Counted from the stretch's first letter, positions 1-64,000 are shown. The stretch: DNA of 64,000 nt from Thermoanaerobaculia bacterium (GCA_036558325.1 DATBFU010000085.1:4763-68762); one strand, 5' to 3'. Numbers and translations: made by a program. Notes: generated by a model not told the origin, from the letters alone.

Positions 1-807
1 CTCGCGGATCCGCGGCGGAGCGTCCTCTTCGGAAAGCGTCACGCGTCCGCCGTCGAGGGCGATCGTGCCCCGCTCGCCTTCGATGACCGCCGAATTGCCG
101 CGCGCGTCGGCCGCCCACGTCAGGAAGATCTCCGCCCGCGTGCCGTTCCAGTCGAGCCTTACCTCGGCGGTGTCTTCGAGCGGGTACTCGCGGTGCCTGC
201 GCGTCTCGAGGACCGCGGAGAGCGATCGCGGGCGCCCTCCCAGCCACTCGCGCAGCACGTATGCGGCATGCCATCCGTGGTCGAAGAGCACGCCGCCGCC
301 GGCCTGCGAGGGGTCGATCCTCCAGTTGCCCTTCTCTCCCGCCGCGACGGCCGGCTGCGTGCGGAGCGTCTCCCAGCGGCAGCGCCGGACGCGCCCGACG
401 GCGCCCTCGCGCAGCAGCCGCGTCACCTCGGCGACGGCCGGCGCGTGCTTCCAGTTGTGCACCGTCACCAGCGCCTTCCCCCGCTCCCGCGCGAGCGTTC
501 CGAGCTCCGCGACCCCCGACGGATCGAGGGCCAGCGGCTTTTCGCACAGCACGTGGAGCCCCCGTGCGAGCGCCGCCTTCGCGAGCGGAACGTGCAGGGA
601 CGGCGGCGCGCAGATGTCGGCGAAGTCGAGGTCGTCGCGGGCGAGAAGCTCCTCGGCGGACACGTACCAGGTCGCCTCGGGCCAGGCCTCGAGAAACGGC
701 GCGCGCCCGTCCGGCCTCCCGTCCGCCGCGCCGATGAACGCCACCTCGGGAACGCCGCCCCAGCCGGGCAGATGCCCGTGGCGCGCGACGAGGCCCACGC
801 CGATCAA
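1..807 (-). CDS. Gfo/Idh/MocA-family NAD(P)-dependent oxidoreductase (C-terminal end lies beyond the window; absent from ORF track)
   Basis: Hand translation of the reverse strand is open to position 1. It reads ..ALIGVGLVARHGHLPGW..DLDFADICAPPSLHVPLAKAALARGLHVLCEKPLALD..LVTVHNWKHAP..GGGVLFDHGWHAAY... This shows a Rossmann GxG N-terminus plus the EKP motif typical of the family. Third-position GC is high. The start is uncertain: TTG at 807 or GTG at 798, 41 nt downstream of the aminotransferase stop. Confidence 0.7.
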   Translation of the reverse strand, partial: MIGVGLVARHGHLPGWGGVPEVAFIGAADGRPDGRAPFLEAWPEATWYVSAEELLARDDLDFADICAPPSLHVPLAKAALARGLHVLCEKPLALDPSGVAELGTLARERGKALVTVHNWKHAPAVAEVTRLLREGAVGRVRRCRWETLRTQPAVAAGEKGNWRIDPSQAGGGVLFDHGWHAAYVLREWLGGRPRSLSAVLETRRHREYPLEDTAEVRLDWNGTRAEIFLTWAADARGNSAVIEGERGTIALDGGRVTLSEEDAPPRIRE

Positions 808-848
808 GGCTCCCCGAAGCGCCGCGGGCGCCGCCGAGGACGCGGGGC

Positions 849-2192
849 TCAGTCGAGCTTCCACTGCCTCGCGACGGTCCCGATCGCCTCGTCGAGGATC
901 TCGAGCCCGTCGAGCGCGGTCCGCTCGTCGATATTGAGCGGCGGGTTGATCCGGATGACCGGCGTGTAAGACATCGCGACGAGGCCGCGGCGAAGGCACT
1001 CCTGGAACAAGGCCTTCGTGAAATCCTTCGAGACGAGCGTCTTCGTGCGCCGGTCGGTCACGAGATCGAGCCCGAGCAGCAGTCCCTTGCCGCGTACGTC
1101 GCCGACGATCCGGTGCTTCTCCTGCATCGCCTGGAGCCTCGCGAGCATCGCGCCCCCGACGCGCGCGGAGTTCTCCACGAGGTTCTCGCCCGTGATGATT
1201 TCGAGCGACGCGAGTCCGGCGGCCGCCGCCAGGGGATTCCCGCCGTAAGACGAAGAGCTGCCCGATGGGTTCGACCACGGCTTCGCTTTCGTCAGCGCGT
1301 CGGTCGAGATCACGCCGGAGAGCGGGAAGCCGCTTCCGACGCCCTTGCCGACCGTCAGGACGTCGGGCACGACGCCGTCGTGGTCGACCCCCCACATCCG
1401 GCCGGTGCGGCCGAAGCCGGTGATCATCTCGTCGGCAATGAAGAGCGCGCCGGCTTCCTTCGCGATCTCGCGGATCGCCGAGAGGAATCCCGGCGGCGGA
1501 ATGACGTTGCCGGCGGTTCCCTGCATCGGCTCGACGATGATCGCGGCCACCGCGCCGCCCGTCTGGTTCTTGATGACGTCCCGCGTCTTCTCCGCGCACG
1601 CGATTCCGCAGTCGGGATACGTCAGCGAAAGCGGACAGCGATAACAGGAGGCGTACGGCGCCGAATAGCAGCCCGGCGCGAAGGGACCGAGGCCGTCCTT
1701 GAAGTCTCCCCAGAGGAGCGGCAGCACGCCACCGGTCTTGCCGTGGAACGCGCCGGAGTACCCGACGAACTCGAACTTCTTCGTCGCCGATTTCGCGAGG
1801 CGGAACGCCGCCTCGACCGCTTCCGCGCCGCTCGAGAAGAGCTGGATCCGCGTCAGCCCGGGCGGCGTCACCGAGCCGAGGAGCTCGAGGAACCGGGCGC
1901 GCGTCTCGGTCGTGAAGCTGCCGAAGGTCAGCCGTTCGGCTTGCGTCTTCAACGCCTCGACGTACCGCGGATGACAGTGGCCCACGGCGCCCACCGCGAT
2001 GCCGGCGATGAAATCGATGTACTCGCCGCCGTCCTCGTCGTAGAGCCGGCTCCCCTGCCCGCGCGCCATGGCGAGGCCGGAGTAGAGGGCGAAGGACTGA
2101 AGGCCGGGCGCCATGTGGCGCGCCTCGAGATCCACGACGCGCTTCGAACGCGGGCCGACTTCGTTGCGTTTGCCTTTGACGACCTCGGTCAT
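849..2192 (-). CDS. Class-III (omega) PLP-dependent aminotransferase; HpnO-like candidate
   Basis: This is the real part of ORF 849..2456. The start is reset to the ATG at 2192 (MTEVVKGKRNE..), preceded by GAGAGGTGGGAG and overlapping the upstream stop as ATGA. Family motifs are present: DFIAGIAVGAVGHCHP, IVEPMQGTAGNV, ADEMITGFGRTG, and the PLP-lysine context DVLTVGKGVGSGFPLSG. Confidence 0.9.
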   Translation of the reverse strand: MTEVVKGKRNEVGPRSKRVVDLEARHMAPGLQSFALYSGLAMARGQGSRLYDEDGGEYIDFIAGIAVGAVGHCHPRYVEALKTQAERLTFGSFTTETRARFLELLGSVTPPGLTRIQLFSSGAEAVEAAFRLAKSATKKFEFVGYSGAFHGKTGGVLPLLWGDFKDGLGPFAPGCYSAPYASCYRCPLSLTYPDCGIACAEKTRDVIKNQTGGAVAAIIVEPMQGTAGNVIPPPGFLSAIREIAKEAGALFIADEMITGFGRTGRMWGVDHDGVVPDVLTVGKGVGSGFPLSGVISTDALTKAKPWSNPSGSSSSYGGNPLAAAAGLASLEIITGENLVENSARVGGAMLARLQAMQEKHRIVGDVRGKGLLLGLDLVTDRRTKTLVSKDFTKALFQECLRRGLVAMSYTPVIRINPPLNIDERTALDGLEILDEAIGTVARQWKLD

Positions 2193-3064
2193 CGGGAAAC
2201 TCCCACCTCTCTCACCTCTCTGCGGAATCGCACGGCGAGCGCCTCGGCGATCCGCGGGGCCGCGACGTCGCGGTAGAGCGCGAAGCTCGGCCAGGCGTTC
2301 AGGTCGATGAGCACGAGCCGGTTGTCCGGTCCGGCGATGGCGTCGCCGCCGAAGACCTCGAGGCCGAGCGCCGCGGCGGCGCGGCCCACGAGCGCGCGCA
2401 GAGCGTCGCGGTCGAAGCGGTGGTTCTCGAGCTTCTGGTCGCGATGGTAGAACCACTCGAACCAGGAAAGTTCCACGTCGTTCTCCCCCGCCACACCATA
2501 GAACTTGATGAGATCTCCGGGCGCGTGCTCCTGGAGCACGGCGCGTGAGATGCCGCGCGCCGCCAGGCGTCCGAGACGCGCCGAGAGCTCATCCGGCCCG
2601 TCCGCGCGCGAGACGTCTCCGGCCTGCGTCGCGTGGACGTCGCCTCGCTTGATCCAGATCGGGAATGCGGGAACGTCGGGTGTGTCGGCGCGCGCGGTCT
2701 CGACGAGAACGCTCCGCGGGAAGGAGATCCCGTGACGCGCAAAGCGCTCGATCGTACGTTCGCGGTCGGTGTTTCGGATCGCATCCGGCCGGTTCACGAT
2801 ACGGACGCCCCGACGCTGCCACGCGGCCAGACGCTCCACGACCCCGGACCGTTCACACATCACGAAGAGGAAGGGCGGGACGGAGGCGGCCTCGGCGTCG
2901 TCCGGCCGCTCCGGCAGCTCTTCCGCCGACCTCAGCGCGACGTCAAATCCGCGGTCCTCGAGCGCCGCGGCCGTGGCGCGGAGGATGAGCGCGTCGTCGG
3001 TCTCGCGGCCCGGCGAGTGCGCGAGCTCGCGATAGACGCCCCAGCAACGCGGCCGAACGCTCAC
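2189..3064 (-). CDS. ATP-grasp fold enzyme (ligase or kinase type not resolvable)
   Basis: This is the C-terminal 292 codons of ORF 2189..3595. The start is reset to the GTG at 3064, which overlaps the upstream stop as GTGA. The sequence is ATP-grasp-like: ..RGVRIVNRPDAIRNTDRERT..FPIWIKRGDVHATQAGDV..AVLQEHAPGDLIKFYGVAG..LVLIDLNAWPSFALY... The upstream part of the track ORF is an Arg/Gly-rich shadow. Confidence 0.7.
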   Translation of the reverse strand: MSVRPRCWGVYRELAHSPGRETDDALILRATAAALEDRGFDVALRSAEELPERPDDAEAASVPPFLFVMCERSGVVERLAAWQRRGVRIVNRPDAIRNTDRERTIERFARHGISFPRSVLVETARADTPDVPAFPIWIKRGDVHATQAGDVSRADGPDELSARLGRLAARGISRAVLQEHAPGDLIKFYGVAGENDVELSWFEWFYHRDQKLENHRFDRDALRALVGRAAAALGLEVFGGDAIAGPDNRLVLIDLNAWPSFALYRDVAAPRIAEALAVRFRREVREVGVSR

Positions 3065-3777
3065 GCCGCGCCTCCCGCCGCGATGGGCGCCGCGCCGGCG
3101 AGAAGCGACTCCGCCAGGCGCACGTCCTCGGGGCGATCCACGTCCACGGCCTTCCCGATCGAGACCGCGCGCATCGGCTCTCCTTTCTCGCAGAGCCAGG
3201 CGAGATACTCGCGGAGCCGCGCGAGCGATCGGGGCGGCGTCTTCGCCCGCGCCCGCTGCGGCACGGCGTAGATGCCCGCGGTCACGGCGTTCCCCGCCGC
3301 GCCCCCGACGCGGCGAATTCGTCCCGCAGGGTCGCTCTCGACCCAGAGCGGCTTCTCGTCGGCGACGAGCGGCGTCACCGCGAGGACCGTCTCGTCTTCC
3401 GGCGCCGACGCCGCCGCGCGCGCGAACCCCGTGAAATCCTCCGGCGTGCAGACGGTGTCCACAGTGGCCACGAGCAGACGTCCGGGCGGCGAGATCCGGA
3501 CGATCGTCTCGAAGCTCTCGAGAGAATGCGGCGTCGAGCGCAGCACGATCGTGCGGACGAGGTCCGGGAAACGCGCGCGCGCGAAGGCCGCGCAATCCTC
3601 CTCGTTCTCGTTGAAGATAATCGCCACGCGCTCGATCCCCGCCGCCGCGAAGTTCGACAGGATGCGGGCGAGAAGCGGCACGCCGGCCACCTCGACGAGC
3701 GGCTTGGGACGGCCGAAGGACGCGAGACGCGAGCCCTCGCCGGCGGCGAGGAGTCCTCCCGCGGCGAAAGACGTCAC
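3061..3777 (-). CDS. Nucleotidyltransferase (sugar-/alcohol-phosphate NTP-transferase fold)
   Basis: The N-terminal GxGxR signature is present: LLAAGEGSRLASFGRPKPLVEVAGVPLL. The protein is 238 aa. Its GTG start at 3777 overlaps the HAD stop as GTGA. Confidence 0.8.
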   Translation of the reverse strand: MTSFAAGGLLAAGEGSRLASFGRPKPLVEVAGVPLLARILSNFAAAGIERVAIIFNENEEDCAAFARARFPDLVRTIVLRSTPHSLESFETIVRISPPGRLLVATVDTVCTPEDFTGFARAAASAPEDETVLAVTPLVADEKPLWVESDPAGRIRRVGGAAGNAVTAGIYAVPQRARAKTPPRSLARLREYLAWLCEKGEPMRAVSIGKAVDVDRPEDVRLAESLLAGAAPIAAGGAA

Positions 3778-4451
3778 GCGAGCACCCCGGAGAGCTCCGT
3801 CAGCCGCCCGATGACCGGATCGCCCGGACAGCAGGCTCCGGCCTCCGAGGGCTCCGCGCGCACCCAGACGTGGCGCATGCCGATCGCCCGCGCCCCGGCC
3901 ATGTCTCGCGGCAGAGAGTCGCCGACGAAAACAGCGCGGCGCGGCGGGACGCCGAGGGCGGCGAGCGCCGCGTCGAAGATTCGCCGGTCCGGCTTCTCGG
4001 CGCGCACGACGGCCGAGTCGATGGCCGCGTCCACGTGCGGCGCGAGGCCCGTTTCGCGGCAGACCGTCTCGAGGTTTCCGTAGAAGTTCGAGACGACCGC
4101 GACGCGGAATCGCGCGTGGAGGTCTTCGAGCACCGCCGCGTTGCGCGACAGATGGGCGCGGGCCTCCTCGAGGAAATCCGCGGCCACGCCGGCCGCGGCG
4201 TCCGCCCGCCCGAGGCGGTCGGCGACGCCGGCGGAGAGCTTCCGGACCGTCTCGTCGAAGGAAAGGTCGCGGGGGATCGTTCCCACGAGCGCGTCGTCCG
4301 CGTCGTAGAAGGCGCGGTCGAACCGCTCGGAAGGAACGGCGTCCCCTCCGAAGAGCCGCCGGAAACGCTCCTTCCAGGCAACACCGTCGCTGTCGAGCGT
4401 TCCCCCGAAGTCGAGGAGCACGGCGCGCACCGGAGCGGATGCCGCCGTCAC
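3774..4451 (-). CDS. HAD-superfamily hydrolase (phosphatase-like, subfamily IA-like)
   Basis: This is the C-terminal part of ORF 3774..5387. The start is reset to the GTG at 4451 (GTGA overlap with the upstream stop). HAD motif I is the variant VLLDFGGTLD, in which the second Asp is replaced by Gly. Motif II-like is VAVVSNF. The motif IV region is VFVGDSLPRD. Confidence 0.8.
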   Translation of the reverse strand: MTAASAPVRAVLLDFGGTLDSDGVAWKERFRRLFGGDAVPSERFDRAFYDADDALVGTIPRDLSFDETVRKLSAGVADRLGRADAAAGVAADFLEEARAHLSRNAAVLEDLHARFRVAVVSNFYGNLETVCRETGLAPHVDAAIDSAVVRAEKPDRRIFDAALAALGVPPRRAVFVGDSLPRDMAGARAIGMRHVWVRAEPSEAGACCPGDPVIGRLTELSGVLA

Positions 4452-5500
4452 GGCCTCGCCTCCCCGCGGGCGAGCTTCGCGAGGGGCGCGTCGGCGCGAT
4501 GAGGACGCAGCGTCCGCGCGAAGATCACGAGGAGGCCCGGGAGCGCCCACGCGATCTCGCGGGCCCGCCGCACGAGGCCGTAGGCCACGCCCTGCGCCGG
4601 CGAAAGGCCGAGGAGCACGCAGATCCCGGCGCGCGCGCCCTCGGCACCGCCGATGCGGCCCGGCAGAAACAGCAGCATCGTGACCGCGACGTTGGTCAGC
4701 GCTTCGATGCCGAGCGCCCGGGCCCAGCCGCCGCCCGGCGCGAGGCGGTGGAGCACGATTCCGGTTTCCACCGCGCCGCCGCACCATCCGAGGAAGCACA
4801 GCGCGATGCCCGCGGCGAACGCTCCGCGGCGCTCGTCGTGGAAACGGCGGATGCTCGTGTCCACGGCGCGCGCCTGCTCCCGGTGCCGCAGGAGCCGGGA
4901 GAAGATCCGGAAGCGCGAGAGCCAGGCCACCGCGCCGCCGTACGTCCCCCGCCGAAGCGCCCACGAGAGCCCGCCGAGCATCGCGCCGAGCAGCCCGACG
5001 CCCGCGAGCGCTCCGGCCCGCGCGGCGGACGACATCGGAAAGCGCGCGAGCGCCACGCCGACGCCGGCAAGCACGAAGGCGACCTGGGCGATGAGGTCCA
5101 CCTGCTTGTGGAGCGTGACCGACGCGAGCGCCGGACCGGCGCCGAGGCTGTCCGACAGGAAGCGCACCTTCAGCGGCTCGCCCGCCACGCCTCCGGGCGA
5201 CACGTAGTTCGCGGCGTCGCCGGCCAGGTAGACGCCGAAGAGTCCGGGCAGCCTCGACGCGGCCGGCCGCGGGTCCATCACGACCCACCAACCGAGAAAG
5301 AACGCGACCTGCGCGAGACCGTAAAGAGCGACGACCACGAAGAAGAGCGCGCCGATATTGCGGAGGTTCTCCTCGATGGCGCTCCACCCCACCGTGCGGA
5401 AGAGCCAGACGAGGAGGGCGACGCCGGCGGCGGCGAGGGCGAGCCGCAGCGCACTCCGGCCCGGCTGGCGGGCCGGCCTCGGGAGGCCACCGGGTTCCAT
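4448..5500 (-). CDS. Flippase-like integral membrane protein of the lysyl-PG-synthase TM-region / UPF0104 family; HpnL-like candidate
   Basis: The start is reset to the ATG at 5500 (MEPGGLPRPARQ..). The 350-aa protein has about 8 hydrophobic segments (LALAAAGVALLVWLF, ALFFVVVALYGLAQVAFFLGWWV, and others). It has the GD..NY..PGG.GE loop (LAGDAANYVSPGGVAGEPLK) that I associate with this family. The HpnL assignment rests on family membership plus hopanoid-locus context only. Confidence 0.7.
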   Translation of the reverse strand: MEPGGLPRPARQPGRSALRLALAAAGVALLVWLFRTVGWSAIEENLRNIGALFFVVVALYGLAQVAFFLGWWVVMDPRPAASRLPGLFGVYLAGDAANYVSPGGVAGEPLKVRFLSDSLGAGPALASVTLHKQVDLIAQVAFVLAGVGVALARFPMSSAARAGALAGVGLLGAMLGGLSWALRRGTYGGAVAWLSRFRIFSRLLRHREQARAVDTSIRRFHDERRGAFAAGIALCFLGWCGGAVETGIVLHRLAPGGGWARALGIEALTNVAVTMLLFLPGRIGGAEGARAGICVLLGLSPAQGVAYGLVRRAREIAWALPGLLVIFARTLRPHRADAPLAKLARGEARP

Positions 5501-5535
5501 GCGATTCTGCGGCGGGGTCTCGGAGGGCGCTCGGG

Positions 5536-6522
5536 TCAAACCGCTTCCCGCGGAGCGGGCTTCAACAGCGCCTTCAGCTCCTGCGGCAGCGAGAAGCTCA
5601 CGTTCTCCTTGACGGTCTCGAACTCTTCGACCTTCGAGACGCCGAGTCTTTCCCGGGCGTAGCGCACGACCTCCTGGACGAGGATCTCGGGCGCGGACGC
5701 GCTCGCCGTGAGTCCCAGGACGCGCACGCCATCGAGCCACTCCGGCCGGATGTCCTCCGCGCGCTCGATCAGATGCGAGGCCACGCCCTGGTCGCGGGCG
5801 ACCTCACAGAGACGGAGGGAATTCGAGCTGTTCGGCGCGCCGAGGACGAGGAGCAGATCGACGAACGGCGCCATCGCCTTCACCGCGTCCTGCCGGTTCT
5901 GGGTCGCATAGCAGATGTCGTCCTTCGCCGGGCGCGCGAGCCTGGGGAACCGCCGCTTCAGAACCTCGACGATGTCGCGGGTATCGTCGAGCGAGAGCGT
6001 CGTCTGCGTCAGATACGCCACCCGCTCCGGGTCCGGCACCTGGACGGCCTCGGCCTCTTCCTTGCTGCCGACGAGTCGGATCGAATTCGGCGCCTCGCCG
6101 AGCGTCCCGATCGTTTCGTCGTGGTCCTCGTGCCCGATGAGGATGATCGTGTAACCGCTGCGGGCGTACTGGATCGCCTCGAGGTGGACCTTGGTCACCA
6201 GCGGGCAGGTCGCGTCGATCGTGCGCAGCCTCTTTCGCCGCGCGTTCTCGCGCACCGACGGCGCGATGCCGTGCGCCGAATAGACCAGCCAGGCGCCGTC
6301 CGGCACGTCGTCCACTTCCTCGACGAAGCGGGCGCCCTTGCTGCGGAGCTCGTCCACGACATAGCGGTTGTGGATGATCTCCTTGCGGACGTAGACCGGG
6401 CCCTCGCAGACGTCGAGCGCCTTCTCGACGACGTCGATCGCCCGCACCACACCCGCGCAGAAACCTCGCAGGCCGGCGACGAGGAGCTTCTCGATCCGCG
6501 GCGCGGGAGAAGACGCGCTCAC
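5536..6522 (-). CDS. ispH: 4-hydroxy-3-methylbut-2-enyl diphosphate reductase
   Basis: This is the C-terminal 328 aa of the 948-aa track ORF. The GTG start at 6522 overlaps the dxs stop as GTGA. The three cluster cysteines sit in the expected contexts: GFCAGV, ATCPLVTKVH and DICYATQNRQ. Confidence 0.9.
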   Translation of the reverse strand: MSASSPAPRIEKLLVAGLRGFCAGVVRAIDVVEKALDVCEGPVYVRKEIIHNRYVVDELRSKGARFVEEVDDVPDGAWLVYSAHGIAPSVRENARRKRLRTIDATCPLVTKVHLEAIQYARSGYTIILIGHEDHDETIGTLGEAPNSIRLVGSKEEAEAVQVPDPERVAYLTQTTLSLDDTRDIVEVLKRRFPRLARPAKDDICYATQNRQDAVKAMAPFVDLLLVLGAPNSSNSLRLCEVARDQGVASHLIERAEDIRPEWLDGVRVLGLTASASAPEILVQEVVRYARERLGVSKVEEFETVKENVSFSLPQELKALLKPAPREAV

Positions 6523-8462
6523 CAGGTCACCGTCTCCGCGACGATCGCACGCGGCCCTCCCGCGCGGCCCGGGCGCGCGCCCGTGCGGTCGGCGAGGTCC
6601 GGGTACAGCGCGAGGGCCGTCTCGACGACGCCCGCGGGATCGAGCTTGAAGTTGGCGCGCTGCATGGGCGCGGGGCTGTGCTCGACGAACTGATCGGGAA
6701 TCCCGTGCACGCGCAGCCCCTCGGCGTTCCAGCCGGCGCGGTGGAAGGCCTCGAGGACGGCGCTGCCGAAGCCGCCGAGCGCCAGATGTTCCTCGAGCGT
6801 GAGGACGCGCGGCGCGGACTCGTGCACCGCGCGAAGGAGCTCGAGGTCGAGCGGCTTGGCGAAGCGGGCGTTGGCGACTCCGGCGTCGATGCCGTGCTCG
6901 GCGAGCATCGCCGCGGCCTCCTCGGCCACCGGCACCATCGATCCGTAGGCGACGAAGAAGAGGTCGCGCCCCGGCCGCCGGATCTCCCCTTTGCCGATCG
7001 GAATGGCGGCGACCTTTTCGTCGAGCGGCACGCCGAGGCCGGCCCCGCGCGGGTACCGGACCGTGAACGGCTTGCCCGACTCCAGCGCGGTGTAGATCAG
7101 GTGCTGCAGCTCGTTCTCGTCGCGCCCCGCGGCGACCGTCATGTTGGGGATGCCGCGCGTGTAGGCGATGTCGTAGATGCCCTGATGCGTCTTCCCGTCG
7201 TCGCCGACGAGCCCCGCGCGATCCACACAGACCGTGACCGGAAGGTTCTGCAGGCAGACGTCGTGGATGAGCTGGTCGTAGGAGCGCTGCAGGAAGGTCG
7301 AATAGATCGCGACGACGGGCTTCCAGCCCTCCTTGGCCATGCCGGCCGCCATGATCACGGCGTGCTCTTCGGCGATGCCGACGTCGTACACGCGGTCCGG
7401 GAACTTCTTCTTGACCTCGATCAGAGCCGTCCCCTCGAGCATCGCCGCGCTGATGGCGACGATCTTCTCGTCCTTCTCCATCAGGCCGATGAGCGTCCGG
7501 GCGAAGACCTGCGAGTACGTAAAGCGCGGCGCCGAGCCCGGGGCGCCGGTCGGCGTGCCGGGCTGATGGAACTTGCACGGGTTCTCCTCGGCCATCGGAT
7601 ACCCGCGCCCCTTGTGGGTCAGCGCGTGGATGACGACCGGGGTGCCGTCGGCGGAGACGTCCTTCGCGCGGGCGAGCGCGTCCTCGAGCTCGACGAAATT
7701 GTGGCCGTCCACGGGCCCGACGTAGTGGAAACCGAGCTCGTCCCACACGAGGTTCGGAAGGAAGAGCCCTTCCACGGAGCTCTTGAGCTTCCGCGCCAGC
7801 TCCCAGGCCTTGTCGCCGTGAGGCAGGCGTTTGACGAACTTGTGGCCCTTCTCGATGAACTTCCCGTAGGCCGGATGCAGCTCGAAACGGTTGCGCCAGT
7901 GCACCATCCAGCCGACGTTTTCGGAGATCGACCAGCCGTTGTCGTTCAGGACCACGATCAGCCGCTTGGGCTTCACGTGAACGATGTTGTTCAGCGCTTC
8001 GTAGCTCGGACCGGAGGTCAGCGCGCCGTCGCCGACGATCACGACGACGTACGGATCCTCCGCGGCCTTCTGGAGCGCCATCGAGACGCCGAGCCCGTAG
8101 GACAGGCCCGTTCCGGCGTGGCCCGCCGCGAGCGTGTCGTGCGCGCTCTCGGTCGGCTCGGCGAAGCCGGAGAGCCCGCCCGGAGTCCGGATCGAGGCGA
8201 ACTTCGCGCGGCGTCCCGTGACGAGCTTGTGGGTGTAGCACTGGTTCGACGTGTCCCACACCAGGCGGTCCTTCGGGCTGTCGAAGGCGCGGTGGAGGGC
8301 CAGGGTCAGCTCGACGACGCCAAGATTCGAAGCCAGGTGGCCCCCGGTCTTCGTGATCGTCTCGATGATCGTGTCCCGACACTCCTGCGCCAGGACCTCG
8401 AGTTGCTTATGGCTGAGCGGCTTCAGGTCGCGGGGACCGTCGATGCGGTTCAAAACTTTCAT
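6519..8462 (-). CDS. dxs: 1-deoxy-D-xylulose-5-phosphate synthase
   Basis: The 647-aa protein starts MKVLNRIDGPRDLKPLS..GGHLASNLGVVELTLALH. It carries the TPP motif IVGDGALTSG..LNDN and a transketolase-like C-terminal domain. Confidence 0.95.
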   Translation of the reverse strand: MKVLNRIDGPRDLKPLSHKQLEVLAQECRDTIIETITKTGGHLASNLGVVELTLALHRAFDSPKDRLVWDTSNQCYTHKLVTGRRAKFASIRTPGGLSGFAEPTESAHDTLAAGHAGTGLSYGLGVSMALQKAAEDPYVVVIVGDGALTSGPSYEALNNIVHVKPKRLIVVLNDNGWSISENVGWMVHWRNRFELHPAYGKFIEKGHKFVKRLPHGDKAWELARKLKSSVEGLFLPNLVWDELGFHYVGPVDGHNFVELEDALARAKDVSADGTPVVIHALTHKGRGYPMAEENPCKFHQPGTPTGAPGSAPRFTYSQVFARTLIGLMEKDEKIVAISAAMLEGTALIEVKKKFPDRVYDVGIAEEHAVIMAAGMAKEGWKPVVAIYSTFLQRSYDQLIHDVCLQNLPVTVCVDRAGLVGDDGKTHQGIYDIAYTRGIPNMTVAAGRDENELQHLIYTALESGKPFTVRYPRGAGLGVPLDEKVAAIPIGKGEIRRPGRDLFFVAYGSMVPVAEEAAAMLAEHGIDAGVANARFAKPLDLELLRAVHESAPRVLTLEEHLALGGFGSAVLEAFHRAGWNAEGLRVHGIPDQFVEHSPAPMQRANFKLDPAGVVETALALYPDLADRTGARPGRAGGPRAIVAETVTW

Positions 8463-8659
8463 GGCATCGCCTTCTGCACCCCACCCTCGAAACGCCGGGC
8501 GGCTGGCGCCGGCCCGTTCCTCGGCTGTAAAAGAAGGCAGTATATCAGGCCGAATCTCGTTCTCATGATAGGGTTTACGGTCGCGAGCCTCGCTCGCGCC
8601 GGCGCGGAGGCGTTTCGAGAACGCGGCCGCGCCTCACGAAATAAGGAGATGGAAGCCGC

Positions 8660-9526
8660 ATGGATTCCGTTCGCATCGGTTCCGAGGAGCACAAGCGACT
8701 CTTCTGCCGGACGTTCGTCGAGACCCACGATCCGTTCAAGCCCGAAGCGATCGTCTGGCCGGACCTCGACGCGGAGAGTCTCGCGCGGCTCAAGTCGCTT
8801 CCCGTCTGGAACGAGGCCGCGCGCACCGAGGCGGCGACGGCGGTCAAGGTCCAGGCGCTCGGCCGGACGGAGACCGATCCGATCCTCGCCGAGGCCATCG
8901 CTCTCCAGGGCTACGAGGAGGGCCGCCATGCCGACGTCATCCGGCGGCTGACCTCCTTCTACGGCATTCCCGTCAAGCCTTTCCCCGAGCCCGAGGCGCC
9001 GAAAAACCCCACCTGGACTTTTCTCCGAACCGGCTACGGCGAGTGCCTCGATTCCTTCTTCGCGTTCGGCCTCTTCTCGCTCGGGAGCAAGTCCGGCCTC
9101 TTTCCCGACAAGGTCGTCGCCGTCTTCGAGACGATCATGCAGGAGGAGGCGCGCCACATCCTCTTCATCGTCAACTGGGCCGCGTATCTGCGCGCGCAGC
9201 GTCCGCTGCCGCTGCGCCCCGCCTTCGACGCGCGACGGGCCTGGAACGTCGTCGCGCAGGCGGTGGACCGGGTGCGCGGCGCCATGCAGCTCGGCGGCGG
9301 CGGCGGCGATGAGCAGTACGGCTTCACGCTCTCGAGCCACACGAGCTTCTCGGACTTCTCGCTGAGGCCGTTCCTGGAGCTGTGCCTCTCGGAGAACGAG
9401 CGCCGCTTCGCGCCCTACGACCGGCGCCTGCTGCGGCCGACGCTCGTGCCGTCGGCGGTCAAGGCGCTTCTGAAAGTGTTGCCGCGCGGGAAATCGGCGA
9501 CGCCTTCGAGCGCCGCCGCGGCCTGA
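8660..9526 (+). CDS. Ferritin-like di-iron carboxylate protein of unknown function
   Basis: AAGGAG lies 10 nt upstream of the ATG. There are two ExxH-type motifs about 85 residues apart (QGYEEGRHAD and IMQEEARHILF), as in di-iron oxygenase, desaturase or AurF-like folds. Third-position GC is high. The antisense ORF 8459..9340 is shadow-like. Confidence 0.7.
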   Translation: MDSVRIGSEEHKRLFCRTFVETHDPFKPEAIVWPDLDAESLARLKSLPVWNEAARTEAATAVKVQALGRTETDPILAEAIALQGYEEGRHADVIRRLTSFYGIPVKPFPEPEAPKNPTWTFLRTGYGECLDSFFAFGLFSLGSKSGLFPDKVVAVFETIMQEEARHILFIVNWAAYLRAQRPLPLRPAFDARRAWNVVAQAVDRVRGAMQLGGGGGDEQYGFTLSSHTSFSDFSLRPFLELCLSENERRFAPYDRRLLRPTLVPSAVKALLKVLPRGKSATPSSAAAA

Positions 9527-9533
9527 GCCCGAG

Positions 9534-9755
9534 TTAGAGGACCTTCTTCGCGCGGAGCTCGCGCAGGATCACCCAGCCGAGCAGCCCGGCCGCCAGCAGG
9601 AGGAGCGGCGGCCCGAGGAACATGAAGACGACGAACGTGTAGGCCGTCTCCTTGATGAGCAGGACGATCGCCAGCGCGAGCATCACCATCGTCGCGATCG
9701 CCGCAACCCGCAGCGCCTTCGCTTCCTTCGCCGACGCGGTCCGGATCTCGCTCAC
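9534..9755 (-). CDS. Small two-helix membrane protein (about 73 aa), last gene of the cytochrome operon
   Basis: The GTG at 9755 overlaps the stop of the tetraheme gene as GTGA. Hydrophobic segments are AAIATMVMLALAIVLLI and FVVFMFLGPPLLLLAAGLLGWVIL. An alternative ATG start at MVMLAL is possible. No family was recognised. Confidence 0.45.
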   Translation of the reverse strand: MSEIRTASAKEAKALRVAAIATMVMLALAIVLLIKETAYTFVVFMFLGPPLLLLAAGLLGWVILRELRAKKVL

Positions 9756-10468
9756 TTCATGGCCTGCTTTTCGGGCGGGGCCTCGGCCTTCTCGGGCGTG
9801 TGCGCCGGGCCGTGGCAGTCGAGGCAGGAATCCTGCCCCGCCATCAGCTTCGGAATCTCTTCCTTGTCGTGCTTCGCGAGGAAATTCTGGGCGCCGCCGT
9901 GGCATGAAAGGCAGCGGAGGTTCGAGTACGGGACCCGCACCTTCAACGGCAGCTCGTATTGGCCCGTGAGATTCCGATACGTGTGGCCGAGGCCCGCGAA
10001 TTTGGCGCCGAGCGTTCCGGTGAACCCGTAATCGCTGTGGCAGGTATAACAGTGGTTCTCCTGGATGTACCGGTTCTTGTAGTGCACGGCCGCGAGCGAT
10101 TCGCTCTTCGGATTGCGCAGATCGGTGAAATGGCCGTCCATGACGTGGCAGGCGCCGCACGCCTCGGTCTTCATGGACTCGCTCATTCCGTGCGCCGTCG
10201 CCAGGAAGAGCACGACGACGGGCAACACGACGATCGCGCCGAGAAGCATCGCCTTCGAAGCCGCCGTCACGCCCCGGCGCCGCACCATCCGCCACAGGAC
10301 GACGATCAGAATGAGATTCAGGGCGGCGAAGACGAGTCCGACGCCCTGAATCCACTGATTCGTCGTTCCGAGCCAACCGCGCGGATCCGGCACGCCGAAG
10401 TCGCGCGGAGCGCCCGCGAGCGCCGCCGGCGCGAGGAAAGCCGCGAGCGCGACGGCGCGGCGCTTCAC
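9752..10468 (-). CDS. Membrane-anchored tetraheme c-type cytochrome (NapC/NirT/CymA-like quinol dehydrogenase candidate)
   Basis: There are four CxxCH motifs: CGACH, CYTCH, CLSCH and CLDCH. Two N-terminal hydrophobic helices are present (GVGLVFAALNLILIVVLW, AMLLGAIVVLPVVVLFLATA). The start is reset to the GTG at 10468, which shares 1 nt with the upstream TAG stop. Confidence 0.8.
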   Translation of the reverse strand: MKRRAVALAAFLAPAALAGAPRDFGVPDPRGWLGTTNQWIQGVGLVFAALNLILIVVLWRMVRRRGVTAASKAMLLGAIVVLPVVVLFLATAHGMSESMKTEACGACHVMDGHFTDLRNPKSESLAAVHYKNRYIQENHCYTCHSDYGFTGTLGAKFAGLGHTYRNLTGQYELPLKVRVPYSNLRCLSCHGGAQNFLAKHDKEEIPKLMAGQDSCLDCHGPAHTPEKAEAPPEKQAMK

Positions 10469-10752
10469 TACTTCTTGCCCGGGTAGTCCTTCAACCAGGC
10501 CCCGTCCACGGCCTTGGCGCCGCGCTTGTCCTTCTCGGCCACGAGCCACTTGCCCGCGTCATTCAGGTCGTGCGCGTCCTTCTTGGGGAGCTTGTCGATG
10601 TGGCAGGTCGTGCAGTCCTTGACCGTCACGCCGGCGGCCTTGGCCTGTTTCTGAATGTTCATGTCAGCCGAAGACGTTCCGGAGAACGCGACCCAGCCGC
10701 CCCAGAAGAGAAGCGCCGCGGTCAACGCGAGACGGGAGCCCCTGGTCTTCAT
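10468..10752 (-). CDS. Small periplasmic monoheme c-type cytochrome (MtoD-like position)
   Basis: The start is reset to the ATG at 10752, preceded by GAGGAGG. It has a signal peptide (MKTRGSRLALTAALLFWGGWVAFSGTSSA) and a single CTTCH motif. The precursor is 94 aa. Confidence 0.75.
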   Translation of the reverse strand: MKTRGSRLALTAALLFWGGWVAFSGTSSADMNIQKQAKAAGVTVKDCTTCHIDKLPKKDAHDLNDAGKWLVAEKDKRGAKAVDGAWLKDYPGKK

Positions 10753-10786
10753 CGAGTTCCTCCTCAAAGAATGCGGAAATCCTACG

Positions 10787-12748
10787 TCACGGAGTCCAAT
10801 GGAGGAAGACCCCGTAGCGATTCGCGTTGTAGTCGGCCAGGCTCCCGGCCTGGTCGAACGCCGGCTTCTCGCCGTACTGGTCTCGGAGCCACTCGAACGC
10901 GGCGCCGTAGTGGGCATTGAAGGCGTATTCGGCGCGCGCCCGGACTCGGTTGATGGTGAAGGGAATCGACCCGACGTTCTTCATCCAGAGATACGCGCCG
11001 TCGAGCGTCAGGCTCTTCCAGAGGGCCCGGAGGCCGCCCTCCCACGTGTGTCCCATCTCCTTCTGCGCCTCGGGCACGATGTCGAAGTCCTGAGGCTGGC
11101 GGATCAGGATGCCGCGATCGACCTTGAACTCCCCCGCCGACGCGTGGAAGGTGAGGATCTTCGCGACCGGACCGACCTCGAGATCGGCGTTGAGCTCGCG
11201 GACCCGCGTGTTGTAGCCGATCTCGGGCGCGTCGCCGTGGGCCTGCGTCTCCTGCCACGTCCCGCCGATCCGCACGAGATCCTTCCACTTCCAGCCGCCC
11301 CGCAGCTTGAATCGGTCGCGCGCGGTGAAGTCCGTCCGGAAGATCGGCTGGTTGCCGTCGTCCCGCCGGTAGTCGGCGGAGGCCGTGAATCCGTCCTTCG
11401 CGTAGCTCACGCCCGCGCCGTAGGTGTTGACGGTCCGCGTGAAGTTCTGGCCGGGCTCCGCGGCGAGGATCTCGGAGCTCTGCGTCGAGAACGTGACGTC
11501 CTGATGCGTCTGCGACCATCCGGCGTTGAAGGCGAAAGGACCGAAGAGCCTCGCGGTGACCGTCGCGTCGAAGGTTCGATCCGTCCGGTCGATCGCCGAG
11601 TCGTACTGGACGAGCTTCTGGAGATCCCCCACGCTCACGCCGCCGTACGTCACGGTGTCGACGAAGAGGCTCGTCACGAGCGACAACCCGTCGAGCGTCC
11701 GGCTCTTCTCGGTCCAGCCGGCCGTCAGATCGACGTTCGGCGCGAGATTGACGTCGGCGCGCACCGAGCCGCGCCAGTAGTCGGTCTTGGCCTTGGCGCT
11801 GATCGTGTCGTCGAGCCCCGAGAAGAAACGCGCGATCTGAAACGAGACGAAGCTGCCGGTGTCGATCTCGCTCGACTGCGCGTCGCCGTTGGCGTCGGCG
11901 CGGATGTAGCTGCCGACGAGCTTGACGCGCGAGAAGATCGTCCCCGAGACCCAGGCGCTCGTGACCGGCGTGTTCACCCGGCTCGTGGTCGTGCGGTCGA
12001 TGCCGTCGGCCGTAATGGGCTGGCCGAGGATCGGGAAGTCGATGTTGCCGTTGCCCGCGCCGGCGCGGAGCGACGCGACGTCCGTCCACCGGTAGCGCCG
12101 CCATCCCTGGATCACGGCGCCGCGCACCGGCCCCACGTCGAAGGCGAGCCCGATGCGGTACTCGTCGTCCACCGCCTGCACGCGGTCGTCGAGCGCGAAC
12201 TCGTTCTCGCCGACGTGATACGTCGTCGTGCCCGGGCCGCGGTAGACGTTGCGCGTGAAGCCGAGGATGGGCGTGAGCTTCTTGCCGGGAAAGATCTCGA
12301 GCGTCGCGTCGTAGATGTCGCGCGAGCGGTTGTAGGTCTGCTGGCCCGGGACGATGCCCTCGTCGAGAAACGGGTTGGCGAACGCGGGCAGGGCGCTGTA
12401 GAGATTCGTCCGTCGCCAGCTGAAGTTCAGCCGGAAGGTATCGACCTGGCCGGCCCGGAAGCGCAGCGCGCCCGCCGGTCCCGCGCCGAGGTCGTCGGCA
12501 TCGACGTGCGCATAGTCGAAGACCCCGTCGAGCGGCCCCGCGGAGTCCCACGAGAGCGTCCGCAGGAGAAAGCCCGGGCGGTCGTTGATCTGGGAGCGGT
12601 ACATCTGGTCGTTGCCCGAGACGTCGACGAAGCGGTAGCCGAGCTCGAGCTCGGGCAGGGGCGCTTGCGTCTGCCCGAAGACCGCCCCGGCCGGAATCGC
12701 GGCGGCCAGGGCCCCCAGAGCCAGACGCGCGCGGATCGCCTTTCTCAT
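10787..12748 (-). CDS. Outer-membrane beta-barrel protein, MtrB/PioB-like (decaheme-associated porin)
   Basis: The 653-aa protein has a signal peptide (MRKAIRARLALGALAAAIPAGAVFGQ). It has alternating aromatic/polar beta-strand-like composition throughout and no cysteine. It starts 5 nt downstream of the periplasmic decaheme gene, which is the mtrA-mtrB arrangement. Confidence 0.75.
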   Translation of the reverse strand: MRKAIRARLALGALAAAIPAGAVFGQTQAPLPELELGYRFVDVSGNDQMYRSQINDRPGFLLRTLSWDSAGPLDGVFDYAHVDADDLGAGPAGALRFRAGQVDTFRLNFSWRRTNLYSALPAFANPFLDEGIVPGQQTYNRSRDIYDATLEIFPGKKLTPILGFTRNVYRGPGTTTYHVGENEFALDDRVQAVDDEYRIGLAFDVGPVRGAVIQGWRRYRWTDVASLRAGAGNGNIDFPILGQPITADGIDRTTTSRVNTPVTSAWVSGTIFSRVKLVGSYIRADANGDAQSSEIDTGSFVSFQIARFFSGLDDTISAKAKTDYWRGSVRADVNLAPNVDLTAGWTEKSRTLDGLSLVTSLFVDTVTYGGVSVGDLQKLVQYDSAIDRTDRTFDATVTARLFGPFAFNAGWSQTHQDVTFSTQSSEILAAEPGQNFTRTVNTYGAGVSYAKDGFTASADYRRDDGNQPIFRTDFTARDRFKLRGGWKWKDLVRIGGTWQETQAHGDAPEIGYNTRVRELNADLEVGPVAKILTFHASAGEFKVDRGILIRQPQDFDIVPEAQKEMGHTWEGGLRALWKSLTLDGAYLWMKNVGSIPFTINRVRARAEYAFNAHYGAAFEWLRDQYGEKPAFDQAGSLADYNANRYGVFLHWTP

Positions 12749-12752
12749 GCGC

Positions 12753-13745
12753 CTACTTCAAGAACACCGGCGACAGATTCGAGCCGTGCACCGCCACGTG
12801 GCAGCTCGTGCAGTTGCGATAGCGCGGCAGCGTCAGGTCGTGGAAGGACGGAGGCTGACCGCCGGCGGTCGCCGGGCCGCCCGTCTGCGAGTGGCACGAC
12901 AGGCACATCTGGTCGACGCGCGACCAGAGAAGCATCTTCGGATTGTTCGAGCCGTGCGGCTGATGACACGAGAGGCAGTCGCCGGCCGTCCCCGTGACGT
13001 GATCGAAGACGAAGGGGCCGCGCTTTTCCGCGTGGCAGTTCAGGCAGGCGAGCTCGCCGTCGCGGGTGAGCTTGACCGTCCGTCCCTTGCGGTCGTGCGG
13101 GTCGTGGCAGTCGACGCACGTCATCCCGCCGCGGTCGAGACGGTGGGCGTAGGGCTTGTTGCGGAAGGAAGACGCGATGCCCGCATGACAGGTCTGGCAG
13201 AGCTCGCCCGGTTTCTTCGCGAGCAGGAACGGCTCCGTCTTGGGACCTCCGTGGACCGCGTGACATGAGAGACAGTTGACGGCCGCCGAGTTGGCGTGGA
13301 ACCCCGTCGTGAACGAGGCGTGCTCGTTCGACTTCTCGTGACAGGAAAGGCACAGCTCCGCGCCTTCGGCGCCATGGAATCGCTGGATCAGCGTCGCGTC
13401 GCCGCCGGCTTCGACGTGCTTTGTCCCGTCGCCGTGGCAGGTCGAGCAGAATTCCTCGAGCTCCGGCTTCTTGCCCTTGTGCGACCAGCGCGCGTGGGGA
13501 TTCGAGCCGAAGGCAGCGACGAGATCCGTGTGGCAGTCGGCGCACTTGGGAAGCGGCTCCGCCGCCTTCGCGGCTTCGGGGGCCGGAGTGGTCTCGGCAG
13601 ACGGCGCCGCGGCCGGGGCCGGAGTCGCTGCCGGCGTCGGCGTCGCCGCCGGAGCGGGCGTCGGCGACTCCTGCGCCGGAGCCAGAACGCCGACCGCCAG
13701 AAGGAACCCCGCGAGCCCGAGCGCGGTGCGTCCCCGCGACATCAA
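12753..13745 (-). CDS. Periplasmic decaheme c-type cytochrome, MtrA/DmsE/MtoA family
   Basis: The 330-aa protein has a signal peptide and exactly ten CxxCH motifs: CADCH, CSTCH, CLSCH, CLSCH, CQTCH, CVDCH, CLNCH, CLSCH, CLSCH and CTSCH. Every cysteine is in a heme motif. Size and heme density match MtrA-type proteins. Confidence 0.9.
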   Translation of the reverse strand: MMSRGRTALGLAGFLLAVGVLAPAQESPTPAPAATPTPAATPAPAAAPSAETTPAPEAAKAAEPLPKCADCHTDLVAAFGSNPHARWSHKGKKPELEEFCSTCHGDGTKHVEAGGDATLIQRFHGAEGAELCLSCHEKSNEHASFTTGFHANSAAVNCLSCHAVHGGPKTEPFLLAKKPGELCQTCHAGIASSFRNKPYAHRLDRGGMTCVDCHDPHDRKGRTVKLTRDGELACLNCHAEKRGPFVFDHVTGTAGDCLSCHQPHGSNNPKMLLWSRVDQMCLSCHSQTGGPATAGGQPPSFHDLTLPRYRNCTSCHVAVHGSNLSPVFLK

Positions 13746-13763
13746 ACCCTCACTTCCCTCGAA

Positions 13764-13782
13764 AGGCCGGAAAGTACGGCCT
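13764..13782 (-). other. Intercistronic hairpin between the MtrC-like and MtrA-like genes
   Basis: AGGCCG-N7-CGGCCT forms a 6-bp GC stem in the 51-nt spacer. On the coding strand it is followed by GGGAAGTGAGGG (SD-like) and the ATG at 13745. The function is unknown. Confidence 0.3.
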
Positions 13783-13796
13783 CGTCGCCACCGCTC

Positions 13797-15905
13797 TTAC
13801 CGCGCGTGAACCTTGTCGACCGCTTCCTCGCCGTCGGTCCCGTGACACACCGCGCACGCTTCGCCGAACGGAGCCGTCATGAGGAAGGCATGGGCCGCGG
13901 CCGCCTGGGTGTCGTGACACCCGAGGCAGGCGGCAGCGTAGTGGAACTGCGGCGTGTACCAGTCGCGTGGCGTCGCGGTCTTCAGCCAGCCGGCCGGCGG
14001 CGTGCCGATGACTTCCTGCGAGTCCGGCACGTGGCACTTCTCGCAGTCGCGCCGGTCGCCGGGGAATCGCACCTCGTTGAAGTTGTTCACGCTCGGCGGC
14101 GTTCCAAACCCGAAGATCGTGAAGTCGTGCGTCAGATCCTCGCCCGTGTGGATCCGGTGGATCATCCGCTTGAAGTCGATCGACTCGACGGGCAGCTGGT
14201 CGGCCGGACGCCGCGACCCGTCGTCTCCGTTCGGGTTGTGGCAGATGACGCACTCTTCCGTGTTCAGGCGCTGGCCGCCGTGGAGGGCCAGCCGGTCGTG
14301 GCAGGTGTTGCAGAGCGCGAGGTCCACGACCTGCCGCCGCGGCGCGATCGCGCTGCCGTCCACCGAGGCATACGTGACCGGGTTGAACGCGGCCTCATTG
14401 AAGCTCGAGGTGTCGGGCGCCGGCGGATCGAGCGTGATGGTCCGGCGCGCCTCGATCGAGAACGCCCAGGTGCCGGTCGCGTCGCCCGGAATCGCGTTGG
14501 TGAACGTGTAGGACGCCACGGACCCGTTGAAGCTCGCTCCGTCGGCGCGCTCGCGGAACGGCTGGATCGAGTAATCGACCGTGGGGCCGCCCATGAGAAG
14601 GTTCAGGTTGGAGCCGAGAGTCGAGGGATCGACGATCGCGCCGTCATTCTCGGTCAGCTTGAAGGTGACCGTCGGCTTCTGACCGCGGCTCGTGTTCGCC
14701 ACGGAGAGGATCTGCGCGTTCAGCCCCTTCAGCTGCGCCGCGCGATAGGGCACCGTGTGCGCTCCCATGATCGAAGCGTCGAAGTCCCGGTCGCCCTGGG
14801 GCCGATGGCAGTTCGCGCACTGCGAGTCGTCCGCCTCCGGTCCACCCGGATGATTCTCCCCGGTCACGAAATTCACGTCGTCGTGGCAGGACTGGCACGC
14901 TGCGCGCGTCGGATAGGTGAACCAGTTGGACGCCTGCGTCGTGTCGGTGGGCGTGCCCGCCTTGCCGTGGCAAGTCGTGCAGTTGCGGATGTCCTGGGGG
15001 AAGGCCACGGTCGAGAAGTCGTGGACCGAGGCGTTGTTTCCGATGATCACGTAGGGCGTGCCCGCTTGCACGCTCGGAAGGTCCTCGCCCCGATGGATCT
15101 TGTGGATCATGACCTTGAAGTCCACCGTGTTGCCGGTATCGGGATCCGTCGTCTGCGGGCTGTGGCACGTCACGCAGAGCTTCACGTCCTGGCGCGAGCC
15201 GCCGTGAGCGGAGAGCGGGTTGTGGCAGGTATTGCAGGCGGCGTTCGAGACGACGTCCCACGTGTCGGTGACGGTGCCGGCGTCCGGCCGGAAGTCGTGC
15301 TCGACGTTCGCGTAATAGTCCTTGCCGAGGATGTCGCTCGTGTCGCGGGTCGCGTAGATCGCGAGCGTGTGCGTCTTCGTCGGGTCGTAAGGCACGCCAT
15401 TCACCGACGTGACGACGGTCTTGAAACGATAGGTCGAGTGACCGATCGAGAGATCCGTCCATGTGCCGCCGGAGTCCGCGGCGGCCTGCGTCGCCATGAC
15501 GCCGTTGCCGCCGGTCTGCACGCGCGTCGTGTAGGCCGTGTACTGACGAAGCGTCGGGTCCCACCGTGCGAGGACGAGGCTCACGGAGAGCGCGCCCGGC
15601 GTGACCTGCCCGAGCCGGTCGAGCGGCTGGTTTCCGTCGTCGGTGAAGGACAGATCGGCCACCGCCCGTCCGTCGGCGGGGATCATGACGCTGTTGACCG
15701 TGATGTGGAAGCCGGGGCGGATGAAGTCGAACTGGTCCTGCGTCAGCCAGAATTCTTTCGCGCTCGACGGGTACTTCGACTGAGGCGAGTCGGCGGCAGG
15801 CCCCCCGCGCAGCCCGACGACGCGCGCCGTTCGGGAGTCGGCGGGCGATAACGGAACGAGCGCCATGAAACCGACCGCGAGCAAAGCCCCCCGCTTCGCC
15901 AACAT
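13797..15905 (-). CDS. Decaheme c-type cytochrome with MtrC/OmcA-type architecture (candidate cell-surface terminal reductase)
   Basis: The 702-aa protein has ten CxxCH motifs arranged 5 + 5: CNTCH, CVTCH, CTTCH, CQSCH, CANCH, then a Cys-free segment of about 130 aa, then CNTCH, CVICH, CEKCH, CLGCH, CAVCH. A heme-free N-terminal domain of about 220 aa precedes them. There is an internal duplication, CNTCH..HGG.R..C..CH.P..DFK.MIH.IH.GEDL. GGAGGTGGG lies upstream of the ATG. Confidence 0.85.
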   Translation of the reverse strand: MLAKRGALLAVGFMALVPLSPADSRTARVVGLRGGPAADSPQSKYPSSAKEFWLTQDQFDFIRPGFHITVNSVMIPADGRAVADLSFTDDGNQPLDRLGQVTPGALSVSLVLARWDPTLRQYTAYTTRVQTGGNGVMATQAAADSGGTWTDLSIGHSTYRFKTVVTSVNGVPYDPTKTHTLAIYATRDTSDILGKDYYANVEHDFRPDAGTVTDTWDVVSNAACNTCHNPLSAHGGSRQDVKLCVTCHSPQTTDPDTGNTVDFKVMIHKIHRGEDLPSVQAGTPYVIIGNNASVHDFSTVAFPQDIRNCTTCHGKAGTPTDTTQASNWFTYPTRAACQSCHDDVNFVTGENHPGGPEADDSQCANCHRPQGDRDFDASIMGAHTVPYRAAQLKGLNAQILSVANTSRGQKPTVTFKLTENDGAIVDPSTLGSNLNLLMGGPTVDYSIQPFRERADGASFNGSVASYTFTNAIPGDATGTWAFSIEARRTITLDPPAPDTSSFNEAAFNPVTYASVDGSAIAPRRQVVDLALCNTCHDRLALHGGQRLNTEECVICHNPNGDDGSRRPADQLPVESIDFKRMIHRIHTGEDLTHDFTIFGFGTPPSVNNFNEVRFPGDRRDCEKCHVPDSQEVIGTPPAGWLKTATPRDWYTPQFHYAAACLGCHDTQAAAAHAFLMTAPFGEACAVCHGTDGEEAVDKVHAR

Positions 15906-15994
15906 GGTCCCACCTCCGTGAACGGCTGACTTTTTCTACTACAGGTTCGAGGGTTCACCTAGTGGGACTTTAGGGCAGCGGCCGAGATGAACGA

Positions 15995-16012
15995 ATGATG
16001 AATCTGCATCAT
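15995..16012. promoter_or_regulatory. Perfect inverted repeat ATGATG-N6-CATCAT upstream of the MtrC-like gene (candidate operator)
   Basis: It lies in the comparatively AT-rich 237-nt spacer, 90-107 nt upstream of the ATG at 15905. It is seen directly in the sequence. No regulator can be assigned. Confidence 0.3.
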
Positions 16013-16142
16013 CGGCTCGGGGATCCGCCCTTCGTCCCGGACGGTCTCCGCGCTCCGGGCCTCTTTCTTGCAGCAAGGCCCGGTCGCCCAACCGGGCGCC
16101 GGGGAATCCTTGCGCCGGAGGAGGTGAGATGGAGGGCCGCTG

Positions 16143-17036
16143 TCAGACGGCGGGCTCGTCTCGATCCAGAGAACGTTTGAGTCTCTGTGTCAAAAGGAAG
16201 ACCTCTGGCCGGCTGACCTTGGAGCCCGGACCGTGCTTCTCGATCCGATCCAGGGAGGCCCGGGCCAGAAGGACCGGAAGCGCCGTGAACTCGACCAGCC
16301 CTCGGGGGGCCCGGTTCGCCTGAAGCGCCCCGATGTATTCGCCGGCCGTTTCGAGGTCCCGCCGGGCCAGCGCGAAGACCTCCGATCGCGAAACGGCGGG
16401 CGGCAGATAGGTCCGGCCCTCGGCGGCGTCGCCCGCGGAATCCTTGAGGATGTTGACCAGCTGCAGCGCCTCGCCGAACGAAGCCGCCCGCTCGCGCAGG
16501 AAGGGAGCGATGCCGGCGAGGTCCGGCCGGCCGAGCAGGAAGAGCTCGGTCAGCATCTCGCCGACGATGCCGGCGACGAAGTAACAGTAGCTCTTCAGGT
16601 CGGCGACGTCCTTCAGGACCAGATTGCCGCCCTCCGTTCGTCCCACGTACTCGGCCATGCCTTCCGCGGAGCGTTCGACGTGCCCCCGCACGGGCTCGAC
16701 GGCGTCCGGAGACAGAGCGAAGAAGGACTCGAGCACGTAGGGGACGTCGCACATCAGCTCGCGGTAACCGGCGTGAGGCGTGATCCCCGCGGCAACCCAC
16801 TCCGCGCTCAGACGCTCGGCGTTCGGGCGCGAGTAGTCGCGCAGGAGCATGCGGAACTCTCCGAGCGCGGCGGTCCGCCGGGCGGGGTCCCAATGCGACG
16901 CGTCCTCGAAGGTGTCGGCGATGCGGAAAAGAAGGTACGCGATCATCACCTCGCGCCGGGTCGGCTCCGGCAAGACCGGAATCGAGAGCGCGAACGTGCG
17001 GCTCGTTTTTTCGAGGAGGTCTTCCAGTGACGACAT
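16143..17036 (-). CDS. sqs: Squalene synthase (farnesyl-diphosphate farnesyltransferase, single-enzyme SQS type)
   Basis: The 297-aa protein has an N-terminus, LEKTSRTFALSIPVLPEPTRREVMIAYLLFRIADTFED, resembling the SQS signature KTSRSFA..LR..DT.ED. The second conserved block, YCYFVAGIVGEMLT, is also present. Confidence 0.85.
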   Translation of the reverse strand: MSSLEDLLEKTSRTFALSIPVLPEPTRREVMIAYLLFRIADTFEDASHWDPARRTAALGEFRMLLRDYSRPNAERLSAEWVAAGITPHAGYRELMCDVPYVLESFFALSPDAVEPVRGHVERSAEGMAEYVGRTEGGNLVLKDVADLKSYCYFVAGIVGEMLTELFLLGRPDLAGIAPFLRERAASFGEALQLVNILKDSAGDAAEGRTYLPPAVSRSEVFALARRDLETAGEYIGALQANRAPRGLVEFTALPVLLARASLDRIEKHGPGSKVSRPEVFLLTQRLKRSLDRDEPAV

Positions 17037-17447
17037 CGGAGTGGAGCATAGACGGAACTCGCGTCATTGCCCGAAGGTCCCATCCCGGACGGACCGCGCC
17101 GGGCCCTAGAATTCGGAGCATGCGTCGGCGCTCGGGGGCTGGAAGGTCAACGGAACGATCGACGCGTTCGGCGGATTCGACGATCCGACTCCCCACGACC
17201 GGACAGCAGCCCGCGTTGTCGGGACTTTTCAATTTCTGAGATCGGGGCATCGGGCTATACTTTTTTCGCTTCGCGATCGATCGGGCAATTAACGGGTGGA
17301 GGCTCTGCAGATGAGCGGAGTCGTTGGCGATCGGCGGGGTTCACCGCTTTCGGCGGTTGATTCGACCTGCGCCGTTCCATCGCGCGGGACCTCACCGGGA
17401 CTCGAAGCGCTCGAAACGTTCCAACCCAATCCGATGGAGGACTGCCC

Positions 17448-20400
17448 ATGAGGGAACCTTCCGCGTCGGGATCGTCCGTGAATCGCCGCGACCTCTTCAA
17501 GCTGGGGCTCGGAACCGGCGTCGGGCTCGCGCTCGACGGCCTGATCGACGTGCCCGCCATGCGGGCGGCGACGAAGGATCTGAAACTCTCGGAGATTTCG
17601 GAGTTCACCACGTCGTGCAACTTCTGCTCATGCGGCTGCGGCATGATCGCCGCCGTCCGCAACGGGAAACTGATCTCGATGGAGGGCGACTACGATCACA
17701 TCGTCAGCCGCGGCTCCCTCTGCGTCAAAGGCATCTCGATGTTCGCGACGCACGCCTCGCCGAAGCGGCTGACGAAGCCGCTCTACCGTGCGCCCGGCAG
17801 CGACCACTGGGAAGAGATGGAGTGGAAGGACGCGGCGGAAAAAGTCGCCCGCAAGATCCACAAGATCCGCGGTGAGACCTGGATCGCGAGCGAGAAGCTC
17901 CTCCTCAAGAGCCACGTCGCCAACAAGGACGCGATCGGCAAGGAAGCCACCGCGCCGCCCCCGGAAGCGATGGGCAACGAGGTCCCCGTCAACCGGACGG
18001 ACGCGATCGCCTTCCTCGGCGGCGCGCAGAACACGAACGAGGAGTGCTATCTCTTCCAGAAGGCGACGCGACTCCTCGGGATACCCTGGGTCGAGCACCA
18101 GGCCCGACTTTGACACAGCCCCACGGTCCCCGGTCTGGGGGCCGCGTTCGGTCGCGGGGCGATGACCAACCACTGGGTCGACATGCAGCACGCCAAGACG
18201 ATCCTGGTGGAAGGCAGCAACGTCGCCGAAAATCATCCGATGGCCTTCAAGTGGATCCGGAAGGCCCAGGAGAACGGGGCGAAGATCATCCACGTCGACC
18301 CGCGCTTCACGCGGACGTCGGCGACCGCGGACGTCTACGCGCGGATCCGGCCGGGGACCGACGCCGCCTTCCTGAACACGATGGTCAACCACATCCTCGC
18401 GAACAAGCTGTACGACGAGGACTTCGTCACCACCCACACCAACGCCCTCTTCCTGATCCAGCCCGACTTCGCTTTTCACGACGGCCTCTTCAGCGGGTAT
18501 GACGAGGAGAAGCACGCGTACGACACCAAGAGCTGGGGGTACCAGCTCGACGCCCGGGGAAAGCCGCGCCTGGCCGCGAGCCTGGACGATCCCCACTGCG
18601 TCTTCGCGCATCTGAAGAACTTCGTCTCGCGATACGACCTCGCCACCGGCGGGCGCATCACGGGGATCCCGTCCGCCCAGATCCAGGAGATCGCCGAGAC
18701 GATGGCCAAGAACCGGCCGGGGACCATCCTCTACGCGCTCGGCATGACGCAGCACACCACCGGCGTCCAGGGGATCCGCGCGTTCACGATCCTGCAGCTC
18801 CTCCTCGGCAATCTCGGCAAGCCCGGGAGCGGCGTCAACGCTTTGCGGGGCGAGCCCAACGTGCAGGGCGCCTGCGACATGGGCGTGCTCAACAACTATT
18901 TGCCCGGCTACATGGACTATCCGTCGGCGACGGAGCCCACGCTCGCCGCCTACACGAAGAAGAACGGGACCGGCGACCGCCGATTTCTGATCAACATGCT
19001 CAAGGCGTTCTACGGGGACAATGCGACTCCCGAGAACGACTTCTGTTACGCCTGGCTTCCGAAGAAGAACGCCGCCAAGAACTACGGCACGCTCTCGATC
19101 TTCGAGGACGCCCTCGCGGGAAAGCTGAAGCTGCTCTGGATCGTCGGACAGAACCCCGCCGTCACGACGCCCAACCTCAACATGACATTCGCGGGGCTGG
19201 ACAAGCTCGAAACGCTCGTCATCCACGAGATCTGGGAGACCGAGACGGCGGCGTTCTGGAAACGCCCCGGCGCGGATCCGAAATCCATCCCGACCGAGGT
19301 CTTCCTGCTGCCCGCGGCCTTCTTCATGGAGAAGAACGGAACCATCACGAACTCGGGCGGCCTCATTCAGTGGCGCAACAAGGCGGTCCAGGCTCCCGGA
19401 AAGGCCCTGCCGGACGGCGAGGTCGTCGATTACATCTTCCGCCGCATCCGGGACCTCGTGCACGAGTCCCGCGATCCGAAGGACGATCCCGTCCGGAAGG
19501 CGGCCTGGACGTACCTCTCCGCGGAGGACGTGCTCAAGGAGATGAACGGGTTCGCCCTGAAGGATCTCCCCGAGTCCAACCTCAAGGCGGGCGACCTCAT
19601 CACCAAGGTGGCGGATCTGAAGGCCGACGGTTCGACATCGTCCGGCGCGTGGCTGTACGCGGGAGTCTTCTCCGGCGGCGTGAACCTCTCGAAGCGCCGC
19701 GACTGCGTGACCGACCCGGGAAATCTCGGCATCTACCCGAACTTCGCCTGGACCTGGCCCAACAACATGCGCGTCCTCTACAACCGCGCCTCCTGTGACC
19801 GGCACGGCAAGCCGTATCCGGGGTCGAAGCCCATCGTCTGGTGGGACGAGAAGGCCGGGAAGTGGACCGGCTGGGACCTGCCCGACGTGCCCAAGCTGAC
19901 CGACGGTCCCAACACGCCGAACGGCCAGCGCGCATTCCAGATGAACGCCGAAGGCGTCGGCCGCCTCTTCGCCGCCGTCTACAAGGACCCGGACTTCACC
20001 GTCGATCACCCGGAGCGCGACAGCCCGGATCCCCGGGACGTCGGCTACGTGCCCAAGGACGGCCCCCTGCCCGAGATGTACGAGCCGGTCGAGAGCCCGG
20101 TCGAGAACATCCTCCATCCGAAGGTCCGGACCAACCCGACGCTGAAGTATCCGCGCGTCGCGTCGCTCCGGCCGATCGGCTCGGCGGACAAGTTCCCCTA
20201 CGTGCTCATGACCTCGACCGTCGCCGAGCACTGGTGCGGCGGCTCGACGACCCGCAACATCCCGTGGTTAAACGAGCTCATCCCCGAGCCGGTGGTCGAG
20301 ATTCCGCCGTCGCTCGGAAAGAAGCTCGGAGTCAAGAGCGGGGATCTGGTCACCATCTCCTCGGCGCGCGGCGAGCTCACCGTCAAGGCGCTCGTCACGC

Positions 20401-20624
20401 CGAGAATGAAGCCGCTCCAGGCGGACGGCAAGGAAGTCACGATCGTGTGGATGCCGTACAACTGGGGCTTCCAGGGCCTCTCACCCGGAGCGAGCGTCAA
20501 CCACCTGACGATCGACGCGACCGACCCGGGCGCGGGCACGCAGGAGACCAAGGCCTGCCTCGTCAACGTGGTCAAGGCGCCCGCGTCCGCATCGGATGCC
20601 GGTTCCAAAGGGAGAAGGGCATGA
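17448..20624 (+). CDS. fdnG: Formate dehydrogenase-N-type catalytic subunit, molybdopterin, Tat-exported, selenocysteine-containing (in-frame UGA at 18111-18113)
   Basis: Track ORFs 17448..18113 and 18162..20624 are in the same frame. The sequence across the TGA reads VEHQARL-U-HSPTVPGLGAAFGRGAMTNHWVD, colinear with E. coli FdnG VDNQARV-U-HGPTVASLAPTFGRGAMTNHWVD. There is a twin-arginine signal (SVNRRDLFKLGLG) and an N-terminal 4Fe-4S motif (CNFCSCGCG). Similarity to FdnG continues to the C-terminus. Confidence 0.9.
18111..18150 (+). other. UGA-Sec codon plus candidate bacterial SECIS hairpin
   Basis: The TGA is at 18111-18113. Immediately downstream, GCCCC(18118-18122) can pair with GGGGC(18138-18142), with an inner CGG/CCG helix. 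This is the expected position for a bacterial SECIS. The fold was not computed. Confidence 0.55.
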
Positions 20625-22816
20625 CGTCGCCGAGCGCTTCGACCCCGGTTCCGATCCGAACGACGCTCATCGACATCACCAACTGCATCGGTTGCCGCGC
20701 CTGCCAGGTCGCGTGCAAGCAGTGGAACGACCGCGAGGGCGAGGACACCGAGCTGAACGGCCAGCTCGGCTTCCAGAACCCGGCGACGCTCTCCGCGAAG
20801 ACCTACACGCTCATCTCGTTCCACGAGATGGAGAACCCGGAAAAGCCGAGCGGCGTCGACGCGTCGTACGTCATGCGGCGTTGCTTCCACTGCCTGGAGC
20901 CCGGCTGCGTCTCGGCCTGTCCGACGACGGCGCTCTACCGGCAGCCGGACGGCCCCGTCTCCTACGACGTCGACAAGTGCATCGGCTGCCGCTACTGCAT
21001 GCTGGCGTGCCCGTGGGACGTCCCGACGGCGGAATGGGACAAGCTCGCCCCGAAGATCGAGAAGTGCACTCATTGCGCCGACCGCGCGGACCAGCCGGTC
21101 CCGGTCCGGTTCAACGGCGCCGCGGCGTCCGAATACGAGACGAAGCGATTCGTCGACACGATCATGACGCCCGCCTGCGTGAAGGCCTGCCCCGCCGACG
21201 CGCTGCGCTACGGGACGCGCGACGAGATGCTCGCGCTCGCGAAGAAGCGCCAGGCCGACCGGCCCGAGAGGTATGTCGATCACATCTACGGAGAGAAGGA
21301 GCTCGGCGGCACGAGCGTGCTCTACCTCTCCGGCGTTCCCTTCGAGAACCTCGGCTTCCCGAAATTCGGCGAGAAGCCGTTCCCGCGGTTCACGAGCGCC
21401 GCGCTCGGCGCCGTGCCGCCCGCGGTGATGGCGCTCGGAGCGCTCCTCGGCGCCGCTTACGCCTTCTTCCGGAAGCGGACCCTGGCGGTCGCGGGCGCGC
21501 CGGCGGCGGCGGATGACCACGGCCACCATGTCGAGTTCGAGCGCCTGCCGCTGAAACTGCTGACGCCCTTCAACTGGGTGATGCTGCTGCTCGTGGCGTT
21601 CTGCGGCTTCTCGATGGTGATGCGTTTTGCGCGCGGTCTCGGCGGCAGCACGCACCTGTCCGACACGTATCCCTGGGGGCTCTGGATCGTCTTCGATCTC
21701 GTCTGGATCGCCGTCGCCGCGGGCGCGTTCGCGATGGCCGGGACGATCTACGTCTTTCAGCGAAAAGACCTGTACGGGCTCGGGCGCGCGGCCGTTCTGA
21801 TGGGCCTCCTGAGCTATTCCTTCGTGACCGTCACCCTCGTCGCCGACCTGGGACTGCCGTGGCACTTCTACCAGCTCGGCCTGCAGTCCCCCGAGCACTC
21901 GGCGATGTTCGAGGTCTCCTGGTGCGTCGGGCTCTACGTCACCATCCTGGCCTTCGAGTTCCTGCCGGTCGCCCTCGAGCGCTGGCGCTTCCCGAAGCTC
22001 CTGACGCTCTGGCAGAAGTGGTCGGGCGTCTACGTCGCGTTCGCCGTGACGCTCTTCATCTGGATGATGTCGCGCAACGTCGTCTACGCGATCCTGACGG
22101 CGGTGATCTTCGGGACGCTCGCCTGGGTGTTCCGGGCCCGCGGACGGAGCTTCGAACCGATCCTGCTCGCCATCGCGGCGGTCACGCTGTCCACCATGCA
22201 CCAGAGTTCCCTCGGCTCGCTCTATCTCCTCATGCCGAACATGCTCGCCTCGCCGTGGTGGTCGGCGGTGATGCCGGTCTCGTTCTTCCTGTCGTCGATC
22301 GTGGCGGGCACGGCGCTCGTCATCCTGGTCGAGAACTGGATCGCGAAGGGCTGGCACCGGCCGCTGCCCGTCCGATCGCTGTCGTCGGTCGGCCAGATCA
22401 CGTTCTGGTCTCTCGCCGTCTATCTCGGTTTCCGTCTGGGCGACATGGCGCTGCGCGGCCAGCTGCTGAGCGCCTTCTCCGGACGCCTGGGGCTGGCATT
22501 CGCGGCGGAGATCCTGCTCGGCGGCGTCGTTCCGCTCCTGCTGCTCTCGCGGAAGACTCTTCGCGACCAGCCTCGGACTCTCTTCCTCGCGGCGCTCCTG
22601 GCGGTTCTCGGCGTCGTGTACAACCGGATGAACGTCGTGCTCTTGGCGATGACGTTCCGCGGCCGCATGCCCTGGGGCGCGCCGCACTCCTACATGCCGT
22701 CGATCTTCGAATGGGGCATCTCGATCGGGCTCATCGCCGCGACGGTCTTCCTGTTCGGGCTCGGCGCGCGGCTCCTGCCGGTTCTCGCCAGGCCGGAGGG
22801 CCGCGAGGCGCATTGA
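20621..22816 (+). CDS. Fusion protein: FdnH/HybA-type 4x[4Fe-4S] ferredoxin subunit joined to an NrfD/PsrC/HybB-type integral-membrane quinone-interacting subunit
   Basis: The ATG at 20621 overlaps the fdnG stop as ATGA. Residues about 1-290 carry CIGCRACQVAC, CFHCLEPGCVSAC, CIGCRYCMLAC and CTHC, plus the C-terminal TM helix typical of FdnH (AVPPAVMALGALLGAAYAFF). The same frame then continues with no stop into an NrfD-like domain of about 440 aa (RFARGLGGSTHLSDTYPWGLWIVFDLVWIAVAAGAF..) with many TM segments. The total is 731 aa. Confidence 0.85.
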   Translation: MTSPSASTPVPIRTTLIDITNCIGCRACQVACKQWNDREGEDTELNGQLGFQNPATLSAKTYTLISFHEMENPEKPSGVDASYVMRRCFHCLEPGCVSACPTTALYRQPDGPVSYDVDKCIGCRYCMLACPWDVPTAEWDKLAPKIEKCTHCADRADQPVPVRFNGAAASEYETKRFVDTIMTPACVKACPADALRYGTRDEMLALAKKRQADRPERYVDHIYGEKELGGTSVLYLSGVPFENLGFPKFGEKPFPRFTSAALGAVPPAVMALGALLGAAYAFFRKRTLAVAGAPAAADDHGHHVEFERLPLKLLTPFNWVMLLLVAFCGFSMVMRFARGLGGSTHLSDTYPWGLWIVFDLVWIAVAAGAFAMAGTIYVFQRKDLYGLGRAAVLMGLLSYSFVTVTLVADLGLPWHFYQLGLQSPEHSAMFEVSWCVGLYVTILAFEFLPVALERWRFPKLLTLWQKWSGVYVAFAVTLFIWMMSRNVVYAILTAVIFGTLAWVFRARGRSFEPILLAIAAVTLSTMHQSSLGSLYLLMPNMLASPWWSAVMPVSFFLSSIVAGTALVILVENWIAKGWHRPLPVRSLSSVGQITFWSLAVYLGFRLGDMALRGQLLSAFSGRLGLAFAAEILLGGVVPLLLLSRKTLRDQPRTLFLAALLAVLGVVYNRMNVVLLAMTFRGRMPWGAPHSYMPSIFEWGISIGLIAATVFLFGLGARLLPVLARPEGREAH

Positions 22817-23676
22817 AGCCCTTGACCCGCGCGGGCTGGGTGGAGGCGCACGCCTACCTCCGGCCCGTCGCGAGCCTCTGCGCCGCCGTGGAGGGCGCGG
22901 CGCGCGAGATTCCGATCGCGGGCGCGACCGCGCCCGCCTGGGAAGATTACGACCCCGACTTCCGCGCCGGCGTCCCGCTGCTCGCGAGCGACGCGGCCGC
23001 GATCGACCGCGCGCCGGCCGGCGAGGCGACGGCGGCGCTCGCGGCGACTCTCGCCGAGTCGCTTTCCGGGCCTTTCGCCGAGGACGCGCTGGTCCTGGAT
23101 GAGACGCTGCGCCGTTTGCGCCCCGGCGCGGGGCGGATCGTCGACTGGCTCCTCGGAGAGGACGACCTCGCGCCGCCGGCTCCCGGGCTCTTGCGGTACC
23201 TCGGGTGGACCGCGACGTCCCGGTATCTCGCGCCGGTGGTCGAGGCCTTCGACCGGCGGCGCAACGACGAGCTCTGGCTGCGGCGCTATTGCCCGACCTG
23301 CGCGTCGCCGCCCGCCATGGCGCAGCTGCTCGGCACGGACCCTGGACGCAAGCGGCTGCTCGCGTGCGGCGGCTGCCGCACCCGCTGGCAGTTCCCGCGC
23401 ACGAAGTGCCCGTTCTGCGAGAACGACTCGCAGAAGCTGTCCGTCGTCACCGTCGAGGGCGAGGCAGGCCTGCGCATCGACTTCTGCGAACCGTGCGGCG
23501 GGTACCTCAAGACGTACGACGGCCAGGGAAACGAGGCGCTTCTGCTCTCCGACTGGAGCTCGCTCCATCTCGATCTCATCGCGCACGACCGCGGGCTGAA
23601 GCGGCGCGCCGCCTCGCTCTTCGCGCTCGACTGGGCCGCGGGACCCGACGCCGGGAACGCCCCGGCGGACGGCTAG
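22813..23676 (+). CDS. fdhE: Formate dehydrogenase accessory protein FdhE
   Basis: This is the C-terminal 287 codons of ORF 21859..23676. The TTG start at 22813 overlaps the upstream stop as TTGA. There are four CxxC pairs (CPTC, CGGC, CPFC, CEPC) spaced as in FdhE. Confidence 0.85.
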   Translation: MKPLTRAGWVEAHAYLRPVASLCAAVEGAAREIPIAGATAPAWEDYDPDFRAGVPLLASDAAAIDRAPAGEATAALAATLAESLSGPFAEDALVLDETLRRLRPGAGRIVDWLLGEDDLAPPAPGLLRYLGWTATSRYLAPVVEAFDRRRNDELWLRRYCPTCASPPAMAQLLGTDPGRKRLLACGGCRTRWQFPRTKCPFCENDSQKLSVVTVEGEAGLRIDFCEPCGGYLKTYDGQGNEALLLSDWSSLHLDLIAHDRGLKRRAASLFALDWAAGPDAGNAPADG

Positions 23677-24380
23677 GGCAGGTCCGCGTCGAGGAGCGTC
23701 CGCAGGAACTCCGCGAGGATCGCGACGGCCGCCCCGACCCGCCGGCGCATCCGCCAGAGCGCCGGGATCGTGGACGGGTGGACGAGCGCTCTCCGCACGA
23801 CCGCGGCGCGCCGGATGCCGCCGTCTTCTCCGACGCAGTCGACGAGATAGGCCGGCAGGTCTTCGTCGAAGCGATCGCTGATCGCGCGCACCGTGAGAAA
23901 CGGGATGCCGCGGGCCGCGGCCGCGCGGCTCCAGCCCGCCGACTCCATGTCCACGGCCGCGGGATCGTCGCCGCGAATGTTCACCCCGATCCTGCGCGCG
24001 AGCTCCGCCTTGGCGGACGCGGCCACCACCGGCCGCGAGACGGTCACGATCGTCGCCCCGGCGGCGCCCGCCGCCATCGCGCGCGCCAGAAGCGTCTCAT
24101 CGGGCCGCGGCGCCTCGCCGGAATCCCCGACGATCCGCCGCGAGGCCACCAGACTGCCCGCGGCGAGCCGCGGGGAGAGCCCGCCCGCGACCCCGGCGCC
24201 GATCAAGGCCGCGGGCCGGACCGCGTCGCAGAGCGCACCGGCGCCGCGCTCGGCGTTTTTCGGGCCGTCGCCGGAAGAGGCCACGGCGAGACCGTCGCGC
24301 GCGAGAATGCCGATCGCGTCGAGCTCCTCGGGAAGAGCCGTCACGATCGCGACCGGGCGGCGCTCAGGCCGCCCGGACAT
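23673..24380 (-). CDS. hpnG: Hopanoid-associated phosphorylase/nucleosidase (PNP/UDP-1 fold)
   Basis: The 235-aa protein has a PNP_UDP_1-like core (VAIVTALPEELD.., GAGVAGGL, AVDMESAG, TVRAISD). It lies directly downstream of hpnA-hpnH-shc, overlapping hpnA by 17 nt. Confidence 0.8.
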   Translation of the reverse strand: MSGRPERRPVAIVTALPEELDAIGILARDGLAVASSGDGPKNAERGAGALCDAVRPAALIGAGVAGGLSPRLAAGSLVASRRIVGDSGEAPRPDETLLARAMAAGAAGATIVTVSRPVVAASAKAELARRIGVNIRGDDPAAVDMESAGWSRAAAARGIPFLTVRAISDRFDEDLPAYLVDCVGEDGGIRRAAVVRRALVHPSTIPALWRMRRRVGAAVAILAEFLRTLLDADLP

Positions 24381-25353
24381 ATCCGTTCTCGCGAAACCAG
24401 GCGACGGCGCGCGCGAGCGCCTCCTCGACGGGCGTCTGCGGCAGGCCGAGCTCGCGCACCGCCTTCGAGGCGTCGAAGAACATGCGGTGAAGCGACATGC
24501 GCACGCTCTCGAGCGAGACGCGCGGCGGCCGGCCGGTCACCCGCGCCGCCCAGGTGGCCGCCGCCGCGGCCGCGAGCGGCACGGCGTGCGGCAGTCGAAG
24601 GCGCGGCGCCGGAAGATTCGTCAGGCGCGCCAGCGTCTCGAGGATCTCCTTCAGCGTCATATTGCGGTTGCCGAGGATGTACCTCTCGCCGACGCGCCCC
24701 TTCTCGGCGGCGAGAACATGACCCTCGGCCACGTCGCGTACGTCCACGAGGTTCAATCCCGTATCGACGTAGGCCGGCAGGCGGCGGTTCAGGAAATCCA
24801 CGATCATCTGTCCCGTGGGGGTGGGCTTCACGTCCCGCTCGCCGACCGGCGTCGACGGGTTCACGATGACGATGGGAAGCCCGCGCGCCGCCCAGGCCTC
24901 CGCCACGCGCTCGGCGTCGAACTTGCTCTTCTTGTAGTTGCCCACGACTTGGGCGCGCGATACCGGCGTGGTCTCGTCGGCGGCCGATCCGTCGGCGGTG
25001 AGGCCGAGCGCGCCGACCGAGCTCGTGTACACGACCCGCGCGACTCCGGCGGCGGCGGCGGCCGAAAGCACGTTTTCCGTGCCCTCGACGTTCGCCCGAT
25101 GGAGCTCGCCCGGGTCGCGCGCCCAGAGCCGGTAGTCCGCCGCGCAATGGTAGAGGGTCGAGGCGCCCGCGATCGCGCGCGTGAGGGAGGCGGGATCCGT
25201 CAGGTCTCCCTGCGCGATCTCGACCTTCAGGCCCTCGAGATTGGCGAGCCTGCTCCGGGGCCGCACGAGGCACCGGACCACCCGGCCTCGGGCGAGCAGG
25301 GCGCGGACCACGTGCGCCCCGACGAAGCCCGTGCCGCCTGTAACGAGGTCCAC
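24364..25353 (-). CDS. hpnA: Hopanoid-associated NAD-dependent sugar epimerase/reductase family protein
   Basis: It has a Rossmann N-terminus (MDLVTGGTGFVGAHVV) and the catalytic YxxxK (YKKSKFDAE). The assignment also uses the context between hpnH and hpnG. Confidence 0.85.
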   Translation of the reverse strand: MDLVTGGTGFVGAHVVRALLARGRVVRCLVRPRSRLANLEGLKVEIAQGDLTDPASLTRAIAGASTLYHCAADYRLWARDPGELHRANVEGTENVLSAAAAAGVARVVYTSSVGALGLTADGSAADETTPVSRAQVVGNYKKSKFDAERVAEAWAARGLPIVIVNPSTPVGERDVKPTPTGQMIVDFLNRRLPAYVDTGLNLVDVRDVAEGHVLAAEKGRVGERYILGNRNMTLKEILETLARLTNLPAPRLRLPHAVPLAAAAAATWAARVTGRPPRVSLESVRMSLHRMFFDASKAVRELGLPQTPVEEALARAVAWFRENGYVRAA

Positions 25354-25472
25354 GCGATCAGCTTACTTCCGCCGGCGTGCGCCCCCCATTTTGAAAACTC
25401 CGGCCGCCCGGCCGCGAAAGGACCGCCGGCGACCGCACCGCGAGGGAAGGCCCGAGAACGACTCGCTGCGGC

Positions 25473-26474
25473 TTATGCCGCCAGGTTCCAGGCGATCATC
25501 CGGACGATGTCGCCCGGATTCTTCGGCAGCTCCATCACGACCGAGGCCTCGAAGCCCGAGTGCATCGCGCAATTGCGGCACATCGGGTCCTGGCGCGACT
25601 CCCAATAGTCCCAGTCCGTGCCGTTCCAGAACTCCTCGAACGTCGGCGACCAGGTCTTCCCGATCAGATAGCAGGGGCCCTTCCAGCCGTTCGGCGTGTA
25701 GGTGACCGTGCTCCACGGCGAGCACTTGTACTCGCGCAGGCCCGCGGCGAACTCGAGAAACATCGGCGTCGACGTCAGCTTGTGCTTCTTCGAGATCTCG
25801 AGCACGCGGCGGAACTTCTGATGGATCTCCGACTTCGTCAGGAAGATGTCGGAATCCACCGACTCGTAGTGGTAGCCGGGCGACACGAGCATTCCGTCCA
25901 CGCCCATCCGCGTGAGCAGGTCGCAGAGCTCCTCGACCTCCTCGACCTGCGTCTCCTTGAAGATCGTCGTGTTGGCCATGACGTGGTGGCCGAGCGCGAG
26001 GCCCTGCTCGATCATCGCGATCGCCTTATCGAAGACGCCCTCGCGGTCGCACACTTTGTCGTGCGTCTCGCGCATGCCGTCCAGGTGCACGTTGATCATG
26101 AGCCGCTTGTTGGGCGGAACGATCCCGAAGACCTTCTCGTCGAGGAGAAGGCCGTTGGTGCAGAGGTAGATGTGCCGCTTGCGCTTGATGATCTCCGACA
26201 TGAGCTCGGGAAGCTCGGGGTAGATCGTCGGCTCGCCGCCGCAGATCGAGACGACCGGCGCCTCGGAGACCTCGACGGCCTCGAGGCACTTCTCGATCGG
26301 CAGCCGGTCTTTGAGCTTGCCGGTGTGCCGCTCGACGGCGCAGCCGATGCACGCCAGATTGCACGTATAGAGGGGCTCGAGCATCAGGACGAACGGATAC
26401 CGCTTCCGGCCGCGGATCGCGTTGCGAACCGAGTTCTGGATCTGGTCCGTCATGATGTGAACCGGGAATCGCAT
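25473..26474 (-). CDS. hpnH: Radical SAM adenosyl-hopene transferase
   Basis: The start is reset to the ATG at 26474 (MRFPVHIMTDQ..), preceded by GGAGAGGGAG. The radical SAM motif CNLACIGC is present. The gene starts 6 nt after the shc stop. The remaining N-terminal 600+ aa of the track ORF are shadow. Confidence 0.9.
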   Translation of the reverse strand: MRFPVHIMTDQIQNSVRNAIRGRKRYPFVLMLEPLYTCNLACIGCAVERHTGKLKDRLPIEKCLEAVEVSEAPVVSICGGEPTIYPELPELMSEIIKRKRHIYLCTNGLLLDEKVFGIVPPNKRLMINVHLDGMRETHDKVCDREGVFDKAIAMIEQGLALGHHVMANTTIFKETQVEEVEELCDLLTRMGVDGMLVSPGYHYESVDSDIFLTKSEIHQKFRRVLEISKKHKLTSTPMFLEFAAGLREYKCSPWSTVTYTPNGWKGPCYLIGKTWSPTFEEFWNGTDWDYWESRQDPMCRNCAMHSGFEASVVMELPKNPGDIVRMIAWNLAA

Positions 26475-26479
26475 CCTGA

Positions 26480-28516
26480 TTACTCCCTCTCCTTCGAGGG
26501 CCGCGCGGGGATCCGCGCCGTAGCGCCGGAGCGCGCCGGCGGCGCCGACGACGCCGCTGCCCGCCCGTAGAGCGACAGGGCCCAGAGCGGGAAGTAGGTC
26601 GCATAGAGATGATACCGGAGGTAGAAGACCTTCGGAAATCCCGTCGCGGTCCAGAGCTCGTCCCGCCAGGACCCGTCGTACTGCTGTGTGGCCAGGAGAT
26701 ATCCGATCGCGCGGCGCACGCACTCGGAGCGGTCGTCGCCCGTCGCGAAGAGCGCCATGAGCGCCCAGGCCGTCTGCGAGGGCGTGCTGGGTCCGACCGC
26801 CTTGGCCGCCTCGTCGTCGTACGAGTGCTGCAACTCTCCCCATCCGCCGTCCGGGTTCTGTCGCGCCCGGAACCACTCGGCCGCGCGTTGATAGCGAGGC
26901 TCCGAAAGGTCCTCCCCGGCGTGCATCAGGCCGCGCAGCGCGAGCCACGTCCCGTAGATGTAGTTGCAGCCCCAGCGCCCGTACCACGTGCCGTCGGCCT
27001 GCTGGCGCTCCCGGAGAAACTCCACGGCCCGCCGAATCGCCGGATGGTCGGGCCGGTCGCCCAGGTTGTGCAGCGCTTCGAGGACGCGACCCGTGATGTC
27101 CTCGCAGCTCGGGTCGATCATCGCGTTGTGGTCGGCGAACGGGATGTAGGTCCACACCTCGTTGGCGCACTCGCGGTCGAACGCTCCCCACCCGCCGTCG
27201 TCGTTCTGCATTCCGAGGAGCCACTTGCGCCCGCGCTCGATCGCGTCGTTGCGGCGGCCCTCTTCCTCGGCGTCGGGGAAGCGCACCTGGGAGAGCGACG
27301 TCAGGACCTCCGCGGTGTCGTCGGTGTCGGGATAGAACTCGTTGGCGTACTCGAAGTACCAGCCGCCGACGGGCGCGTCCGGCGCGCGGCGCTGCCAGTC
27401 GCCGACTTGTTTGACCTCCCGGTCGATGAGCCACCGCGCCGCGCGGCGAAGCGCCGCGTCGTCCGCCGCGAGGCCCGAGGCGAAGAGCGCCGGCGAGGCG
27501 ATCGCCGTGTCCCAGACCGGCGAGAAACACGGCTGGACACGGAGGGTCTCCTCGTCCTCGAGCTCGAGTTTCTCGAGCTCGCGCGTCTGCGCGAGGAGGC
27601 GCGGATCGTCGAGCGCGTAGCCGAGGCAGCGAAACGCCATGATCGTATTGACGATCGGCGGAAAGATCGCGCCCAGGCCGTCGCTTTTGTCCAGGCGCTC
27701 CGCGATCCACTTCTCCGAGACCTCGAGGGCGCGACGCCTCCAGGGCGTGAAGCGCGCCGACTCCGCGGCCTGCAGCATCTTGTCCACCGCCGTGAAGAAG
27801 ACGCCCCAGAGGGCTTCCTTCAACGAGTGGGGCGCGCGGCGCTCGGGCACGACGCCCGTCCGCAGCTCCGGAATCGCCGCCCGCGGCGCGACGGCGCAGT
27901 AAGGTTTCGACGCCCAGATGATCGCGAGCGGCACGACGATCGTGCGCGACCAGGACGAGATCTTGTAGAGCGTGAACGGAAACCAGTCGGGAAGGAGAAC
28001 GAGCTCCGGTGGAACCGCCGGACAGTCGTTCCAGTCCCACTGGCCGAAGACCGCGAGATAGATCCGCGTGAAGGAGTTGGTCGCCTCGATGCCGCCGAGC
28101 CGCAGGATGACCTCGCGGGCTTTGACCATGTGGCGCGCGTCGCGGTCGTCGCCGGCGAGCTTCAGGGCGAAGTAGGCCTTGACGGAGACGCTCACGTCGG
28201 CGGGGCCGCCCTCGTAGTTCGGCCATCCCCCGTCCGGGAGCTGCTTGCGGCGAAGGTACTCGGCGGCCTTCCGAACGCGGGTCTCTCCGGTGCGACCGAG
28301 GAAGTGAAGGGTCAGGATGTACTCGGACTCGAGGATGGTGTCGCCTTCGAGCTCCCCGCACCAGTGCCCGTCGGGCCGTTGAATGGAAAGCAGATACCGC
28401 TGCGCGGCGGCGATCGCGTTCCGCACGCCCTCCGCGGGCATCTCCGGGACGCCCCGGTCGCGGCCACCGTCTTTCATGAAGCCGCGTAGCTTAGAGGAGA
28501 ACGCTTCTCCATGCAA
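26480..28516 (-). CDS. shc: Squalene-hopene cyclase
   Basis: The catalytic DxDD motif is present (YPDTDDTAEV), along with repeated QW-type motifs (RQ..DGGW, QN.DGGWG, Q..DGSW). The protein is 678 aa. An alternative start at 28477 (MKDGG..) cannot be excluded. Confidence 0.95.
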   Translation of the reverse strand: MHGEAFSSKLRGFMKDGGRDRGVPEMPAEGVRNAIAAAQRYLLSIQRPDGHWCGELEGDTILESEYILTLHFLGRTGETRVRKAAEYLRRKQLPDGGWPNYEGGPADVSVSVKAYFALKLAGDDRDARHMVKAREVILRLGGIEATNSFTRIYLAVFGQWDWNDCPAVPPELVLLPDWFPFTLYKISSWSRTIVVPLAIIWASKPYCAVAPRAAIPELRTGVVPERRAPHSLKEALWGVFFTAVDKMLQAAESARFTPWRRRALEVSEKWIAERLDKSDGLGAIFPPIVNTIMAFRCLGYALDDPRLLAQTRELEKLELEDEETLRVQPCFSPVWDTAIASPALFASGLAADDAALRRAARWLIDREVKQVGDWQRRAPDAPVGGWYFEYANEFYPDTDDTAEVLTSLSQVRFPDAEEEGRRNDAIERGRKWLLGMQNDDGGWGAFDRECANEVWTYIPFADHNAMIDPSCEDITGRVLEALHNLGDRPDHPAIRRAVEFLRERQQADGTWYGRWGCNYIYGTWLALRGLMHAGEDLSEPRYQRAAEWFRARQNPDGGWGELQHSYDDEAAKAVGPSTPSQTAWALMALFATGDDRSECVRRAIGYLLATQQYDGSWRDELWTATGFPKVFYLRYHLYATYFPLWALSLYGRAAASSAPPARSGATARIPARPSKERE

Positions 28517-28557
28517 TATTTACAAAGATACGCCCTTCCGGGCCGCCGGGATTCGGT

Positions 28558-29913
28558 CTAGGGCCGGGAGGACGACTCGGGGACGCCCGAAGCGTCCCTG
28601 GCCTGCGCCCCGAGCGTCGACAGCAGCTCCCCTCGAAGGCCGAGCAGCTCGAGCCGCGCCTCGACCTCCTCCCGTCGGGCGCGCGCCAGGTCGTCCTCGG
28701 CGTCGGCCAGCGCCAGTTGCGCCCGCTCGACGCCGTCCGCCTCGCCGCGGCCTTCGCGAGCGACGGCCCTCGCCTGCGAAAGCGCCTCCTCCCCGAGCGC
28801 CGCCGCCCGGCGGGCGATGCCGGTTTCGAGGCTCGTCTGAGCGAGCCGGGCCTCGGCCTGGCGCGACGCGCGCGCCAGGTCCGCCTCGCGCTCGCTCCGC
28901 TCGGCGAGCACCTGCTCGAGGCGCGCGCGGGACCGCGCCTGCTGGGCCGCCTCGCGGCCGCCGGTCAGCAGCGGCAGCACGACGGAGACGCCGACGCTCG
29001 CGACGTTCTCCTGGAAGCTCAAGTAGTACTTGTCGTAGCCGAATCCACGCGGAACGTACGCGTAGCGCGCCTCGGCGTTGACCGAGGGCTTGAACGTCTG
29101 CGCGAGAAGCTTCGCCGACCGCGAGAGCGCGTCGGCCTGCCGCCCGAGCGCCTTCCACTTCGGATCGCGCGCAATCGCCCGATCGGCGGTGCCGTCGCCG
29201 TCGGGCGCCGGGACGGCCTCTGCGGGATCGCCGGAGATCGTCAGCGCCGCGCCCGCGGGCCGGCCGATGAGGAGCGCGAGCTCGTGGCGGTCGAGGTCGC
29301 GGTCGGACTCGGCGGCGTAGAGCTTCTGCCGCGCGCGCGCCTCCTCGAGCCCCGCCCGCTCGACGTCGAGCTCCGTGCGCCGCCCCTCGCGCGCCAGCGC
29401 CCCCTCCTGCCGCGCGATCGCCTCGCGGGCCTCGACCCGGCGGCGCGCGCTCGCGGCCCGCGCCTCGTCGGAGGACAGGCGGGCGCAGGCGGCGGCCGTG
29501 CGCCGCGCCACGTCGGCCCGCGCCTGATCGACGACGCCCTGCGCCGCCGCGGCCCCGGCCCGCGCCTCGAGCGTGTCGCTCGCGGAATACGGATCGTAGA
29601 GGGTCATCGAGAGCCGCGCGCCCGCCGCCGACGGCACCTCGCCGGCGACCGAGAGCGGGAGGCCCGTCGAGTAGCCCGGCGTCGAGTTCACGGAGAAATG
29701 CGGCTTGCGAGGGCTTTCCGTCTCGCGCACGGCGCCGGCGGCTTCGTCGGCCGCCGCGCGCGCGGCGGCGATTTCGGGCGCCCGCGCCAGCGCGAGCTCG
29801 ACCGCGCGCTGGACGGTCAGCGTCGCCCCATCGGGAGAGGGCGGCGGAGCCGCCGCGGGGGCCGTCGCGCGCGAAGCGGCGAGAAGGACGGTCAGGAGCA
29901 GGACGTCACTCAT
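28558..29913 (-). CDS. TolC-family outer membrane efflux protein
   Basis: The 451-aa protein has a signal-like N-terminus and two-repeat alpha-helical/beta composition (LTVQRAVELALARAPEIAAARAA.., long Ala/Arg/Glu coiled segments). The ATG at 29913 overlaps the upstream permease stop by 8 nt. Confidence 0.8.
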   Translation of the reverse strand: MSDVLLLTVLLAASRATAPAAAPPPSPDGATLTVQRAVELALARAPEIAAARAAADEAAGAVRETESPRKPHFSVNSTPGYSTGLPLSVAGEVPSAAGARLSMTLYDPYSASDTLEARAGAAAAQGVVDQARADVARRTAAACARLSSDEARAASARRRVEAREAIARQEGALAREGRRTELDVERAGLEEARARQKLYAAESDRDLDRHELALLIGRPAGAALTISGDPAEAVPAPDGDGTADRAIARDPKWKALGRQADALSRSAKLLAQTFKPSVNAEARYAYVPRGFGYDKYYLSFQENVASVGVSVVLPLLTGGREAAQQARSRARLEQVLAERSEREADLARASRQAEARLAQTSLETGIARRAAALGEEALSQARAVAREGRGEADGVERAQLALADAEDDLARARREEVEARLELLGLRGELLSTLGAQARDASGVPESSSRP

Positions 29914-31111
29914 GGTGCAAGGCCTCCGTCGGGTTCAGACTGGCGGCGCGGTAGGCGGGAACGACGCCGAAGAGCACCGCCACCGCGCAGGAAAACGCAA
30001 AGGCGAGAAGCGCCGAAAGAAGCGAGATCTCGATCCGGATGCCGTGAAAGACGACTCGCGCCAGCAGCGGGAAACCGAGGCCGACCGCGACGCCCGCGGA
30101 CGCGCCGAGGAATCCCAGCATCAGCGCCTCGAGAAGGAACTGCTGGAGGATGTCGCGCCGCCGCGCGCCGACCGACATGCGCAGGCCGATCTCGCGCGTT
30201 CGCTGCTCGACCGACGCGAGCAGGATGTTCATGATTCCAACGCCGCCGACGACGACGGACACCGCCGCCGCGAGGATGAACGCGACGATCAGCCCGAACG
30301 AGATCAGGCGCGCCATGCGGATCACGGTCGTCATCGTCTTGACGTGAAAGACCGAGCCCGCGTGATGGCGGTCTCGCAGCGTCTGCTCCATCGTCGCGGC
30401 CGCCCGCGGGATCTCGGAGAACTCCCGAGCCTCCGCGAAGAGCGTATCCACGCGCCGCGTCGGCGTGAAGAGCCAGGCGACGTTGATCGGGATGAAGATC
30501 GACCGCTCCGTGACCTCGCCCTGGCCCATCGTGTCCACCGGCTTGTCGAATTTTCCGACGACGAGGAAGTTCGTGCCGAGGGCGCGGAGCGTCTTTCCCT
30601 GCGGCGGCTCGCTGCCGAAGAGTTCCTCGTAGAGCGTCCGGCTGACGACGCAGACTTTGGCGCGGCTGGCGATGTCGTCCTCGTCGAGAAAGCGCCCGGC
30701 GAGGATGCGGACGTTCCGGCGGATCCGGGGATAGTTCGGGGTCGTCCCCAGAATGGACACCGTGGCGGCGTGGGAAAAGACCGGAACGGTGCCGTGAAGC
30801 TCGAGCAGAGGCGTCGCGCCCGTGTACAGGTCCGGTCGCGCGGCGATCGCGGCGACGTCGGCCTCCGTGATGTCGTCGTCGAGGGCGCGCAGGACGCCGG
30901 AGGTCACCGTGCCGTCGTACGATCCCCAGACGAGGTGCGATCCCACGCCCTCGATTTGCGCCATCACGAACGCGCGGCCGGTCAGGCCGAGCGCCACGAT
31001 GAGGATGATCGCCGCCGTCCCGACGATCAGTCCCGCGAGCGTCAGGCCCATCTGGACGGGATGCGTCCGGAAGCGATGAAGCGCCGTCTCGAGGGTCTCG
31101 CTGCGAAGCAT
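29906..31111 (-). CDS. MacB/FtsX-type ABC transporter permease (no ATPase domain)
   Basis: The 401-aa protein has an N-terminal TM helix, a large periplasmic domain, and a C-terminal FtsX-like three-helix bundle (..GIMNILLASVEQRTREIGLRMSVGARRRDILQQFLLEA..). Confidence 0.85.
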   Translation of the reverse strand: MLRSETLETALHRFRTHPVQMGLTLAGLIVGTAAIILIVALGLTGRAFVMAQIEGVGSHLVWGSYDGTVTSGVLRALDDDITEADVAAIAARPDLYTGATPLLELHGTVPVFSHAATVSILGTTPNYPRIRRNVRILAGRFLDEDDIASRAKVCVVSRTLYEELFGSEPPQGKTLRALGTNFLVVGKFDKPVDTMGQGEVTERSIFIPINVAWLFTPTRRVDTLFAEAREFSEIPRAAATMEQTLRDRHHAGSVFHVKTMTTVIRMARLISFGLIVAFILAAAVSVVVGGVGIMNILLASVEQRTREIGLRMSVGARRRDILQQFLLEALMLGFLGASAGVAVGLGFPLLARVVFHGIRIEISLLSALLAFAFSCAVAVLFGVVPAYRAASLNPTEALHHE

Positions 31112-31121
31112 GGCCGGGCGG

Positions 31122-32270
31122 TCAGCGAGCCGCGACGCGAGTGCCGTCGGAGAGCGGGGTCATGCCCGGCAGCAGAACCCTCTCGCCTTCCGACAGGCCG
31201 CTCGCGATCTCGACCGCGTCCGGCGCGAGCAGTCCGATCGTGACGTCGCGGCGGCGGGCGCGGCCGTTCGACAACGCCCAGACGTAGCGGCGCTCGCCGT
31301 CGCGCTGGAGCGCCGCGCGCGGCACGACGAGCGCGCCCTTCTTCTCGGCGACCACGATTCGGACGTTCACGGAGGCGTTGGGCGGGAGCCGGGCCGTCGG
31401 GTCGGCGATCTCGGCCAGCACCTCGGCGACCAGCCGGCCGCCCACGTCCCGCAGGCCCGGCGAGACCTGGACGACTCTGCCGGCCCACTCGCGGTCCGGC
31501 AGGCCGTCGAACGTCACGACGAGGCGCTGCCCCGGCGCGAGTCGAGGCAAGTCCGGCTGATCCACGCGGACGCGGAGGCGCAGCCGCTCCGGATCCGCCA
31601 CGCTCGCGACGAGCTGGCCCTCCTCGACGCTCTCGCCCACCTTGCGCGGCAGGTTGTAAACGACCCCGTCGGCCGGTGCGCGGACGGTGAGCGCCTCGGC
31701 GCGCTGCGAGAGCTCGCGAGCGGAAGCGCCCGCGAGCTCGATCCGCGACCCCGCCAGCGACTCGAGCTTGACCCGTGCGGCCCGCTCCCGCAGGTCGGCG
31801 GCGGCGGATGCGGCGGCGTCGGCCTCGGCGGCCGCGCGCGTGATGGCGCCCTCGGCGAGAAGCCGCCGGTCGCTCTCGACGACCTTCCTGAGGCGGGCCG
31901 AGTCGGCTGCCGCCGTCTCGAGTTCTCCCTCGGCCGCGACGCGCTCGCTCTCGAGCGCGGCCACCTGCGACTTCGCGTCGCGCGCGGAGGTCGAGAGCTT
32001 CGGGTTCTCGAGCACCACGAGCGCTTCCCCGCGGGCGACACGCTGCCCCTCGCGCGCGGGGATTCCGGCGACCGTTGCGCGGTCCGGTGCGCGCAGCTCG
32101 CCTCCGGCCGGCGGCTCGAGCGTCCCGTCGCAAAGGATCGGCACGGAAAGATCCGCGCGCGCCGCGGCGACGGCCGCCACCGCTGCACCCTGTGGCCGCC
32201 GCAATGCCGCCACGCCGGCGATCAACAGGAGGACCAGGCCGAGGACGCCGGCCGCGATACGGATCTTCAT
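31122..32270 (-). CDS. HlyD/MacA-type periplasmic adaptor (membrane fusion protein)
   Basis: The 382-aa protein has an N-terminal anchor helix, a biotinyl-lipoyl-like segment (VAGIPAREGQRVARGEALVVLE), a coiled-coil hairpin and a beta-barrel C-terminus. Confidence 0.85.
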   Translation of the reverse strand: MKIRIAAGVLGLVLLLIAGVAALRRPQGAAVAAVAAARADLSVPILCDGTLEPPAGGELRAPDRATVAGIPAREGQRVARGEALVVLENPKLSTSARDAKSQVAALESERVAAEGELETAAADSARLRKVVESDRRLLAEGAITRAAAEADAAASAAADLRERAARVKLESLAGSRIELAGASARELSQRAEALTVRAPADGVVYNLPRKVGESVEEGQLVASVADPERLRLRVRVDQPDLPRLAPGQRLVVTFDGLPDREWAGRVVQVSPGLRDVGGRLVAEVLAEIADPTARLPPNASVNVRIVVAEKKGALVVPRAALQRDGERRYVWALSNGRARRRDVTIGLLAPDAVEIASGLSEGERVLLPGMTPLSDGTRVAAR

Positions 32271-32286
32271 GGCACGGCGGGAAAGA

Positions 32287-33645
32287 TCAGAACGGCCACC
32301 ATTTCGTGGGCAGGTTCTTCGCGACGTCGTTGTAGAGAACGACCGTGAGGAGCGCGAGGATCATCAGGAACCCGACCTGGAGGATTCGCTCCTTGACGCG
32401 CAGCGAGAAGTCGCGCCGCGCCGCTCCTTCGACCGCGATGAGGAAGAGATGGCCGCCGTCGAGCACCGGGATCGGGAGCAGGTTGAAGATCCCGAGCTGC
32501 AGCGAGATCGCGGCCATGAGGGACACGAGAGGGATCGCGCCCGCGCGCGCCGCCTCGCCGGAGAACTTCGCGATGTCGAGCGGACCGGACATCGATTTCA
32601 CACTGGCGCGCCCGCGGAAGAGGCGGCCGATCAGGCCGAGCGTCGTGCGGAAGTCCGTGCGGACCCGGCGCCAGCCCTCGACGAAGGCCGCTCCGAGGGG
32701 GAACTTCTCCGTGACTTCCTTGAGATCCGCCGCCACCTGCACGCCGATCTTCCACGTCCCGTCCGGATCGCGGCGCGGCGTGACGGACGCGACACCCGGC
32801 GCGCCGTCGCGGAGATAGCGCACGTCGAACGGGCCGGGGGCGGAGCGATTGACCGCCTCCATCACCTTGCTCAGGATGTCGGTCTGGGAGCCGCGCACCT
32901 CGGTGCCGCCGATCGACGTGATGACGTCGCCCGTGCGGAGCCCCGCGCGCTCGGCGGGATCGGATCCGACGACCATCACGATGCGCGGCTCGCTCGGAGC
33001 CGCCGGGTACACGCCGACCTCGCCGATATCGTACTTCGTGACCGCGCGCGGCGTGACGGGAAGCGTCAGAGTCTTCCCGCCGCGCTCGACGACCACGTCG
33101 ATCTTCTGCCGCGCGTTCATGGCGAAGAGGAACTCGGCGTCCCGCCAGCGCGCGGTCGCGTCGCCGTCGACCGAGACGATGCGGTCGCCGGGCAGAATGC
33201 CCGCCTCTTCTCCGGGCGACCCGGGCTGCACGACGCGCACGACCGGCGCCTGCAGCTCGTAGGCCGGCACCTGGGCGCCGAGTGCGAAAACGGCCGAGTG
33301 CAGCAGCCAGGCGAGCAGCACGTTCATGACGGGACCCGCGAGCAGGATGAGCGCGCGCTGCCATCGCCGGCCGACGGGAGGCGTCTCCTTCGACGTGCCT
33401 TCGGCGAGCGTCGATTCGTCGGGCCCGAGCCCGGTGACGCGCACGTAGCCGCCGAGCGGAATCGCGGAGACGCGGTAGTCGGTCCCGTTGACCTTGCGTC
33501 CGAAGAGGCGCTTGCCGAACCCGATCGAGAAGACCTCGACCGGAAACCGGAAGCCCTTGGCGACGGCGAAGTGGCCGAACTCGTGGACGACCACGAGCAC
33601 GGAGATGACGAGGATGAGCGCGAGCGTGTTGCCCAGGATGGTCAA
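32287..33645 (-). CDS. rseP: RIP metalloprotease RseP (site-2 protease)
   Basis: It has the HEFGHF zinc motif at the N-terminus, PDZ-like repeats and a C-terminal LNLLPIPVLDGG motif. The context is the canonical uppS-cdsA-dxr-rseP cluster. Confidence 0.9.
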   Translation of the reverse strand: MTILGNTLALILVISVLVVVHEFGHFAVAKGFRFPVEVFSIGFGKRLFGRKVNGTDYRVSAIPLGGYVRVTGLGPDESTLAEGTSKETPPVGRRWQRALILLAGPVMNVLLAWLLHSAVFALGAQVPAYELQAPVVRVVQPGSPGEEAGILPGDRIVSVDGDATARWRDAEFLFAMNARQKIDVVVERGGKTLTLPVTPRAVTKYDIGEVGVYPAAPSEPRIVMVVGSDPAERAGLRTGDVITSIGGTEVRGSQTDILSKVMEAVNRSAPGPFDVRYLRDGAPGVASVTPRRDPDGTWKIGVQVAADLKEVTEKFPLGAAFVEGWRRVRTDFRTTLGLIGRLFRGRASVKSMSGPLDIAKFSGEAARAGAIPLVSLMAAISLQLGIFNLLPIPVLDGGHLFLIAVEGAARRDFSLRVKERILQVGFLMILALLTVVLYNDVAKNLPTKWWPF

Positions 33646-33666
33646 GCGAGCTCCTTCGGAGAAATT

Positions 33667-34854
33667 TCAGCCGGCGACCCGGGCTCCCGCCGCCGGGCTC
33701 CGGCGCACCAGAGCCTCGGCCTTGCGCCGCGCGTCCCGGTCGATCGCCTCGGCCTCGTCCACCGATCCCGGAGACGGCACGGACCCGACGGCGGCGCCGG
33801 TCTCCGCGACCACGGCAACGATGTCCGGGAAAGAAATCTTCCCCGTCAGGAAGGCGTCCACGGCCACCTCGTTGGCGGCGTTCAGCACCGCCGGCATGCC
33901 GCCCCCGGCCCGCAGGGCTTCCCGCGCGAGCCCGACCGCGGGATACCGCCGGGGATCCACCTCGGCAAAGTCCAGGCGCGAGAGCGTCGCGAGGTCGAGC
34001 CGTCCGAACGGCGTCGGGATGCGGTCGGGATAGGTCAGGGCGTACAGGATCGGGAACTTCATGTCGTTCCTCGAGAGCTGGGCGATGAGCGATCCGTCCA
34101 CGTACTCCACGAACGAGTGAACGGCCGACTGGGGGTGGATCACGACGTCGATCCGATCGACCGGGAGGTCGAAGAGAAAGCGCGCCTCGATGATCTCGAG
34201 GCCCTTGTTCATCATCGTCGCGGAATCGATCGTGATCTTCGGCCCCATCTTCCAGGTCGGGTGCGCGAGCGCGTCCGGCACCGTGATGTCGGGGAAGGTC
34301 GAGAGCGGCCGCTCGCGGAACGGACCGCCCGAGGCCGTCAGGACGAGCCGCGCGACCTCCGCGTGATCGCCGCATCGCAGGGCCTGGTGGATCGCGCAGT
34401 GCTCCGAGTCGACCGGCACGATCTCCGCGCCGCTGGCGCGCGCCGTCCGCATCATGAGCTCGCCGGCGACGACGAGCGTCTCCTTGTTCGCGAGCGCCAG
34501 GCGTTTGCCGGCGACCGCCGCGGCGTACGCCGAGCGCAGTCCGAGCGCGCCGACGAGGCCGCCCACGACGACGTCGGTCTTCGGGTGCGACGCCACCTCC
34601 TCGAGCCCCTCGCGACCGGACGTGATCCGCGTCCCGGCGCCGGCAGGCACGAGGGCCTTCAGGCGCGCGGCGTCCGCTTCCGTCGCCACCGAGACGATCT
34701 CGGGGCGATGCCGGCCGACCTGTTCCGCGAGCCGCTCCACGGACCGGCCGGCCGCGAGCGCGACGACCCGGAACCGGTCCGGCAGCGCGGCCACGACGTC
34801 GAGGGCCGAGCACCCGATCGAGCCGGTGGAGCCCAGCACGGCGAGGTTCTTCAT
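33667..34854 (-). CDS. dxr: 1-deoxy-D-xylulose 5-phosphate reductoisomerase
   Basis: The N-terminus reads MKNLAVLGSTGSIGCSALDVV. The protein is 395 aa, with family blocks LANKE, DSEH and HP.W.MG. Confidence 0.95.
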   Translation of the reverse strand: MKNLAVLGSTGSIGCSALDVVAALPDRFRVVALAAGRSVERLAEQVGRHRPEIVSVATEADAARLKALVPAGAGTRITSGREGLEEVASHPKTDVVVGGLVGALGLRSAYAAAVAGKRLALANKETLVVAGELMMRTARASGAEIVPVDSEHCAIHQALRCGDHAEVARLVLTASGGPFRERPLSTFPDITVPDALAHPTWKMGPKITIDSATMMNKGLEIIEARFLFDLPVDRIDVVIHPQSAVHSFVEYVDGSLIAQLSRNDMKFPILYALTYPDRIPTPFGRLDLATLSRLDFAEVDPRRYPAVGLAREALRAGGGMPAVLNAANEVAVDAFLTGKISFPDIVAVVAETGAAVGSVPSPGSVDEAEAIDRDARRKAEALVRRSPAAGARVAG

Positions 34855-34911
34855 GAGGAACGGTCAATTATATGAGCCGGAATCCCGGCCCGGCCGGCGG
34901 GAAGGACCCGT

Positions 34912-35733
34912 TCAGAGGGTCGCGAGCAGAATCGCGAGAACCGGTCCGGCGAAGAGGAGCGAGTCGATCCGGTCGTAGAACCCGCCGTGCCCCGGCAGAA
35001 AGACGCCCGAGTCCTTCACGCCGGCGCCGCGCTTCCAGAGCGACTCGACGAGGTCGCCGATCTGCCCCGCGCTCGACGCGAGCGCCCCGGCGAGCGCCCC
35101 GCGCGCCGGGCCGAGCTCGGGCAGAATCTTCCAGGCGCCCGCGGCGGCGCCGACGAGCGTCGCGCCGACGAGACCGGCGACTGCTCCCTCCCAGGTCTTC
35201 TTCGGCGAGACCACCGGGGCGAGCGGATGCCGCCCGAGGGCGCGCCCGCCGTAATAGGCGAAGGAGTCGCAGCCCCACACGATCAGGAAGAGAAAGAGGA
35301 CCGCTCGCGGCGAGAAGTTCCGCAGCGCGCACAGGGCGGTCGCGGGCAGCGCCACGGCAAACACGCCGTAGAAGGTCGCGGACGCGCTCCCGAGCGCCGC
35401 CGCGGGATCGACGCCGGAGAAGAGCGGCGCGATCGAGGCGAGCGCGCCGACCGCGAGCGTCAGGAGGGCCGCGACGGTGAGGCCGCGGCGGTCCGTCATT
35501 CCCGCGACGCCCCAGAAGGCGGACCACCCGAGCAGAATCGCCGCGGCGCCTCCGACGGCGACGGTCTTCGAGACCGGGTGTCCCATGCGCTCGGCGAGCC
35601 GCAGGAACTCGTACAGCGCCGCGAGCGTCACCGCGGCGACGAGGAGGTCGAAAGCGATCGCCGGCGCGAGAAAGAGAACTCCGAGAACGAGCGGAATCGC
35701 GATCCCCGCGGCGAGCTCCCGCTGCAGCGCCAA
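34912..35733 (-). CDS. cdsA: Phosphatidate cytidylyltransferase
   Basis: This is a 273-aa polytopic membrane protein with the C-terminal signature SLWKRGAGVKDSGVFLPGHGGFYDRIDS. Confidence 0.85.
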   Translation of the reverse strand: MALQRELAAGIAIPLVLGVLFLAPAIAFDLLVAAVTLAALYEFLRLAERMGHPVSKTVAVGGAAAILLGWSAFWGVAGMTDRRGLTVAALLTLAVGALASIAPLFSGVDPAAALGSASATFYGVFAVALPATALCALRNFSPRAVLFLFLIVWGCDSFAYYGGRALGRHPLAPVVSPKKTWEGAVAGLVGATLVGAAAGAWKILPELGPARGALAGALASSAGQIGDLVESLWKRGAGVKDSGVFLPGHGGFYDRIDSLLFAGPVLAILLATL

Positions 35734-35758
35734 CGCGACGATTCTCCCGGCGCCGCGC

Positions 35759-36586
35759 CTAGCGCCCGGCGCTCTCCGCCCGATCCGCCTCGCCGTCCTC
35801 GCTCGCGCGCCCTTCCGCGATCACGCCGCCGTAGCGCCGCTCCCGCTTCTGGAAGGCGAGGATCGCCTCGAAGAGGTGCCGCTTGCGGAAGTCGGGCCAG
35901 TACGTCGGCGTGACCCAGATCTCGCTGTAAGCGATCTGCCAGAGGAGAAAGTTCGACACGCGCATCTCGCCGCTCGTGCGGATCAGGAGGTCCGGGTCCG
36001 GAAGGCCCGCCGTGCCGAGGCGCGAGCCGAGCGTCTCCTCGTCGATCTGCTCGGGAGTCAGCCGCCCGGCCGCGACGTCGTTCGCGAGCGAGCGGCACGC
36101 GTCCACGATCTCGGTGCGGCCGCCGTAGTTCAAAGCGATGTGGAACGTCATGCCGCGGCACGAGGACGTCGCGGCGAGCCCCTTCGACAGCTCCTTCTGC
36201 ACCGACGCGTCGAGCTCGTTCATCCGCCCGACCACGCGGAAGCGGATGTCGTTCTTGAGCAGGTTCGAGAGCTCGCGATTCAGGTACTCCTTCAGGAGCG
36301 ACATCAGCGTGACGATCTCGAAGCGGGGCCGCTTCCAGTTCTCGACGGAGAACGCGTAGAGCGTCAGCGCCTCGAGCTCCAGGCGCGCGCACGTCTCGAC
36401 GGTCTCGCGGACCGAGGCGATCCCCGCGCGATGCCCCTCGACGCGCGGCGACCCGCGCTGCTTGGCCCAGCGGCCGTTGCCGTCCATGATGATGGCGACG
36501 TGCCGGGGCAGACGCGTCAGGTCGATCTCGTCGAGGAGAGCGCGCTCGGGCGTGCCCGCCGGCGCCAGGCGCTCCTTGTCGATCAC
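35759..36586 (-). CDS. uppS: Isoprenyl transferase (undecaprenyl-diphosphate synthase type)
   Basis: Family blocks are present: HVAIIMDGNGRWA, LTLYAFSVENWKRP and IRTSGEMRVSNFLLWQIAYSE. Confidence 0.95.
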   Translation of the reverse strand: MIDKERLAPAGTPERALLDEIDLTRLPRHVAIIMDGNGRWAKQRGSPRVEGHRAGIASVRETVETCARLELEALTLYAFSVENWKRPRFEIVTLMSLLKEYLNRELSNLLKNDIRFRVVGRMNELDASVQKELSKGLAATSSCRGMTFHIALNYGGRTEIVDACRSLANDVAAGRLTPEQIDEETLGSRLGTAGLPDPDLLIRTSGEMRVSNFLLWQIAYSEIWVTPTYWPDFRKRHLFEAILAFQKRERRYGGVIAEGRASEDGEADRAESAGR

Positions 36587-36621
36587 GCGATCAGTTTAAC
36601 CCGCCGCGGCGGCCACTCCCG

Positions 36622-38796
36622 TCAGTGGAGGTAGCCCAGGGCGCGCAGCTTCCGGCGCTGCTCCTCCTCCTCGGCCGACGACCGGACCCGGGCGCCTCCC
36701 TCGGCGCGCCAGAGAAAGAGGCCGGCGCAGCCGGACGGCGTCTGGAATCGCGGAATCTTCGTCGGGATGGCCGCGATCGGAAGCGTCTCGCTCCCGCCGG
36801 CCGAGATCGTCCGGGACCGCGCGCCGTTCAACACCACCGCCGCGCAGCCGCCGGGCGCGGAATCCACCTGGAGACGGATCGAGGCTTCGCCCGCGCCGGC
36901 GCCCAAGTCCGCCAGCAGGACTCCGTCGACGCCGTCGGAAGGATCGAGGCGCGCCGTGAGCTCGGCCGAAGACACCGTCCGGCTCCAGGAGAGGCGGTCC
37001 TCCTCCTCGAGCGCGAACGGCTCGGCCAGGGCCGTGCGCGGCAAACCGCCGATCCGGACCGCGACCGGTCCCGATCCGGTGAAGCGCACCTCGAGTCCCC
37101 GCCGCGTGTGGGCCATCGCGCCCTCGATCGCGCGCCAGTCGTCGGGAAAAGTCGAAACGTCGACCGGCAAGGGCTTGGTCTCCCGCGGATCCGCCGTCAG
37201 GTCGAAACGCACGAGGGCCGGCAGGATCTGCGGCAGGCGCTTCGCGAGGCGGAAGCCCTGCGGGTCCGCGGCCGGATCGGGAACGCCGCGCGTCCCGAGA
37301 CGGTCGAAGAAGAGCAGCGCGCTCGCCGGGCGCAGGACGGCCGCGCGGGGCGCGCCGCCGGTGAGCATCGTGACGACGGGAAGCGGAAGCGCCGCGCGGT
37401 TCGCGGCTGCGGGGTCGAGGAGGTTGACGCCTTCGCCGGCGTCTTTCGGCCGCGCGAGTCCGAGGAGCGCCGCGAGCGTCGGCCGCACGTCGAGGAGGGA
37501 AACGAACGCCGCCTTCGGAATCGCGGGGAGCGCCCGCCCCGTTCCCGCGCGGATCGCGAGCGGCACGCGCAGCGTCTCCTCGAAGAGCGCCGGCCCGTGC
37601 TTCCAGCCGCCGTGCTCTCCGAACTCCTCGCCGTGGTCGGACGTGAAAACGATCGTCCACCGCTCTTTCTCAACCGCGGGCTGCGCGTCCCAGAGCTTCG
37701 CTATCTCCGCATCCGCGAGCCGCACTTCGTCGTGGTAGAGCGCGACGAGATGCCGCACGTCAGCGCGCGAGGGCGGCGGCGGATCGCCGAGCTGGAGGCG
37801 GTTCACCTCGTCCCCGACGATCGGCCCGGTGTAATCCGGATCGAACGGCGTCTTCCCGCGCGGCCGGTCGTACGGCGTGTAGGGATCGTGGGGATCCATG
37901 AGGTGAATCCAGGCGAAGAACGGCTCGCCCCGGTGCGCGGCAAGCCAGGCGGGAACGCGCCGCATGGTTTCCCTTCCCGGGAGCGTGATCGACGCGCCCT
38001 CGTGCGGCGTCGTGAAGAAGACGTCGAAACCGGACGCGAAGCCGTTCTCGCGGCGCAGCGTCGGGTTCGCGACGAAGGCCGCCGTGGACCAGCCGGCGCG
38101 GCGGAAGTCGTCGGCCAGCGTCGGCATGTTGGCGACGATGCCGAGCGGCGATCCGTCGGCGTCCTCCTGGACCGCCGGAACGCGCCCGGTCAGGAGCGAC
38201 GCCATCGACGGGATCGTCCAGGACGCCGCAGCGTAGGCGCGCGGCGCCTTCCAGGCGCGGGCCAGGATCGCGTCGAGATGCGGCGTCGAGGGATCGATGC
38301 ATCCGCCGAAGCCGACCGCGTCGTGCCGCGTCGTGTCGAAGACGATGAGAACGGCCGCGGGCGCGCCGGGGTCGGGTCGAACCACGCGCACGTCGGAGAG
38401 AAAGAGCGCTCCCGCCGGCTCCACGTGAATCCTGAGGCGGGCGGGGCGCCGGGTCGAGAAGGGAACGTCTTCGCTCCACAGGATCGGAGAATGCGCCGAG
38501 TCGCCGGCCTTTCGGACGATCCGCGATTGGTCCATGACGAGCGCCACGTCGCCGCGGGCTCCGGGAGACGTCCAATCGAAGCGCAGGCGATCTCCGGCGC
38601 CCGCGGGCAGGTCCCACGCGAAGACTCCTCCCGCGGGCACGAGGTAACCGGAATGGGAAATTCCTTCGGCGTCCACGACGATCCCGGCCGGCGCCGCGGC
38701 CGCCGGCGGCCGCAGCGGCGTCGCGGCGCGCCGCGTCGGACGGCGGCAGCCGGCGAGCAGGGTGAGCGCGAAGAGGACCGGAAGGAACCGTCTCAA
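36622..38796 (-). CDS. Sulfatase-like (alkaline-phosphatase superfamily) hydrolase/transferase lipoprotein
   Basis: This is the C-terminal 724 codons of the 1080-aa track ORF. The TTG start at 38796 overlaps the truA stop as TTGA. It has a lipobox (LTLLAGC). Superfamily motifs are present: LIVFDTTRHD, SWTIPSMASLLTGR and FTSDHGEEFGEHG. A long C-terminal extension has no assignable function. Confidence 0.75.
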   Translation of the reverse strand: MRRFLPVLFALTLLAGCRRPTRRAATPLRPPAAAAPAGIVVDAEGISHSGYLVPAGGVFAWDLPAGAGDRLRFDWTSPGARGDVALVMDQSRIVRKAGDSAHSPILWSEDVPFSTRRPARLRIHVEPAGALFLSDVRVVRPDPGAPAAVLIVFDTTRHDAVGFGGCIDPSTPHLDAILARAWKAPRAYAAASWTIPSMASLLTGRVPAVQEDADGSPLGIVANMPTLADDFRRAGWSTAAFVANPTLRRENGFASGFDVFFTTPHEGASITLPGRETMRRVPAWLAAHRGEPFFAWIHLMDPHDPYTPYDRPRGKTPFDPDYTGPIVGDEVNRLQLGDPPPPSRADVRHLVALYHDEVRLADAEIAKLWDAQPAVEKERWTIVFTSDHGEEFGEHGGWKHGPALFEETLRVPLAIRAGTGRALPAIPKAAFVSLLDVRPTLAALLGLARPKDAGEGVNLLDPAAANRAALPLPVVTMLTGGAPRAAVLRPASALLFFDRLGTRGVPDPAADPQGFRLAKRLPQILPALVRFDLTADPRETKPLPVDVSTFPDDWRAIEGAMAHTRRGLEVRFTGSGPVAVRIGGLPRTALAEPFALEEEDRLSWSRTVSSAELTARLDPSDGVDGVLLADLGAGAGEASIRLQVDSAPGGCAAVVLNGARSRTISAGGSETLPIAAIPTKIPRFQTPSGCAGLFLWRAEGGARVRSSAEEEEQRRKLRALGYLH

Positions 38797-39557
38797 CGGC
38801 CGCCGCCTCCGTCGTAGCTCACGCGCACGAGCGTGAGACCGCGCGCCGGAGCCTTCGGCGCGAGGCCGCGGCGGTCGCCCGTCCGCAGAAGCTCGCCGAC
38901 GCGGTCCGTCGGCGCCTTCCCGCGCCCCACGTCCGCGAGCAGCCCGCAGATCGAGCGCGCCATGCCCCTCAGGAACGCGTCTCCGCGCAGGAGCGCGCGG
39001 ATCTCGTCGCCCTCCTCCTCGACGCGCACGAAGTGCAGCTCCCGAATCGTCGACTCGCCCCGCGGCAGACGCACGCCGAAGACGCCGAAGTCGCGGCGGC
39101 CCGGCAAATCCTTCGCCGCCGCGCGCATGCGGTCGATCTCGGCGCGCGGAGAGAGCGGCGCGACGAACGGCGCGTGGCGAGGCGCGACGACCGGCGCGCG
39201 GCTCCAGCGGTAGAGGTACTCCTTCCAGACGGCGTCGCGCCGCGCGTGGAAGCCGGACGGCGCGGGCTCGACGGCGAGGAGGCGAGCGTCCTCCGGCAGG
39301 AGCGCGTTGACGGCGTCGCGGATTCTCTCCGGCGCGCGTTCCCGCGTCAGATCGAAGTGCACCACCTGACCGTCGGCGTGGACGCCGGCGTCGGTGCGTC
39401 CGGCCGCGAGCGCTCGTACCGGAGCGGCGTCGAAAGAGGACAGCGCCTTCTCGAGGACCGCCTGCACGGTACGCGGTGCGTTCGTCTGGCGCTGCCAGCC
39501 GTGAAAGCGCGTTCCGACGTACGCGAGGATCGCGCGGTGGCGCGAGGGCGAGCTCAT
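38793..39557 (-). CDS. truA: tRNA pseudouridine(38-40) synthase
   Basis: The start is reset to the ATG at 39557 (ATGA overlap with the upstream stop). Family blocks are present: AYVGTRFHGWQRQ and the catalytic Asp context AAGRTDAGVHA. Confidence 0.9.
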   Translation of the reverse strand: MSSPSRHRAILAYVGTRFHGWQRQTNAPRTVQAVLEKALSSFDAAPVRALAAGRTDAGVHADGQVVHFDLTRERAPERIRDAVNALLPEDARLLAVEPAPSGFHARRDAVWKEYLYRWSRAPVVAPRHAPFVAPLSPRAEIDRMRAAAKDLPGRRDFGVFGVRLPRGESTIRELHFVRVEEEGDEIRALLRGDAFLRGMARSICGLLADVGRGKAPTDRVGELLRTGDRRGLAPKAPARGLTLVRVSYDGGGGR

Positions 39558-40891
39558 GCGGCCGCGGTCCGGCAAAGCGTGAAGGCGAGCAGAATCCCGA
39601 ACGGAACGTACTCGGCGGCGAGGAGCGCCCCGGGCGCGACGCCCGGAATCGGATACAGGATCCCGTAGGCGAGCGGAACGGCGAACGACAGATACAGGAA
39701 AGCCGGCTCGCGCTTCCAGGCCGCGAAGGGAAGGACCCAGAGCAGATACCAGGGATGGAGCGTCGGCGAGAACAGCAGCAACGCCGCGAGCGAAGCGAAG
39801 ACCGCCATCCGGGCGTCCGCGACGCGCGCGGCGATCCCGACGAGGAGTGCCGCGAGGAGAACACCGAGGAGCGCCCGCGCGAAGAATCCGTCGTAGAAGT
39901 ACGGGAAGATGCGCGCGGTCCACGCGGGATGGCCGTGGCGCGCCTTCCATTCGAGGAACTCCGCCTTGGCGCGGGCCGGCAGGTCCGTCGCGCGCACGAG
40001 CGACAGCGCGCCGCGATAGAGCACGGAATTGAACTCCCAGCGCGTCGCGTAGGCGCCCAACGATCCCGCCGGCGATACGCCGCCGCGGCTCCACGCCGCC
40101 CAGACCGCCGTCGCGGCGAAGGCGGCCGCCACCGCCCAGCGCGCGCCGCCGCGACGCAGGACGGGCAGAATCGCGCCGGCCGGGACGTACTTGGTGAGGA
40201 CCGACAGCGCGAACGCGAGACCCGAGAGGACCGCCCGACGCCCCGCGAGGAGAACCAGGGAGGTCAGGAGCAGCGCGACGCCGAGCGAGTCGAGATGGCC
40301 CTGTCCCGCGGTCTCGAGCACCGGCAGCGGATGAAACGCGTACAGCGCCGCGCCGAATCCCGCGCCGAGGCGCGCGAGGAGCCACACGATCGCGACGTCG
40401 GCGGCCGCGAAGAGCGCCTTCAGCGCGATCGGATGACGCCCGCCGCCGCTGCCCACGAGGAAAGCCGTCTGCGCGACCGGCGGATAGATCGTCGGAAGAT
40501 CCCGGTGCGGCAGGCGGGCGCTCGCTTCCGGCGCGAGCCGCGCGACGGCCGGATCCTCCGGCGCGTGCGCGAAGGGCGAGATCCCGGCGGCGCAGACGCG
40601 CGCGTCCCAGAGATAGCGCTGCTGGTCGTCCGAGAGATCCGGAGGACGCGTCAGGAGCGTCGCGCGGAAGACGACCGCGGCGAGGATCAGAAAGGCCGGA
40701 CGCGAACCGGATAAGATCGTCGCCGCGAGGAGCGAGACGATTCCCGCGGCGGCGGCGAGCGCGAGGTAGGCCGGAAGCTTCGCGCGCGCGTCGGGCAGCG
40801 CGGCGAGCCCGAGATACGCAGCTTCCGCCGCGGCAACGAGAATCCAGGGCGTCGCGCCGCGCGCGGAGAATGCACGGGGATGACGAGCCAC
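39554..40891 (-). CDS. Polytopic membrane protein, GT-C-like glycosyltransferase candidate (DUF2029/GT87-like)
   Basis: This is the C-terminal 445 codons of the 1017-aa track ORF. It has about 10 hydrophobic segments. An acidic first-loop motif (PPDLSDDQQRYLWD) is typical of GT-C enzymes. The only canonical in-frame start near the first helix is the GTG at 40891, so it overlaps the divergent GT2 start by 12 nt. Confidence 0.6.
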   Translation of the reverse strand: MARHPRAFSARGATPWILVAAAEAAYLGLAALPDARAKLPAYLALAAAAGIVSLLAATILSGSRPAFLILAAVVFRATLLTRPPDLSDDQQRYLWDARVCAAGISPFAHAPEDPAVARLAPEASARLPHRDLPTIYPPVAQTAFLVGSGGGRHPIALKALFAAADVAIVWLLARLGAGFGAALYAFHPLPVLETAGQGHLDSLGVALLLTSLVLLAGRRAVLSGLAFALSVLTKYVPAGAILPVLRRGGARWAVAAAFAATAVWAAWSRGGVSPAGSLGAYATRWEFNSVLYRGALSLVRATDLPARAKAEFLEWKARHGHPAWTARIFPYFYDGFFARALLGVLLAALLVGIAARVADARMAVFASLAALLLFSPTLHPWYLLWVLPFAAWKREPAFLYLSFAVPLAYGILYPIPGVAPGALLAAEYVPFGILLAFTLCRTAAA

Positions 40892-42361
40892 TTCGGGGAG
40901 ATCGCGACGCTCGCCCTCTACTACGGCATCCTCGGGCTTCTCGCCGCCTACGGCGCGCATCGCGTGCTGATCGTCTCCCTCTACTACCGCCATCGATCGG
41001 CCGCGCCGCGCCGCGGGGACGCGCTCGATCCGCCGCCCCGCGTCACCGTCCAGCTTCCGATCTTCAACGAAGTCTACGTCGTGGAACGCCTGATCGCCGC
41101 CGCGGCGGCCCTCGACTACCCGAAGGACCGGCTCGAGATCCAGATCCTCGACGACTCGACCGACGACACGCGCGACATCGCCCGGGAGACCGCGCGCCGG
41201 CTGGCCGCGCGGGGGCACGACGTCGCCCACCTTTCCCGCGCCCGACGCGACGGCTTCAAGGCCGGCGCGCTGCAGGCCGGGCTCGAGCACGCGCGCGGCG
41301 AATACCTCGCGATCTTCGACGCCGACTTCGTGCCGGCTCCGGATTTCCTCCGGCGCGCGCTGCCGCACTTCGCCGATCCCGGAGTCGGCCTCGTCCAGGC
41401 GCGCTGGGATCACCTGAACCGCGACTTTTCTCTCCTGACCCGCATTCAGTCGATACTGCTCGACGGCCACTTCGTGATCGAGCACACGGCACGTCATCGC
41501 TCGGGCCGTTTCTTCAACTTCAACGGCACGGCGGGCATCTGGCGGCGACGCTGCATCGAGGAGGCGGGCGGCTGGCAGTCCGACACGTTGACCGAGGACC
41601 TCGACGTCTCCTATCGCGCGCAGCTCGCCGGCTGGCGCTTCGTCTATCTGCCGGATCTCGCCGTGCCCGCGGAGCTTCCGGTCGACGTGAACGGTTTCAA
41701 GACGCAGCAGCACCGGTGGGCCAAGGGATCGATCCAGACGGGACGCAAGCTCCTTCCCGAGATCCTGCGGAGCGCCCATCCCTGGAAGGTCAAGGCCGAG
41801 GCCCTGGTCCACCTGACCGGCAACTTCTCGCACGTGCTCGTCGTGCTGCTCGCGTTGCTGCTCGTGCCGGCGATCCTCATCCGCGAGCGGATCGGCTGGC
41901 AGCGTCTCATCGCGCTCGACTTCCCGCTGTTCTTCGGCGCGACCTTTTCCTTCGCGGCGTTCTACGTCGCGTCGCAGCGCGAGATCGGCCGCGGCTGGAC
42001 GCGCACGCTCTCCGCGATGCCTTTTCTCATGTCGCTCGGGATCGGCCTGTCGCTCAACAACGCCCGCGCGGTGCTCGAGGGGTTGTTCTCGTCCGCCGGC
42101 GACTTCGCCCGCACGCCCAAGTACCGGATCGAGGGCTCGGCGGGGCATTGGCGCGACAAGAAGTACCGGCCGCGGCGGGACGCGTTCGTGGCGGCCGAGG
42201 CCTTTCTGGCGGCCTGGTTCCTCTTCGCGACGGTCTTCGCGGCCAAGGAGAGGTACTGGACCGCGCTGCCGTTCCTCCTCATCTTCCTGAACGGCTTCGC
42301 CTACGCGGCCGGGCTGTCGCTCTGGTCCCGGTCCCGCGCCGGTCCGGCGCCGGGAAAATAG
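40880..42361 (+). CDS. Family-2 processive glycosyltransferase (cellulose-synthase/CslA-like membrane synthase)
   Basis: The 493-aa protein has an N-terminal TM helix and the D, D, D, QxxRW signature (ILDDSTDDT, IFDADFVP, TEDLD, QQHRWAKGS). C-terminal TM helices are present. Confidence 0.85.
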   Translation: MTSHFGEIATLALYYGILGLLAAYGAHRVLIVSLYYRHRSAAPRRGDALDPPPRVTVQLPIFNEVYVVERLIAAAAALDYPKDRLEIQILDDSTDDTRDIARETARRLAARGHDVAHLSRARRDGFKAGALQAGLEHARGEYLAIFDADFVPAPDFLRRALPHFADPGVGLVQARWDHLNRDFSLLTRIQSILLDGHFVIEHTARHRSGRFFNFNGTAGIWRRRCIEEAGGWQSDTLTEDLDVSYRAQLAGWRFVYLPDLAVPAELPVDVNGFKTQQHRWAKGSIQTGRKLLPEILRSAHPWKVKAEALVHLTGNFSHVLVVLLALLLVPAILIRERIGWQRLIALDFPLFFGATFSFAAFYVASQREIGRGWTRTLSAMPFLMSLGIGLSLNNARAVLEGLFSSAGDFARTPKYRIEGSAGHWRDKKYRPRRDAFVAAEAFLAAWFLFATVFAAKERYWTALPFLLIFLNGFAYAAGLSLWSRSRAGPAPGK

Positions 42362-42371
42362 AATCGGCGGC

Positions 42372-43037
42372 GTGAAAGCCGCCGCGCCCGAGCCCGAGCC
42401 CTTCGTCCGCGTCACCGAGATCTTCCGGTCTCTCCAGGGCGAGTCGACGCGCGCGGGTTTCCCGTGCGCGTTCGTCCGGCTGACGGGCTGCTCCCTGCGA
42501 TGCGTCTGGTGCGACTCGGCGTACGCCTTCCATGGAGGCGCGGAGCTGCCCGTCTCCGAGGCGGCGCGCCGGGTGGCGGCCCTCGAGACGGACCTCGTCG
42601 AGGTCACCGGCGGCGAGCCGCTCGAGCAGGAGGGGGTCTATCCGCTGATGGAGAACCTCCTCGGGCGTGGCAAGACCGTGATGCTCGAGACGGGCGGCCA
42701 TCTGCCGCTCGGCCGCGTCGATCCCCGCGTCGTCAAGATCGTGGACGTCAAGGCGCCCGGCAGCGGCATGCAGTCGGCCAACCTGCCCGAGAACCTCGAG
42801 GCGCTCGGACCGCGCGACGAGCTCAAGTTCGTCCTCGCCGATCGCGCGGACTTCGACTGGTCGCTCGATCTCGTGCGGCGCCGGGACCTCGACCGCCGGC
42901 ACGTGGTGACGTTCTCGCCGGTCTGGGAGACGCTCGCCGCGCGGGATCTCGCCGACTGGATCCGCGACAGCGGCCGGAACGTCCGCCTGGGCCTTCAGCT
43001 CCACAAGCTCCTCTGGGGCGACGTGCCGGGCCGATGA
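42372..43037 (+). CDS. queE: 7-carboxy-7-deazaguanine synthase (radical SAM)
   Basis: Blocks present are [33 protein letters not shown] and EVTGGEPL. The protein is 221 aa with a GTG start. Confidence 0.9.
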
Positions 43038-43720
43038 CGGAGCCGGCGCGCGCCGTCGTCCTCCTCTCGGGCGGCCTCGATTCCGCGACGTGCCTGCTCG
43101 TCGCGCGAGCGGAAGGTCTCGAGGTCCACGCACTCTCCTTCGACTACGGCCAGCGGCACCGCGTCGAGCTCGAGCGCGCCGCGGCGCTCGCGCGGCGCTA
43201 CGGCGCCGCCGGCCACCGGGTTCTGCGCCTCGATCTGCCGGCGCGAGGAGGCTCGGCCCTGACGGACCCGGAGGCGGCGATTCCCAAGAACGCGCTCGGC
43301 CGCGAGCCGATCCCTTCGACTTACGTCCCCGCGCGCAACACGCTCTTTCTCGCGCACGCCCTCGCCTGGGCCGAGCCTCTCGGCGCGCGCGACATCTTTC
43401 TCGGCGCCAATGCCCTCGACTACTCGGGGTACCCGGACTGCCGGCCGGAATTCCTCGAGTCGTTCGAGAAGACGGCCAATCTCGCCACGAAGGCGGGCGT
43501 CGAAGGGACGTCGGTCTTTCGGATTCGGGCTCCCCTCCTGCGCCTGACGAAGAAGGAGATCGTGCTCCTGGCGAAGAAGCTCGGCCTCGACTTCTCGTTG
43601 ACCGTCTCCTGCTATGACCCGGGAAGCGACGGAAGGCCCTGCGGAGCATGCGACTCCTGCCTCCTCCGAGCCCGCGGGTTCCGCGAGGCCGGCCTGACCG
43701 ACGTGACAAATCTTCCATAA
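43034..43720 (+). CDS. queC: 7-cyano-7-deazaguanine synthase
   Basis: The ATG at 43034 overlaps the queE stop as ATGA. The PP-loop SGGLDS is present, along with the C-terminal Zn cysteines [11 protein letters not shown]. Confidence 0.95.
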
Positions 43721-43748
43721 GTACGCTCAAATTCATGACTTGTTTAAC

Positions 43749-43777
43749 TTGACAGAAACACACTAAGCTGTTATGTT
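43749..43777 (+). promoter_or_regulatory. Candidate sigma70-type promoter of clpB (TTGACA-N17-TATGTT)
   Basis: TTGACA is at 43749-43754, followed by a 17-nt spacer and TATGTT at 43772-43777. It lies in a conspicuously AT-rich 110-nt spacer, about 55 nt upstream of the clpB ATG. Confidence 0.5.
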
Positions 43778-43832
43778 TCCGCTCCCCGGGTGAAGGCGCG
43801 GACATGTGTCTGCCCGCCGGGAGAGGCAGGAA

Positions 43833-46439
<2,607 letters not shown>

Positions 46440-46454
46440 TGACGTTCAACCGAT

Positions 46455-46477
46455 CCGAACCCCCGGTTCGGCTTTTC
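46455..46477 (+). terminator. Stem-loop plus short T-run after clpB (weak intrinsic terminator or part of the hsp20 leader)
   Basis: CCGAACC-CCC-GGTTCGG forms a 7-bp stem followed by CTTTTC, 16 nt after the clpB stop. Confidence 0.4.
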
Positions 46478-46490
46478 ATGGAGGTGTCTC

Positions 46491-46979
46491 ATGGTTGATC
46501 TGGTTTCGTGGGATCCGTATCGTGAGTTTCGCAATCTGGCGCGCCGCTTCGACCGCGCGTTCTCTCCCGCTCCCCGACGGGACGAGGAGATGAGCCTCGG
46601 CTCCTGGCTGCCGCCCGTCGACATCGCCGAGGACAAGGACCGCCTCACCCTGACGGCCGAGCTTCCGGGCTTCCGCCGGGATCAGATCGAGATCCAGATG
46701 GAGGGCGGCGTCCTGACCCTGCGCGGCGAGCGCCGGTTCGAGGACGTGAGCAACGGCAAGAACTTCCACCGGGTCGAGCGTTCCTATGGACAGTTCGTCC
46801 GCTCCTTCACGCTGCCCAACAACGTGGACCGCGAGCGCATCCAGGCGAGCTTCTCCGACGGGCTGCTCGAGATCTCGATGCCGAAGCGCGAGGACGCGAA
46901 GGCCCGGCAGATCAAGATCTCGGCCAGCGCCGAGGGCAAGGCCGACGAGAAGAAGACGGTGGACGTCAAGTCCCGCTGA
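46491..46979 (+). CDS. Hsp20/alpha-crystallin small heat-shock protein
   Basis: The 162-aa protein has an alpha-crystallin domain (PPVDIAEDKDRLTLTAELPGF..LTLRGER..ERSYGQFVRSFTLP..DGLLEISMPK). GGAGG lies upstream of the ATG. Confidence 0.9.
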   Translation: MVDLVSWDPYREFRNLARRFDRAFSPAPRRDEEMSLGSWLPPVDIAEDKDRLTLTAELPGFRRDQIEIQMEGGVLTLRGERRFEDVSNGKNFHRVERSYGQFVRSFTLPNNVDRERIQASFSDGLLEISMPKREDAKARQIKISASAEGKADEKKTVDVKSR

Positions 46980-47001
46980 CCCTTCCCGTTCGACTTTCGA
47001 G

Positions 47002-47029
47002 GCCCCGCCTGGCGCGGGGCTTCTTTTTT
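47002..47029 (+). terminator. Rho-independent terminator after hsp20
   Basis: GCCCCGC-CTGGC-GCGGGGC forms a 7-bp GC stem, followed by TTCTTTTTT. Confidence 0.7.
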
Positions 47030-47063
47030 ACAGGGCTCCGTTTGTCATAAGGTTTCACGTCGC

Positions 47064-48341
47064 GTGAGAAAGGCCGCCGCTCTCCTCGTTCTCGCCGCGG
47101 TGCCCGCGGCGGCGGCGCCGCTGCCCTCCCGGCGCAGCGACGTCGTGGAGGTCGTCGAGAAAGTCGCCCCCGCCGTCGTGAACATCGCGGCGCAGCAGAC
47201 CGTCCGCCGCCAGCGCTCGCTTTTCGACGAGTTCTTCTTCGGGCAGGATTCGCGGCCCGCCAAGTCCCTCGGCTCGGGCGTCATCATCGACCCCAAGGGC
47301 ATCATCCTGACGAACGACCACGTGATCTCGGGCGCCTCGAAGATCATCGCGACGACGAAAGACGGCAAGGAGCTCGACTGCGACGTCGTCGGGTCCGACG
47401 CCGACAACGACCTCGCGGTTCTGAAGGCCCGCGGCGCGGTCTCGAACCTTCCGACGATCAAGATCGGCTCGTCCTCGGATCTGTTGATCGGCGAGACGGT
47501 GGTCGCGATCGGCAATCCTTTCGGCCTGTCCAACACCGTGACGGCGGGCGTGCTGTCGGCGCTCGGCCGGAGCGTGCCCGGCGAGAATCAGCACGTCTAC
47601 AGCGACTTCCTGCAGATCGACGCGCCGATCAATCCGGGCAACTCGGGAGGGCCGGTCGTCAACATCCAGGGCGACATGATCGGCGTGGCGACCGCGATCA
47701 TCGGGGGCGCCCAGGGCATCGGCTTCGCGATTCCGGCGGACCGGGCGCGCCGCATCGTGGACGACCTGCTCCGCTTCGGCAAGGTCCAGGCGGTCTGGAT
47801 CGGGATCCACGGACGCACGATCTCGGGCCGCGACGACGAGCGTCCGCGCGGCTACCGGGTCCGGAGCGTCGAGCCCGGCTCCCCCGCCGAGCGCGCCGGC
47901 GTCAAGGCCGGAGATCAGATCGTCTCGATCGACGAGAAGCCCATCGACTCCGAGGAGGCGTTCGAGACGGCGCTCTCGACGCGCGGTCCCGGCAAGCCGA
48001 TGAAGGTCGTGCTCAAGAGCGCCGCCGGCCAGCAGCGCACGGTGACCGTCTCCGGCCAGGCGCCGCCGGCCGACTTCGGCGTCCGGCTGCTGCGCGAGTC
48101 GATCGGTCTGACGCTGCGCGAGACGCGCGACGGGCTGCGGCTCGCCGCGGTCGAATCGGGCGGCGCCGCGGCGCGCGCCGGCCTCGAGCGAGGCGACGCG
48201 CTCGTCGCGTTGAACGGCGAACAGGTCAATTCGATCGACGACGTCAACAAGATCCTCGCCCGCGACCACAGCCGCACGACCCTCTGGATGCTCGTCGGCC
48301 GCGGCGCGTGGCAATACACGTTGACGTTCCCGTTGAATTGA
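47064..48341 (+). CDS. Periplasmic serine endoprotease, DegP/HtrA family (trypsin-like domain plus two PDZ-like domains)
   Basis: It has a signal peptide and the catalytic triad contexts TNDHVI, DNDLAVLK and GNSGGPVVN. PDZ-like segments carry GS.AE.AG.K.GD. The start is GTG. Confidence 0.9.
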   Translation: MRKAAALLVLAAVPAAAAPLPSRRSDVVEVVEKVAPAVVNIAAQQTVRRQRSLFDEFFFGQDSRPAKSLGSGVIIDPKGIILTNDHVISGASKIIATTKDGKELDCDVVGSDADNDLAVLKARGAVSNLPTIKIGSSSDLLIGETVVAIGNPFGLSNTVTAGVLSALGRSVPGENQHVYSDFLQIDAPINPGNSGGPVVNIQGDMIGVATAIIGGAQGIGFAIPADRARRIVDDLLRFGKVQAVWIGIHGRTISGRDDERPRGYRVRSVEPGSPAERAGVKAGDQIVSIDEKPIDSEEAFETALSTRGPGKPMKVVLKSAAGQQRTVTVSGQAPPADFGVRLLRESIGLTLRETRDGLRLAAVESGGAAARAGLERGDALVALNGEQVNSIDDVNKILARDHSRTTLWMLVGRGAWQYTLTFPLN

Positions 48342-48357
48342 AGACCATCGGGCTGTC

Positions 48358-48379
48358 GTCCCGAGCGATAGCGAGGGAC
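48358..48379. repeat. REP-like imperfect hairpin between convergent htrA and pirin genes
   Basis: GTCCCGAGCGATAGCGAGGGAC pairs GTCCC..GC with GC..GGGAC and has two internal mismatches. It resembles the CCCGAGCGAAGCGAGGGA-type palindromic elements common in GC-rich soil bacteria. I saw only one copy in this window. Confidence 0.3.
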
Positions 48380-48477
48380 CCCGAGCTCGGCAGGCTTCCA
48401 GCCGGACGGCATCGTCGGCGACAAAGCCCGGGATGACCGTGGAATAGGGAACCTCGCCCAACCCACCGTTCGACGGA

Positions 48478-49368
48478 TCAACTCTTGATGAACGTCCCCT
48501 CGGAAAGCTCCGCCCACGCCTTGCGGAGCTCCGCCGGCGTGTTCATGACGATCGGCCCCTGCCACGCGACCGGCTCCTCGAGCGGCCGGCCCGAGACGAG
48601 CAGGAAGCGGATTCCTTCGTCGCCCGCCCGAACGGACACCTCGTCGCCCCGGTCGAAGAGGACGAGCGAGCGATTTCCGACCGCGTCCGCGACGACGCCC
48701 TCGAGCTCGTTGCGCACCGCCTGGGGCGCCGACGCGTCCCGGAAGGACCCGGAGCCTCCGTACACGTAGGCAAACGCGTGATGCGCGCGGTCCACGGGAA
48801 TCCGCTTGCTGCGGCCCGCCGGCACCGAGATGTCGAGGTAGCGCGGGTCCGCCGCGACGCCTTCGACCGGTCCGCGCTTGCCCCAGATCTCGCCGCAGAT
48901 CACCCGCGCGGTCGTTCCGTCGTCGTCGACCGCCTCGGGGATGTCCGCCGCGGCGATGTCCTGATAGCGCGGTTTCGTCATCTTGAGCGCGGAGGGCAGG
49001 TTGGCCCAGAGCTGGAATCCGTGCATGCGGCCGCGCGGGTCTCCCTGCGGCATCTCCTGATGCAGGATGCCGCTGCCGGCGGTCATCCATTGGACGTCGC
49101 CGGCTCCGAGCTTTCCCTTGTTGCCGAGGCTGTCGCCGTGCACGACCGTGCCGTTCAGGACGTACGTGATCGTCTCGATCCCGCGGTGCGGATGCCAGGG
49201 AAAGCCGGCGAGATAGTCGGCCGGGTTGTCGTTGCGAAAGTCGTCGAGGAGCAGGAACGGGTCGAACTCCTCGGTGTTTCCGAATCCGAAGGCGCGCCGC
49301 AGCTTGACGCCGGCGCCCTCGAGCGCGGGCGTCGAAGTTCGGACGCTCTTGACGGGTCTCAGGGACAT
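48478..49368 (-). CDS. Pirin-family protein (bicupin)
   Basis: The start is reset to the ATG at 49368 (MSLRPVKSV..). The cupin metal motif FPWHPHRGIETITYVL..G and the block WMTAGSGILHQEMP are present. The protein is 296 aa. Confidence 0.9.
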   Translation of the reverse strand: MSLRPVKSVRTSTPALEGAGVKLRRAFGFGNTEEFDPFLLLDDFRNDNPADYLAGFPWHPHRGIETITYVLNGTVVHGDSLGNKGKLGAGDVQWMTAGSGILHQEMPQGDPRGRMHGFQLWANLPSALKMTKPRYQDIAAADIPEAVDDDGTTARVICGEIWGKRGPVEGVAADPRYLDISVPAGRSKRIPVDRAHHAFAYVYGGSGSFRDASAPQAVRNELEGVVADAVGNRSLVLFDRGDEVSVRAGDEGIRFLLVSGRPLEEPVAWQGPIVMNTPAELRKAWAELSEGTFIKS

Positions 49369-49405
49369 GGGTCGATCTCCTCCGACCGGAATACGCCTTT
49401 TCCGG

Positions 49406-50362
49406 TCAATGCGATTCCGTTGCCCCCGCCGCTCCGCGCGCCCGCCGCGAGCGCAGCCGCAGCTCCGACACGACGATTCCGGCGAGCACGAGCGCCGCGC
49501 CGGCCACGCGCCGACGGCCGGGACGCTCGCCGAGGAACCACGCCGCGAGAAGCGAGGCCACGACCGGCTCGAGCGCCAGGATGATCGCGGCATGGATCGC
49601 GGACATCCGTCCCTGCGCCCACGTCGCGCCGAGAAACGCCAGGAACGTGCAGAAGAAGCCGAGGTAGAGCACGCTCCCCGGGAAGGCGCCATGCCAGTCG
49701 ACCGGACGCGATTCCAGCGCTCCGGCGACGGTGCCGGCGAAGAGCGGCGAACGCGCGAGGAGCGACAGCCCTCCGGTCCCGAGCGCGACGATCGAGAGCT
49801 GCGCGGCGGTCAGCCGGAGCGCGTCGTGGCGAGAAGAACGCTCCGCGAGCTCGACCATGTAGGCCGCGAAGACCACGGCGCTCGCCGCGAGGAGCAGGTC
49901 GCCCCGCTGGAACGAAGCGCCGCGCCCCGGATAGGTCAGCAACAGGAAGCCGACCGACGCGAGCGTGATGCCGACGCCGTTCTCGAGCGTCGGCAGCCGG
50001 CCCGTGCGGAACACCGCGATGAAAGGCGTCAGCACGACGGCGAGGCCCGTCAGGAAGCCCGCGTTCGTCGCCGTCGTGCCGGCCTGCCCGGAAACCTGGA
50101 GCGCCATCTCGAGAGCGAGGAGCGATCCGAGGATCCACCCGTCCCGCCAGAACCCGGCGGATCGCATCCTCTTCCGCAGCAGCGGCGCCAGGAGGGCGGC
50201 GCCGAGCGCGAACCGGCAGAAGATGAGGAGAAACGGGGGCGCGGTGTCGAGCGCGTGCCGCACGACCACGAAAGAGGAGCCCCAGACGACGGTGACGGCG
50301 AGGAGCACCGCGTCCGCGCGCAGTTTTCCCCGGGCGGGACGTTCCTCCTCGTTCGGTGCCAT
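49406..50362 (-). CDS. EamA/DMT-superfamily transporter
   Basis: The 318-aa protein has about 10 TM segments in two EamA-like halves (LLAVTVVWGSSFVVVRHAL..). Confidence 0.85.
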   Translation of the reverse strand: MAPNEEERPARGKLRADAVLLAVTVVWGSSFVVVRHALDTAPPFLLIFCRFALGAALLAPLLRKRMRSAGFWRDGWILGSLLALEMALQVSGQAGTTATNAGFLTGLAVVLTPFIAVFRTGRLPTLENGVGITLASVGFLLLTYPGRGASFQRGDLLLAASAVVFAAYMVELAERSSRHDALRLTAAQLSIVALGTGGLSLLARSPLFAGTVAGALESRPVDWHGAFPGSVLYLGFFCTFLAFLGATWAQGRMSAIHAAIILALEPVVASLLAAWFLGERPGRRRVAGAALVLAGIVVSELRLRSRRARGAAGATESH

Positions 50363-50483
50363 CGTGCGGGTGCTCTTCGGCGCAGGCTAGCAGGTCGACG
50401 AAAAGGAATCGGCCTCGAATCGTCCGCCTCGATCCGGGCCGCGACTCGCGGCCGCCGTTCGCGCGGCGAACGCCCCGGCCGCC

Positions 50484-51950
50484 TTGTTAACATCGCCCCC
50501 CTTGACCGAAACCCGGCCCGTTCCCCGCGTCCGATTCGCGCCGTCCCCGACGGGATCGCTGCACGTGGGGAGCGTCCGCACGGCGCTCGACAACCTGCTC
50601 TTCGCGCGGCGCGAGAAAGGCGTGTTCATCCTCCGCATCGAGGACACCGACGTCGAGCGGTCGAAGGCGGAGCTCTCGGATCAGATCCTCTCGTCGATGA
50701 AGTGGATGGGCCTCGATTACGACGAGGGGCCCTTCTACCAGTCGCGCCGCTACGACCTGTACCGCGCGGCGGCCGAAAAGCTTCTCGCCGAGGGCAACGC
50801 CTATCGCGCGTTCGAGACGCCGGAGGAGCTCGATCGGGATCGCAAGGCAGCCGAAGCGCAGGGCCGCGCCTATCGCTACTCCGGCGCCGGTCGCGCCATC
50901 CCGCCGGATGAGAGCGACCGCCGCGCGCGCGCCGGCGAGCGGCACGTCGTCCGCCTCAAGATGCCGGCCGAGACGATTGTCGTGCAGGATCTGATCCGCG
51001 GCCCGGTCGAATTTCCGGCCGACGCGCTCGACGACTTCGTGCTCGTGCGCTCGGACGGGCATCCGCTCTACCACTTCAGCGTCTGCGTGGACGACGCCGA
51101 GATGAAGATCACGCACGTGATCCGGGGCGACGACCACCTGGCGAACACGCCCAAGCACGTGGCGCTCTTCCGCGCGCTCGGCGCTCCGATCCCGCAGTTC
51201 GCGCACCTCGGAATGATCCTCGGAACGGACCGCAAGAAGCTCTCGAAGCGGCACGGCGCGGCCTCCGTCGAGGAGTGGCGCGACGCGGGCGTGTTGCCGG
51301 AGGCGCTCTTCAACTATCTCGCGCTGCTCGGATGGGCGCCGGGGAAAGACCGGGAAATCATGTCCCGCGAGGAGATGGAGAAGGAATTCTCGCTCGACCG
51401 CGTCGGCGCCTCGCCGTCGGTCTTCGATCCGGAGAAGCTTCTCTGGATGAACGCCCAGTACATCGCGCGGATGCCGGGCGAGGAGCTGCTCGCGCGCGCG
51501 TCGGCGTCGAGCGCGACGGCGTCCCCTCCGCAGGAGATGCCGCCGCGGGACGTGGCGCTGCCCGCGATCGAGCTCCACCGGCCGCGGGTCCGCACGACGA
51601 TCGAGCTCGCGCGGGCGCTCTCCGCCTACGCGCGGGACCCGGGGCAGTACGACGCGGATGGCCTGCGCAAGCAGGTCCGGCCCGAGACGCCGGCTCAGCT
51701 CGAGAAGCTCGTTGAGCGCTACGCCTCGCAGACCGACTGGTCCGCCGGCGCGCTCGAGGCGGCGCTCCGCGAAACGGCCGAGTCGCTCGGCGTCGCGGCC
51801 GGCAAGCTCATCCACCCGGTGCGGCTCGCCCTGACCGGCGTCACCGTCGGCGCGCCGCTCTTCGACGTGCTGGCGCTGCTCGGTAAGGAGACGTCGCTGC
51901 GGAGGCTGCGGAGATTTCTCGAGACGATTGCCCGGGAGGTCAGGACTTGA
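50484..51950 (+). CDS. gltX: Glutamate--tRNA ligase
   Basis: It has RFAPSPTGSLHVGSVRTAL (HIGH-type) and KLSKRHG (KMSKS-type). The start is uncertain: TTG at 50484 or TTG at 50502. Confidence 0.95.
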   Translation: MLTSPPLTETRPVPRVRFAPSPTGSLHVGSVRTALDNLLFARREKGVFILRIEDTDVERSKAELSDQILSSMKWMGLDYDEGPFYQSRRYDLYRAAAEKLLAEGNAYRAFETPEELDRDRKAAEAQGRAYRYSGAGRAIPPDESDRRARAGERHVVRLKMPAETIVVQDLIRGPVEFPADALDDFVLVRSDGHPLYHFSVCVDDAEMKITHVIRGDDHLANTPKHVALFRALGAPIPQFAHLGMILGTDRKKLSKRHGAASVEEWRDAGVLPEALFNYLALLGWAPGKDREIMSREEMEKEFSLDRVGASPSVFDPEKLLWMNAQYIARMPGEELLARASASSATASPPQEMPPRDVALPAIELHRPRVRTTIELARALSAYARDPGQYDADGLRKQVRPETPAQLEKLVERYASQTDWSAGALEAALRETAESLGVAAGKLIHPVRLALTGVTVGAPLFDVLALLGKETSLRRLRRFLETIAREVRT

Positions 51951-52278
51951 GCTTGTAGTCCTCGCGGAGCCGGTGGAGCTGCTTGAGCGTCTCGCGCAGC
52001 ACCGTCGTCACGCGACTGACCTCGCGCCCGTAGTACTTGAGCTCGGCGTCGCAGTCCGTCAGACCGTAGACCGCCTCGTCCTTCTCGAGCCGGTCCTTCT
52101 CATAGGACAGACGCTCGATCAATTCGTCGAGCTCCGTCCGCAGGACGAACGCGATGTCCCGCACGCCGAGGAACCGGCTGCACTGCGGACAGTGGACCTG
52201 CTCGCTCCCCGTCTCGGGAATGCCGTCGATGACGAACTGCCGCTCGCAGCGCGGGCACTCGAAGACTTCCGGAATCAT
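51940..52278 (-). CDS. Small zinc-ribbon plus coiled-coil protein, unknown function
   Basis: The 112-aa protein has CPRC..(19 aa)..CPQC at the N-terminus, then a heptad-like charged C-terminal half. Third-position GC is high, consistent with real coding. Its 3' end overlaps the gltX 3' end by 11 nt (convergent). Confidence 0.6.
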   Translation of the reverse strand: MIPEVFECPRCERQFVIDGIPETGSEQVHCPQCSRFLGVRDIAFVLRTELDELIERLSYEKDRLEKDEAVYGLTDCDAELKYYGREVSRVTTVLRETLKQLHRLREDYKLKS

Positions 52279-52429
52279 GCCTCGAAGATGCTAGCAGGTC
52301 GGCGCCGGCGCGACTGCTGGCCTCGGGGACGGGATGCCCTTTGGTCCAAGGCGCCGACGCGCGAACCGCACGATAGAATCCCCCCGTTTCAATCGACTTC
52401 GCTCTCGGAAGGGCAACCGGGAGGTGGGC

Positions 52430-53605
52430 ATGGCAGGACCGGCGTCGAGGCGTTTTCTTCTCGCGGCCGCGGCCGCCGCCGCAATGACCGCGGCGTGCGG
52501 CAAGAAGGCGGAGGCGCCGCCGCCTCCCCCGCCCACGGTCGAGGTCGCTCCCGTCACGCAGAAAGACGTTCCCGTCTATTCGGAGTGGATCGGCTCGCTC
52601 GACGGCTTCGTCAACGCCGAGATCCGGCCGCAGATCGAGGGTTACCTGCTGCGTCAGGTCTACAAGGAAGGCTCGCTGGTCGACCCGGGCGAGACGCTCT
52701 TCGAGATCGACCCGAGGGAGTTCCAGTCGGCCTACGACCAGGCGAAGGGCAGCGTCTCCCAGTACGAGGCGACGCTCGCCAATGCGAAAACGACCGTCAA
52801 GCGGTACACGCCGCTCGCCGCACAGAAGGCGATCAGCCAGCAGGAGCTCGATGACGCCGTCACCAAGGAGCGCACGGCGCAGGCCAATCTCGATTCCGCG
52901 CAGGCCGCGCTCGAGCGCGCGCGCCTGAATCTCGGCTGGACCAAGATCACTTCTCCGATCAAGGGCATCGCGGGCGTCGCGAAGTCGCAGGTCGGAGACC
53001 TCGTCAACCGCCTGACGGTCATGACGACGGTGTCGCAGGTCGATCCCATCAAGGTCTTCTTCAACCCGAGCGAGCAGGAGTACCTGGCGTGGGTCGCCAA
53101 GAACGGCCCCGTCGAGAAGTCGATTCGGTCGGCGAACCTCGAGGAGGGCCGGCTGGAGCTGATCCTTTCGGACGGATCGACGTACCCGCACCACGGCCGC
53201 CCCTTCCTCGTCGGGCGCGAGGTGGACGTCAAGACGGGCACGATCCAGCTCGCCGGCGTCTTCCCGAACCCCGGCAACATCCTGCGGCCGGGCCAGTACG
53301 CGAAAGTCCGCGTCGCGACCGATCTCAAGAAGAACGCGATCCTGGTACCGCAGCGCGCCGTCTCGGAGCTGCAGGGCAGCTATCAGGTCGCGGTCGTCGG
53401 ATCCGACAACAAGGCCACGATCAAGGTCGTCAAGACGGGTCCCGTCGTGGGGAACCTCTGGGTCATCGAGGAGGGCCTGAAGCCGGGCGACCGCGTCGTC
53501 GTCGAGGGAATTCAACGCGTCCGGTCGGGCATGACGGTCGTTCCGAAGGAAGCTTCCGCGGCGCCCGACGCCGCGGAGGCGCCGGCCGCGAAGCCGGGAT
53601 CGTAG
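52430..53605 (+). CDS. RND efflux periplasmic adaptor (AcrA/MexA-type lipoprotein)
   Basis: The start is reset to the ATG at 52430, preceded by GGGAGGTGGG. It has a lipobox (AAMTAAC). The blocks IRPQIEGYL..V.KEG..V..G..LFEIDPR.F and a coiled-coil hairpin are present. Confidence 0.9.
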   Translation: MAGPASRRFLLAAAAAAAMTAACGKKAEAPPPPPPTVEVAPVTQKDVPVYSEWIGSLDGFVNAEIRPQIEGYLLRQVYKEGSLVDPGETLFEIDPREFQSAYDQAKGSVSQYEATLANAKTTVKRYTPLAAQKAISQQELDDAVTKERTAQANLDSAQAALERARLNLGWTKITSPIKGIAGVAKSQVGDLVNRLTVMTTVSQVDPIKVFFNPSEQEYLAWVAKNGPVEKSIRSANLEEGRLELILSDGSTYPHHGRPFLVGREVDVKTGTIQLAGVFPNPGNILRPGQYAKVRVATDLKKNAILVPQRAVSELQGSYQVAVVGSDNKATIKVVKTGPVVGNLWVIEEGLKPGDRVVVEGIQRVRSGMTVVPKEASAAPDAAEAPAAKPGS

Positions 53606-53609
53606 GCCC

Positions 53610-56600
53610 GTGGGCGCCCTTTTCGTCCGCCGGCCCATCGTCGCGATCGTCATCGCGATCCTCATGACGATCGCCGGCGCGGTCGCGCTCTCCAAATTGC
53701 CGACCGCTCAGTATCCGGACATCGTCCCGCCGCAGATCAAGGTCACGACGACCTACACCGGCGCGGACGCGATCACGATCGAGCAGTCGGTCGCGACCCC
53801 GCTCGAGCAGCAGATGAACGGCGTGGACAACATGCTCTACATGCAGTCCACGAACGCCAACGACGGCACGATGACGGAGAACGTCACGTTCGACGTCGAG
53901 ACCGACATCAACATCGACCAGGTCAACACGCAGAATCGCGTGTCGCAGGCGCAGCCCAATCTGCCCGCCGACGTCAACCAGTTCGGTCTGACGGTCAAGA
54001 AGTCCACGTCGAACCCTCTGATCATGGTCGCGCTCTACTCGCCGAAGGGGACGTACGACGCGTTGTTCCTCGGCAACTACGCGACGATCAACGTCAACGA
54101 CGCCCTGTACCGGGTGCCCGGCGTCGGGCAGATCCAGAACTACGGCACGGCCGACTATGCGATGCGCATCTGGGTCAAGCCGGAGCGGCTCGCGAGCCTC
54201 GGGCTCACGGTGCCCGACCTGCTGAACGCGGTAAAGCAGCAGAGCACCGTCAACCCGTCGGGCGGCATCGGCACCGAACCGGCTCCGAAGGGCCAGGAGT
54301 TCACGTACACCGTCCGCTCCCAGGGCCGGCTCATCAGCCCGGACGAGTTCGGCAACGTCGTGGTGCGGCTGAACCCCGACGGTTCCGTCGTACGGCTGAA
54401 GGACGTCAGCCGGATCGAGCTCGGCGCGCTGAACTACCAGCAGCGCGCGCGGCTGAACGGCAAGCCCTCGTGCCCCATCGGCATCTTCCAGGTCCCCGGC
54501 TCGAACGCCATCGCGGTCGCCGAAGGAATCAAGAAGACGATGGTCGAGCTCAAGGAGCGCTTCCCCGACGACCTCGACTACGTCGTCGCCCTCGACACGA
54601 CGCTCCCCGTCACCGAAGGCATCAAGGAGATCGAGCACACGCTCTTCGAGGCGATCGTTCTCGTCATCATCGTCGTGTTCCTGTTCCTCCAGGGCTGGCG
54701 CGCGACGCTCATTCCGCTGCTGGCCGTCCCCGTGTCGCTCGTCGGCACGTTCATCCTCTTCCCGGCGCTCGGATTCTCGATCAACACGCTGTCGCTCTTC
54801 GGACTCGTGCTCGCCATCGGCCTCGTCGTGGACGACGCGATCGTCGTCGTCGAAGCGGTGGAGCACCACATCGAGCACGGGCTGTCCCCGAGGGAAGCGA
54901 CCTTGAAGGCGATGGAGGAGGTCACCCAGCCGGTCATCGGCATCGCGCTCGTTCTCTCCGCCGTGTTCATCCCGATCGCCTTCATGGGCGGCATCCAGGG
55001 CCGGATGAGCATGCAGTTCGCGATCACGATCGCGGTGTCGGTCCTGATCTCGGCCTTCAACGCGCTGTCGCTCTCGCCGGCGCTCTGCTCCCTGATCCTC
55101 CGGCCGAAGAAGCAATCGAAGGGACCCCTCGGAAAGTTCTTCGGCTGGTTCAATCGGGTGTTCGACCGCGTCACCAAGGGCTATGTGAACCTGTCCGACC
55201 ACCTGATTCGGAAGATGGTCGTCTCGCTCGCGATCCTGGCGGGCTTCATCGTCCTGACGGGAGTCCTCGGCAAGAAGCTTCCGTCCGGCTTCCTGCCGAA
55301 CGAGGACCAGGGCTACTTCTTCCTGAACGTGCAGCTGCCCGACGCCTCGTCGCTCCAGAGGACGGACGCCGTTTGCCAGAAGATCGAGAAGATCCTCGGC
55401 GAGACGAAGGGCGTCAAGTACGTCACGACGATCGCGGGATTCAGCCTTCTGTCGGGCGCCTCCGCGCCCTATACGGCCTTCTACTTCGTCGCGCTCGACC
55501 CGTGGGACGAGCGCAAGGGCGACGACATGCTGGCGAGCGCCATCGTTCGACGCCTGAACGGGGTCTTCCGCTCGACGATCCTCGAGGCGAACGTGGTCGG
55601 CTTCGAGCCGCCGGTCATCCAGGGCCTCGGCACCGGCGGAGGCTTCTCCCTCTGGCTCCAGGACCGCAGCGGCGGGAGCGTGGAGTTCCTGAACCAGAGC
55701 CTCCAGAAATTCCTCGAGGCCGCGCGCAAGCGCCCCGAGCTCGCGAACGTCAACAGCGTCTGGCGCGCCTCGGTGCCGCAGATCTACGCGGACATCAACC
55801 GCGACAAGGTCCTGAAGCAGGGAGTCGCCGTGGGCGACGTCTACCAGTCGCTGCAGGCCTTTCTCGGCGGCATCTACGTCAACCAGTTCAACCGCTTCGG
55901 GCGTCAGTGGAAGGTCTTCCTGCAGGCCGAGGCGACCGGCCGCGTGAAGCCCGAGGACATCAACCAGTTCTACGTGAAGAACAACGACGGCAGGATGGTG
56001 CCGCTCTCCTCCGTCGTCACGACGCGCGCCGCCGCCGGGCCCGAGTTCACGAACCGATTCAACCTTTTCCGCGCCGCGCAGGTCACCGGCATCCCGGCGC
56101 CGGGCTACAGCTCCGGACAGGCCACCGCCGCGCTGCAGGAAGTCTTCCGCGAGACGATGCCCCGCGAGATGGGCTACGACTGGGCCGACATGTCGTACCA
56201 GGAGGTCAAAGCGGCGGGCGCCGGCGGCAAGGTCTTCGTCATGTCGCTCGTCTTCGTTTTCCTGATCCTCGCCGCGCTGTACGAGAGCTGGTCGCTGCCT
56301 TTCGGCGTCCTGCTCTCGGTTCCCATCGCCGTCTTCGGCGCGTTTCTGGGTCTTCTCTTGCGGAAATTCAATCTCGACGTCTACGGCCAGATCGGTCTCG
56401 TCATGTTGATCGGCCTCGCGGCCAAGAACGCGATCCTGATCGTCGAGTTCGCCGTGCTCCAGCAGAAGGAGAAGGGCATGGGCCTCGTCGAGGCGGCCCT
56501 CGAGGGCGCGAAGCTGCGCCTGCGCCCGATCCTCATGACCTCTTTCGCCTTCATCCTCGGCTGCGTGCCCCTCTGGACGGCGGCCGGATCGGGCGCCGAA

Positions 56601-56804
56601 TCGCGCAAGATCCTCGGCACCGTCGTCATCGTCGGGATGCTCGCGGCGACCGGCATCGCGATCTTCATCATTCCGGCGCTCTTCGTCCTCGTCGAGAAGC
56701 TCGCGGGCAAGGGAAAGCCGAAGGCGAAGGAAAAGGAAACCGAGGCCGCGATCGCGACGGCCGCCCCGGCCCCATCGCACGGACCTGCGGGCGGAGGACA
56801 CTGA
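53610..56804 (+). CDS. RND multidrug efflux permease (HAE1, AcrB/MexB-type)
   Basis: The 1064-aa protein has 12 TM segments in two halves with large periplasmic loops. The N-terminus reads FVRRPIVAIVIAILMTIAGAVALSKLPTAQYPDI. The conserved block AIGLVVDDAIVVVE is present. Confidence 0.95.
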   Translation: MGALFVRRPIVAIVIAILMTIAGAVALSKLPTAQYPDIVPPQIKVTTTYTGADAITIEQSVATPLEQQMNGVDNMLYMQSTNANDGTMTENVTFDVETDINIDQVNTQNRVSQAQPNLPADVNQFGLTVKKSTSNPLIMVALYSPKGTYDALFLGNYATINVNDALYRVPGVGQIQNYGTADYAMRIWVKPERLASLGLTVPDLLNAVKQQSTVNPSGGIGTEPAPKGQEFTYTVRSQGRLISPDEFGNVVVRLNPDGSVVRLKDVSRIELGALNYQQRARLNGKPSCPIGIFQVPGSNAIAVAEGIKKTMVELKERFPDDLDYVVALDTTLPVTEGIKEIEHTLFEAIVLVIIVVFLFLQGWRATLIPLLAVPVSLVGTFILFPALGFSINTLSLFGLVLAIGLVVDDAIVVVEAVEHHIEHGLSPREATLKAMEEVTQPVIGIALVLSAVFIPIAFMGGIQGRMSMQFAITIAVSVLISAFNALSLSPALCSLILRPKKQSKGPLGKFFGWFNRVFDRVTKGYVNLSDHLIRKMVVSLAILAGFIVLTGVLGKKLPSGFLPNEDQGYFFLNVQLPDASSLQRTDAVCQKIEKILGETKGVKYVTTIAGFSLLSGASAPYTAFYFVALDPWDERKGDDMLASAIVRRLNGVFRSTILEANVVGFEPPVIQGLGTGGGFSLWLQDRSGGSVEFLNQSLQKFLEAARKRPELANVNSVWRASVPQIYADINRDKVLKQGVAVGDVYQSLQAFLGGIYVNQFNRFGRQWKVFLQAEATGRVKPEDINQFYVKNNDGRMVPLSSVVTTRAAAGPEFTNRFNLFRAAQVTGIPAPGYSSGQATAALQEVFRETMPREMGYDWADMSYQEVKAAGAGGKVFVMSLVFVFLILAALYESWSLPFGVLLSVPIAVFGAFLGLLLRKFNLDVYGQIGLVMLIGLAAKNAILIVEFAVLQQKEKGMGLVEAALEGAKLRLRPILMTSFAFILGCVPLWTAAGSGAESRKILGTVVIVGMLAATGIAIFIIPALFVLVEKLAGKGKPKAKEKETEAAIATAAPAPSHGPAGGGH

Positions 56805-56805
56805 C

Positions 56806-58245
56806 GTGAAGAAGCTCGGAGTCCTCGCCGGGCTCCTTCTCTCGGCCGGCTGCGCCGTCGGCCCGAACTACAAGCAGCCCCCCGTCACCGCCCCGCCGCA
56901 GTACCGCGAGGTCCAGGGGCCACCCGCGCCGCCGCAGCTTCTGGCCGACCAGCCGTGGTGGGAGGTGTTCCACGATCCGGAGCTGCTGAAGCTGATCGAC
57001 GAGGCGCTCGCGAACGGCTTCGATCCCCAGATCGCCGCATGGCGCGTCGAGGAAGCCCGCGCGCGCGCCGGCATCGCGCGCTCGGAGTTCTTCCCGCAGA
57101 TCGGTTACGACGCCACCTTCACCCGCGGCCGAAACTCCGTGTACGTCCCGCCGTTCTCGACGGCGACCAACGGGATCCACGCGGTGGACGTCAACTTCGG
57201 CTGGGAGCTCGACCTCTGGGGGCGCATCCGGCGGCTGAACGAGGCGGCCAGGGCCCAGTACCTCTCGAGCGAGGAGGCTCGGCGCGGCGTCCTCCTCTCG
57301 CTCGTCTCCGAGGTGGCGCGCACCTACTTCCTCCTGCGCGAGCTCGACGAGGAGCTGGTGATCGCGAAGAAGACGGTCGAGGCCTTCCAGGGAACCTCCG
57401 ACCTCTTCCAGCGAAAGCTCGCCGAAGGCGCCGCCTCGGCGCTCGAGACGTCCTATTCCTCCGCGGCCCTCGCCCAGGTCGCCGCGCAGGTCCCGGACAT
57501 CGAGCGCCAGATCGAGGCCGCCGAGAATCTGCTGAGCTTCCTTCTCGGACGGAATCCCGGCCCGATCCCCCGCGGGCAGGAGCTCGCCGCCCAGACGACG
57601 CCGCCCGAGATCCCGGCGGGCCTGCCGTCGGACCTTCTCGAGCGGCGCCCCGACATCCGCCAGTCCGAGCAGGACCTGATCGCGGCCAACGCCGGCGTCG
57701 GCGTGGCGACGGCGAATTTCTTCCCGCGGATCAGCCTGACGGGCCTCTTCGGCGCCGTCGGACCGGAGCTCGACAACTTCTTCTATCCGGCCGGCAAGAC
57801 CTGGTCGATCGCCGCCGGACTCTTCGGCCCGCTCTTCCAGGGCGGGCGGCTCCGGAGCGAGTACGACGTGGCCTTCGCGCAATGGAATCAGGCCCGCGTC
57901 TTCTACGAGCAGGCCGTCACGAACGCGTTCACCGAGACGACGACGGTCCTCTACGCCCGCGGCAAATTCGCGGAGAGCGTGGCCGAGCTCTCCCGGACGG
58001 TTCATGACTACGGCGAGATGGTTCGGCTCACCAACCTGCGCTACGACAGCGGCCTCGCGAACTACTTCGAGGTCCTCTACGCGATGCAGCAGCTCTACCC
58101 CGCCGAGATCTTCCTCGCGCGGGCCCGCTTCAACCTGCTCTCGAACTACGTGGACATCTACAAGGCGCTCGGCGGAGGCTGGAACATCCAGAGTCCCGGA
58201 TGGCAGTCGCCGGCCGGCGCGCCGCAGGCCTCTCCGAAGCCGTAG
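56806..58245 (+). CDS. RND efflux outer-membrane factor lipoprotein (NodT/OprM family)
   Basis: It has a lipobox (LLSAGC) followed by AVGPNYKQP, the hallmark start of NodT-family OMFs. The protein is 479 aa and begins 2 nt after the RND stop. Confidence 0.9.
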   Translation: MKKLGVLAGLLLSAGCAVGPNYKQPPVTAPPQYREVQGPPAPPQLLADQPWWEVFHDPELLKLIDEALANGFDPQIAAWRVEEARARAGIARSEFFPQIGYDATFTRGRNSVYVPPFSTATNGIHAVDVNFGWELDLWGRIRRLNEAARAQYLSSEEARRGVLLSLVSEVARTYFLLRELDEELVIAKKTVEAFQGTSDLFQRKLAEGAASALETSYSSAALAQVAAQVPDIERQIEAAENLLSFLLGRNPGPIPRGQELAAQTTPPEIPAGLPSDLLERRPDIRQSEQDLIAANAGVGVATANFFPRISLTGLFGAVGPELDNFFYPAGKTWSIAAGLFGPLFQGGRLRSEYDVAFAQWNQARVFYEQAVTNAFTETTTVLYARGKFAESVAELSRTVHDYGEMVRLTNLRYDSGLANYFEVLYAMQQLYPAEIFLARARFNLLSNYVDIYKALGGGWNIQSPGWQSPAGAPQASPKP

Positions 58246-58535
58246 CGCGCGGCGGGCGCCGGGACGACGATTCGCGCGCGCGCGACCTGATGCTCGAGGC
58301 CACGGATAGGACGGACGCGCCCTGGCACATCGTCCGCTCGGACGACGAGAAGCGCGCCCGCTCGAACCGCATCGCGCCCCTCCCGAGCCGGATTCCCCGT
58401 CGGAACGTCGCGCCGAAGAAGTTGAAGCTGCCGAAGCGCTCCCGGAAAGTGGCGGATGACGACCCGGCGTCGCTCGAAGGGCGCCGGTTCGTCCCCGAGA
58501 ATGACGGAGCTGCTATCGTCGGCGGATGTCTTTGA
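58246..58535 (+). pseudogene. 3' remnant of a polyphosphate kinase 2 (PPK2) gene
   Basis: The frame of ORF 58200..58535 reads ..RDLMLEATDRTDAPWHIVRSDDEKRARSNRIAPL... This matches the conserved PPK2 C-terminal block (T.T..APW.iV..dDK..AR.N). The roughly 200 N-terminal residues of a PPK2, including the P-loop, have no room because the OMF gene ends at 58245. Confidence 0.55.
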
Positions 58536-59067
58536 GCCGCCCCGGCTCCTCGTCGTAATGCTCGAGGAGGATGCGTCCGTTTTCCTGGACCGCGAGGGAA
58601 GCGCGCCGGTAGAGCTGCCCCCGACCCGACCCGAATTCCGGCACCTCGAAGATGGCCACGGCGAACGGATAGTCGAGGGATGGGGCGCTGTCGTTGACCT
58701 CCTCGATCTTCAAGCTGCGCGTCGTCACGATCACGTAACGCACCCCGTCCGATATCGGCTCCGCGACGATCAGATCGAGCGGGTACTCGAGATTTCCGAG
58801 GTTCATGCGGCCGCGGTTGCCGCCGCGGATCGAGGCGAGGAGCGCCTGCTGGCCGCCGTTCGCGAGGACTTCACGAAGCGGCCTCGCCTCCTCCTTCGAA
58901 AGCGGGCGCGCGATGATGATCGTCACCGGCATCGAGCGCGTGCCCTGCGACGTCGTCACCTCGGCGGTCGCCGAGAGCTCCAGGTCCCTCGGCGTGGGAG
59001 TCTGGCCGGCCGCGATTCCGGCGCAGAGCGCCGCGACGCCCGCCGCGGCGAACCGAGTCGCCCTCAT
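58513..59067 (-). CDS. Secreted protein of unknown function
   Basis: The 184-aa protein has a signal peptide (MRATRFAAAGVAALCAGIAAGQ). Third-position GC is high. No family was recognised. Confidence 0.6.
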   Translation of the reverse strand: MRATRFAAAGVAALCAGIAAGQTPTPRDLELSATAEVTTSQGTRSMPVTIIIARPLSKEEARPLREVLANGGQQALLASIRGGNRGRMNLGNLEYPLDLIVAEPISDGVRYVIVTTRSLKIEEVNDSAPSLDYPFAVAIFEVPEFGSGRGQLYRRASLAVQENGRILLEHYDEEPGRLKDIRRR

Positions 59068-59096
59068 GGCCGGAGCCTAACATCCGGAGGTGCCGC

Positions 59097-61766
<2,670 letters not shown>

Positions 61767-61776
61767 CGCGGGCGCC

Positions 61777-62460
61777 TCAGCCGTCGCGGCGCGCGGCGAT
61801 TCGCATCGAAACGAGCCGCGCGATGAGGATCGCCGGATAAAGCTGGCCGATCAGGGCCTCCGACATCGCCAGGCTGCGCGCCACCGGGTGGATCGGCGTG
61901 ATGTCTCCATAGCCGACCGTCGTCAGCGTGACGAAGCTGTAGTAGAGGAGGCCGTGCGTGAGGCGCGTCTCGTCGGTCGCGCGCTGCGCGAATTGAAAGG
62001 CGCCCGGCCAGGCGCGGTAGACGACCTCGTACGCGGCCGCCCAGGCGAAGCCGACGAGCAGATAGACGACGACGGCCCCCTGGATTCGGTAGCCCGTGAT
62101 CGGGCCCTCGCGAAAGACCTGCATAAGCACCAGCGCGGCGAGCACCGAGAGGAGCGCGATCGACAGCGCGAAGCCCCAGAGCTCCGCGGGCGACCCGGGC
62201 GACCGGAAGCTCGCCCAGCGGAAGCCGAGGGTCGCGGCCGTCAGCGCGGCCACCGCGGCCGTCAGGAGCGGTCGTCGGCCGACGGCGACGACCCCCGACA
62301 CGAGGACCAGCGAGAAGAGGACGTCGAAGGCGATCTGGCCGGCGCCGCCCGTGTCGGCGAGCGGCGCGCCGACGAAGAGCGCCAGGCACGCGAAAGCGAG
62401 CAGCGCGGAGAGCCCCCAGTCCGACTGCCAGAGACTTCCGAGCGGTTTCGGGCGCGTCAC
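61777..62460 (-). CDS. Potassium channel protein (two-pore-helix type with extra N-terminal helices)
   Basis: The selectivity filter TLTTVGYGD is present. The start is reset to the GTG at 62460 (GTGA overlap with the upstream stop). The protein is 227 aa. Confidence 0.85.
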   Translation of the reverse strand: MTRPKPLGSLWQSDWGLSALLAFACLALFVGAPLADTGGAGQIAFDVLFSLVLVSGVVAVGRRPLLTAAVAALTAATLGFRWASFRSPGSPAELWGFALSIALLSVLAALVLMQVFREGPITGYRIQGAVVVYLLVGFAWAAAYEVVYRAWPGAFQFAQRATDETRLTHGLLYYSFVTLTTVGYGDITPIHPVARSLAMSEALIGQLYPAILIARLVSMRIAARRDG

Positions 62461-63002
62461 GTCCGCGGCGGCGGATACCCGGCGAACATCTGCGCGAGAA
62501 TCGAGCGGAGCTTCTCTTCGCGCTCCTCGGGCTCGCGGTTGGCGCGGATCTCGTCGCTCGCCGTGCCGCGCCAGACGATCTCCTTCTTCGACACGTCCAC
62601 GAGATCGAGCAGCATCGTGCCCGCGGGGACCTCGTAGACCTCGGTGTAGGTCGGCCCCGCCCAGTAGCCCCAGCCGTATCCCCAGGCCGGGCTGTACGAC
62701 ACGACGTGCGTGTCGATCGAAAGCCTCCAGTGCACGGCGACCCAGAGGTCCGGATTGGCGTCGGAGCGCCGGAGCCCGTGCTTGGCGAGCTCGTCTTCCA
62801 GGACGCTCTGGACCCGCCGGTTCCAGACCGGGTCCTTGATCGAGCCGTCGTCCTTCCATGACCAGGTGCGGTACTGCTTGAAGTCGACCGTGTGGTCCCA
62901 GCCGGCGTCGATCTTGAGCGTCTTGCAGGACACGAGCGTCACGACCGTCGCGAGCGCCGCGGCCGCCGTCGCCGCCCGCAGAAGCCGGGATCTCTTGCGC
63001 AC
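62457..63002 (-). CDS. Lipoprotein, DUF4136-like
   Basis: The start is reset to the GTG at 63002, preceded by AAGGAGG. It has a lipobox (VTLVSC). The 181-aa protein has the pattern D...dF..Y.T..W...... VW.G typical of DUF4136 as I recall it. The family call is tentative. Confidence 0.65.
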   Translation of the reverse strand: MRKRSRLLRAATAAAALATVVTLVSCKTLKIDAGWDHTVDFKQYRTWSWKDDGSIKDPVWNRRVQSVLEDELAKHGLRRSDANPDLWVAVHWRLSIDTHVVSYSPAWGYGWGYWAGPTYTEVYEVPAGTMLLDLVDVSKKEIVWRGTASDEIRANREPEEREEKLRSILAQMFAGYPPPRT

Positions 63003-63156
63003 GTCCGCCTCCTTCCGACCGTGGGGAGTTTCGGGCGACACTCTAACCCGCGCGCACCCGACTCTCCGAATAGACCTTGGTCCCATGCCGCGCCGGGAGA
63101 GCCGATCTATAGTCCTCGGCAGAACCAGCTGGCTCGAAGGGGCCGAGGAGAGACCG

Positions 63157-64000
63157 GTGAAGACGAAAGAGCTCATCAAGAGGGCGCGGCGCTTCGCCAA
63201 GCCCTTCCGTGTCATGGACGGCAGAGGCTTCCGGCTCAAGGACGTGGATCCCGGCGACACGCTCGGTCTCGGCGAGGAGCAGAAACCGAAGGCAAAGGAA
63301 GCGCTCGCGCTGGGAGTCGGAGCGCTGGCCGAGCTCCAGGGCAAGCTCTACGCGCAGGACCGCTGGGCGCTGCTGCTCATCTTTCAGGCGCTCGACGCCG
63401 CGGGAAAGGACGGCACGATCAAGCACGTCATGTCGGGCGTGAATCCGCAGGGCTGCGAGGTCACCTCCTTCAAAGCCCCGTCTCCGGAAGAGCTCGATCA
63501 CGACTATCTCTGGCGCTGCATGAAGTGGCTGCCCGAGCGCGGGCGCATCGGGATCTTCAACCGCAGCTATTACGAGGAGACGACCGCCGTCCGCGTCCAC
63601 CCCGAGTTCCTCGCGGGACAGAAGCTCCCGCCGGGCTCGATCACGAAGCACATCTGGGACGAGCGCTTCCAGGACATCCGCGCTTTCGAGCGCTACCTGA
63701 CGCGCAACGGCGTCATCGTCCGCAAGTTCTTTCTCCACGTCTCCAAGGGGGAGCAGAAGCGCCGCTTCCTGGAGCGCCTCGACAATCCGGAGAAGAACTG
63801 GAAGTTCTCCGCCAACGACATCAAGGAACGCGGCTTCTGGAGCGAATATCAGAAGGCCTACGAGGAGACGATCCGCAACACCGCGACCGAGGACGCGCCC
63901 TGGTACGTCGTACCCGCCGACAACAAGTGGTTCACGCGCGTCGTCGTGGCCGCCGCGGTGGTCGAGACGCTCGCCTCGCTCGGCCTCGACTATCCGAAGG
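63157..64000 (+). CDS. Polyphosphate kinase 2 family protein (3' end beyond window; absent from ORF track)
   Basis: Hand translation from the GTG at 63157 (preceded by GAGGAGAG) reads VKTKELIKRARRFAKPF..LLLIFQALDAAGKDGTIKHVMSGVNPQG..FNRSYYEE..FFLHVSKGEQKRRF..NWKFS..D...R..W..Y..AYE......T..APWYVVPADNKW. The Walker-A-like DAAGKDG and the PPK2 lid/C-terminal blocks are present. The frame is open to the window end. Confidence 0.85.
   Translation, partial: MKTKELIKRARRFAKPFRVMDGRGFRLKDVDPGDTLGLGEEQKPKAKEALALGVGALAELQGKLYAQDRWALLLIFQALDAAGKDGTIKHVMSGVNPQGCEVTSFKAPSPEELDHDYLWRCMKWLPERGRIGIFNRSYYEETTAVRVHPEFLAGQKLPPGSITKHIWDERFQDIRAFERYLTRNGVIVRKFFLHVSKGEQKRRFLERLDNPEKNWKFSANDIKERGFWSEYQKAYEETIRNTATEDAPWYVVPADNKWFTRVVVAAAVVETLASLGLDYPK

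Follow-up and report, generated by a model that had tools for sequence, protein, structure and literature searches.

Does the run of six co-directional, closely spaced genes on the minus strand of positions 9534-15905 encode a complete electron conduit from the quinol pool to the cell surface, and does it join the Mtr system of metal reducers with that of iron oxidisers? The initial annotation of the window (the whole 64,000-nucleotide stretch of DNA analysed here) proposed both. The host is a soil bacterium of the Thermoanaerobaculia (Acidobacteriota), and the operon quite probably gives this organism a self-contained pathway of extracellular electron transfer of the MtrCAB type, made up of the following genes:

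13797..15905, minus strand: G1, 702 aa, OmcA/MtrC-family decaheme by TIGR03507, PF22113 and PDB matches, probably at the cell surface.
12753..13742 or 13745, minus strand: G2, 329-330 aa, MtrA/DmsE decaheme by TIGR03508 and 6r2q_A, probably periplasmic and inserted in the barrel.
10787..12748, minus strand: G3, 653 aa, Cys-free predicted outer-membrane beta-barrel, highly divergent MtrB-type sheath by AF2/Foldseek and hhalign.
10468..10752, minus strand: G4, 94 aa, secreted monoheme c-type cytochrome with a CTTCH motif, putative periplasmic shuttle.
9752..10468, minus strand: G5, 238 aa, GTG start, membrane-anchored NapC/NirT tetraheme by PF03264, putative (mena)quinol dehydrogenase.
9534..9755, minus strand: G6, 73 aa, GTG start, two predicted TM helices, putative G5 partner by ORF, hydrophobicity and junction.

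All six ORFs are present, and the genes called independently on a JGI metagenome contig of identical sequence encode the same products of 702, 329, 653, 94, 238, and 73 aa. From G1 to G6 they carry 10, 10, 0, 1, 4, and 0 CxxCH heme motifs, which agrees with the total of 25 counted initially, and every one of the 50 Cys of the six proteins lies inside such a motif; shuffling the same residues 2000 times produced 0.03 motifs on average and never more than 1. The genes are tightly joined: G2 and G3 are separated by 4 nt (not 5 nt, as first given), G3 and G4 by 34 nt containing GGAGGA, while the two junctions previously described as a shared nucleotide and a GTGA coupling read as such, with a one-base overlap at TAGTG, where the GTG start of G5 sits on the G4 stop, and a GTGA overlap through which G6 is translationally coupled to G5.

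G1 is by its family matches an OmcA/MtrC-family decaheme cytochrome. Specifically, it scores 509.2 bits against TIGR03507 (cutoff 209.3), covering profile positions 4-672 of 672, and its best PDB match is MtrF (3pmq, E=2.9e-38), ahead of OmcA and MtrC; identity to Shewanella MtrC and OmcA is 22-24%. Its CxxCH motifs start at residues 224, 244, 309, 337, and 363 and at 532, 552, 621, 660, and 684, forming two pentaheme halves (residues 224-367 and 532-688) with heme-free domains before and between them; since this 5+5 split is accompanied by two matches of PF22113 (MtrC/MtrF domains II/IV), the internal duplication noticed at first is real, and the Cys-free stretch between the halves measures 165 aa instead of about 130 aa. 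The N-terminus is a Sec-type signal peptide. In contrast to Shewanella OmcA, which starts with the lipobox ...LLLAGCGGS, and to Shewanella MtrC, which has a lipoprotein anchor, G1 contains no lipobox, no Cys ahead of the first heme and no non-heme Cys at all, and a lipobox is likewise missing from all 80 acidobacterial homologs examined. The lipoprotein signal belongs to the Shewanella members and not to the OmcA/MtrC family as defined by the HMM. Shewanella MtrC reportedly uses a pair of cysteines to control flavin reduction (PMC9973256); having no non-heme Cys, G1 cannot form this pair.

G2 is likewise assigned to the MtrA/DmsE decaheme family, with a marginal pass of TIGR03508 (199.1 bits, about 7 above the cutoff of 192.2), a match to the MtrA chain of the solved Mtr complex (6r2q_A, E=3.3e-32 among PDB sequences) and 31% identity to Shewanella MtrA over 326 aa. 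It bears ten CxxCH motifs in 329 or 330 aa, depending on whether translation starts at the ATG at 13742 or at the TTG at 13745, and its signal peptide is followed by a linker of about 40 aa that is rich in Pro, Ala and Thr. The two decahemes thus passed the family HMM searches proposed for them.

The assignment of G3 to MtrB held for the fold and for a broadened profile and did not hold for the curated MtrB HMMs, which G3 does not pass. The AF2 model (pLDDT 78, pTM 0.73) contains 27 DSSP strand elements, one of which seems to be split by a bulge, so that the barrel is read as having about 26 strands. Foldseek places this predicted model closest to Shewanella MtrB (6r2q_B, E=3.5e-15, TM 0.61/0.62), and the remaining matches listed reach TM 0.47 at most, with the 22-strand TonB-dependent receptors well apart from MtrB. 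A large porin that was recruited independently and converged on the sheath function without being an MtrB homolog, as in Geobacter Pcc/Ext, would account for the missing matches of G3 in Pfam, NCBIfam and PDB sequences (PF11854 gives none at E<=0.1), for the 1.0% hhalign probability, not significant, of the close-family profile alone against MtrB, for the 12% identity in the structural alignment and for the absence from the Cys-free G3 of the N-terminal CXXC (CKGC) motif of Shewanella MtrB. Such a convergence is, however, very improbable. When the G3 family is broadened to 101 sequences, hhalign relates it to Shewanella MtrB with 98.4% probability (E=5e-15) over 495 colinear columns, while the reversed control yields 0.8%; the broad HMM also picks up a bona fide MtrB from Ectothiorhodospiraceae at 41.4 bits. 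Moreover, among the distant acidobacterial relatives of G3, one from Bryobacteraceae exceeds the PF11854 gathering score of 23 with 25.7 bits (the others score 11-21), and the clear homology of the MtrC and MtrA partner genes, in identical order, argues for co-inheritance. G3 is therefore read as a highly divergent MtrB, with a predicted MtrB-like fold and remote homology; as the curated MtrB models and the close-family profile miss the link, the homology is traced through transitive links and the predicted fold.

Downstream of the barrel gene, G5 is by its domain match a NapC/NirT-family tetraheme, with four CxxCH motifs and 34.9 bits against PF03264 (gathering score 24.1), and a putative quinol dehydrogenase. 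Its scores lie far under the NCBIfam equivalog cutoffs for NrfH (43.5/134.2), napC_nirT (28.6/310.6) and TorC (28.9/478), indicating that G5 is not a true NrfH or NapC; the models listed include none specific to CymA. In place of the single N-terminal TM anchor of NapC/NirT/CymA/NrfH, the Kyte-Doolittle profile of G5 has three hydrophobic segments, i.e., a hydrophobic N-terminus and strong TM segments at 38-64 and 66-97. Its 494 homologs, among the matches listed, are mostly 229-247 aa long and named NapC/NirT or NrfH-like in their sources. G6, without a match in Pfam or NCBIfam, is conserved in 8 related loci (37-82% identity), each time adjoining a G5 homolog, and its position suggests that this small membrane protein may partner G5.

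G4 has one CTTCH motif in a mature part of about 65 aa, and 33 homologs all retain C47, C50, H51, and H61. No family of Pfam or NCBIfam matches it, and its 321 homologs (about 91-121 aa) carry no Pfam domain among the matches listed; like G6, it appears to belong to no described family. Of 80 related loci, 15 contain it, in each case behind the barrel gene, a position from which a putative role as periplasmic electron shuttle is guessed. The idea that this monoheme mirrors Sideroxydans MtoD found no backing: a phmmer search of the complete set of PDB sequences (E<=10) returned two chance matches and no MtoD, and a Foldseek search at E<=0.001, which used a weak model (pLDDT 69.6), was empty.

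Taken together, the HMMs, the PDB matches, the barrel model and the profile comparisons bear out a complete MtrC-MtrA-MtrB conduit with an operon-encoded, CymA-like NapC/NirT protein. The host is non-proteobacterial by taxonomy, and the TolC-family OEP/MacB/HlyD efflux set in the same window fits the presence of an outer membrane. What the initial annotation had named as contrary to its reading, namely decahemes of unrelated multiheme families, no large barrel or a monoderm host, is not what was found. From these assignments we infer where the carriers are located, in which order they act, which quinol serves as donor and that electrons flow outward. Specifically, the inner-membrane NapC/NirT-type G5, perhaps with the two-TM G6, would oxidise menaquinol; G4 would ferry the electrons through the periplasm; G2, threaded in the barrel formed by G3, would conduct them over the outer membrane; and G1 would reduce insoluble or high-molecular-weight acceptors, of which Fe(III)/Mn(IV) oxides and humic or particulate organic matter are examples.

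The direction is not readable from sequence, and outward flow, which would reduce metals or humics, is the most likely. Fe(II)-oxidiser clusters of the MtoAB/PioAB type generally lack a surface MtrC, and the Mto cluster is not known to have a surface decaheme of this type, unlike the window with its G1. Shewanella Mtr conduits are reversible, and the same conduit could by this token run inward, with Fe(II), reduced humics, minerals or a partner cell as electron donors and the quinone pool, reached by way of G4 and G5, as the recipient. Such a route has been proposed for MtoAB-MtoD-CymA of Sideroxydans ES-1, whose monoheme and NapC/NirT-family genes likewise follow the barrel gene, a resemblance of gene order only. 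This inward use is improbable, given that G4 has no detectable relationship to MtoD, that a surface MtrC is typical of reducers, that no Fe-oxidiser marker was seen in the examined parts of the window and that Thermoanaerobaculum aquaticum, a cultured representative of the Thermoanaerobaculia, reduces Fe(III) and encodes MtrC and MtrA (PMC9671151). Outward flow is favoured by the putative surface MtrC, by this iron-reducing relative and by a possible electron source 1.5 kb upstream of the operon, a periplasm-facing selenocysteine molybdoenzyme of the formate-dehydrogenase type with a quinone-interacting membrane part.

Compared with Shewanella MtrCAB (6R2Q) and CymA, the operon shares the two decahemes, the barrel of about 650 aa, the C-A-B order and a NapC/NirT-family tetraheme as the likely quinol oxidase. 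It differs in including a gene for the quinol dehydrogenase, a protein with three hydrophobic segments and a two-TM partner, and in placing a dedicated monoheme where the periplasmic shuttle is expected. The locus need not be the hybrid of metal-reducer and iron-oxidizer versions that was first suggested, as comparable accessories occur in other mtrCAB groups: nearly all groups have one or more members with a CymA homolog, and Group 6 has a monoheme and an inner-membrane tetraheme (Baker et al. 2022, PMC8805035), so that G4-G6 are better seen as ordinary modular variation.

Acidobacterial MtrCAB systems are already published, as Group 5 of Baker et al. 2022 (mBio, PMC8805035) and as EET2 of Bryobacterales (Fiorito et al. 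2026, bioRxiv 10.64898/2026.05.27.727921), and this operon adds a Thermoanaerobaculia member with some clade-specific accessory genes. Like the published systems, it has the mtrC-mtrA-mtrB order with a single mtrC, and relatives of G1, G2, and G3 (46-48%, 37-39%, and 23-25% identity) are found in loci of Bryobacteraceae, Terriglobia and Solibacteraceae, taxon names that recur in the published group. Conversely, the published hosts are Bryobacterales, and in Group 5, mtrB is followed by a gene for a "periplasmic tetraheme", with no quinol oxidoreductase of the inner membrane encoded near the cluster (PMC8805035), unlike the window with its tail of monoheme, NapC/NirT tetraheme and two-TM protein. 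A tblastn search found no G5 homolog in the Bryobacteraceae loci, and downstream of the barrel gene three of four Bryobacterales/Terriglobia loci lack a heme ORF, while the fourth has a different tetraheme of 377 aa.

The C-A-B core, including a barrel directly downstream of the mtrA-type gene, is kept in 65 of the best 80 acidobacterial loci, and the G4-G6 tail is confined to a subclade. In sibling loci, G5-G6 are replaced by other multiheme inner-membrane modules, namely two other proteins, a cytochrome with 12 hemes and a fused cytochrome b561/FdnI-like domain, and a protein of about 480 aa with three TM helices, a NapC/NirT region and five hemes. In architecture, such modules resemble ImcH and CbcL, the inner-membrane quinol oxidases of Geobacter; the window carries a small NapC/NirT protein instead.

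The chances are a little short of even that the Thermoanaerobaculia version is a distinct, self-sufficient quinol-to-surface module, defined by a non-lipidated MtrC, a barrel missed by curated models, a private family of monoheme shuttles and a swappable three-TM NapC/NirT protein with a two-TM partner. If so, surveys based on HMM rules that require an MtrB match would skip such loci, and Mtr-type extracellular respiration could therefore be far commoner in soil Acidobacteriota than the published counts indicate. The survey of Baker et al. 2022 (PMC8805035) counted 5 such genomes, compared with the 412 species genomes with MtrC relatives found here.

Six co-directional minus-strand reading frames of the ORF listing span positions 9534-15905 and encode the following proteins, G1 to G6:

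13797-15905, minus strand: G1, MtrC-type decaheme cytochrome, 702 aa
12753-13745, minus strand: G2, MtrA-type decaheme cytochrome, 330 aa with the TTG start or 329 aa with ATG (13742)
10787-12748, minus strand: G3, predicted barrel, 653 aa
10468-10752, minus strand: G4, monoheme cytochrome, 94 aa
9752-10468, minus strand: G5, NapC/NirT-type tetraheme cytochrome, 238 aa, GTG start
9534-9755, minus strand: G6, protein with two predicted transmembrane (TM) helices, 73 aa, GTG start

The independent gene call on an identical copy of the locus, carried by a JGI metagenome contig (sample 3300037153), returns proteins of 702, 329, 653, 94, 238, and 73 aa. The junctions from G2 to G6 are those of an operon: G2 and G3 are separated by 4 nt (not by the 5 nt initially annotated), G3 and G4 by 34 nt with GGAGGA inside, while G4 and G5 share a single base (TAGTG) and G5 and G6 overlap as GTGA. 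The six proteins carry 10, 10, 0, 1, 4, and 0 CxxCH motifs, for a total of 25, and all of their cysteines (50/50) sit inside these motifs; shuffling the same residues (n = 2000) yields on average 0.03 motifs and never more than 1. ORF listing, motif counts, and the JGI gene call thus bear out the initial annotation of six packed minus-strand genes with 25 heme motifs. In the region 9200-16400, the promoter scan found no sigma-70-like site, and the number of terminator-like sites equals the shuffle expectation.

The two decahemes are assigned to the Mtr families that had been proposed for them. G1 scores 509 bits on the NCBIfam OmcA/MtrC decaheme model TIGR03507 (cutoff 209), covering the entire profile, and its nearest solved relatives are MtrF (E=2.9e-38), followed by OmcA and MtrC. 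The internal duplication described for G1 is confirmed by the 5+5 split of its heme motifs and by the Pfam MtrC/MtrF domain II/IV model, which matches twice; the cysteine-free stretch between the two pentaheme halves measures 165 residues rather than about 130. G2 narrowly passes the DmsE/MtrA decaheme model TIGR03508 (199.1 bits, cutoff 192.2), aligns with the solved Mtr structure 6R2Q (chain A, E=3.3e-32), and is 31% identical to Shewanella MtrA. Membership of either protein in an unrelated multiheme family of the nitrite/hydroxylamine-reductase type is rejected, since the NrfB, NrfH, and HmcA models score far under their cutoffs and the Mtr models pass. In contrast to Shewanella MtrC, the acidobacterial MtrC homologs have no lipobox (0/80), and G1 has no non-heme cysteine and therefore no cysteine pair. 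Many of these 80 homologs share a conserved stretch just past the hydrophobic segment, for example PMSNTRVTRVVSR or PLSPADSRTARVVG. In G2, the signal peptide is separated from the first heme motif by a low-complexity linker of some 40 residues rich in Pro, Ala, and Thr (residues ~26-66, 13548-13670), which is absent from Shewanella MtrA (taken from locus L081).

The identity of G3 required a different approach. None of the Pfam and NCBIfam models matches G3, PF11854 (MtrB_PioB) among them, and searches of the PDB sequences with G3 itself and with a profile of 40 family members yielded neither MtrB nor any other match; structure prediction and profile-profile comparison were therefore used. The AlphaFold2 model built on the 40-member alignment is all-beta (pLDDT 78, pTM 0.73) and contains 27 DSSP strand elements, which can be read as about 26 strands since one element looks split by a bulge. 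Its best match among 350,542 PDB chains is MtrB (6r2q_B, E=3.5e-15, TM 0.61/0.62), and the other structure matches listed, mostly 22-strand TonB-dependent receptors, reach a TM of at most 0.47. The predicted fold hence agrees with the large barrel that had been anticipated. For the homology test, 75 Shewanella MtrB genes were recovered from loci located with the MtrA sequence and compared by hhalign with a broad alignment of 101 acidobacterial barrels, which joins the close G3 family and distant representatives from an exhaustive HMMER search. The two profiles align over 495 colinear columns with a probability of 98.4% (E=5e-15), against 0.8% for the reversed-sequence control, while the close family alone yields a non-significant 1.0%; the link between G3 and MtrB is therefore transitive. 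Moreover, the broad barrel HMM matches an MtrB of Ectothiorhodospiraceae at 41.4 bits, the same ORF scoring 509 bits on the Shewanella MtrB HMM, and a Bryobacteraceae relative of G3 passes PF11854 (25.7 bits, gathering score 23); in a Pfam scan of ten distant barrel-family representatives, PF11854 matches were sub-threshold only (13-15 bits). On the transitive profile link and the predicted fold, we conclude that G3 is probably a very divergent MtrB homolog and a putative sheath. The initial designation of G3 as MtrB thus holds for the modelled fold and for remote homology detected by the broad profile, and fails at the threshold of the curated MtrB family. The CXXC of Shewanella MtrB is absent from the G3 barrel. 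Members of the barrel family share the C-terminal sequence ...HW(T/R)P (10787-10801 in G3), in which P653 is invariant and W651 almost so; the lack of a terminal aromatic residue is unusual for an outer-membrane beta-signal.

The closest relatives of both G3 and G1 all come from Thermoanaerobaculia/Acidobacteriota metagenome-assembled genomes (MAGs), and relatives of G1 occur in 412 species-representative genomes. Among the best 80 related loci, homologs of G2, G3, G4, G5, and G6 are found in 71, 65, 15, 11, and 8, respectively, many of the absences falling at contig ends, and seven loci hold the complete six-gene arrangement. Similarity to the window proteins drops stepwise from Acidobacteriota (identities of 46-81% for G1, 37-87% for G2, and 23-83% for G3) to the proteobacterial clusters (24-38% for G1 and 30-37% for G2), in which G3 is undetected by tblastn. 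Mtr clusters of the acidobacterial type are also present in MAGs of other phyla, namely L175 (Gemmatimonadales; 62%, 73%, and 61% identity to G1, G2, and G3), L042 (Longimicrobiales), and L204 (Nitrospinae), as a result of horizontal transfer or else of errors in binning. Among the matches listed (L162-L239), the motif DFKxMIHxIH of the MtrC domain appears in genomes that bear the labels Planctomycetota, Myxococcota, Binatia, Nitrospirota, Chloroflexota, and others, which suggests that MtrC-type domains extend well past the taxa usually discussed.

The three downstream genes are less conventional. The 321 homologs of G4 measure about 91-121 aa, with no Pfam domain among the matches listed, and the invariance of C47, C50, H51, and H61 suggests bis-His ligation of its heme. 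The likeness to MtoD that had been proposed for G4 finds no support: no PDB sequence matches it, and its weak AF2 model (pLDDT 69.6, pTM 0.36) returns only meaningless histone folds in Foldseek. G5 passes the Pfam NapC/NirT model (34.9, threshold 24.1), falls under the NapC, NrfH, and TorC equivalog cutoffs, and matches no PDB sequence; its 494 homologs, most of them 229-247 aa among the matches listed, carry the source names NapC/NirT or NrfH-like. CymA and NrfH have a single membrane anchor, whereas in G5 a hydrophobic N-terminus and two strong TM segments precede the four CxxCH motifs. G6, with two predicted helices and no family, is kept beside G5 homologs in eight loci.

Downstream of the barrel, sibling loci encode one or two (tandem) G4-type monohemes, then an inner-membrane module other than G5-G6, even in a relative whose MtrC, MtrA, and MtrB are 80-83% identical. 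Loci with this alternative module are:

L012, 15119-19401
L013, 15097-19165
L009, 15134-19897
L071, 15175-19367
L005, 16057-21583

The module consists of an 11-12-heme cytochrome, which some loci encode as a fusion with a cytochrome b561/FdnI-like domain, and of a NapC/NirT-related pentaheme (about 480 aa, three TM helices), which replaces G5-G6; we presume a resemblance, by architecture alone, to CbcL and ImcH of Geobacter. Because sibling loci keep the monoheme and change the inner-membrane module, the G4-type monoheme appears to be the steadier accessory and the quinol-oxidising module appears interchangeable. G5 is not a simple truncation of the 485-aa NapC-like protein of sibling loci, as the two resemble each other only weakly, in the region of the first hemes (E=0.008).

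The acidobacterial Mtr conduit is already known, as MtrABC was reported from Acidobacteriota MAGs (Kato et al. 2022), an expressed Mtr-like conduit was described in peat Bryobacterales (2026 preprint, bioRxiv 10.64898/2026.05.27.727921), and the survey of Baker et al. (2022; PMC8805035) found MtrCAB in 148 species, five of them Acidobacteriia ("Group 5", Bryobacterales and unclassified); the window adds a Thermoanaerobaculia member. In the Group 5 clusters, mtrB is followed by a tetraheme gene, and the authors note that a quinol oxidoreductase of the inner membrane is missing from the vicinity (PMC8805035). As almost every mtrCAB group has at least one member with a CymA homolog, and Group 6 combines a monoheme with an inner-membrane tetraheme (Baker et al., PMC8805035), there is no need to regard the locus as an Mto hybrid. 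The initial overall reading largely holds, as an MtrCAB-type conduit with a NapC/NirT gene in an acidobacterial host; the MtoD likeness and the hybrid are dropped. Compared with Shewanella, the operon itself encodes a NapC/NirT protein that has additional TM segments, together with its putative 2-TM partner, and the clade has a private monoheme family.

A possible source of electrons lies 1.5 kb from the operon:

17448-20624, plus strand: Tat-signal molybdopterin oxidoreductase with an in-frame TGA at 18111-18113 (context VEHQARL-TGA-HSPTVPG)
19841-22816: following ORF, FeS-cluster protein (CIGCRACQVAC...) that runs on into an NrfD/PsrC-like membrane part
21859-23676: next ORF, FdhE-like domains

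The TGA context HQARL-U-HSPTV resembles the site at which the alpha subunits of formate dehydrogenase-N carry selenocysteine, and judging from gene content the module could be a quinone-reducing electron donor. The analysis shows the families of G1, G2, and G5, the remote kinship of G3 with MtrB and its MtrB-like predicted fold, and the coupling and synteny of the genes, whereas localisation, carrier order, quinol donor, and direction are all inferred. Outward extracellular electron transfer is the best-supported reading of the operon. Specifically, G5, with or without G6, would oxidise menaquinol and pass electrons to G4 as the next carrier, from which they would reach G2 inside G3 and then G1, to be delivered to Fe(III)/Mn(IV) oxides or to humic/particulate organic matter. 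The same conduit could carry electrons inward, as proposed for the Sideroxydans Mto cluster, a direction that we regard as improbable given the putatively surface-located MtrC, the potential donor enzyme near the operon, and the iron-reducing Thermoanaerobaculum aquaticum, a cultured member of the class with genes for both MtrC and MtrA (PMC9671151). The latter species is itself neither among the 80 best loci nor among the listed matches of the motif scan.

A complete, conserved Mtr-type conduit in Thermoanaerobaculia is relevant since Acidobacteriota, which rank with the most abundant bacteria of soils, have a poorly constrained role in the respiration of iron, manganese, and humic substances. 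The concept of the porin-cytochrome conduit is unchanged and the novelty is modest; the most useful new point is a practical one, namely that the barrel escapes the curated Pfam/NCBIfam MtrB models, so that surveys in which MtrA, MtrB, and MtrC must all be detected may underestimate the number of acidobacterial Mtr systems. Compact candidates for tests are G4, with 65 residues in its mature form, and the small NapC/NirT protein G5 with its partner G6, which are relevant to the passage of electrons through the periplasm and to their exit from the quinone pool in a non-proteobacterial Mtr system.

The remaining neighbours include:

16143-17036, minus strand: gene of the squalene/phytoene synthase family, directly upstream of the operon
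6519-8462, minus strand: dxs
33667-34854, minus strand: dxr
28558-32270, minus strand: TolC-family outer-membrane efflux protein (OEP), MacB-type permease, and HlyD-type adaptor in a row
8660-9526, plus strand: 288-aa ORF with no Pfam family

The isoprenoid genes are consistent with the hopanoid production initially suggested, and the efflux set is consistent with a diderm envelope. The 288-aa ORF, also called on the identical JGI contig, converges on the operon, its stop lying 7 nt from that of G6.
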